Positions 1 to 24,000 of a stretch of DNA of 24,000 nucleotides are shown here, one piece after another (positions within the stretch are counted from its first letter, which is position 1; every line of letters begins with the position of its first letter). Position numbers and translations under genes: made by a program. Source of the stretch: Alishewanella tabrizica (lineage in GTDB: Bacteria; Pseudomonadota; Gammaproteobacteria; Enterobacterales; Alteromonadaceae); contig NZ_BMYR01000015.1 of assembly GCF_014652375.1 (NCBI RefSeq), forward strand, positions 1 through 24,000, written 5' to 3'. The notes beneath the pieces were generated by a model. It was not told where the DNA came from. It made no database searches and worked only from the letters and a program-made list of their open reading frames with translations.

Positions 1-1
1 G

Positions 2-124
2 CGGCGATTTACAAATGTCAGTACTGAAATCAGCTTACACATCTTGGCATACAACCTGAAACGGATTATATCGATTTGGGGTGTTGCGGGGTTACAAATG
101 AAGTTCAAGGAGCTTTATCAATAG
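2..124 (+). mobile_element. 3' end of a DDE transposase gene (IS5/IS1182-like); the 5' part lies outside the window
   Basis: Frame 2 is open from the window edge to TAG at 122-124. It reads RRFTNVSTEISLHILAYNLKRIISIWGVAGLQMKFKELYQ*. From memory, the ..SLH(I/V)LAYNLKR(I/V)..I.G tail is the C-terminus of IS1182/IS5-type transposases. The IS terminal repeat cannot be placed without the other end. Confidence 0.5.
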
Positions 125-557
125 ACAGGTTGTATTGCGTTTAACGTCTAGCCAGTTACAAAAACCACTTAATTATGTCGATTCCCTCAAATCAAACACG
201 TTAAAAGTCAAAATTGCTCTTAGTTAGCTTGATACAGCAGAATTTTACCGATGCTCGGGATTGACCTGATCAAAAGTCAGGAAATATTGAGTTTTTACAC
301 AGCCTGCGCTCTAAGTGTAAATGGGTTCTTTCAAGGTGAGATCGGGCCAGTAGTATTGTGTATTGCCAAGCAAGGATCAGTTTACCGTGTTTAGGTAACG
401 CCTATTAATGCCATTTTAATAGATGGTTGCCAGTTAACAAATTGGAGTAAGCCGCTCAGGCGTTAAAAAAATTTATGTTTAGCCGACATTAGGCCTGCCT
501 TAAATTATGTAATTAGATTATGCTGAAATTACAACAATAAAAACGAAGGATTGAGTT

Positions 558-1370
558 ATGCGCGCACTGATTGAAAAAGCAACAAACCTGCCCTCAGTTC
601 CCAAAGTTATGCAAGAGCTGATTGCCAGCTTTAACAGTAACTCGGTGAGTGGCGAGCGTATTGCAACGTTATTATCGAATGACCAGGCTATTACTGCAAA
701 AGTACTGCGTCTGGCTAATTCGGCAAAATACGGCGGCCATCGTAAAGTGGCATCGGTAAAAGAAGCTGTTCTGGTACTGGGTACTGATACACTCCGTACT
801 CTGGTGTTATCGATTAGCTTGGCCAACAGTTTTAAACCGTTACCCGGTTTTGATTTAACCGCCTATTGGCATTACTCGTTTAAAATGGCGAGCCGCAGCA
901 AATATATGGCTAAGCTGTTAAAAGTGGATCCCGAAACCGCTTATACCTGTGGTTTATTACACGGTATTGGCGAGTATTTACTGCATGTAGTTAAACCGGA
1001 GATTGCTGTACAAATTGATAAAGAAGTGGCAATGGGAAATAGACGCCGCGAAACAGAAATACGCCATGTGGGGTTCGACTTTACGCAATCTGGCGCTGAG
1101 CTGGCGCGCTTTTGGAATTTTCCAGAAGAGATTGCCTTGGCCATTGAGCATCAATATACCCCCGTATACGGGGGTAAATTAGATCCCTACGCTTCGCTAT
1201 TAATGTTAAGCCGCTATTTGTTGGAGCATGAAAATGACGTTAAAGAAGAACGTTTTGAATTGTTTCCAGCAAAATTGGCGCATGCGCTGCATTTAAAGTT
1301 AGAAGATGTGTACAAGCACATTGCACAAATGCCTGATTTAGATAGTGATATTGCAGATTTATTGAGCTAA
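558..1370 (+). CDS. HDOD-domain signal-transduction protein
   Basis: 270-aa ORF with AAGGA about 7 nt upstream of the ATG. LPSVPKVMQELI, ITAKVLRLANSAKYG, VKEAVLVLGTDTLRTLVL and LLHGIGEYLL match the HDOD (HD-related output domain) pattern. Confidence 0.85.
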   Translation: MRALIEKATNLPSVPKVMQELIASFNSNSVSGERIATLLSNDQAITAKVLRLANSAKYGGHRKVASVKEAVLVLGTDTLRTLVLSISLANSFKPLPGFDLTAYWHYSFKMASRSKYMAKLLKVDPETAYTCGLLHGIGEYLLHVVKPEIAVQIDKEVAMGNRRRETEIRHVGFDFTQSGAELARFWNFPEEIALAIEHQYTPVYGGKLDPYASLLMLSRYLLEHENDVKEERFELFPAKLAHALHLKLEDVYKHIAQMPDLDSDIADLLS

Positions 1371-1383
1371 ACACTGATTAGAT

Positions 1384-1469
1384 CAACTTCAACAAAGGTT
1401 TTCATAAGAAAGCCTTTGTGTTGAAGTTGACATACCAGACCATTGAGCAGTAGCAACAATGTTGCTACT
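1384..1469. terminator. Two hairpins between convergent genes (putative bidirectional terminator region)
   Basis: 1384-1429: caacttcaacaaagg / cctttgtgttgaagttg, a long stem with 1-2 bulges. 1449-1469: agtagcaac-aat-gttgctact, a perfect 9-bp stem. Neither hairpin has a clear U-tract, so termination efficiency is uncertain. Confidence 0.45.
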
Positions 1470-1481
1470 TAGCTAGAGTGA

Positions 1482-2183
1482 TTAAATACTGCTTACCCAA
1501 TCCGGTAAAAACTCAATAGCCCATAGCTCTAACACTTTGTCAAAACCGCTAAAAATCATCAGCGCAATTAACAACAAAGCATAGCCAAGCAGTTTGCGGC
1601 CAAATTTACCTGAGGTGCGCAGTTTCGATAGTTTTATCCCTGCCGCATAACCAATGGCGACTAACGGTAAAGCGGTGCCTAGGCCAAAAGCTAACATAAC
1701 GGTAAATGACATCAGCATGCTTTGCCCAGTCGAGGCTAAGGCAATGGCAGCGCCCAAGGTTGGGCCAACGCAGGGTAGCCATACCAGCCCCAGCGAGCCT
1801 CCTACTACAAATTGAAATGCCGGATGATCAGTATTTTCGGTCACTTGCCCGCCAGAAGGTAAGCGACTGGTTAAGCGTGATAGCAACATCGAAAACTGCT
1901 GATTTAACCAATCAATACTCAAAACCAACCCCATGGCTAACATAAAATATGCCGCAAAGGTGCGCATAATCTCTGGCCCTAAACCGGCGCTGAGTAAGAG
2001 ATAGGTCAGTAAAGAGCCGCCTATAGCAAAGGTTAATGCCAAGCCTGCCGCTAAAAACCATACGCCGGTGCGCGAGGCGCGCATTGCCGAAGCGGTAACC
2101 GCAGGGATCATCGGTAGCACACAGGGTGATAGCAGGCTAAGTAAGCCTGCTAACAGTGCTAAGGGGATAGCGGTAAATTCCAT
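1482..2183 (-). CDS. ccdA: Cytochrome c biogenesis / thiol-disulfide electron transporter, CcdA (DsbD-beta) family membrane protein
   Basis: 233 aa and polytopic. It carries the two conserved Cys-Pro helices LSPCVLPMIP and WLPCVGPTLG typical of CcdA/DsbD. Its start is 2 nt after the stop of the upstream thioredoxin gene, indicating an operon. Confidence 0.85.
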   Translation of the reverse strand: MEFTAIPLALLAGLLSLLSPCVLPMIPAVTASAMRASRTGVWFLAAGLALTFAIGGSLLTYLLLSAGLGPEIMRTFAAYFMLAMGLVLSIDWLNQQFSMLLSRLTSRLPSGGQVTENTDHPAFQFVVGGSLGLVWLPCVGPTLGAAIALASTGQSMLMSFTVMLAFGLGTALPLVAIGYAAGIKLSKLRTSGKFGRKLLGYALLLIALMIFSGFDKVLELWAIEFLPDWVSSI

Positions 2184-2185
2184 CG

Positions 2186-2614
2186 TTAATCCGCTTTCTT
2201 GTCATGTTCAGCTATTGCTGCGAATACAACTTTTTCTTTGGTTTGCGCTACGGTTAACCACAGTTGCTCTTCACCACGGTATAGCACTAAGGTAGATTGC
2301 CGCGGTGCTTTAAAATAGGTTACCCAGTCTTTTTGGTTGTCAAAATCCACTTCTAGCACCAGTAGTTCGCTTTGCGGGTTAGCGGCAAGGTAATCATTTA
2401 ATACGTTATGTTGCTTGCGGCAGGTCGGGCACCATGGCGCGTAGACATCAATCAGAATCAGCTTGCCCTCAGCTTGTGCTTGGCGGAATACTTCTTCTGT
2501 AAAGGGCTGTTTATGCTTAGCCAAATGCTCAGTTGCAGCGGTCGCTGGGTTAAAGAAGAAAATCGCGCCGATAATGGCCAGTACAGCAAAGGTAGCAGTC
2601 AGTAGTGTTTTCAT
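2186..2614 (-). CDS. Periplasmic (signal peptide or anchor) thioredoxin-fold protein with a WCPTC active site
   Basis: 142 aa. The N-terminal hydrophobic segment is MKTLLTATFAVLAIIGAIFFF..ATA, followed by APWCPTCRKQ (a CxxC thioredoxin motif). GAGG lies 5 nt upstream of the ATG. The gene sits immediately upstream of ccdA. Confidence 0.85.
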   Translation of the reverse strand: MKTLLTATFAVLAIIGAIFFFNPATAATEHLAKHKQPFTEEVFRQAQAEGKLILIDVYAPWCPTCRKQHNVLNDYLAANPQSELLVLEVDFDNQKDWVTYFKAPRQSTLVLYRGEEQLWLTVAQTKEKVVFAAIAEHDKKAD

Positions 2615-2781
2615 GTGAACCTCGTTAGTTAATAAAACGAGTTCAGTCTAAAACGAGGGGGTAAACAGGGCATCAGCCAGAACAACGGCGCTATCAACCA
2701 AAACACCGGTGTTAGGTTAAGGGTGATTTTAAGCAGTAAGATTTTTTACAGTGATATCCGCGGGTCAGTGCGAGCGCCAGC

Positions 2782-3702
2782 TTAGCTTTGGCTGCTGCGA
2801 TATTCGCCAGGCGAAAGCCCTAATTGTTGTTTAAAAAAACGGATAAAGGCGGTAGCCGACTGATAACCCACAGCGTCGGCAATATGATCTAAACTGTGCT
2901 CGGTATGGATCAGCAAGTAGCGGCTTTTTTGCAGGCGCAACTGGTCTAATAATGATTTAGCCGTCATCCCCATAATTTTATGGCAGCGCTCGGCAAAAGC
3001 GCTTTTTGATAAATAGGCCAGCTCGGCCATATTGTCTACTGTCCAATTGGCTTCTGGTTTATCCATTACGGCCAACACTACACGTCTTAATGCTGTATCT
3101 TGTAATGCTGCCAATAGCCCTTGGCTGATCTGTTCATCGGTTAGCACCTGACGCAATAAATGCAGCACAACGACATCACTTAAGCGGCTAATTGCCGCTT
3201 GGTAACCCGGCTGGCGCAGCGCGGCTTCTTCTTGGATCAATGCGACTAGTGGTGCTAAACGCCCCGATTGCTGGTTTGCTGGCAAGTGAATATAGTCGGG
3301 CATAATTTGCAAGACGTTTGCTGTGAGCGGGGAGTGAATGGCAATGTCGTAGCAAACCAAGCCGCGTTCAATATGTTCAGGCACGCAGAAGTTTTGCAAT
3401 GTTACCGGCGTGCTTTGCGCGGTAACCGGTTGGTCGCTGAGCCAATGGCGTAAACCATGGCTAAAAAAAATCGCATCACCGGCATGCAGTTGTATCTGTT
3501 CAGACAGGCGTCCGGGGATCGCCATCCATAAACTGCCTTGCGTCACAATATGTAAAGCCGCCTTATCAGATTTATCACTTAGCAAGTTCCAGTTATCACA
3601 AAAACCTGATTCAAAATGCAACGCCGATCCAAATGCCAGCTGGGCTAAAAGCTGATCTAAGGCTTCCGGTGTTTCGGTTGATAAGGGCGTTGTTTTGGTC
3701 AT
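2782..3702 (-). CDS. AraC/XylS-family transcriptional regulator with an N-terminal cupin-like domain
   Basis: 306 aa. The C-terminal double helix-turn-helix (WTVDNMAELAYLSKSAFAERCHKIMGMTAKSLLDQLRLQKSRYLL...IADAVGYQSATAFIRFFKQQLGLSPGEYR) is classic AraC. The N-terminus (HIVTQGSLWM...GDAIFFSHGLRHWL) looks cupin-like. It is divergent from the 3854-7509 operon. Confidence 0.9.
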   Translation of the reverse strand: MTKTTPLSTETPEALDQLLAQLAFGSALHFESGFCDNWNLLSDKSDKAALHIVTQGSLWMAIPGRLSEQIQLHAGDAIFFSHGLRHWLSDQPVTAQSTPVTLQNFCVPEHIERGLVCYDIAIHSPLTANVLQIMPDYIHLPANQQSGRLAPLVALIQEEAALRQPGYQAAISRLSDVVVLHLLRQVLTDEQISQGLLAALQDTALRRVVLAVMDKPEANWTVDNMAELAYLSKSAFAERCHKIMGMTAKSLLDQLRLQKSRYLLIHTEHSLDHIADAVGYQSATAFIRFFKQQLGLSPGEYRSSQS

Positions 3703-3853
3703 TGTGGGTTATTTTCCAGCTTTGTACACTTATTCAATAAGTTAGTCTAAAGTTTATCAAAGGCGTTGCAAAGTATCAGTTGCCAAAAGTACGTATTGTC
3801 ACTTGCATCGTCTATCTTTGCAGCAATTGCTCTCGCTTAACAAGGGTTAAAAC

Positions 3854-4351
3854 ATGCTAAAGCCAATTCTGGTGGAAAATCGCCTGCAATTAGCCTTTAT
3901 AGACACTATTTTGCAGCAGGTAAACACGGTTGATTACCAACAGGCGTTTCCTCTTGCAGGTGCGCCAACTATTGGTAAGCATATTCGGCATGTACTTGGG
4001 CATTATGCGCAATTACAACAGGCGGTAACTACTGGGGAAGTCGATTATCGGCAGCGGCAACGCGACAGGCTAGTGGAAACTAACCCCTTGGCGGCGCTGG
4101 GCTTGCTACAGCAGCAGCTGGATTGGCTGGAACGCTTAGCGCAGCTAAATACTAACCCTCATTTGCGCTATCAGTGTGCGGAAGGCGAGGGAACAACCAG
4201 TTTATTGCGTGAACTGGATTTTGTTGCCAGCCATACAGTGCATCATCTGGCGTTATTAAACATCTTGTTACAGCAGTTGGGTTATCTCTTGCCTGAGACG
4301 GCAGGTATGCATAGTTCTACCTTAGCGTATCTTCAGCCATGTGCACCTTAA
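3854..4351 (+). CDS. DinB-superfamily (DinB_2-like) four-helix-bundle metalloprotein
   Basis: 165 aa. IGKHIRHVLGHY near the N-terminus and SHTVHHLALL near the C-terminus fit the His-triad pattern of DinB-like proteins. AAGGG lies 8 nt upstream of the ATG. The 3' end overlaps the next gene by 13 nt (ccATGTGCACCTTAA). Confidence 0.6.
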   Translation: MLKPILVENRLQLAFIDTILQQVNTVDYQQAFPLAGAPTIGKHIRHVLGHYAQLQQAVTTGEVDYRQRQRDRLVETNPLAALGLLQQQLDWLERLAQLNTNPHLRYQCAEGEGTTSLLRELDFVASHTVHHLALLNILLQQLGYLLPETAGMHSSTLAYLQPCAP

Positions 4352-5949
4352 GTTGGCAGTATCAAGCCGACGGTTTGCATTTAGTGTTTAACCGTGACGA
4401 GCAAGTCACTCGGCCAATAGCGTTATTGCCACAGACGGTGACCGAGCGCGGCATTGCGGCCATGATGCCGATAGATCCGCAAGGTGGTGGTACTTGGCTG
4501 GCAGTGAATGAACGCGGGCAAGTGTGGTGTTTGTTAAATGACTATGCGTCGTTAAAGAGCAAGCCTGCGGCAGGGGGCAGAAGCCGTGGTTTACTGGTTA
4601 AGCAATTGGCGCATTGCGCCAACCGCCAACAGCAAGATGCCATAATGCAGCAAGATAAACTGCAGGGCTATGCCCCTTTTAACCTGCTGTTATTTGCTAA
4701 TTGGCAAGAGCCTGAGCAATGGCATTGGGATGGGCAGCAATTAAAACAGTATTTTGCGGTATGTTCACCTGTGTCGAGTTCTGGTCGTTGGCCTAGGCTA
4801 ATACCTGCCTTACGGCGCTGGTATTGGCGCGCCAAGGTATCGCCTGCCACCACGGCTGCACAGCTGTTGGAGATACAGCGTACCGCTAAGCCGATAAATA
4901 GTTTTATCGGTATTGCTATGCAGCGGGCAAGCACCCAGACCGTTAGCACCAGCTATGTCCATTTGCATGCACAGGGCGCTTCCTTGAAATATTGGGCTGG
5001 GCATCCCCGGCAGCAAAGCCAGCAAGCCACGTGCGAAGTGGCTCTGTCCTGGTCGCAAACATGCCCGCCACGTTATAGTGGGTTTCAGCCGCTGGCGTTA
5101 CCTGCTGTACTGGCAAAAACCTTACCCCAAGTGGCGGCCAAGTTACCAATATGGCAAATGCGCTGTTTGCAGCACTGCTTGGCCGAGCGACAACTTAACC
5201 AGGCATTGCGGCAGCTGAGTCAGCAGCCAGATCAGCATTTTTGTGATGGGGCTTTGCAGTATTTAGGCGTAATACCGCAGGTTATTGCTTGCCGTTGGCC
5301 TGCAGCACATAGCCGTCCGGTGTTTGTTTGTAACCATCCAACCGGTGGGCTGGATGGTTTATTGCTTATTGCACTGTTGCAAAAGCGTTATCCTGATCTG
5401 CAAGTGATCGCCAATAATGTGCTGCAGGTTGTTGCGCCATTGGCCTCTTTTATTCTGCCAGTACCAGTGTTTGCCAAGCCTGCCGCGGCAATACCGCAAT
5501 TAACGACCGCTTTTGCGTCTAACTGCCCGTTATTAATTTTCCCTGCGGGGAGAACCGGGCGGCGAAATGCACAGCAGCAGATTGATGATGGGATCTGGGC
5601 CAAATTGGCGGTAACGCTTAGTCTACGCGCACAGCGCACTCTGACTTTGCTGCATATCGATAGCCATAATTCGCGCTTATTTTACGCTATAGCCACGCTG
5701 CGTAATGCGCTACATATCACCACTAATCTTGAAATGTTTTTACTTAGCCGCGAAATGCTGAAGCCTGCAGTCAAGCAGCCTAGAATTTTTGTCGATATTC
5801 CAATGCATCCAATAGAACTGGAAGCTTTGGCAGACTCAGATTGGCAACGTGCACAGCGTTTAAAACAACGCGGTATGCAATTGCCTGTTATTTATAAGGA
5901 GCAGCAAGATGCCGCAGGCTATACCTCTTGCAGTCGACGTACCCGCTGA
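4339..5949 (+). CDS. Fusion protein: N-terminal NRDE/TANGO2-family domain plus C-terminal lysolipid (PlsC/GlsA/OlsA-like) acyltransferase domain
   Basis: 536-aa uninterrupted ORF. N-terminal motifs are MC(2)TL, FNRDEQ, GGGTWLAVNERG, LLND, GRSRGLLV and YAPFNLLLF, which is the NRDE family signature (PF05742-type). C-terminal motifs are VFVCNHPTGGLDGLLL (an H-x5-D variant of the acyltransferase block I) and LLIFPAGRTGRR (an FP(E/A)G block). These resemble the acyltransferases encoded next to OlsB-like GNATs. Confidence 0.8.
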   Translation: MCTLSWQYQADGLHLVFNRDEQVTRPIALLPQTVTERGIAAMMPIDPQGGGTWLAVNERGQVWCLLNDYASLKSKPAAGGRSRGLLVKQLAHCANRQQQDAIMQQDKLQGYAPFNLLLFANWQEPEQWHWDGQQLKQYFAVCSPVSSSGRWPRLIPALRRWYWRAKVSPATTAAQLLEIQRTAKPINSFIGIAMQRASTQTVSTSYVHLHAQGASLKYWAGHPRQQSQQATCEVALSWSQTCPPRYSGFQPLALPAVLAKTLPQVAAKLPIWQMRCLQHCLAERQLNQALRQLSQQPDQHFCDGALQYLGVIPQVIACRWPAAHSRPVFVCNHPTGGLDGLLLIALLQKRYPDLQVIANNVLQVVAPLASFILPVPVFAKPAAAIPQLTTAFASNCPLLIFPAGRTGRRNAQQQIDDGIWAKLAVTLSLRAQRTLTLLHIDSHNSRLFYAIATLRNALHITTNLEMFLLSREMLKPAVKQPRIFVDIPMHPIELEALADSDWQRAQRLKQRGMQLPVIYKEQQDAAGYTSCSRRTR

Positions 5950-6811
5950 GCATATCCAAGCGGAGTTACAGCAGTTAACGCCACTGGCGCAGTTTCGGGG
6001 GTTACAGATTTTTAGCGCTGATGCCCAGCAGATCCCCCACACTATGCAGCAAATTGGTTTGATCCGTGAGGCGGTGTTTCGGCAGGCGGGGGCAGGGCGC
6101 AATTTACCGCGCGATTTAGACGCACTCGATTATGCTGAACCGGCTTATCAGCAACTGGTTGTATGGGACCCACAGCGTTTGCAGCTGGTAGCCTTGTACC
6201 GTTATCAATTAGGTTGGCTGGCGGCCCAGCATGGCCAGCACATTTTGCGAACCAGTCAGTTATTTACCTATAGCAAGGCGTTTACCGAGCAGGTATTGCC
6301 TTATGCCATCGAGCTGGGGCGCTCGGTGGTTAACCCCGCCGCGAAAGCTAGCACCTTAGGTTTTTTTGCGCTCTGGCTTGGCCTAGGGGCGTTGTTAGTT
6401 CGCCACCCGCAGCTGCAATACTTTTTTGGCAATGTTACGCTTTATCCACAACTTGGCCAGGCCGCTATGCAGTTGATCGTGCAGTATTGTCAGCAGCTGT
6501 ATCCGTCTCCCTCACCGATGCTACAAGCCAAGCCTGAACTGTGTTACAAGGCAGCGATGTTAGCGGTTGATGCAACATTGCGGCAAGCCAGTGCCGAACA
6601 ACGGGTTAAACATTTACAGGATCTGCTTAAACCTTTGGCGTGCCGTATTCCCCCCGTGTTGCAGTCTTATCTCAGTGTGGGGAATGCGATCTGGTTTGAT
6701 GATGTCGCGTTGGATCATGACTTTGGCGGTGCTTATGAACAAAGCATCATAGTGCCCTTGGCGGCGTTAAGTAGCAGCTTTCGGCAACGTTTTCTGGAGT
6801 GTCATCTTTAA
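5909..6811 (+). CDS. GNAT-fold N-acyltransferase of the OlsB/GlsB type (Acetyltransf_5; often mis-annotated as 'putative hemolysin'); a putative N-acyl amino acid synthase
   Basis: 300 aa. AAGGAG lies 7 nt upstream of the ATG. The gene overlaps the upstream gene by 41 nt. IGLIREAVFRQAGAGRNLPRDLDALDYAEPAYQQLVVWD and ELGRSVVNP resemble the OlsB-like lyso-aminolipid synthase family. Confidence 0.7.
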   Translation: MPQAIPLAVDVPAEHIQAELQQLTPLAQFRGLQIFSADAQQIPHTMQQIGLIREAVFRQAGAGRNLPRDLDALDYAEPAYQQLVVWDPQRLQLVALYRYQLGWLAAQHGQHILRTSQLFTYSKAFTEQVLPYAIELGRSVVNPAAKASTLGFFALWLGLGALLVRHPQLQYFFGNVTLYPQLGQAAMQLIVQYCQQLYPSPSPMLQAKPELCYKAAMLAVDATLRQASAEQRVKHLQDLLKPLACRIPPVLQSYLSVGNAIWFDDVALDHDFGGAYEQSIIVPLAALSSSFRQRFLECHL

Positions 6812-6897
6812 CATCGTGATCGATTTATTCCGCTCGCATTGACAAGGCCCGCGTTAGCACTGAGACTGCGTTTATTGTTGAGTCGCATTCAGGAACT

Positions 6898-7509
6898 ATG
6901 TACATGATCAGTTACGTTCAGCAACATCGCTTAACACTGCAATTAGGTAATACCTTACCTGCTGCTCAATCGTTATTAGTGTTAGCGGGGCAGCCAGAAC
7001 TGGCAAACGCTTTGGCCCAAAATCCCACGGCGGCCGAGCTGTTAACCGCTATTGAGCAAGCCTATCAAGACGGTTACGAGCAGCAAGCCTCTACCGAATT
7101 TGAGTTACAAGGCATCGCCTTTGCAGGTTATGGTGATCCTTTATTGCATTTAGAGACTTTGAGTGAGGTGTTACCTGCGTTTAAAGCCCAGCGCCATGGC
7201 GTGCCAGTGACCTTGGTGACCTATGGTTTAGTGTCTGCGGCTGAGGCTGAAACGTTGTGCCAGCAGTTGCTAGCGCTCGAAGTAGAGCGGCTTGAGGTAT
7301 TTTTACCCGCTGCCACTCCCCCTGCGTATCAACACGCCGTGCAGCCTTTGCAGTATGGTTTTGCCGAGGTATGCCAGTTTATTCATACCGCAGCAGATGC
7401 AGGTTTATATGTCAGTTGTTTTGCTAATGCGCCAGTAAAAGAAATTGCGGCCATACGCGCGTTAGCGCGCGAGCTTGGCGCGCGTGAGTTGTTAATAAAG
7501 GATATTTAG
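6898..7509 (+). CDS. Hypothetical protein. It resembles a radical-SAM/TIM-barrel segment (GIAFAGYGDPLLHLETL) but has no CxxxCxxC cluster motif
   Basis: 203-aa ORF. AGGAA at 6891-6895 is better spaced for the second ATG at 6904 (MISYV...). The G-x-G-(E/D)-P-L-L motif recalls the SAM-binding GGE motif of radical SAM enzymes. Only three isolated Cys residues are present. It is the last gene of the operon. Confidence 0.6.
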   Translation: MYMISYVQQHRLTLQLGNTLPAAQSLLVLAGQPELANALAQNPTAAELLTAIEQAYQDGYEQQASTEFELQGIAFAGYGDPLLHLETLSEVLPAFKAQRHGVPVTLVTYGLVSAAEAETLCQQLLALEVERLEVFLPAATPPAYQHAVQPLQYGFAEVCQFIHTAADAGLYVSCFANAPVKEIAAIRALARELGARELLIKDI

Positions 7510-7538
7510 TGCTACAGGAGATAGGTGCTCGGAGCTTT

Positions 7539-8744
7539 TTACTGTGCAGTGTTTAACACTGCGATATTACGCCCGGCTTTTTTCGCGGCGTATAAGGCTT
7601 CATCGGCCCGTTTTAGTAGGGCCATTGGTGCTTCGGTTTTCTGTTTGATACAACAGCCTAAGCTAATGGTAACGGTCACGGTTTTTTCACCCGCGCTGCG
7701 GCCACGTTGTTGTTTACCGTTATCCGCTTGGCTGGGGCGATTAGGTTTGCGGATCACCAGCGGGTATTCTGCTACCGCCAGCCGTACCTCTTCGAGTTTT
7801 TCTTCTAAGCGTTCAACATCGTTGTGGTTAAACACCAGCGTAAACTCTTCTCCACCGTAACGATAGGCGGTGAGTCCTTTTATTTGGCTTAACAGCGATC
7901 CCAACAGTTTTAGTACCTGGTCCCCCACATCATGGCCATAGGTGTCGTTAAACTTTTTAAAGTGATCAACATCCAGCATACATACTGCGCTGCGGCGGCC
8001 TAAACGGTTTAAATGTGACATAAGCGCGCGGCGTTGCGGCAATTGCGTTAGCTCGTCTATATAGGCTAAATGCAGCATTTGTAAGGCAAGTGTCAATAAT
8101 ATGGCCAAGGTAGCGGCAATTATTGCCCAGCCAGCCAATGCCAGATTGTGGCTATATTGAATACTTACTAAGGTGGCAAGCCAGACGGCAAATTGGCCCC
8201 ATTGCGCCGGATGCCTGGGGGCTAAATTAATGCTGATTAACCAAAGTCCCGCAATAATGGTGCAAAACCACGCATGTAACCACGTAAAGTGCTGGCTACC
8301 GGGTAGGGTATTAAACACGATGGGCGGCAATTGCGCGGCAGTAAGCCATGTGCTTAGTGGCAATACCAAGCTTAGCAACAAGAGTGCGGGGCCGCTTAAT
8401 AACAGTAATAGTCCGGCCGGTTTAGTCATAAGTGGTTTGGGTAGCAGGGCCAGTGCGAGCATCATGCTCGCACTGAGCAGTGGCAGTACCGTAAGATAAT
8501 TTATAGGGCTATCGGCTATGAGTACGCGGCTAGATTGATAATGTAACACCGCGAAATGGCTGGCTAAGAGAACGATCCAATACACCCATTCTGTTTGTCG
8601 CATTAATAAAGCCAACCCTAATACCGTTGCTAGTGCTAGGTAGGCGGTGCCGGGAAAAGGTAATAACGTAAATACGGCCAAATGCGGATAAAATCCCAAG
8701 GCAATCAACAACAATACGACAGGTAAGAGGATAATAGCAGGCAA
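7539..8744 (-). CDS. Membrane-anchored diguanylate cyclase (multi-TM N-terminal domain plus GGDEF domain with a GGEEF motif)
   Basis: 401 aa with about 8 hydrophobic helices, then DELTQLPQRRAL...DVDHFKKFNDTYGHDVGD...RYGGEEF...RADEALYAAKKAGRN. The start is TTG with GAGG 5 nt upstream. I see no RxxD I-site just before GGEEF. There is a basic insertion of roughly 15 aa (RKPNRPSQADNGKQQRGRSAGE) before the TISLG strand. Confidence 0.85.
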   Translation of the reverse strand: MPAIILLPVVLLLIALGFYPHLAVFTLLPFPGTAYLALATVLGLALLMRQTEWVYWIVLLASHFAVLHYQSSRVLIADSPINYLTVLPLLSASMMLALALLPKPLMTKPAGLLLLLSGPALLLLSLVLPLSTWLTAAQLPPIVFNTLPGSQHFTWLHAWFCTIIAGLWLISINLAPRHPAQWGQFAVWLATLVSIQYSHNLALAGWAIIAATLAILLTLALQMLHLAYIDELTQLPQRRALMSHLNRLGRRSAVCMLDVDHFKKFNDTYGHDVGDQVLKLLGSLLSQIKGLTAYRYGGEEFTLVFNHNDVERLEEKLEEVRLAVAEYPLVIRKPNRPSQADNGKQQRGRSAGEKTVTVTISLGCCIKQKTEAPMALLKRADEALYAAKKAGRNIAVLNTAQ

Positions 8745-8839
8745 TGTAACCTCAGGTTGGCAGCGCAGTTAGTTAAAGAATGGCATTTCGCAACAAGGCT
8801 TATGGAAGCGCTAGTGTAACAGTATCTGGTTAGCAAAAT

Positions 8840-8865
8840 ATAGCGTGATAACGATAGCGTGATAA
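8840..8865. repeat. Tandem direct repeat ATAGCGTGATAA-N2-ATAGCGTGATAA (14-bp period) in a divergent promoter region
   Basis: Two perfect 12-mers at 8840-8851 and 8854-8865. They lie just upstream of a possible extended -10 element (TGgTAAAAT, 8892-8900) for the hydrolase gene. Confidence 0.6.
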
Positions 8866-8941
8866 AGGCTGATGCATATCCGGCAGGGGACTGGTAAAAT
8901 AGTACAGCATATCTTCAGCGCCTTTTCTGGCCAGGAACATC

Positions 8942-10867
8942 GTGAACGCACTTGTTAGCTTTTTATCTACTTTATGCCTGTTAGGGACGCAGAATCGCCT
9001 GTGGAAGCTAGGCGCAGTGTTGGTATTTTTAGGGGTAATAACGGGGTGTGCTTCGGTATCGGTAGATACGGTAGATAGTCGCGATTACGTAAAGCAGCGG
9101 CGTGGTGATGTGCTCACTACGGGTGAACTTAGCCAATATACTGGCGTAGTATTGCAAATTTTAGGGCTGGATGAAAAAAGCTGCCAGCGCCAAGCTTCAC
9201 AATGTGCTGATATGTTAAGTACTGCCATGGGATTAACCACCGAGCAGCGTTTGTCTACCATGGCCGAGCTGTGGTTACATCAAGCCTTATGGTATGGCAA
9301 GCCAAGACAAAAAGCGTTATTGGCAGAGTTAGATGCCTATCTGATGAGTGCGCGTTATGCTTATGCTTATCTGTTTTACTCTGGTGTAGCGCCTTACGAG
9401 CGCTTATTTGCAGATCGGCAAACGCAAGTGCGTGATTATTATAATTTTGCTGTTCAGCAAGCGGCCACCTTATTGTTTGCTCAAGAGCAGCGGCGTTGGC
9501 TATCTGAATCGACCACGGTGTTGCACACGGATAAGTGGCAGTTACGCAGTTTATTGCAGCATCAACGCTTTCGAGAACAGGGTTTACCCGAGCAATTGTT
9601 GCCGGCGAATAATTGGTCTTTTCGGGGATTACGTAATCAATATCGGCGCGATGGTTTAGGGGCTGAATTGGTCGCGATAGGAAAAAGCAGCCAACGTTGG
9701 CAAAGCGAGCAGGGCTTTAGTGAGCTACCGGTACCGGTTGTTACGGCGTTATTAAGTTTTGGTGGCGAGACCTTAGAAGAGGTATTACGCACGAATCAAG
9801 CAACGTTACATGTGTTGGATCCTCTGCAGCAACGCGACGTAAAGATTGCCGGCAATCCGGTACCCTTAGCCGCAAATTTTACTGCGGGCTATGGCTTGTG
9901 GTTAGCCCGTTCCGATTTTTCCCGCCAAGCGTTTTGGAATTTAATGGGCACCCGTGATGCCTTAGCCGAGCCGCACTTGTTCTTAATGCAACCGTACGAT
10001 CCCGATCGCAAAATTATTGTCATGTTGCATGGCATTGCTAGCAGCCCCGAAGCGTGGGTCAATACGGCGAATGAGGTATTAGGCGATGATACCCTGCGCG
10101 AAAATTATCAGGTATGGCAGTTATATTATCCTACCAATTTACCGCTGATCATAAATGTACAAAGTATTCGGCAAAGCATCCATCAAGCCCTACAGCATTT
10201 TGACCCGGCGGGCAGTGCGGCCGCTTCGCAAGATATGGTATTAATTGGCCACAGTATGGGCGGCTTATTGTCGCGCTTGTTGGTGTCGAATTCGGGTGAA
10301 CAGGTGCTACAGCGGATTTTAGCGCAGCGGCATATGTCGGTTGAGCGCAAAGCCGTATTTTTCGAACGTTTTCATCAAGATCTTACCTTTAATGCGCTGC
10401 CGGGTGTTACCCGAGCTATTTTTGTGGCGGCGCCACATCGCGGTACCAGTGTGGCTGATAATCGCCTAGCCCGTTGGTTGGCGGGGTTAATTACCTTACC
10501 CGTAGCGGTATTAGAGCGCTTTGCCCAAGCGGCTGAGTTATTGGCCGATCCTGATGATGCCGAATCGACCAAGGTAGTGCGTTTTACCAGTATCGAAAAT
10601 CTGAGTGATAAAGATGGTTTTATTATCGCGGCGGCAGATTTACCCATTAGCCCTGCTGTGCGTTACCACTCTATTATTGGTGTTGAACAACCCGCGCTAC
10701 CCATTACTGAACAATCGGATGGTGTCGTTCCTTACTTAAGTGCGCATTTGGAGGGGGCTGAATCGGAAATGATTATTCGTTCGGGCCACAGTGTACAAGA
10801 AACGTCAGCCGCTATTTTAGAAATACGACGTATTCTGCATCAGCATTTGGTGGAGCTACCAAATTAA
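8942..10867 (+). CDS. Lipoprotein with a C-terminal alpha/beta-hydrolase (lipase/esterase-like) domain and a ~340-aa N-terminal domain of unknown function
   Basis: 641 aa. GTG start with AGGAA 4 nt upstream. Lipobox LGVITG-C at about residue 35. The hydrolase part shows VMLHGIASSPEAW (oxyanion region) and the nucleophile elbow LIGHSMGGLLSR, with late SDGVVP and GHSV as candidate Asp and His. Confidence 0.75.
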   Translation: MNALVSFLSTLCLLGTQNRLWKLGAVLVFLGVITGCASVSVDTVDSRDYVKQRRGDVLTTGELSQYTGVVLQILGLDEKSCQRQASQCADMLSTAMGLTTEQRLSTMAELWLHQALWYGKPRQKALLAELDAYLMSARYAYAYLFYSGVAPYERLFADRQTQVRDYYNFAVQQAATLLFAQEQRRWLSESTTVLHTDKWQLRSLLQHQRFREQGLPEQLLPANNWSFRGLRNQYRRDGLGAELVAIGKSSQRWQSEQGFSELPVPVVTALLSFGGETLEEVLRTNQATLHVLDPLQQRDVKIAGNPVPLAANFTAGYGLWLARSDFSRQAFWNLMGTRDALAEPHLFLMQPYDPDRKIIVMLHGIASSPEAWVNTANEVLGDDTLRENYQVWQLYYPTNLPLIINVQSIRQSIHQALQHFDPAGSAAASQDMVLIGHSMGGLLSRLLVSNSGEQVLQRILAQRHMSVERKAVFFERFHQDLTFNALPGVTRAIFVAAPHRGTSVADNRLARWLAGLITLPVAVLERFAQAAELLADPDDAESTKVVRFTSIENLSDKDGFIIAAADLPISPAVRYHSIIGVEQPALPITEQSDGVVPYLSAHLEGAESEMIIRSGHSVQETSAAILEIRRILHQHLVELPN

Positions 10868-10933
10868 TTTAGCATGTCTATGTTGTGAGGTGATTCACTA
10901 AAATGTGCTGAGTGATTAGCGCCTGTGATTTAA

Positions 10934-10968
10934 ACAAATTGGACTTGCTTTTAGCAAGTCCAATTTGT
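10934..10968. terminator. Perfect 16-bp hairpin between convergent genes (putative bidirectional terminator)
   Basis: acaaattggacttgct-ttt-agcaagtccaatttgt. It lies 67 nt after the hydrolase stop and 16 nt after the protease stop on the other strand. Confidence 0.6.
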
Positions 10969-10983
10969 ACTTCTACTTGAAGA

Positions 10984-12867
10984 TTAGTAATTTACTGAAA
11001 TATTGTCTGAACAGGTGCTGCTACCTGTTTGACAGATACGGTAGGTTAAAGTACCCGTGCCACGTAGATTAGTATTGTCAGTATAATTGCCGGTATTATT
11101 TACGGTAGCGATTCTGCTGTTATTCCGGAATATATCAACTTGGTTGCTGTTAGCGCCGGTCCAACTTAAATCTGCACGAACCCTGTTGGATACTTTATAC
11201 GTAACTGCGTCTAAAAGGATAGGGCCGCTGGAATCTCCTCCTCCATTATCGCCACCGCCATTACCCGCGTCACCGGCACATCCAAAGGTCGATAACTGTT
11301 GATGAGCAGCTAACGCTTTTACGATGCCATATCCAAAATAGACATCTTTTCCTGACGTGCCAGCATCTTGCGCTGTTGTTTTAAGTGCTTGGCGGATCTC
11401 AGTACCGGTACAAGTAGGATGATTAGACCAAACCAAAGCAGCAATACCGGCTACGGCAGGTGTTGCCATTGACGTTCCACTCATATAGCCATAATCAGCC
11501 GCACCAACAGAAATATTGGCGCTACCTGCTGAAATAATACTATTACGATCTTCCAAGGCGACACCAACAGCAGGGATAGAAGTCGTGTTAGTTGTTCCTA
11601 AGGTTGCAGCGAGTAATCCTGGCTCATTGTTGATGATAATTGCACCAATACCACCTGAAAGCTCACAGTTACGAACTTTGTCCACAAATGAAATTTGACC
11701 GCGATCTATGGTACACACCTTTCCTGCTGCTGCTGTATTTGTCGTGGTTGCAAGCCCCATGTAATAGGTTTGACCAGAAACAGAACCTTGGTTTTCCATT
11801 GCCGATGCAGCATAACCGGTGTTATCCATGGTTAAGCTGGCCATTGTCGCACCACCAGAGGGATAAGTTGACAGGGTATCCACTCCACCAGCAGTTGCCT
11901 CGACACAGAAACCATCATGTGTTTCTGTTGTTTGGGTTTTCCCTCTTCCAGAAGAAACAGTACAGCTTGGGAACTGAGAAAAAGACGCGATTTGATTGTT
12001 GGCATCATTTGCGCCAATCATCATGACTGATTTATAGCCTGCAGGATATGAGCGCGTAGTGTTGCCCGAATTACCTGCTGCAGCAAGAACCAAGCCGCCA
12101 TTAGCAGTAAAATTATTAAAAGCATTTTCTTCAGTGCTGTTTGCGCCACCGCCACCTAAGCTCATGTTAATAATCTTTGCGCCTGCAGCAGCACATAAAT
12201 TAGCTGCATGGGCCAAGCTAGATGAATAGCCCCAACCGCTATCGTTAAATACTTTTATAATATGCAGCGGGTTACCTGGCGCCATACCAATAACGCCAAA
12301 GGTGTTATCGGCTGCGGCGATAGTTCCGGCGACATGTGTGCCGTGAGGGCCGCCATCACGAAACCAATCCCCCGTTCCTGAATCACTATTGCCAGTAACA
12401 CGAGACCAGACAAAATCGGGGTTATATCCACCTGTTTCGCCCGTCTCACGTGAAATGCCTGAATCAATAACACACACTTTTTTTGCATTATTTAGTTGTA
12501 GCGTTAGTAAGTTTGCTTGCGATTGATAAATAGCATAGGGTTTTAGTTGTTGTGCATTGGGATTACCCGCATCGTCTTTAAATAATGACATGGGGTAACG
12601 ACGTTGATCTATTTCAATTAATTTAATGTGCGGGTTATTTAATAAACCACGAACCTCTTCGAGGTTTCTCCCATCAAAAGTGGCAGCGATAAATCCATCA
12701 GAATCTATTTCAATGTGCCCACCCATACGAACGGTAAGCGCTTTGACAATGCCTTTATTACCATTTTCTACTTGGATGACATAACGATCACTTGCCATTG
12801 CATGGGAAGCAAGGCCTAAAGCAAGTAATGTGGCTAACGATACGCGTGTCAATTTATTAGAATTCAT
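10984..12867 (-). CDS. Secreted subtilisin-like serine protease (peptidase S8) with a PA-domain-like insertion and a C-terminal beta-rich domain
   Basis: Catalytic motifs VCVIDSGI (Asp), HGTHVAGTIAA (His) and GTSMATPAVAGIAAL (Ser). The insertion GKVCTIDRGQISFVDKVRNCELSGGIGAIIINNEPG looks PA-like. A Gly-rich linker GNGGGDNGGGDSSG is followed by an ~85-aa tail. I place the start at the ATG at 12867 (AGGAA 7 nt upstream), giving the signal peptide MNSNKLTRVSLATLLALGLASHAMA. The 12996 start in the ORF track adds 43 unlikely residues. Confidence 0.9.
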   Translation of the reverse strand: MNSNKLTRVSLATLLALGLASHAMASDRYVIQVENGNKGIVKALTVRMGGHIEIDSDGFIAATFDGRNLEEVRGLLNNPHIKLIEIDQRRYPMSLFKDDAGNPNAQQLKPYAIYQSQANLLTLQLNNAKKVCVIDSGISRETGETGGYNPDFVWSRVTGNSDSGTGDWFRDGGPHGTHVAGTIAAADNTFGVIGMAPGNPLHIIKVFNDSGWGYSSSLAHAANLCAAAGAKIINMSLGGGGANSTEENAFNNFTANGGLVLAAAGNSGNTTRSYPAGYKSVMMIGANDANNQIASFSQFPSCTVSSGRGKTQTTETHDGFCVEATAGGVDTLSTYPSGGATMASLTMDNTGYAASAMENQGSVSGQTYYMGLATTTNTAAAGKVCTIDRGQISFVDKVRNCELSGGIGAIIINNEPGLLAATLGTTNTTSIPAVGVALEDRNSIISAGSANISVGAADYGYMSGTSMATPAVAGIAALVWSNHPTCTGTEIRQALKTTAQDAGTSGKDVYFGYGIVKALAAHQQLSTFGCAGDAGNGGGDNGGGDSSGPILLDAVTYKVSNRVRADLSWTGANSNQVDIFRNNSRIATVNNTGNYTDNTNLRGTGTLTYRICQTGSSTCSDNISVNY

Positions 12868-13125
12868 AGCGAGGTTCCTACATATAATCCTGGGGCAATA
12901 ATTGCCTATGTTTTTATTCGTCGACCAAAAGTGTGATTTGGTCGCATTCCTAATGTGGAATAAACCAGTAATTGCACGGAGAAAAATAAAAAGCAAGTAG
13001 TTAAATCATGTTTTCCTAAAAGGCTCAAAATGTGTAAAAAAAACGCACTAAAAACGTTTTTTAAATGTATTGAAAACCTGGTTGATCATATTTAGCTTTG
13101 GTATCGCTATGCAGCATCTTTATGC

Positions 13126-13167
13126 TTGCGGCAGATCAAAGCAATCACCCCAACAAGCCTTTATATT
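13126..13167 (+). promoter_or_regulatory. Candidate class-II FNR/CRP-family box (TTGCG-GCAG-ATCAA) plus a -10 element TATATT upstream of hemN
   Basis: The box at 13126-13139 matches TTGAT-N4-ATCAA in 8/10 positions, with a perfect right half. TATATT at 13162-13167 puts the box centre at about -41.5 from a predicted start site near 13174. Confidence 0.45.
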
Positions 13168-13200
13168 GTCGGTTAAACTTCATGCAGATAAGGGTAAAGG

Positions 13201-14580
13201 ATGAAAGCACCTTTGTGGGATGCCGCCTTAGTGGCGAAATACAATATGAATGGGCCGCGTTATACATCCTATCCCACGGCGCTTGCTTTACAGCCAGATT
13301 TTGCACTAAGTACACGGGTTAATGCCATACAGGGTGCAAGTAGCGCGCTAAGCCTGTATGTACATCTACCGTTTTGTCAGCAGCTTTGTTATTACTGCGG
13401 TTGCAATAAAGTGGTGACTCGCCAGCAGCATAAAGCCGATCAGTATTTAACCGCGCTGGCGCAAGAAATGATGCTATACCAGCCGCTGGTGCAGGATAAG
13501 GTGATTTCGCAACTGCATTTTGGTGGCGGTACGCCAACATTTTTAACCGAAGCGCAGTTAAGCCGGTTGCTGGCATTGTTACGGCAGCATTTCAGCATTT
13601 TACCTGATGCAGAGATTAGCATTGAAATCGATCCGCGTAGTTGCAGCGACGAGAAGCTGCGCCATCTAAAGCAGTTGGGTATTAATCGCGTGAGCTTTGG
13701 GGTGCAGGATCTGGATGAAACCGTCCAGATTGCGATAAACCGCGTGCAAGATACCGCACTGATCCGCCATCAGGTGGCGTTGTGTCGTGAACTGGGCTTT
13801 CGCTCTATCAATTTAGATCTTATTTATGGTTTACCGTATCAAAACGCAACATGTTTTGCTGAAACCCTCGCCGAGGTCATTCGGTTAAACCCCGATCGTA
13901 TTTCGTTATTTAGCTATGCACATTTACCTGAACGCTTTGCGGCGCAGCGTAAATTTGCGGCCAGCAGTTTGCCGCAGCCCACCGAGAAGTTGGCACTGAT
14001 GCAATTGGCAATTCAACAGTTTGTGGCCGCGGGGTATCAGTGTATCGGTATGGATCATTTTGCCAAACCTCATGATGCGCTCGCCCTGGCCCAGCAAGCG
14101 GGTAAATTACAACGTAACTTTCAAGGTTATACTACGGCCGGCCAAGATGCCTTGCTAGGATTAGGCGTATCCAGTATCAGCCAAGTAAACGGCGTGTTGT
14201 GGCAAAACAGTAAGGACTTATCAGCCTATTATAATGATATGACCTTTGCTACAACGACAGGAACGCTCCCTGCTGCACGTGGGTTTGCGCTAAGCTGGGA
14301 TGATCGTTTACGTGCCGCCCTGATTAGCCAAGTGATTTGTCATTTTACCTTAGATATCGCTGCCTTTAGCCAACACTGGCAGCTAACGCATTTTTGGCAG
14401 TATTTCGAAACAGCCTTACAACAGTTACAACCCTTTATGGAAGATGGTTTGATCGAGGTCTATGCCGAGCGACTGCAGGTAACACCCTTAGGGCGGCTTT
14501 GGGTACGCAGTATCTGCGCCTGTTTTGATGCTTATTTGCCGCAAGTACAACGGCAGCTGCAGTATTCTTCTGTGGTATAA
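13201..14580 (+). CDS. hemN: Oxygen-independent coproporphyrinogen III oxidase (radical SAM)
   Basis: 459 aa. Essentially collinear with E. coli HemN as I remember it: KYNMNGPRYTSYPTA, LSLYVHLPFCQQLCYYCGCNK (CxxxCxxC), HKADQYL, LHFGGGTPT, GVQD, NLDLIYGLP, RNFQGYT. Confidence 0.95.
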   Translation: MKAPLWDAALVAKYNMNGPRYTSYPTALALQPDFALSTRVNAIQGASSALSLYVHLPFCQQLCYYCGCNKVVTRQQHKADQYLTALAQEMMLYQPLVQDKVISQLHFGGGTPTFLTEAQLSRLLALLRQHFSILPDAEISIEIDPRSCSDEKLRHLKQLGINRVSFGVQDLDETVQIAINRVQDTALIRHQVALCRELGFRSINLDLIYGLPYQNATCFAETLAEVIRLNPDRISLFSYAHLPERFAAQRKFAASSLPQPTEKLALMQLAIQQFVAAGYQCIGMDHFAKPHDALALAQQAGKLQRNFQGYTTAGQDALLGLGVSSISQVNGVLWQNSKDLSAYYNDMTFATTTGTLPAARGFALSWDDRLRAALISQVICHFTLDIAAFSQHWQLTHFWQYFETALQQLQPFMEDGLIEVYAERLQVTPLGRLWVRSICACFDAYLPQVQRQLQYSSVV

Positions 14581-14652
14581 AAAGTTGCTTCAGCCGCTAT
14601 TCAGCCGTTAGCGTCACAATTAGCAGAAGATTAGCCAGAAATGGAGCCTGCT

Positions 14653-15156
14653 ATGAAAACAGGTATGAACAAAACGCTGTTAATTGCGACTTTAATGACT
14701 TTGCCGGCTTGGCCTTTGGCGGCACAGCAACGGGGTTATGATCCCACTGAGCAAGTGGTAAAAGAAGTCGTGGCCTTTACCTTACACCGTGCGGCTGAAG
14801 AAATACTACGGGTATCGCGCATTGATCCAGTTTATCAAGGCTACAGCCGGCACTATGTTGTACGGCATGCCCCGCCACGGTTAGATTCTTACAGCCGTAA
14901 ACAGCTGCATCGTTTAGCGGCCGATCATCAGCGTAAGCTGGCGGGATATGAGCGTGAACTGGATCGCGAGTTAGATAAACTGGCGCGTGAATATCAGCGT
15001 GATACTCGAAAATCTAAGGGGCATCAACGTAAAGCGCATGACAAGTTTCAACGTAAAGTTGAACAGGCGTACGATAAGTTTGCCTTTAAAACGGCGCGTG
15101 AGCATGATCGCTTTGATCAACAACGGGACCGTTTTTTACGTAGCATCAGAGGATAA
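14653..15156 (+). CDS. Hypothetical secreted/periplasmic protein, extremely rich in Arg/Lys/Asp/Glu/Gln (predicted helical)
   Basis: The ORF track starts at 14641. GGAG at 14643-14646 sits 6 nt before the ATG at 14653, giving MKTGMNKTLLIATLMTLPAWPLAAQQ, which is a signal peptide. I recognise no family motif. Confidence 0.6.
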   Translation: MKTGMNKTLLIATLMTLPAWPLAAQQRGYDPTEQVVKEVVAFTLHRAAEEILRVSRIDPVYQGYSRHYVVRHAPPRLDSYSRKQLHRLAADHQRKLAGYERELDRELDKLAREYQRDTRKSKGHQRKAHDKFQRKVEQAYDKFAFKTAREHDRFDQQRDRFLRSIRG

Positions 15157-15180
15157 CACGTCTTGGCCTTTACTGTGTTT

Positions 15181-15195
15181 TGCCACTAAGTGGCA
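15181..15195 (+). terminator. Small hairpin (tgccac-taa-gtggca) 25 nt after the stop of the 14653-15156 gene
   Basis: 6-bp stem followed by gctgtttat. It would be a weak intrinsic terminator. Confidence 0.3.
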
Positions 15196-15294
15196 GCTGT
15201 TTATAACGGCATAGTGCATCTTTATGATATTTTCGATAAAACCGAAATCAAACTAGGGTGTTGGTAAACGTTGAGCTGAAACGCGCGGAAATAA

Positions 15295-15340
15295 AAAACG
15301 CCAGTGTAATATTGTTATAAACACTGGCGTTTTGTGTTTA
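15295..15340 (+). terminator. Strong Rho-independent terminator (A-tract, 11-13 bp stem, T-tract)
   Basis: aaaacgccagtgt-[13-nt loop]-acactggcgtttt followed by gtgttt. It lies about 140 nt downstream of the nearest stop codon. Confidence 0.75.
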
Positions 15341-15403
15341 ACCTTACTTTGTAAAGTAAGTGTTGTTATTGCCCGCTCAGCGGGTGCGTTCCCTGGATAG
15401 TTG

Positions 15404-15420
15404 CCTTTTTAGGTGCATTC
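15404..15420 (+). repeat. Copy 1 of the 17-mer CCTTTTT(A/T)GGTGCATTC
   Basis: 16/17 identical to 15509-15525. The copies are 105 bp apart, upstream of the GAF-GGDEF-EAL gene. Confidence 0.6.
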
Positions 15421-15508
15421 CATATAAAGCAGCTACTATGCCAAAAGTAAAAAACCATATTATTCAATTGTTTGTGCTATTTATTTAATGTCTAATGATT
15501 TTTTAGTT

Positions 15509-15525
15509 CCTTTTTTGGTGCATTC
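15509..15525 (+). repeat. Copy 2 of the 17-mer CCTTTTT(A/T)GGTGCATTC
   Basis: See copy 1. This copy is followed by ttgcacc, so ggtgca-ttct-tgcacc also forms a 6-bp hairpin. Confidence 0.6.
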
Positions 15526-15650
15526 TTGCACCGAAATGGGTACGGCTATGTACTTGTTGCTTTTAATCCTCATTCTTTGCTGCACACTATTGCAATGTGC
15601 TAATGCTCTGCCTACTATGCTTTTATACCTTTACTTAAGCAGATTTATCT

Positions 15651-17474
15651 ATGGCGTCTCTGTTAAGTTCCGAGGAAATGTTAAAACCTGTTGCCATGCT
15701 AAGTTCTGAGGAAATTTTCCGACAATTAGCCGATGTTTTGGCGCAAAGTGGTTATCCGAATTTTTTACCCTCCTTAGTGCAGCGGGTGGCGGAGATTTTA
15801 GCGGTTGATTACTGCTTAATTGCCGAAACCAGTTCTGATCCTGCGCAAGCACAAACCCTTGCCCTGTGGGGACAAGGCAAGCTACTCGATAATATTCGCT
15901 ATCCTTTAAAAGGGTCGCCTTGTGAAACTGTGCCCGAGCGCGATCCCTGTTTATATTCGCAGGGCGTTTGCCAAGCTTTTCCAGAGGATCAGTTATTAAT
16001 TGATTTAGGAATTGAAAGCTATTTAGGCATGCCTATTCTGACCAGCAGTGGTAATAAGCTGGGCATTTTATGCATTATGACAACCTCGCCTCTGCATTTG
16101 CCGGACATTGGCCGCGAGGTATTACGTATAGCAGCAGCACAAATTGGGGCAGAATTAGAACGTACGCAAAGTGCCCACTTTATTCGTAAACTTACATACC
16201 GCGACACTGTAACGCAACTGCCTAACCGTGCACATTTATTAGAAACGCTGCAAAACTGGCCCCATACGGGTACTGTCACGTCGGCCTTAGGTATCGTGCT
16301 CGTTGATATTTGCCGTTTTAAAGAAATTAACGATATTTTCAGTTTTAAAATTGGTGATGAAGTATTGCAGGCCGTGGCACAACGTTTACGCACCGCTTTA
16401 CCTGAAAGCTGTTATATCGCGCGATATTCAGCCGATGAATTTGCCTTAATTACCCCTATTAATTCAGCGCAAGAGTTACAACTGGTATGCCATAGCGTGC
16501 AACAGCTGTTTGTGGCTGCCCTGCATTGTGCCGGCAAAGCCTTTATGCTGGATATAAATTTAGGCTGTGCTATATCTGGCTTGGCTGAATTAAACGGTGC
16601 CGAGTTATTGCGTTTTGCCAGTATTGCCTTGGCTGAAGCAAAACAAAGTGGCCAAGAGGTGAAGTTTTTTGAACCTGCTATGAGCCAAGCCTTAAATCAA
16701 CGGCAAAAGGTACTGGAAAAGTTTCTTGTTGCCTTGCGTACCGAGCAATTGAGTTTACATTATCAACCCCAATTTGAACTGGCCAGTGGCGTATTATCAG
16801 GTGCTGAAGCTTTATGTCGTTGGCATGATGCTGAGTGGGGCTGGATCAGTCCGGCAACGTTTATTCCGCTTGCCGAAGAGCGCGGTTTAATGCCGGAGCT
16901 AGGTAATTGGGTGATGCAAACCGCCTGTCGGCAACTGCGCGCATGGCAAGCACAAGGCTGGCAATTGCCAGGACGTTTATCGATTAACGTGTCGGCGCGC
17001 CAGTTAGAGAGCGAGCATCTGATCAGTGAGTTTACTCGGTGTAGTAGTGGTATTGCTCCTGAACAGATTGAGCTGGAATTTACCGAGTCGCTCATTATGC
17101 GTAATCCGGAACAATCGCTGCGTTTAATGGCTGATCTTGAAGCCATGGGGTTTTGTTGGGCGATAGACGATTTTGGTACCGGTTACTCGTCATTAGCCTA
17201 TCTCACGCGGTTTCGGGCGACTACCTTAAAAATTGATCGGGCTTTTATTAGCAATATTCCTGGCGATCATCACCATAATATGGTGGTAAAAACCATTTTG
17301 GCGATGGCCAACAGCTTAAATATGATCACCATTGCTGAAGGGGTAGAAACGGCTGAACAAGCTGCGTATTTACAGCAATTAGGCTGTGATCGTGCACAGG
17401 GCTATTGGTTTGGTAAACCCGTGAGTGCTGCGGATTTTGCGCAAACGTGGTTGGCTAAATCTACCGTAAAATAA
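15651..17474 (+). CDS. GAF - degenerate GGDEF (SADEF) - EAL protein; predicted c-di-GMP phosphodiesterase
   Basis: 607 aa. The GAF-like N-terminus includes VDYCLIAE...SYLGMPIL...GILCIM. In the GGDEF domain the signature reads RYSADEF. The EAL domain carries EALCRW, INVS, ELEFTE, DDFGTGYSSL, KIDR, EGVE and QGYWFGKP, so the catalytic set looks intact. The start codon is uncertain because none of the ATGs at 15651, 15678 or 15696 has a well-spaced SD. Confidence 0.9.
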   Translation: MASLLSSEEMLKPVAMLSSEEIFRQLADVLAQSGYPNFLPSLVQRVAEILAVDYCLIAETSSDPAQAQTLALWGQGKLLDNIRYPLKGSPCETVPERDPCLYSQGVCQAFPEDQLLIDLGIESYLGMPILTSSGNKLGILCIMTTSPLHLPDIGREVLRIAAAQIGAELERTQSAHFIRKLTYRDTVTQLPNRAHLLETLQNWPHTGTVTSALGIVLVDICRFKEINDIFSFKIGDEVLQAVAQRLRTALPESCYIARYSADEFALITPINSAQELQLVCHSVQQLFVAALHCAGKAFMLDINLGCAISGLAELNGAELLRFASIALAEAKQSGQEVKFFEPAMSQALNQRQKVLEKFLVALRTEQLSLHYQPQFELASGVLSGAEALCRWHDAEWGWISPATFIPLAEERGLMPELGNWVMQTACRQLRAWQAQGWQLPGRLSINVSARQLESEHLISEFTRCSSGIAPEQIELEFTESLIMRNPEQSLRLMADLEAMGFCWAIDDFGTGYSSLAYLTRFRATTLKIDRAFISNIPGDHHHNMVVKTILAMANSLNMITIAEGVETAEQAAYLQQLGCDRAQGYWFGKPVSAADFAQTWLAKSTVK

Positions 17475-17603
17475 ACCCTTGGTTCCACAAAGTTGTCGTA
17501 ATTTTCATTTCTTTCGCCTTGTAATCCTATAAATGTATTGCGCAGCGGTGCGTTATTTTAACGTGCCTTAGGCACGGCTAATCGCAAGTTACCGCTACGC
17601 TGC

Positions 17604-17632
17604 TTGAAAACATACAGTCATGTATGTATATT
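17604..17632 (+). promoter_or_regulatory. Sigma70-type promoter TTGAAA-17nt-TATATT, with the palindrome ACATACA-GTCA-TGTATGT filling the spacer (candidate AcrR/TetR operator)
   Basis: The -35 element is at 17604-17609 and the -10 element at 17627-17632. The 7-bp inverted arms are at 17610-17616 and 17621-17627. The half-site resembles the TACATACA / TGTATGTA arms of the E. coli AcrR operator as I recall it. It lies about 55 nt upstream of the acrA-like start. Confidence 0.6.
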
Positions 17633-17685
17633 GCTGCAACATAATCTTCGCTATTCAACTTTCCATCTTTCTTCAGGGGCAACCT

Positions 17686-18816
17686 ATGCGTAACAGCATA
17701 TTATTTCTGCGTAATAGCAGTATTTTCGTGATCGCGTTAGCAGTATTAAGCGCATGTAGTGAACCCAGTGCACCCGCTGCTGTTGTGGCACCGACACCCG
17801 AGGTAAGCACCTATCAGATTCAAGCCAGCACGGTAGCGTATACGTCAGCGTTACCGGGGAGAACGACCGATTTTCGTCAAGCTGAAATTCGGCCACAAGT
17901 CAGTGGCATTTTACAAAAGCGCTTATTTACCGAAGGTCAGCAAGTGGCTGCGGGAGATGTGCTGTATCAAATTGATCCCGCCACTTATCAGGCGGCGTTA
18001 GCCACCGCCGAGGCAAATGTGAGCCGGGCGCAGGTTACATTAGCCAATGCAAAGCTGCGTCATTCGCGTTTACAAGGGTTGCTCAGCACGCAAGTCGTTA
18101 GCCAACAAGATGTGGACGACGCTAATGCGGTTGTCATGCAAGCCGACGCTGATGTTAAAGCCGCTTTAGCACAACGCCAAACCGCACAAATCAATGTGAA
18201 CTATACCCAAATCAAAGCCCCCATTTCTGGGCAAATTGGGCGGTCGATGGTCACCGAGGGCGCATTACTTACGGCAAATCAGGCAGAAATTTTAGCCACA
18301 ATTCGCCAATTAGATCCCATCTATGTCGATTTAACGCAATCTGGCAGTGAATTGCTGCAATTACGCCGTCAATTTCCAGAGGCGCAGCAACACGCTGTGG
18401 CGGTGTCGCTGACCTTGGATGATGGCAGTGCCTATGCACAAACTGGAGAGTTGCAATTTTCAGAAGCCAGTGTCGATCCCAGCACCGGGATGATTACGTT
18501 AAGAGCCGTTTTTCCTAATCCTCAGGGCGAATTACTACCAGGGATGTTTGTGCGGGCCAGTTTAGCGCAAGCACAGCAAGCTGATGCCTTATTGGTGCCA
18601 CAAACCGCAGTGATTCGAACGCCAAAAGGGGGCGCGAATGTGATGGTGGTGTCGCCTGATGGTACGGTTGAATCGCGGCCGGTAACGCTGGGGCGAATTC
18701 ATGAGCAATACTGGGTTGCCGAGTCAGGTTTAAGTGCCGGCGAGCAAGTGATTGTTGCCGGTTTACAAAAAGTGCGGCCAGGTATGCAGGTAAACGCTAC
18801 CCCGGTTCAGGAGTAA
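17686..18816 (+). CDS. acrA: RND efflux periplasmic adaptor (membrane fusion) lipoprotein, AcrA/MexA family
   Basis: I start it at the ATG at 17686 (GGGG 6 nt upstream), giving MRNSILFLRNSSIFVIALAVLSAC, which contains a lipobox. The 17620 start in the ORF track lies inside the predicted promoter. YTSALPGRT, EIRPQVSGIL, coiled-coil A/Q-rich hairpin, INVNYTQIKAPISGQIGRS and LLPGMFVRA are typical of the family. Confidence 0.9.
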   Translation: MRNSILFLRNSSIFVIALAVLSACSEPSAPAAVVAPTPEVSTYQIQASTVAYTSALPGRTTDFRQAEIRPQVSGILQKRLFTEGQQVAAGDVLYQIDPATYQAALATAEANVSRAQVTLANAKLRHSRLQGLLSTQVVSQQDVDDANAVVMQADADVKAALAQRQTAQINVNYTQIKAPISGQIGRSMVTEGALLTANQAEILATIRQLDPIYVDLTQSGSELLQLRRQFPEAQQHAVAVSLTLDDGSAYAQTGELQFSEASVDPSTGMITLRAVFPNPQGELLPGMFVRASLAQAQQADALLVPQTAVIRTPKGGANVMVVSPDGTVESRPVTLGRIHEQYWVAESGLSAGEQVIVAGLQKVRPGMQVNATPVQE

Positions 18817-18819
18817 GCT

Positions 18820-21800
18820 ATGGCGAATTTTTTTATTAATCGGCCAATTTTTGCTTGGGTAATTGCCATTGTGATCATGTTGGCGGGCTTACTCTCGATT
18901 AAGCAACTGCCAATAGAACAATATCCGCGCATTGCGCCGCCAGCGGTCACCATTTCAGCCGCCTATCCTGGCGCTTCTGCACAAACGGCCGAAGACGCAG
19001 TAACCCAGGTTATTGAACAAGCTATGAATGGCTTAGATAACCTGATGTATATGTCGGCGCAAAGTGATTCCTCGGGCAACATCAGCTTAACCTTAACCTT
19101 TGAAACCGGCACCGATGCCGATATTGCACAGGTTCAGGTGCAAAATAAATTGCAACAAGCCTTGCCGTTACTGCCACAAGAAGTGCAGCAGCAAGGGGTG
19201 CGTGTGGCTAAATCTAATGGTTCTTTCCTGATGGTGGCGGCCTTTATCTCCAGCGATGGCAGCATGCAGCGTGATGATATTTCTGACTTTGTGGTCGCGA
19301 ATATTCGCGATCCGATCAGCCGTACGGCGGGGGTGGGTAACGTTACGGTATTTGGTAGTCAGTATGCGATGCGGATCTGGCTAGATGCCGATAAACTGAA
19401 TCAGTTTGGCATGACGCCTGCCGATGTCACGGCCGCAATACGCATACAAAATAATCAGGTAACTGCAGGACAACTCGGCGGCACACCTGCGCTGCCAGGT
19501 CAGCAATTTAATGCGGCAATTTTGGCGCAAACCCGTTTAACCAGTGCCGACGAATTTGCTCAAATTTTATTACGCGTGAATCAAGATGGTTCTACGGTAA
19601 GGTTGGCCGATGTGGCGCGGGTAGAGCTGGGCGGCGAAAGCTATGCGAATAATGCCCGTTTTAATGGTAAAGAAGCCACTGGCTTAGCGATAGAAATGGC
19701 CACCGGTGCCAATGCGCTGGATACGGCTGCTGCGGTGAAGCAGCGTTTGGCTGAGCTAGAGGCATATTTCCCAGCAGGGTTGGAAATGGAAATTCCTTAC
19801 GATACGACTCCCTTTGTAGAATTATCGATTAGCTCGGTAGTGAACACACTGATTGAAGCCGTGATCTTGGTTTTTTTAGTGATGTATTTGTTTTTACAAA
19901 ACTTCCGCGCCACGTTAATTCCTACCTTAGCAGTACCAGTGGTGTTATTGGGTACTTTTGGGGTGATGGCGGCGTTTGGCTTTACCATTAACACCCTAAC
20001 CATGTTTGGTATGGTGCTAGCCATTGGTTTGCTGGTAGACGATGCCATTGTGGTAGTCGAAAACGTAGAGCGGGTGATGACCGAAGAAGGGCTATCGCCC
20101 ATTGAAGCAACCCGTAAATCGATGGCACAAATCACCGGTGCTTTGGTTGGGATTGGTTTAGTGTTGTCGGCCGTTTTTGTACCTATGGCCTTTTTTGGTG
20201 GGGCCACCGGCGCTATTTATAAACAATTTTCGATTACTATCGTAACCGCCATGGCGTTATCGGTATTAGTCGCCTTAATTTTTACCCCGGCGCTTTGTGC
20301 CACCATGTTAAAAGCAGGACACGGTCATCAACCGAAAAAAGGCTTTTTTGGCTGGTTTAATCGTGGATTTGATCGTAGTAACACGAAGTATCAGCGTGGC
20401 GTAGCAGGCATGTTAAAACGGCCGGTCCGCTCTATGTTGGTATACGGTGCTATTGTTGCCATTATGGCCGTAATGTTTATTCGTTTGCCAACCTCGTTTT
20501 TACCAGAGGAAGATCAGGGCATTTTCCTAACCATGGTGCAATTGCCAACGGGTGCCAGTATTGAACGTACTGATGCGGTACTTGCTAAGGTGACTGAACA
20601 TTATCAACAAGACAACGCGGTTATTTCTGCTTTTACGGTCAGTGGTTTTAGCTTTGCAGGCCGTGGTCAGAATGTGGGCTTAGCCTTTGTGCGGTTAAAA
20701 GACTGGTCTGAGCGTGGGCCGGAAGATAGTGTACAAGCCGTTATTGGCCGCGCCTTTGGCTTTTTCTCCACGGTAAAAGAAGCGCAAATTTTTGCTTTCA
20801 ACTTGCCGCCCATTGCCGAGTTAGGGCGAGCAACCGGGTTTAATCTGTATTTGCAAGATCGCGCCGGTTTAGGGCACGACGCCTTACTGGAAGCGCGTAA
20901 TACCTTGCTAGGTAAGGCAGCGCAACAGCCTAACTTGATGCAAGTGCGTCCGAACGGCATGGAAGATGCCGCGCAATTACAAATTGAAGTGGATCAACTG
21001 AAAGCACAAGCCTTAGGCGTGTCGTTAAGTGAAATTAACCAAACCTTAGCCATTGGGTGGGGCTCGTCTTATGTTAACGATTTTGTTGATCGTGGTCGCG
21101 TGAAAAAAGTGTATGTACAAGCCGAAGCCGAGTTTCGGATGACACCGGAAGATTTAACCAAATGGTATGTTCGTAACAATCAAGGCGAGATGGTCAATTT
21201 TGCCAGCTTTGCCACCAGCCATTGGCAGTTTGGCCCACAGCGTTTAGAACGATACAACGGTGTGGCCGCGATGGAAATTCAGGGGGAGCCTGCACCTGGC
21301 GTAAGTTCGGGCGATGCCATGGCCACCATGGAACAGTTAATTGCACAATTGCCGGCAGGGATTGATTTTGAATGGACGGGTACATCGTATCAGGAAAAGC
21401 TTTCCGGCTCACAAGCACCCGCTTTATATGCATTATCTATTTTAGTGGTGTTTCTATGCTTAGCAGCGCTGTATGAAAGCTGGTCGGTGCCGTTTGCGGT
21501 AATTTTAGTCGTGCCACTGGGGATCTTTGGTGCGCTCTGTGCGGCGTACATGCGCGGCTTGGGTAATGATGTGTACTTTCAAGTGGGCTTACTTACAACC
21601 ATGGGTTTGGCCTCGAAAAACGCCATTTTGATTGTGGAGTTTGCACGCGATTTACAGCAACAAGGCAAAGAGTTGGTCGCGGCGATTTTAGAAGCAGTAC
21701 GGTTACGTTTGCGTCCAATCATTATGACGTCGATGGCCTTTTCGTTAGGGGTGTTGCCGTTAGTGATTAGCTCAGGTGCGGGGTCAGCCAGCCGGAATGC

Positions 21801-21957
21801 TATTGGTACAGGCGTGTTGGGCGGCATGATTTCCGCAACGGTATTAGCGGTATTTTTAGTGCCTATTTTTTACTATGTGGTGATGCGGGTATTTGCGGTT
21901 AAAGCGACCACTGCGTCTGTAAATGCGCAGCCTGGCTATTCAGAAAAGCCTGAGTAA
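18820..21957 (+). CDS. acrB: RND multidrug efflux inner-membrane transporter, AcrB/MexB (HAE1) family
   Basis: 1045 aa. The N-terminus [23 protein letters not shown]...[20 protein letters not shown]...[20 protein letters not shown]...LPQEVQQQG is nearly collinear with E. coli AcrB as I remember it. The start is 3 nt after the adaptor stop. Confidence 0.95.
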
Positions 21958-21972
21958 GCGTCACCATTTACC

Positions 21973-22046
21973 GCTAGCGCGCTGCGCTAGCTTAAAAGTT
22001 TGTACCTTTGCCAGTCTGTATGTTTCGGCGTCAGGCTGGCTTTTTT
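21973..22046 (+). terminator. Two hairpins after acrB. The second is followed by TTTTTT (intrinsic terminator) and overlaps the 3' end of the convergent acrR
   Basis: 21973-21991: gctagcgc-gct-gcgctagc. 22010-22040: gccagtctg-[13 nt]-caggctggc (one G-U pair), followed by ttttttat. Confidence 0.6.
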
Positions 22047-22648
22047 ATGCCTTGCAGTATCACATCGATATAGGCGGCAGCGTGTGTTAAATCACAAAAC
22101 GCCGGTTGTAATAAATGTTTGCGAATTAAGCCGCCAATATACGCATGGATGGCACCAGCTGTTAAATCGGGATCAATCCCATCCTGTAACATGCCTGCGA
22201 CTCTGGCGCGTTGTAAGGTGCGGCTTATTACGGCTGTGGCGGCCCGATCTAATTCTTCTTGTTTCGAGACAGCGGGGTTTAATTCATCCATATATTCACA
22301 GCGGTGAAATATAATGGATAACACCCGATGATAGCGTTCGCTATGGGCTATCATTAGCAGCGATTGCACGAGGTGATCTCTAAGTTGGGTTAGTGGATCG
22401 CCCTGCGGCTGAGCATCTAACTCACTGAGCATTTGTTGAAAGGGCAAACGAATACGTTCTAGCATTGCGCCAAATAAGGCCGATTTGTTGTCAAAATGCC
22501 AATAAATTGCGCCTCGAGTAAGACCTGCAGCACACGCAATTTTTTCAAGGGTCGTGCGTGACACCCCATGTAAATAAAACATGTGTTCCGCTGCATCTAA
22601 AATTTGTTCGCGGGTTGCTTCTGCTTCTACTTTGGTTTTACGTGCCAT
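22031..22648 (-). CDS. acrR: TetR/AcrR-family transcriptional repressor
   Basis: 205 aa. The N-terminus MARKTKVEAEATREQILDAAEHMFYLHGVSRTTLEKIACAAGLTRGAIYWHFDNKSALF closely parallels E. coli AcrR (MARKTK..ETR..ILD.A...F...GVS.TSL..IA.AAGVTRGAIYWHF.NKS.LF). Confidence 0.9.
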   Translation of the reverse strand: MARKTKVEAEATREQILDAAEHMFYLHGVSRTTLEKIACAAGLTRGAIYWHFDNKSALFGAMLERIRLPFQQMLSELDAQPQGDPLTQLRDHLVQSLLMIAHSERYHRVLSIIFHRCEYMDELNPAVSKQEELDRAATAVISRTLQRARVAGMLQDGIDPDLTAGAIHAYIGGLIRKHLLQPAFCDLTHAAAYIDVILQGIKKPA

Positions 22649-22727
22649 AAGGAAGTTATCAATACTGCTTTAACAAAACGACGTTACCGCTAGTTTAGCA
22701 TGGTTTGGTAATATCATGCCTTAACCA

Positions 22728-24000
22728 CTAAATCATGATCCAGCCCGATACGATAAAGGCCAGTAAAGCAAATGCGCCACAAAACAGCGCATAGGGTAAT
22801 TGTGTTTTCACATGCTCAAGTAAGTCGCAGCCTGCGGCCACTGAACTTACGGCGGTGCTGTCGGAAATAGGCGAGCAGTGATCACCAAAAATACCGCCGC
22901 TAAGAATCGCCGCCAATACTAAGGGGGCCGGTAAGCCAAGGAGCATCACCATGGGTATTCCTATGGGAATGAGAATCGCGAAGGTCCCCCAACTGGTGCC
23001 GGTGGTTACTGACATTAATGATCCCGCTAAAAATAACAGCGCGGGAATTAAAAAGTGTGGGATGTTTTGATCTACCATGCTGGCAATCACCGCACCCGTA
23101 CCTAATACTTTTAAGCTGGTGCCCAGTGCCATCGACAACAATACAATCGTCACCACTGGCAACAGTTCAGCAATGCCTTTAAAGCCAATGTTCACCAGCT
23201 CTTGATGTTGAAAACGGCGGCTAAACAACATCATGCTGTACGCCACTAAGCAGGCTAGCACGGTTGCGTATAGCACCGATTTTGAGCCTGAACCTTGCAC
23301 TAAATTACCGTTGCCGGTAAATAACATAAACGCCACCATCGACAAGACCAGTGTTAGCAAGGGCACTAGCATGTAACTTGGATGCGAAGCAGGTGTTTCA
23401 ATCTCGGTGGGGGCAGTATGCTGCTGCATCTGTTGCTCAGAACGACGTAACGCGCCATACACCTTGCCTGTAATCACGGTATACAACACAACGGCTAGCG
23501 TAAATAAGGCATAAAAATTTAATGGAATACTGCCCAGTAATACTGATACCGCAGGCATAGGCAAGTCATAGCTGCTAAGCAAGCCCAGCACATAAGCGCC
23601 CCAACCGTTAAGTAATATAATGATACAAATAGGTGAGCTGGTGCTATCGATAATATAAGCTAATCGTGCACGGCTCATGTTAAATTTATCAAATAAGCCG
23701 CGCATACTAATGCCTTTGGTCAGCGAGCTTAAATTAGATTCAATAAAGGTAAAAAAGCTGATCCCAAAGGTCAGTAAACCGGCCTGACGAGCGGTGCGGG
23801 CAATGCCTTTGTTAACCAAAAAAGTGACTGTCGCGGTGACCCCGCCGGAGTAACGCACATAGGCCAATAAGCTACCGACTAACAGCGAAAACAGTAAGAT
23901 CCGCGCATTACCGGCATCGGCGGTAACCTCAATAATCCGTTCAATGGTTTGAATACTGCCGGTAAGGAGCAGGCCTGGGCCAAGGTGTTGTCCCTGTTGG
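22728..24000 (-). CDS. Na+/H+ antiporter NhaC-family (IT superfamily) membrane transporter, 5'-truncated by the window edge
   Basis: Polytopic protein with ARLAYIIDSTSSPICIIILLNGWGAY and GDHCSPISDSTAVSS segments. I translated the frame upstream of the ORF-track start (23867, really a TTG) and found no stop up to position 24000: ...QQGQHLGPGLLLTGSIQTIERIIEVTADAGNARILLFSLLVGSLLAYVRYSGG. The gene therefore continues beyond the window. Confidence 0.65.
   Translation of the reverse strand, partial: QQGQHLGPGLLLTGSIQTIERIIEVTADAGNARILLFSLLVGSLLAYVRYSGGVTATVTFLVNKGIARTARQAGLLTFGISFFTFIESNLSSLTKGISMRGLFDKFNMSRARLAYIIDSTSSPICIIILLNGWGAYVLGLLSSYDLPMPAVSVLLGSIPLNFYALFTLAVVLYTVITGKVYGALRRSEQQMQQHTAPTEIETPASHPSYMLVPLLTLVLSMVAFMLFTGNGNLVQGSGSKSVLYATVLACLVAYSMMLFSRRFQHQELVNIGFKGIAELLPVVTIVLLSMALGTSLKVLGTGAVIASMVDQNIPHFLIPALLFLAGSLMSVTTGTSWGTFAILIPIGIPMVMLLGLPAPLVLAAILSGGIFGDHCSPISDSTAVSSVAAGCDLLEHVKTQLPYALFCGAFALLAFIVSGWIMI

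Follow-up and report, generated by a model that had tools for sequence, protein, structure and literature searches.

We found that three genes in the window, the whole 24,000-nucleotide stretch of Alishewanella tabrizica DNA analysed here, form a conserved module encoding a DinB-fold protein, a fusion of an NRDE/TANGO2 domain with a GlsA-type O-acyltransferase, and a GlsB/OlsF-C-type N-acyltransferase. The core enzymes have captured a DinB→NRDE module by fusing NRDE to the N-terminus of the O-acyltransferase, and chief among the new findings is that the DinB→NRDE pair also stands alone, as a module of two genes, and is widespread. The function we favour, at about an even chance, is that of an acyloxyacyl aminolipid synthase following the two-step GlsBA/OlsF-type logic, with the captured DinB→NRDE pair as an acyl-handling add-on and with RclR-like control. 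The locus offers a bacterial system for testing the role of the poorly understood TANGO2 family.

The initial annotation had placed five open reading frames at this locus, and all five are present in the window at the coordinates it gave. Reading the sequence bore out the overlaps of 13 and 41 nt and the gap of 86 nt that it described. The 13-nt overlap between the DinB gene and the fusion (ATGTGCACCTTAA) encodes M-C-T-L in the fusion frame and C-A-P-stop in the DinB frame, and the DinB gene, whose stop codon overlaps the NRDE start, is translationally coupled. The fusion overlaps the GNAT gene by 41 nt, the GNAT ATG at 5909 is preceded, at a distance of 7 nt, by an AAGGAG Shine-Dalgarno sequence, and the 86-nt gap precedes position 6898. 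All of the annotated domain calls were upheld by Pfam and NCBIfam profile matches. The divergent intergenic region of 151 nt (3703..3853) is presumed to hold the promoter/operator of both transcription units. An Rfam search that included this region gave no match, and a promoter/terminator scan of the locus found sites no more numerous than in shuffled sequence.

The core pair had been described as an OlsB/GlsB-type N-acyltransferase with a PlsC-superfamily O-acyltransferase, and NCBIfam matches to GlsB, GlsA and both OlsF halves agree with this. Within the 536-aa fusion protein (4339-5949, plus strand), the GlsA/OlsF-N-type lyso-aminolipid O-acyltransferase domain spans about residues 250-536 (5089..5949). 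It matched Pfam Acyltransf_2 over residues 257-497 (110.6 bits, 8.2e-32), NCBIfam GlsA (2.4e-45, 154.8 bits against a cutoff of 260) and the OlsF N-half (2.8e-31). Its NHPxGGxDG and FPxG motifs are invariant in the fusion family, and Foldseek matched it to GPAT (1k30). The GlsB/OlsF-C-type amino-acid N-acyltransferase, a PF13444 GNAT (5909..6811, plus strand), matched Pfam Acetyltransf_5 (7.8e-9), NCBIfam GlsB (1.1e-55, 188.9 bits against a cutoff of 300) and the OlsF C-half (8e-46). A single-chain model of the fusion had a pLDDT of 88.5 and a pTM of 0.88; because this predicted structure is confident, the inter-domain arrangement appears fixed.

Among the closest known systems is the glycine-lipid pathway of Bacteroides (GlsB/GlsA, BT_3459/BT_3458; NF053696/NF053697), whose models score best for both window acyltransferases. 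The two systems have the enzyme families and the two-step logic in common, with a PF13444 N-acyltransferase and a PF19576 O-acyltransferase on adjacent genes, and co-expression of glsBA in E. coli yields glycine lipid (PMC12971839). Unlike Bacteroides GlsA, the window O-acyltransferase has about 245 aa of NRDE/TANGO2 domain at its N-terminus, and a translationally coupled DinB-fold gene lies upstream. The hosts also differ: they are Gammaproteobacteria, Balneolales and Spirochaetes whose names refer to alkaliphiles or soda lakes, rather than gut Bacteroidota. Because both scores fall under the equivalog cutoffs (155 vs 260; 189 vs 300), the window enzymes are, judged by sequence, not orthologues of the Bacteroides enzymes. 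The bifunctional ornithine-lipid synthase OlsF (NF052615) has the same domain order, its N-terminal acyltransferase half resembling the fusion C-domain and its C-terminal N-acyltransferase half the window GNAT. In the window, by contrast, the halves are separate genes with the 41-nt overlap, the additional fusion is at the other end (NRDE::acyltransferase), and the scores of 109 and 157 bits are far under the OlsF cutoff of 620.

The N-terminal part of the fusion, about residues 1-245 (4339..5070, plus strand), is an NRDE/TANGO2 domain with a Cys-Ntn hydrolase fold, as indicated by Pfam TANGO2 (residues 1-123, 54.6 bits, 2.3e-14) and by Foldseek. The best structural matches were to human TANGO2 (8sv7/9bwa, E 1e-9), followed by bacterial 3gvz, acyl-CoA:isopenicillin-N acyltransferase, bile-salt hydrolases, penicillin V acylase and acid ceramidase. 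Of 17 fusion-family sequences, 16 have Cys2, and R19, D20, E21, N67, S82 and G84 are invariant in the alignment. These conserved residues align with N25-R26-D27-E28, N75 and R88-G89 of human TANGO2, residues named catalytic or pathogenic in the crystal-structure paper (PMC13044924). The domain thus has in common with human TANGO2 (PF05742), its best PDB match, the alpha-beta-beta-alpha Ntn fold, the N-terminal Met-Cys, the N-R-D-E motif and the equivalents of Asn75 and Arg88-Gly89, at about 15-16% identity in the structural alignment. The human protein is mitochondrial and stands alone, whereas the bacterial domain shares one polypeptide chain with a lysolipid-type acyltransferase and has a DinB-fold partner; neither the acyltransferase fusion nor the DinB partner is mentioned in the TANGO2 papers PMC13044924 and PMC11867700.

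Purified human TANGO2 binds C16/C18 acyl-CoA through its NRDE motif, the acyl portion being the part bound, and did not act as a lysophospholipid acyltransferase in vitro (PMC11867700). It has been linked to lysolipid/phospholipid balance, and its loss leads to lysophospholipid accumulation (PMC11867700). A Cys-Ntn hydrolase activity on fatty-acid derivatives has been proposed for it (PMC13044924). Cleavage of non-peptide amides is the classic activity of Ntn hydrolases, and bile-salt hydrolase and isopenicillin-N acyltransferase illustrate that this fold can serve either hydrolysis or acyl transfer (PMC13044924).

The first gene of the module (3854..4351, plus strand) encodes a 165-aa DinB/YfiT-fold metalloprotein. 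Its DinB_2 and DinB scores were slightly under the Pfam cutoffs, and its AF2 model (pLDDT 93.9) matched YfiT (1rxq), YizA (2qe9) and MDMPI (2nsf) in Foldseek; MST and the EgtB/OvsA N-domains stood lower in the list with much weaker E-values. H43, R45, H46, R68, R70, R119, E120, H127, H130 and H131 are invariant among 25-28 sequences, and the homology spans phyla. Compared with the DinB/YfiT-fold metalloenzymes (bacillithiol/mycothiol S-transferases, MDMPI and the EgtB N-domain), the protein has the same four-helix bundle (TM about 0.6-0.7), and its invariant H46, H127 and H131 occupy the positions expected for the metal triad. It differs from them in having no PDB relative detectable by sequence, in a set of invariant Arg/Glu residues peculiar to it (R45, R68, R70, R119 and E120), and in belonging to a separate large subfamily with 2,624 matches.

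The three-gene module is syntenic in three phyla (Gammaproteobacteria, Balneolales and a Spirochaete); most of the lineages concerned bear names that refer to alkaliphiles or soda lakes. Among 28 genomic fusion loci, the fusion is followed by the GNAT in 22 and directly preceded by the DinB-fold gene in 20. Synteny and family placement, which the initial annotation had named as checks, were favourable for the three core genes, and its view of the NRDE and DinB parts as additions to a core acyltransferase pair holds, as the additions are conserved. In line with its view that they belong to no known aminolipid pathway, they were found neither in the review PMC12971839 nor among the full-text literature matches listed. 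The trio is not obligatory, because eight fusion loci in Balneolales MAGs have no adjacent DinB-like gene, and three of these (L026, L027 and L029) also lack a GNAT where there is space for one.

Beyond the fusions, 63 metagenomic NRDE loci gave 36 DinB-like matches, all directly upstream and on the same strand. Among the unfused metagenomic loci, 44 had 500 nt or more of sequence before the NRDE gene, and in 31 of these a DinB-like gene came immediately before it. With aminolipid acyltransferases the pair occurs in three independent arrangements: fused, as in the Alishewanella window; colinear and unfused (L104); and beside a true OlsF-type fused enzyme (L063, L088 and L105). Neither DinB nor NRDE was found in 21 plain acyltransferase+GNAT pairs (L038-L058). 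Most DinB→NRDE pairs have no aminolipid genes nearby and sit among thiol/redox genes (DoxX, Pyr_redox_2, GST and thioredoxin), so the native chemistry of the pair may concern thiols rather than acyl delivery. Thioredoxin, DsbD, DUF547, Pyr_redox_2 and CMD-like genes also flank the fusion loci.

In the aminolipid synthase that we favour, the fusion's C-terminal domain would O-acylate the 3-hydroxyl in step 2, as its family membership suggests. Our best guess is that the NRDE domain binds or transiently carries the fatty-acyl donor through its exposed N-terminal Cys2 and a fatty-acyl pocket, and that it may then pass this donor on to the active site of the neighbouring acyltransferase domain, or edit it for that site, with the DinB-fold protein as a putative metal-dependent partner. 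A different and rather unlikely possibility is a thiol-conjugate (mercapturate-like) logic, in which DinB would be an S-transferase like those of bacillithiol and mycothiol, the best characterised of its relatives, and the Cys-Ntn NRDE an amidase trimming the conjugate, as Mca/Bca do in mycothiol/bacillithiol detoxification, EgtC after EgtB and GGT after GST. The freed amino compound, perhaps a cysteine S-conjugate, would then receive its N- and O-acyl groups from the GlsB- and GlsA-type enzymes, and DinB→NRDE would make or modify the head group instead of handling the acyl donor. The DinB fold matches to YfiT and mycothiol-dependent maleylpyruvate isomerase, with the much weaker ones to mycothiol S-transferase and the EgtB/OvsA N-domains, are consistent with this, as are the classic amide cleavage by Ntn hydrolases (PMC13044924) and the RclR-like regulator. 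The same applies to the standalone pairs among DoxX, Pyr_redox_2 and GST_C genes, to the redox genes around the fusion loci, and to an Arcticibacterium TANGO2 gene near thioredoxin/peroxiredoxin and Grx-Pyr_redox_2 genes. However, NRDE is fused to the O-acyltransferase and not to the N-acyltransferase that consumes the head group, it is the acyl part of acyl-CoA that TANGO2 binds (PMC11867700), and nearby redox genes may reflect common regulation rather than common chemistry. It is also improbable, in our judgement, that NRDE is an amidase or thioesterase removing acyl groups, with the fusion remodelling or proof-reading the lipid by deacylating the N-acyl amino acid or hydrolysing wrong acyl donors. 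Among characterised proteins, amide hydrolases (bile-salt hydrolase, penicillin V acylase and acid ceramidase) come nearest to it in fold, its full catalytic set is conserved, and the fold's switching between hydrolysis and acyl transfer (PMC13044924) would fit; yet a degrading activity fused to the product-completing enzyme would be futile unless regulated, and the conserved DinB partnership would be left unexplained.

The initial annotation had grouped four genes and AraC into one system, with a radical-SAM-like protein modifying the lipid and a small-molecule ligand inducing through AraC. DinB, fusion and GNAT stand as the conserved core, but synteny places the other two outside, and we regard the five-gene system, largely refuted on this ground, as very improbable. 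The fourth gene (6898..7509, plus strand) does encode a radical-SAM-derived protein without the Fe-S motif, as had been stated: TIGR04038 matched in part (55.7 bits against a cutoff of 129.7, model positions 40-185 only), without its N-terminal CxxxCxxC part, and this motif was found in none of 10 family members, all of which have an invariant AG-GDPLL. It is on the same strand as the module, only 86 nt away, and adjacent also in some Alishewanella-type loci (L009, L011 and L012), although in L009 one further gene stands between it and the GNAT. Against this, it is not beside the module in the Alkalimonas, Arsukibacterium, Aliidiomarina, Salinispirillum, Balneolales or Spirochaete loci, and its family (112 homologues, labelled 'hydrolase TatD') occurs away from the operon in four genera, Alishewanella, Rheinheimera, Arsukibacterium and Alkalimonas. 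In A. longhuensis it is separated from the fusion by about 12 locus-tag numbers (04300 vs 04420), and Rheinheimera has the family but is absent from the protein matches for the fusion, although one genome-scan MAG labelled Rheinheimera (L011) does carry the fusion. We judged the gene a bystander, from a separate family located independently of the operon.

The AraC-family regulator (2782..3702, minus strand), divergent from the operon, has Cupin_6 (7.6e-33) and HTH_18 (8e-21) domains. Its gene lies beside the module in Alteromonadales-type loci only (62-98% identity) and is missing from all non-Alteromonadales loci compared; it is a lineage-specific regulator outside the cross-phylum core. The top NCBIfam match was a full-length one to RclR, a distant relative (98 bits against a cutoff of 400; 26% identity to E. 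coli RclR over 256 aa). Three cysteines (C35, C106 and C117) are invariant in the orthologues, the last two of them in alignment with cysteines of RclR. The match to this oxidant sensor, the three cysteines and the thiol/redox-rich neighbourhoods make small-molecule induction doubtful. The A. tabrizica operon is probably controlled by this regulator through its conserved cysteines, and the input would be oxidant or redox stress, not a sugar-like ligand. E. coli RclR, a reactive-chlorine-sensing activator, has the same domain architecture, and rclR is divergent from rclABC as the window regulator is from its presumed target operon, but the target genes are unrelated to rclABC. In the related loci L005, L006 and L008, the AraC and DinB genes are separated by three additional genes (150 aa, HD_5 and 82 aa).

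The initial annotation gave correct coordinates for all five ORFs, and its domain calls for them held against Pfam and NCBIfam: an AraC regulator (2782-3702, -), a DinB-like gene (3854-4351, +), a gene fusing an NRDE/TANGO2 domain to an acyltransferase (4339-5949, +), a GNAT gene (5909-6811, +) and a radical-SAM-like (rSAM-like) gene (6898-7509, +). The 536-aa fusion protein was 100% identical to the NCBI 'NRDE family protein' of Alishewanella tabrizica. The annotated junctions were also recovered. At the overlap of the DinB-like and fusion genes, ATGTGCACCTTAA reads M-C-T-L in the fusion frame and C-A-P-stop in the DinB frame, the GNAT start lies 41 nt ahead of the fusion gene end with AAGGAG 7 nt 5' of its ATG, and a gap of 86 nt precedes the rSAM-like ORF. 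A promoter and terminator scan of 2500-9000 gave counts no higher than in shuffled sequence and was uninformative on transcript boundaries. An Rfam search of 2400-9000 (E<=0.1) returned zero matches, indicating that no riboswitch or sRNA accounts for regulation.

To compare neighbourhoods, we used loci from Salinispirillum, a Cyclonatronaceae MAG, a Spirochaetaceae MAG, Alkalimonas, Arsukibacterium, Aliidiomarina and two other Alishewanella, together with a scan of one genome per GTDB species that yielded 62 loci, 28 of them with a full-length fusion. The results showed a recurring gene order of a small DinB-like protein, the NRDE::acyltransferase fusion and the GNAT. After HMM re-scoring, the DinB-like gene was directly upstream in 20 of the 28 genomic fusion loci; the GNAT was downstream in 22, and three of the six exceptions were contig ends (L020, L028, L035). 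An adjacent DinB-like gene was absent from eight Balneolales MAG fusion loci on the same re-scoring, and three of these (L026, L027, L029) also lacked the GNAT despite having room for it. A strict rule by which DinB and NRDE always occur together and never apart was thus too strong, since the eight Balneolales loci and four soda-lake contigs carry no adjacent DinB-like gene. In two Balneolales loci without DinB and GNAT, an ORF of 162-178 aa with no Pfam match overlaps the 3' end of the fusion gene (L026, 2724-3212; L027, 5990-6526). The Aliidiomarina fusion gene (L007; L016, 4663-6264) carries an annotation only for a 343-aa acyltransferase (P0016). Absence of the NRDE domain there was ruled out, as tblastn and HMM searches found an intact-looking domain in the 567-nt upstream 'gap'; the P0016 gene call is probably truncated, or the gene carries a frameshift.

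We then assigned the acyltransferases to families. The GNAT matched PF13444 (Acetyltransf_5) over residues 52-148 with 36.6 bits against a gathering cutoff of 22.4, and its best NCBIfam models were GlsB (E=1e-55) and the C-half of OlsF. Against GlsB NF053696 it aligned at full length (11-297 of 300) with 188.9 bits, below the equivalog cutoff of 300, and glycine head-group specificity is therefore not transferable. The C-domain of the fusion matched PF19576 (Acyltransf_2) over residues 257-497 (110.6 bits, cutoff 27), with GlsA (E=2e-45) and the OlsF N-half as best NCBIfam models; its GlsA NF053697 score was 154.8 bits against a cutoff of 260. Among 17 diverse fusion proteins, N332-H333-P334-x-G336-G337-x-D339-G340 and F401-P402-x-G404 were invariant or nearly so, and the sequence has an HX5D His-Asp spacing where the classic acyltransferase spacing is HX4D. 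These results predict a GlsB/OlsB-type amino-acid N-acyltransferase and a GlsA/OlsF-N-type lyso-aminolipid O-acyltransferase. The two proteins scored 108.7 and 156.7 bits against OlsF NF052615, short of the cutoff of 620. OlsF is one polypeptide with the O-acyltransferase N-terminal and the N-acyltransferase C-terminal, whereas here two genes are joined by the 41-nt overlap.

The N-terminal domain of the fusion protein begins MCTLSW...FNRDE and matched PF05742 (TANGO2) over residues 1-123 with 54.6 bits against a cutoff of 22.6, an alignment that covers only the first half of the model (1-128 of 257). Across the 17 fusion proteins, R19, D20, E21, N67, S82 and G84 were invariant, position 18 was N or S, and Cys2 was present in 16, the one exception being a protein without its first three residues. 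Profile alignment to human TANGO2 (8sv7) paired the NRDE-domain residues with N25-R26-D27-E28, N75 and R88-G89. The putative catalytic residues of TANGO2 are Cys2, Asn25, Arg26, Asp27 and Asn75, and G89C is pathogenic (2026 crystal structure, PMC13044924). A confident AF2 model of the whole fusion protein (pLDDT 88.5, pTM 0.88) was searched with Foldseek. The N-half matched 8sv7 and 9bwa (E ~1e-9) and the bacterial NRDE protein 3gvz (4e-8) at a target TM of ~0.6, and the C-half matched GPAT. Sequence and model together place the N-domain in the NRDE/TANGO2 family with a predicted alpha-beta-beta-alpha Cys-Ntn hydrolase fold and intact putative catalytic residues. The family as a whole has yet to be assigned a substrate (PMC13044924).

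The DinB-like ORF scored just below the Pfam cutoffs for DinB/DinB_2 (22.2 against 24.8 and 21.3 against 23), and some of its orthologues exceed them in precomputed annotations. A search of PDB sequences with the DinB profile gave a single spurious match, and a fold search was needed. The AF2 model (pLDDT 93.9) matched 1rxq, 2qe9, 2nsf, 3dka and 2f22 in Foldseek with probability 1.00 and TM 0.56-0.69, among them YfiT, YizA and mycothiol-dependent maleylpyruvate isomerase. H43, H46, H127, H130 and H131 were invariant in the alignment, as were several Arg residues, and the small protein was homologous across phyla. The model and alignment point to the DinB four-helix bundle and to conservation of the His metal triad, the three ligands being putative choices among these histidines. 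The subfamily is a large one, with 2,624 matches, and its genes also turn up where NRDE is missing; Halomonas and Cyclobacterium are examples.

To further define the DinB-NRDE association, we examined NRDE proteins outside the fusion. An exhaustive profile search returned roughly 40 clusters (50% identity) of full-length fusions, together with numerous standalone NRDE proteins of 240-265 aa that scored 210-290 bits on the fusion N-half. In the locus of the closest standalone protein, P0078, a DinB-like gene ends 2 nt before the P0078 gene and matches the DinB profile with hhalign probability 100 (E=5e-40); the pair is flanked by DoxX and Pyr_redox_2 genes, and this 9-kb locus has no called aminolipid genes. 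A metagenome sample of 63 loci carrying P0078 relatives, collected with this single protein as query, contained 36 DinB-like HMM matches, all 36 directly upstream on the same strand. Of the 44 unfused NRDE loci in which the upstream sequence extended for 500 nt or more, 31 had the DinB-like gene upstream. These results indicated that DinB->NRDE is a two-gene module in its own right. It was found alongside aminolipid genes in three forms: as a fusion, the form seen in the window; as four colinear overlapping genes, DinB|NRDE|acyltransferase|GNAT (L104); and as DinB|NRDE beside an OlsF-type fused enzyme on the opposite strand (L063, L088, L105). DinB and NRDE were both missing from the 21 loci with a plain acyltransferase+GNAT pair (L038-L058). 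Of all the observations, this series of fusions and fissions argues most strongly that DinB/NRDE and the aminolipid enzymes are functionally linked.

In two Opitutales-type loci (L063, 3730-5967; L088, 4693-6309), a gene for a protein of ~540-576 aa separates DinB->NRDE from the OlsF-like gene. The L063 protein combines a VTT/DedA domain at its N-terminus with a weak match to ATP-grasp, and the next gene encodes a small Acetyltransf_1 GNAT. With an ATP-grasp ligase in such loci, the head group could be elaborated.

From family knowledge, the GNAT would N-acylate an amino acid and the Acyltransf_2 domain would then O-acylate the 3-hydroxyl. The conservation of the unit, the linkage of DinB/NRDE to these two enzymes and the intact NRDE catalytic residues were observed directly. 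In the mechanism that we propose, the NRDE domain may bind or transiently carry the fatty-acyl donor for the adjoining acyltransferase. Human TANGO2 binds acyl-CoA via its NRDE motif and lysolipid accumulates on TANGO2 loss (PMC11867700), with which this acyl-donor role is consistent. In one rival, DinB and NRDE would make the head group and so have a role in thiol conjugation (mercapturate-like); mycothiol S-transferase and the EgtB/OvsA N-domains were also among the DinB-like fold matches, with much weaker E-values. The other holds that NRDE is a deacylating or editing domain; further fold matches of the N-half were acyl-CoA:isopenicillin-N acyltransferase, bile-salt hydrolases and acid ceramidase. 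Carried further, the acyl-donor proposal would make DinB->NRDE an ancient two-protein enzyme unit acting on fatty-acyl thioesters or amides, whose repeated capture by bacterial lysolipid-type acyltransferases would reveal the native job of the TANGO2 family as a Cys-Ntn acyl-carrying or -editing partner feeding lysolipid acyltransferases, with the product lipid belonging to an aminolipid class that is typical of soda-lake bacteria and has so far gone undescribed. We consider it rather unlikely that all of these parts hold together. If they did, they would explain why lysophospholipid accumulates on human TANGO2 loss despite the protein having no acyltransferase activity of its own, and the TANGO2 field would gain a tractable bacterial assay.

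Human TANGO2 deficiency is a severe disease of metabolism. What the protein does biochemically is still disputed, with haem trafficking, acyl-CoA binding and a Cys-Ntn hydrolase of undefined substrate all proposed (PMC11867700, PMC13044924, PMC12782551). The conserved fusion to a lysolipid-type O-acyltransferase and the colinear unfused versions provide independent genomic evidence that the TANGO2 family works with lipid acyl transfer, as does the near-constant DinB-fold partner. Taken as a whole, these observations suggest that the family has a partner protein that had gone unrecognised, and they suggest a simple assay by expression in E. coli. Beyond the aminolipid field, the value of the system lies in the access that it gives to TANGO2 function. 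The locus itself represents an uncharacterised GlsBA/OlsF aminolipid branch with two extra conserved components. Among the listed matches of full-text searches of the open-access literature, TANGO2/NRDE was not found in combination with aminolipid terms or with DinB, and the fusion and the DinB partnership are unmentioned in an aminolipid review and in PMC13044924 and PMC11867700. The fusion architecture is visible in public annotations (UniRef, Pfam labels). Given this and the open-access scope, we describe the system as undescribed in the searched literature, not as unseen.

The rSAM-like gene, which had been counted as an operon member, proved to be a bystander. It followed the module only in L009, L011 and L012, with a CMD-like gene intervening in L009, and in A. 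longhuensis it and the fusion gene are 12 locus-tag numbers apart. Homologues (n=112) were found in Alishewanella, Rheinheimera, Arsukibacterium and Alkalimonas. The ORF scored 55.7 bits against TIGR04038 (cutoff 129.7) over model positions 40-185 only, a span that leaves out the region of the Cys motif. The description of the protein as cluster-less was borne out, the CxxxCxxC [4Fe-4S] motif being absent from the window protein and from all nine aligned homologues. The family as a whole lacks this motif and is well conserved, with 49-80% identity (proteins P0303-P0414) and an invariant AG-GDPLL box. The public labels of the family, 'hydrolase TatD' or 'pyruvate-formate lyase-activating enzyme', look like mis-annotations.

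The regulator is a Cupin_6+HTH_18 AraC protein, an architecture that it shares with RclR, its best family (NF040475; 98 bits, cutoff 400). C35, C106 and C117 were invariant; C106 and C117 aligned with RclR cysteines, whereas C35 lies near the RclR N-terminal Cys but is unaligned with it. The AraC gene was found only in Alishewanella/Alkalimonas/Arsukibacterium/Aliidiomarina-type loci, at 62-98% identity, and in them it usually faces three additional genes (150 aa, HD_5, 82 aa). Genes of thiol and redox function recur beside the module. In the window, a thioredoxin gene and a DsbD-like gene (1482-2614, -) lie near the module; DUF547, Pyr_redox_2 and thioredoxin genes are beside it in compared loci, and a CMD-like gene in others. 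An ECF-sigma/YceI block occurs in the Cyclonatronaceae locus and beside DinB-like genes of Bacteroidota. The module is probably under stress- or redox-linked control. Aminolipid synthesis is better known to respond to phosphate limitation, temperature, low pH and low salinity.

The ECF-sigma block lies directly upstream of the DinB-like genes and comprises an ECF sigma factor, a small putative anti-sigma, a tRNA_anti-like protein, YceI and, in Bacteroidota, DUF4833 (Cyclonatronaceae L002, 2168-5289; Cyclobacterium L073, 1-6000; Arcticibacterium L074, 3469-5995), which suggests an ECF-controlled stress regulon including this DinB subfamily. Three unrelated lineages have a DUF547 gene near the DinB-like gene (Salinispirillum L001, 4626-5453; Spirochaete MAG L004, 3199-4077; Cyclobacterium L073, 8207-8956).

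The names of the fusion-bearing genome records were mostly alkaliphile or soda-lake labels, including Alkalimonas, Arsukibacterium, Aliidiomarina, Natronospirillum, Salinispirillum and Cyclonatronaceae, and further the CSSed, DLM2 and EA383 MAGs and the SL_3KL and SL_8KL sediment contigs, prefixes that we take to denote soda-lake studies. Titles cited in PMC11966569 describe Salinispirillum marinum and Natronospirillum operosum as haloalkaliphilic. Judged by record names, there is an apparent alkaliphilic/soda-lake concentration of fusion loci. A search of the open-access literature for polar lipids of the host genera found nothing useful.

Several other genes were observed around the module. 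In Alkalimonas, Arsukibacterium and A. longhuensis, three same-strand genes lie between AraC and the DinB-like gene (L005, 3887-5535; L006, 3896-5535; L008, 3901-5522), encoding a 150-aa unknown, an HD_5/HD-domain protein of ~307 aa and a 74-82-aa unknown. They are absent from A. tabrizica and from the L009 and L012 Alishewanella loci, and may be additional regulon members. A bufferin-type operon (BufA1, MbnB/TglH/ChrH, HvfC_N, DoxX) is immediately beside AraC in several relatives (L005, 306-2863; L007, 1-2217; L008, 340-2880), at the position that the thioredoxin and DsbD-like genes occupy in the window. In two Alishewanella species (L008 and L009, both 8487-9023), the GNAT is followed after 14 nt by a gene for a 178-aa protein that carries an HGCHYC motif and matches CMD/AhpD weakly; the window has no such gene.

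Genes for c-di-GMP signalling are abundant in the window, with an HDOD protein (558-1370), a membrane GGDEF protein (7539-8744, -), whose gene and the rSAM-like gene converge, and a GAF-GGDEF-EAL protein (15651-17474). Salinispirillum (L001) and A. longhuensis (L008) also have GGDEF/EAL genes 3' of the module. A 641-aa protein (8942-10867) with a lipoprotein-like N-terminus has weak alpha/beta-hydrolase matches only (Abhydrolase_6, PGAP1, DUF676 lipase-like) and could function as a lipase or esterase; in L011 the same position holds a copy with 63% identity. Other genes of the window encode a secreted subtilase with a PA domain (10984-12996, -), a genuine HemN-type radical SAM enzyme (13201-14580), an RND efflux pair of HlyD-type adaptor and AcrB-type pump (17620-21957) and a Na+/H+ antiporter family protein (22728-23867, -).

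Follow-up and report, generated by a model that had tools for sequence, protein, structure and literature searches.

A single open reading frame (ORF) of Alishewanella tabrizica encodes a genuine two-domain enzyme, in which an NRDE/TANGO2 domain is fused to a lyso-aminolipid O-acyltransferase, and this ORF occupies the middle of a three-gene cassette whose genes are translationally coupled. The cassette lies within the window analyzed here, a 24,000-nucleotide stretch of contig NZ_BMYR01000015.1, and runs from a DinB/YfiT-like gene through the NRDE::O-acyltransferase (NRDE::AT) gene to a GlsB-like N-acyltransferase gene (Table 1). A DinB-NRDE pair adjoining an aminolipid synthase forms a widespread cluster, of which the cassette is a compact version. 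What does the NRDE domain contribute? As argued below, it may be an acyl-enzyme module that operates through Cys2 and serves the attached acyltransferase, an inference made without biochemical data, to which we assign a probability of only about 0.4.

Neither the fusion nor the DinB-NRDE-aminolipid link is described in the literature that we searched, and searches for aminolipids in Alishewanella, or for TANGO2 together with gene-neighborhood or fusion analyses, found nothing relevant. The new elements here are the membership of the fused domain in a standalone subfamily, its pairing with an upstream DinB-like gene, and the aminolipid-synthase neighborhood, which includes a Vibrio cholerae operon with a proven OlsF.

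Table 1. Features of the cassette region of A. tabrizica, in positions of the window
Feature	Position	Strand	Remarks
AraC-family regulator (Cupin_6 + HTH_18; weakly RclR-like)	2782..3702	-	Divergent from the cassette
DinB/YfiT-fold protein, 165 aa, NRDE partner	3854..4351	+	Stop overlaps the NRDE start by 13 nt
NRDE/TANGO2 domain fused to lyso-aminolipid O-acyltransferase	4339..5949	+	Single 536-aa ORF
NRDE/TANGO2 (Cys-Ntn fold) domain	4339..5037	+	Residues 1-233; Met1-Cys2, N18 R19 D20 E21, R25, N67, R83, R159
Linker, variable but structured	5038..5103	+	Residues ~234-255; low conservation in alignment; pLDDT 84-91
Acyltransf_2 (GlsA / OlsF N-terminal type) O-acyltransferase domain	5104..5892	+	N332-H333...D339-G340, F401-P-A-G-R-T
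Shine-Dalgarno AAGGAG (5896-5901) and ATG (5909-5911) of downstream gene	5896..5911	+	Inside the C-terminal tail of the fusion ORF
GlsB / OlsF C-terminal-type amino acid N-acyltransferase, 300 aa	5909..6811	+	Pfam Acetyltransf_5

The fusion gene

The fusion ORF runs from an ATG to a TGA stop without any earlier in-frame start, and its product is 100% identical to an A. tabrizica database entry named "NRDE family protein". The NRDE half carries Met1-Cys2, NRDE (residues 18-21), GGTWL (50-54), SRGLLV (82-87) and FNLL (114-117), and the acyltransferase half carries NHPTGGLDG (332-340) and FPAGRTGRR (401-409). An AF2 model of the whole protein has a pLDDT of 90.3 and a pTM of 0.89, so that the two domains are predicted to be held in a fixed mutual arrangement.

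The same single ORF is found in the genomes of 35 other species from three phyla, mostly alkaliphilic or soda-lake taxa, with hosts in the Gammaproteobacteria, the Balneolales/Cyclonatronaceae and the Spirochaetaceae. These ORFs are uninterrupted, span 523-556 aa, come from independent isolates as well as MAGs, and range in identity from 96% down to ~28%; this conservation rules out a frameshift or assembly artifact.

A preliminary description of the locus, made from sequence alone, had recorded a single 536-aa ORF with all of its listed NRDE and acyltransferase motifs, and this held, every motif having been located. It had also allowed that the N-terminal half might fail an NRDE HMM search and that orthologous loci might always consist of two genes; neither possibility was realized, since Pfam TANGO2 (PF05742) matches residues 1-123 with E 2.3e-14 and 54.6 bits (cut-off 22.6) and the ORF is uninterrupted in all 35 other genomes. 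The remark that the architecture was unfamiliar held in part: it is present in sequence databases under the name given above, and in no paper that we found. Finally, the suggestion that an internal Met in the LPIWQMRCLQ segment, which is Met274, might yield a separate acyltransferase product was not supported. A start at that position would cut into the domain, because the Pfam acyltransferase match begins at residue 257 and acyltransferase-only homologs (~300 aa) align to roughly the last half of the fusion query; such a start has not been excluded experimentally.

The NRDE domain

The fused domain represents a divergent NRDE subfamily and is part of a large subfamily of standalone NRDE proteins. 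The PF05742 match spans only profile positions 1-128 of 257, that is, the N-terminal half of the profile. The entire domain (residues ~1-232) is conserved and folded, with invariant columns as far as Y218 and an alpha-beta-beta-alpha fold in the AF2 model. R19, D20 and E21 are invariant in an alignment of 25 fused homologs, with M1 and C2 conserved in at least 90%, and C2, R19, D20 and E21 are invariant in an alignment of 39 fused and standalone sequences. R25, N67, S82-R83-G84 and R159 are also invariant across the two forms; one Balneolales fused variant carries NRDD in place of NRDE.

Foldseek searches returned human TANGO2 as the best match to the NRDE half (8sv7 and 9bwa, E 4e-10 to 2.5e-9, TM 0.63 on the target) along with bacterial CV2077 (3gvz). 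Next came a set of Cys-Ntn acyl enzymes, namely acyl-CoA:isopenicillin N acyltransferase (2x1d), penicillin V acylase, bile salt hydrolases and acid ceramidase, whose substrates are acyl-CoA or amide-linked hydrophobic acyl groups; they share the fold of the fused domain but have no detectable sequence similarity to it. To our knowledge, activity has not been shown for any NRDE protein.

The fused domain and human TANGO2 are only ~14% identical. When the NRDE half was compared with PDB sequences as a single sequence, TANGO2 was reached at only E 0.09, and a profile of the fused domain did so at only E 0.008; recognizing the match took the comparison of folds. Because the subfamily is this divergent (profile E ~0.01), any transfer of conclusions to human TANGO2 is an inference. 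Both proteins start with Met-Cys and carry the NRDE motif, and a HMMER alignment pairs R19, D20, E21, R25, N67, R83 and G84 of the fusion with R26, D27, E28, R32, N75, R88 and G89 of TANGO2; the two Cys residues were equated by their N-terminal position. The crystal-structure paper assigns Cys2 and the six aligned Arg, Asp, Glu and Asn residues of TANGO2 to a putative Ntn site and an anion site, and in that crystal the ordered chain begins at Cys2, with Met1 not seen (PMC13044924). A Cys that follows the initiator Met is compatible with Met removal; N-terminal processing and acyl-enzyme formation in the fusion are inferred, with no biochemical data. The fused domain lacks K56 of the human anion triad. 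S148 and R159 are candidate equivalents of the second Asn (human N157) and the distal Lys/Arg (human K166), as inferred only from spacing and conservation in a half of the domain that cannot be aligned.

The NRDE pocket of human TANGO2 binds acyl-CoA, and when the protein is lost, lysophospholipids rise and phospholipids fall (PMC11867700). TANGO2 is not known to have a DinB partner or a fused acyltransferase. HtpA (SO0126) of Shewanella oneidensis is, like the fused domain, a bacterial NRDE/DUF833 member, with the subfamily relationship between them not established; its gene lies next to that of a metal transporter, with no DinB or lipid gene beside it, and it has been assigned a role in haem trafficking.

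The acyltransferase domain and the flanking genes

Pfam Acyltransf_2 (PF19576) matches residues 257-497 of the fusion with E 8.2e-32 and 110.6 bits (cut-off 27). The NCBIfam GlsA model (NF053697) gives 154.8 bits, under its equivalog cut-off of 260, and positions 6-260 of the OlsF profile (NF052615) are matched with 108.7 bits (cut-off 620). The downstream ORF scores 188.9 bits against GlsB (cut-off 300) and 156.7 bits against OlsF profile positions 285-569 (cut-off 620). The C-terminal domain of the fusion thus matches GlsA of Bacteroides thetaiotaomicron and the N-terminal half of OlsF of Serratia proteamaculans and Flavobacterium johnsoniae, the downstream protein matches GlsB and the C-terminal half of OlsF, and the same two-step chemistry is expected. 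Given the sub-equivalog scores, these are the same kind of enzyme but not GlsA itself, and the head group cannot be assigned; the HMM scores do not discriminate glycine from ornithine or lysine. The O- and N-acyltransferase domains are separate, overlapping ORFs here, and the bifunctional criterion for OlsF is not met. Unlike the fusion, the OlsF and GlsA/GlsB families as reviewed have no NRDE domain (PMC12971839).

N332, H333, P334, G336, G340, F401, G404 and R408 are invariant among the acyltransferase domains of fused homologs, with D339 and T406 at least 90% conserved. The catalytic block has H-x5-D spacing in place of the classical H-x4-D, and the domain matches the squash GPAT (1k30) in Foldseek. 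The fusion ORF overlaps the GlsB-like gene by 41 nt, and the conserved YKEQQDA tail of the fusion protein is accounted for by its encoding the Shine-Dalgarno sequence and start of that gene. In most fused loci with enough downstream sequence the GlsB-like gene follows, and in most fused loci a DinB-like gene lies directly upstream.

The DinB-like protein gives only weak Pfam DinB_2/DinB matches, below the gathering cut-off. Its AF2 model (pLDDT 92.6) matches YfiT (1rxq), YizA, YjoA and mycothiol-dependent maleylpyruvate isomerase at TM 0.6-0.7, which places it in the DinB/YfiT superfamily with a four-helix-bundle fold. The invariant residues (H43 R45 H46 Y65 R68 R70 R119 E120 H127 H130 H131) include a His-rich predicted metal site; metal and thiol binding are inferred.

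The divergent AraC-family gene has clear Pfam matches to Cupin_6 (E 7.6e-33) and HTH_18 (E 8.4e-21) and reaches only 98 bits against NCBIfam RclR, far under the cut-off of 400. It precedes the cassette only in the Alishewanella/Alkalimonas/Arsukibacterium/Idiomarina loci, and its position makes it a possible regulator of the cassette. A promoter/terminator scan of positions 3600-7700 yielded nothing above shuffled expectation. Thioredoxin and DsbD_TM genes, as well as this RclR-like regulator, adjoin the cassette in the window.

Unfused relatives and the Vibrio cholerae operon

Standalone relatives were collected by scanning metagenomes with the pattern S[VPI]CMHRxDA, which samples only the standalone subfamily bearing that motif. 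Where unfused loci had enough upstream sequence, a DinB-like gene was immediately upstream of the NRDE gene in 58 of 67. OlsF was present within 6 kb in 9 of the 22 unfused loci with long flanks, and OlsB/OlsA-type loci were also found. The long DinB-NRDE loci divide about evenly into those that also carry an aminolipid synthase of either type and those with none inside 6 kb.

The DinB-NRDE pair has further recurrent neighbors, namely an ATP-grasp ligase, a DedA flippase-like protein, thioredoxin, DoxX, YHS (seleno)protein-type domains and ECF sigma factors. Of ~30 long loci, about a dozen contain a DoxX ORF clear of the NRDE gene, and some loci have two ATP-grasp ligases and a 412-aa multi-helix membrane protein with no Pfam match, and no lipid synthase.

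One example of the association is in V. cholerae, where vca0649-vca0646 has, in the same order as the cassette, a DinB-like protein (180 aa), an NRDE protein (248 aa) and a synthase with Acyltransf_2 and Acetyltransf_5 domains. In contrast to the cassette, the operon encodes its proteins separately and has an intervening YHS gene, and a single OlsF chain there combines the O- and N-acyltransferase domains; in the window, it is the NRDE domain to which the O-acyltransferase is fused, and the N-acyltransferase has a gene of its own. The V. cholerae genes are co-expressed as an operon and VCA0646 is an ornithine lipid synthase (PNAS 2024, PMC11573629; PLoS One 2025, PMC12186959). Neither paper identified NRDE or DinB genes; from gene order, we infer that VCA0649 is the DinB-like, VCA0648 the NRDE and VCA0647 the YHS protein. 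In published work, VCA0646 alone yields ornithine lipid in E. coli, which has no NRDE proteins. Because the synthase works without one, NRDE is an accessory that is not essential to the acyltransfer chemistry.

A proposed role for the NRDE domain

The pathway would begin with the GlsB-like enzyme, which by family knowledge attaches a 3-hydroxy fatty acid to the nitrogen of an amino acid, the head group being undetermined. The acyltransferase half of the fusion would then add a second fatty acid to that hydroxyl through an ester bond, generating an acyloxyacyl aminolipid. In the proposed mechanism, removal of Met1 would expose Cys2 of the NRDE domain as the N-terminal nucleophile, which would take a fatty acyl group from acyl-CoA or acyl-ACP to form an S-acyl enzyme, much like acyl-CoA:isopenicillin N acyltransferase. 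The S-acyl domain would supply, select or edit the acyl chain for the attached lysolipid acyltransferase, and would thereby tune the reaction as an accessory rather than be required for it. Perhaps the DinB-like partner handles the thiol part of the donor, a guess that rests on characterized relatives binding small thiols at a metal site. The logic resembles that of E. coli Aas, a 2-acylglycerophosphoethanolamine acyltransferase fused to an acyl-ACP synthetase. By analogy, each protein would join a lysolipid acyltransferase covalently to a donor-preparing domain, although that of Aas bears no relation to NRDE, being an ATP-dependent adenylating enzyme.

Several observations are taken to favor this module, each by inference: the fusion is conserved, both Pfam cut-offs are passed, the two domains are confidently modeled in a fixed arrangement, the putative catalytic set is kept, the fold matches after TANGO2 are acyl enzymes, DinB-NRDE pairs lie beside aminolipid synthases, and a DinB::AT fusion exists. 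Moreover, the acyl-CoA binding of TANGO2 and the rise in lysophospholipids upon its loss fit such a module, and the pathway has an open slot for it, in that the acyl donors of OlsF-type enzymes are undetermined (PMC12971839). On these points the preliminary description fared well. Its placement of the acyltransferase inside an aminolipid-type operon held, with the downstream ORF being GlsB/OlsF-C-like; its Rosetta-stone argument for an acyl/lipid function is supported by the unfused NRDE genes that also adjoin OlsF or OlsB/OlsA; and its proposal of Cys2 as an acyl-thioester or Ntn nucleophile is consistent with the retention of Cys2 and the matching putative active-site residues, with the mechanism remaining inferred. 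It had overlooked the strictly co-conserved DinB-like partner.

Other observations speak against the Cys2 module. VCA0646 works without NRDE, most OlsF/GlsA genes have no NRDE neighbor, and a series of spirochete loci (L039-L062) have AT-GlsB only, again with no NRDE neighbor. Two loci kept the acyltransferase without an intact NRDE domain, NRDE being deleted in one (L036) and decayed in the other (L038), with loss of both Cys2 and the NRDE motif. In addition, the only phenotype tested in V. cholerae did not require vca0648 or vca0649 (PMC11573629 / PMC12186959). PlsC-like acyltransferases normally use acyl-ACP or acyl-CoA directly, and no protein-Cys relay is known to feed them. The characterized fold matches, isopenicillin N acyltransferase excepted, are amidases. 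Finally, gene order alone may explain why the fusion is to the O- and not to the N-acyltransferase, since the acyltransferase corresponds to the N-terminal half of OlsF.

Alternative explanations

The main rival, which remains possible, makes the NRDE domain an amidase or esterase of lipids, like bile salt hydrolase, acid ceramidase or NAAA, that acts on a product or intermediate of the pathway. The target could be, for example, the N-acyl-amino-acid amide made by GlsB or OlsB, and the purpose could be proofreading, turnover, head-group exchange or deacylation-reacylation together with the acyltransferase. Most of the characterized fold matches hydrolyze amides, mostly of lipid-like or hydrophobic acyl groups, and bile salt hydrolase, which cleaves N-acyl-glycine and N-acyl-taurine, can also pass the acyl group to other amines. 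The invariance of the putative catalytic set points to catalysis over mere binding, NRDE is dispensable for synthesis itself, and the association of DinB-NRDE with both OlsF and OlsB/OlsA indicates a shared product as much as a shared donor. The nearby ATP-grasp ligase and DedA flippase-like protein hint at head-group tailoring. However, a product hydrolase fused to its own synthase risks a futile cycle, and aminolipid synthases are absent from the 6-kb surroundings of about half of the long DinB-NRDE loci. Moreover, the active- and anion-site residues are common to these bacteria and to humans, who lack such aminolipids, which favors a universal substrate like acyl-CoA.

A second rival, which we consider very unlikely, is that DinB and NRDE form a thiol- or redox-stress module that processes a small thiol conjugate, with the tie to the acyltransferase reflecting co-regulation under membrane stress and not a common acyl-chain chemistry. 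Analogues would be EgtB (with a DinB domain) acting with EgtC (a Cys-Ntn amidohydrolase), or pairs of an S-transferase and a conjugate amidase. The YfiT / mycothiol-isomerase fold of the DinB-like protein supports this reading, as do its conserved histidines, which match the metal-site pattern of the family, the recurrent YHS, DoxX, ECF sigma factor and thioredoxin neighbors, the RclR-like, thioredoxin and DsbD_TM genes around the cassette, and the loci with two ATP-grasp ligases and the 412-aa membrane protein that lack a lipid synthase. Against it, Natronospirillum operosum carries a DinB::AT fusion, which together with the NRDE::AT fusion and the confidently packed two-domain model is an argument for cooperation with the acyltransferase. 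Aminolipid synthases are also enriched near the pair far above chance, and no thiol-biosynthesis gene was identified.

A haem-binding or -trafficking module unrelated to acyl chemistry is all but excluded. Haem binding has been published for HtpA and TANGO2 proteins (PMC10470608), but the conserved neighborhood contains no haem or cytochrome gene, the fusion partner and neighbors are lipid enzymes in a context different from that of HtpA, and the 2026 crystal-structure paper calls TANGO2 haem binding nonspecific (PMC13044924). An assembly or annotation artifact, or a neutral gene-order accident with an inert NRDE half, is likewise hardly tenable: NRDE and OlsF are adjacent in relatives, so that loss of intervening sequence could fuse them, and NRDE has decayed in one lineage, but the uninterrupted ORF recurs in independent isolates and MAGs across the wide identity range given above, Cys2 and the NRDE motif are maintained apart from the single NRDD variant, and the linker is structured in a model with a pTM of 0.89.

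Implications

In humans, deficiency of TANGO2 is a severe metabolic disease. What the protein does biochemically is unresolved, with roles as a haem chaperone, an acyl-CoA binder and a Cys-Ntn hydrolase having been proposed (PMC10470608, PMC11867700, PMC13044924). Three independent comparative signals, namely the NRDE::AT fusion, the DinB::acyltransferase fusion and the DinB-NRDE-aminolipid-synthase neighborhood, now point to fatty-acyl handling at lysolipid acylation, a type of reaction that is also disturbed in TANGO2-deficient cells. They identify two unstudied accessory proteins of OlsF-type aminolipid synthesis, and put names on two "unknown function" genes of a quorum-sensing-controlled V. 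cholerae operon. Tractable bacterial systems are also at hand in the three-gene soda-lake cassette and in V. cholerae vca0646-0649, for which genetics are already available.

A bolder reading, inferred and in our view unlikely, extends this activity to the whole family: from bacteria to human mitochondria, NRDE/TANGO2 proteins would act as Cys-Ntn acyl-transfer enzymes, drawing fatty acyl groups from acyl-CoA or acyl-ACP, and S-acyl-Cys2 would feed or edit lysolipid acyltransferases, with a DinB partner handling the thiol carrier in bacteria. If that were true, the soda-lake fusion would be a natural "complex in one chain", the accumulation of lysophospholipids upon loss of TANGO2 would be explained, and the dispute between lipid and haem functions would be settled.

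Architecture of the fusion gene

The fusion gene reads without interruption from ATG to TGA, with any upstream in-frame start excluded, and its product is 100% identical to the database 'NRDE family protein' of Alishewanella tabrizica. A preliminary description, made from the sequence alone, had proposed an NRDE domain joined in frame to a lysolipid acyltransferase. All of the motifs that it named are present: M1-C2, NRDE (residues 18-21), GGTWL (50-54), SRGLLV (82-87) and FNLL (114-117), followed by the acyltransferase motifs NHPTGGLDG (332-340) and FPAGRTGRR (401-409). The internal methionine that it had put at roughly residue 270 is Met274 by count. The NRDE assignment of the N-terminal half also held: the Pfam TANGO2 family (PF05742) matches residues 1-123 at E 2.3e-14, with 54.6 bits against a gathering score of 22.6, and Acyltransf_2 (PF19576) matches residues 257-497 above its cut-off (E 8.2e-32, 110.6 bits). 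The architecture, unknown to that description, does sit in public databases, labelled only as 'NRDE family protein'.

Among NCBIfam models, the C-terminal half resembles GlsA, the lyso-glycine-lipid O-acyltransferase (154.8 bits), and the N-terminal half of OlsF, while the product of the next gene resembles GlsB (188.9 bits) and the C-terminal half of OlsF; OlsF is a bifunctional ornithine lipid synthase. Every one of these scores lies under the equivalog cut-off, so that the kind of enzyme is clear and the head group remains undecided.

Coordinates of the cassette, its neighbours and loci from other genomes (prefixed L)
Feature	Position	Strand	Remarks
DsbD_TM/CcdA-like (233 aa) and thioredoxin (142 aa) genes	1482-2614	-	Just downstream of an AraC/Cupin_6 regulator
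DinB-like gene	3854-4351	+
NRDE-acyltransferase fusion	4339-5949	+	536 aa
Q-R-T-A and A-M-Q-R segment of fusion	4876-4926	+	Residues ~180-196
C-terminal tail of fusion	5891-5949	+	...YKEQQDAAGYTSCSRR...
GlsB-like N-acyltransferase gene	5909-6811	+
ORF	6898-7509	+	203 aa; no Pfam match
GGDEF diguanylate cyclase	7539-8744	-	Domain match split in two
Alpha/beta-hydrolase protein	8942-10867	+	641 aa; hydrolase region limited to residues ~356-623
NRDD variant of fusion	L027:4921-6543		Balneolales MAG
Acyltransferase ORF with N-terminal extension	L038:5416-6849		Natronospiraceae MAG
DinB-acyltransferase fusion	L036:5443-6903		Natronospirillum operosum G-116; 486 aa
Locus with OlsB-like and OlsA-like genes	L144:3974-9350
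Locus with OlsB-like and OlsA-like genes	L071:1803-3182
Six-gene locus	L152:3656-8946		Vibrio cholerae, GCA_015796535.1

Distribution and conservation

Among 5.8 billion proteins searched, about 40 homologues were recovered; they measure 523-556 aa, apart from one of 589 aa, and most have both Pfam domains. In a one-genome-per-species scan, the two domains share a single uninterrupted ORF in 35 of the 65 loci recovered, a rare architecture given the approximately 185,000 species genomes. The concern of the preliminary description that an assembly frameshift had created the fusion therefore failed, and such an artefact is ruled out by the conservation of the single ORF across genomes. Identity among homologues falls to about 28%, still with R19, D20 and E21 invariant and with M1 and C2 conserved to 90% or more.

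By record title, the fusion loci belong to Gammaproteobacteria (Alishewanella, Alkalimonas, Arsukibacterium, Aliidiomarina/Idiomarina, Saccharospirillum, Salinispirillum and Natronospirillum), to Balneolales/Cyclonatronaceae and to Spirochaetaceae. Nearly all come from taxa or MAGs with alkaline or soda-lake names, in three phyla; examples are Alkalimonas, Natronospirillum, Cyclonatronaceae and the sample series CSSed, B1Sed, T3Sed, DLM and PBR18, MAG codes which we take to denote soda-lake samples or alkaliphiles. These titles suggest that the fusion may have spread horizontally within a habitat. In a rough neighbour-joining tree, the fused domains fall together with four unfused relatives, opposite the standalone forms with the SVCMHR motif; this topology would fit a single fusion event, or a few, and later spread among alkaline-habitat bacteria.

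Two variants deserve mention. The fused protein of L027 has NRDD in place of NRDE, and its locus lacks the DinB-like gene and has hydrogenase maturation genes upstream. The acyltransferase ORF of L038, with a DinB gene still upstream, carries an N-terminal extension of about 200 aa that shows faint NRDE-like remnants, without a Met-Cys start or the NRDE motif; it is probably a decaying NRDE domain.

Predicted structure and active site

The AF2 model of the fusion, built on 25 homologues, has a pLDDT of 90.3, a pTM of 0.89 and a structured linker, from which a defined packing of both domains is predicted. Human TANGO2 ranks top among Foldseek matches in the PDB (8sv7, E 4e-10; 9bwa), followed by the bacterial NRDE protein CV2077 (3gvz) and then by acyl-CoA:isopenicillin N acyltransferase, penicillin V acylase, many bile salt hydrolases and acid ceramidase. 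The acyltransferase half matches squash glycerol-3-phosphate acyltransferase.

A 2026 crystal-structure paper (PMC13044924) describes in human TANGO2 a putative Ntn site (C2, N25, R26, D27, N75, N157 and K166) and an anion site (R32, K56 and R88). By HMMER alignment to 8sv7, N18, R19, D20 and E21 of the fusion correspond to human N25, R26, D27 and E28, and R25, N67, R83 and G84 to R32, N75, R88 and G89. Human K56, in contrast, is not retained, the fusion having Q48 there. No sequence alignment to human TANGO2 could be obtained for the second half of the NRDE domain; on the evidence of spacing and conservation, N157 and K166 are likely replaced by S148 and R159, the latter invariant. The fused domain is a divergent NRDE branch, whose profile reaches human TANGO2 at E 0.008 only.

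In alignments of fused and standalone NRDE domains (A3 and A4), the standalone proteins partnered with DinB share H-R-S-H and S-V-C-M-H-R motifs and G-x-P-C, which may conceivably form a Cys/His metal site, an inference from the motifs. These motifs are lost in the fused forms; the fusion in the window has Q-R-T-A and A-M-Q-R instead.

The cassette and its DinB-like partner

The DinB-like ORF runs 13 nt into the start of the fusion, and the N-acyltransferase gene begins 41 nt ahead of the fusion stop, with AAGGAG seven bases before its ATG. The overlaps and this AAGGAG show the cassette to be a translationally coupled operon. The C-terminal tail of the fusion, which overlies the ribosome-binding site, the ATG and the first GlsB-like codons, is conserved, likely because of this dual coding rather than protein function.

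The DinB-like protein scores weakly with Pfam DinB/DinB_2, and its AF2 model (pLDDT 92.6) resembles YfiT, YizA, YjoA and mycothiol-dependent maleylpyruvate isomerase (TM 0.6-0.7). In this protein, conservation is complete at H43, R45, H46, Y65, R68, R70, R119, E120, H127, H130 and H131. The gene lies 5' of the fusion in the gammaproteobacterial loci, every spirochaete locus but one (L033) and one Cyclonatronaceae locus; it was not detected in six Balneolales-type fusion loci (L027 and five others). In L036, a DinB-like domain is joined directly to Acyltransf_2, with no NRDE and with a GlsB-like gene following; this second fusion, independent of the first, links the DinB partner itself with the acyltransferase.

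Flanking the cassette, the DsbD_TM/CcdA-like, thioredoxin and AraC/Cupin_6 genes are syntenic with it in Alishewanella, Alkalimonas, Arsukibacterium and Idiomarina loci; a thioredoxin gene also precedes the DinB-NRDE pair in two unrelated loci (L067 and L068). The 203-aa ORF has only sub-threshold NCBIfam matches, to small radical-SAM families (TIGR04038, 55.7 bits vs 129.7), and its place 3' of the cassette is conserved in L002 and L003 alone, the closest relatives. The 641-aa protein has a long unannotated part N-terminal to its hydrolase region.

Standalone NRDE proteins and aminolipid synthases

A profile of the fused NRDE domain gave 6853 matches in 1.84 billion representative proteins, 1706 of them below 1e-30. 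Ranked straight after the fused forms are a large number of standalone proteins, 235-265 aa long, which can be aligned over their full length. Their contexts were sampled by six look-ups and an 80-locus metagenome scan; HMMs derived from the first loci served to score them. Of the 67 loci with 500 nt or more of upstream sequence, 58 have a DinB-like gene directly before the NRDE gene. Where both flanks reach 3 kb or more (22 loci), 9 loci contain an OlsF-type synthase within 6 kb. Once OlsB-like plus OlsA-like pairs are included, an aminolipid synthase is found in about half of the long loci, against a chance expectation of about 0.3% for any one single-copy gene if the genome measures about 4 Mb. 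OlsB and OlsA constitute the other ornithine-lipid pathway.

DoxX, ECF sigma factors and a YHS (seleno)protein-type domain also recur in these neighbourhoods, as does a DedA/VTT protein accompanied by an ATP-grasp-like one; in some loci DedA and ATP-grasp parts are joined with an alpha/beta hydrolase in one 887-aa protein. Four loci (L144, L110, L138 and L071) have OlsB-like and OlsA-like genes upstream of the DinB-NRDE pair, and after it the 887-aa protein, comprising an alpha/beta hydrolase, a DedA/UptA-like membrane domain and an ATP-grasp-like region. Perhaps this protein acts as a ligase/flippase for lipid head groups; the enzyme behind ATP-dependent taurine transfer to ornithine lipids has yet to be identified (PMC12971839, a 2026 aminolipid review).

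The Vibrio cholerae locus (L152) encodes a DedA/VTT protein, an ATP-grasp-like protein (378 aa) and DinB-like (180 aa), NRDE (248 aa), YHS (148 aa) and OlsF (581 aa) proteins. From gene order, we infer that the last four are the published operon VCA0649 to VCA0646, whose final gene is a functional OlsF that low salt induces (PMC12186959). The Bassler laboratory found vca0646-0649 to be co-expressed and HapR-activated, calling them four genes of unknown function; overexpression of vca0646 and vca0647 caused cell death, vca0648 and vca0649 being dispensable there, and deletion of the operon had no effect (PMC11573629). VCA0646 by itself gives ornithine lipid (PMC12971839) in E. coli, a host devoid of NRDE proteins and of aminolipids of its own, so NRDE is accessory and not required. 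The NRDE and DinB genes of the operon are not identified in these publications (PMC12186959, PMC11573629): the V. cholerae OlsF paper mentions neither NRDE, VCA0647 nor VCA0648 (PMC12186959). The terms 'DinB', 'ATP-grasp' and 'DoxX' are absent from the text of the 2026 review, according to which the acyl donors of OlsF are undetermined (PMC12971839).

Possible functions of the NRDE domain

The fusion is a conserved two-domain protein with catalytic-type residues intact in both halves, set in an operon with an N-acyltransferase; the NRDE domain has a strict DinB partner and is repeatedly associated with two kinds of aminolipid synthase. Judged by their families, the product of the GlsB-like enzyme would be an N-(3-hydroxyacyl) amino acid, onto which the Acyltransf_2 domain would esterify the second chain. 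What might an NRDE domain contribute? In the model that we tentatively prefer, at a probability of only about 0.4, removal of Met1 would free Cys2, which would take an acyl group from acyl-CoA or acyl-ACP; the S-acyl intermediate would provide or edit the chain for the attached acyltransferase, and handling of the thiol carrier would fall to the DinB-like protein.

By analogy, the closest fold match outside TANGO2 uses acyl-CoA, which speaks for this model. Moreover, human TANGO2 binds acyl-CoA via its NRDE pocket, and its loss raises lysophospholipids (PMC11867700, PMC13044924), a defect in the type of reaction carried out by the fusion partner. That humans, without aminolipids, have active-site and anion-site residues in common with the fusion favours a universal substrate. 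Against the S-acyl model, OlsF is active without NRDE, loss of NRDE can leave the acyltransferase in place, the remaining characterised fold relatives are amidases, and no measured inter-domain geometry lies behind joint action.

The main rival, which remains possible, is that the domain works in the manner of bile salt hydrolase, as an amidase or transacylase on the N-acyl-amino-acid bond, in editing, turnover or head-group exchange. A module for thiol or redox stress is unlikely. A role in haem handling is very unlikely, as is an inert accident of gene joining, the catalytic-type residues being intact in both halves.

Significance

The fusion, the DinB-NRDE pair and its link to aminolipid synthases are not mentioned in the full-text literature searched. 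We regard the fusion as an aminolipid synthase with an unprecedented accessory domain, and the DinB and aminolipid-synthase neighbourhood of the standalone NRDE relatives is new here. Part of a studied V. cholerae operon gains annotation from the DinB-NRDE pattern, and the fusion makes the TANGO2 question approachable by simple bacterial experiments.
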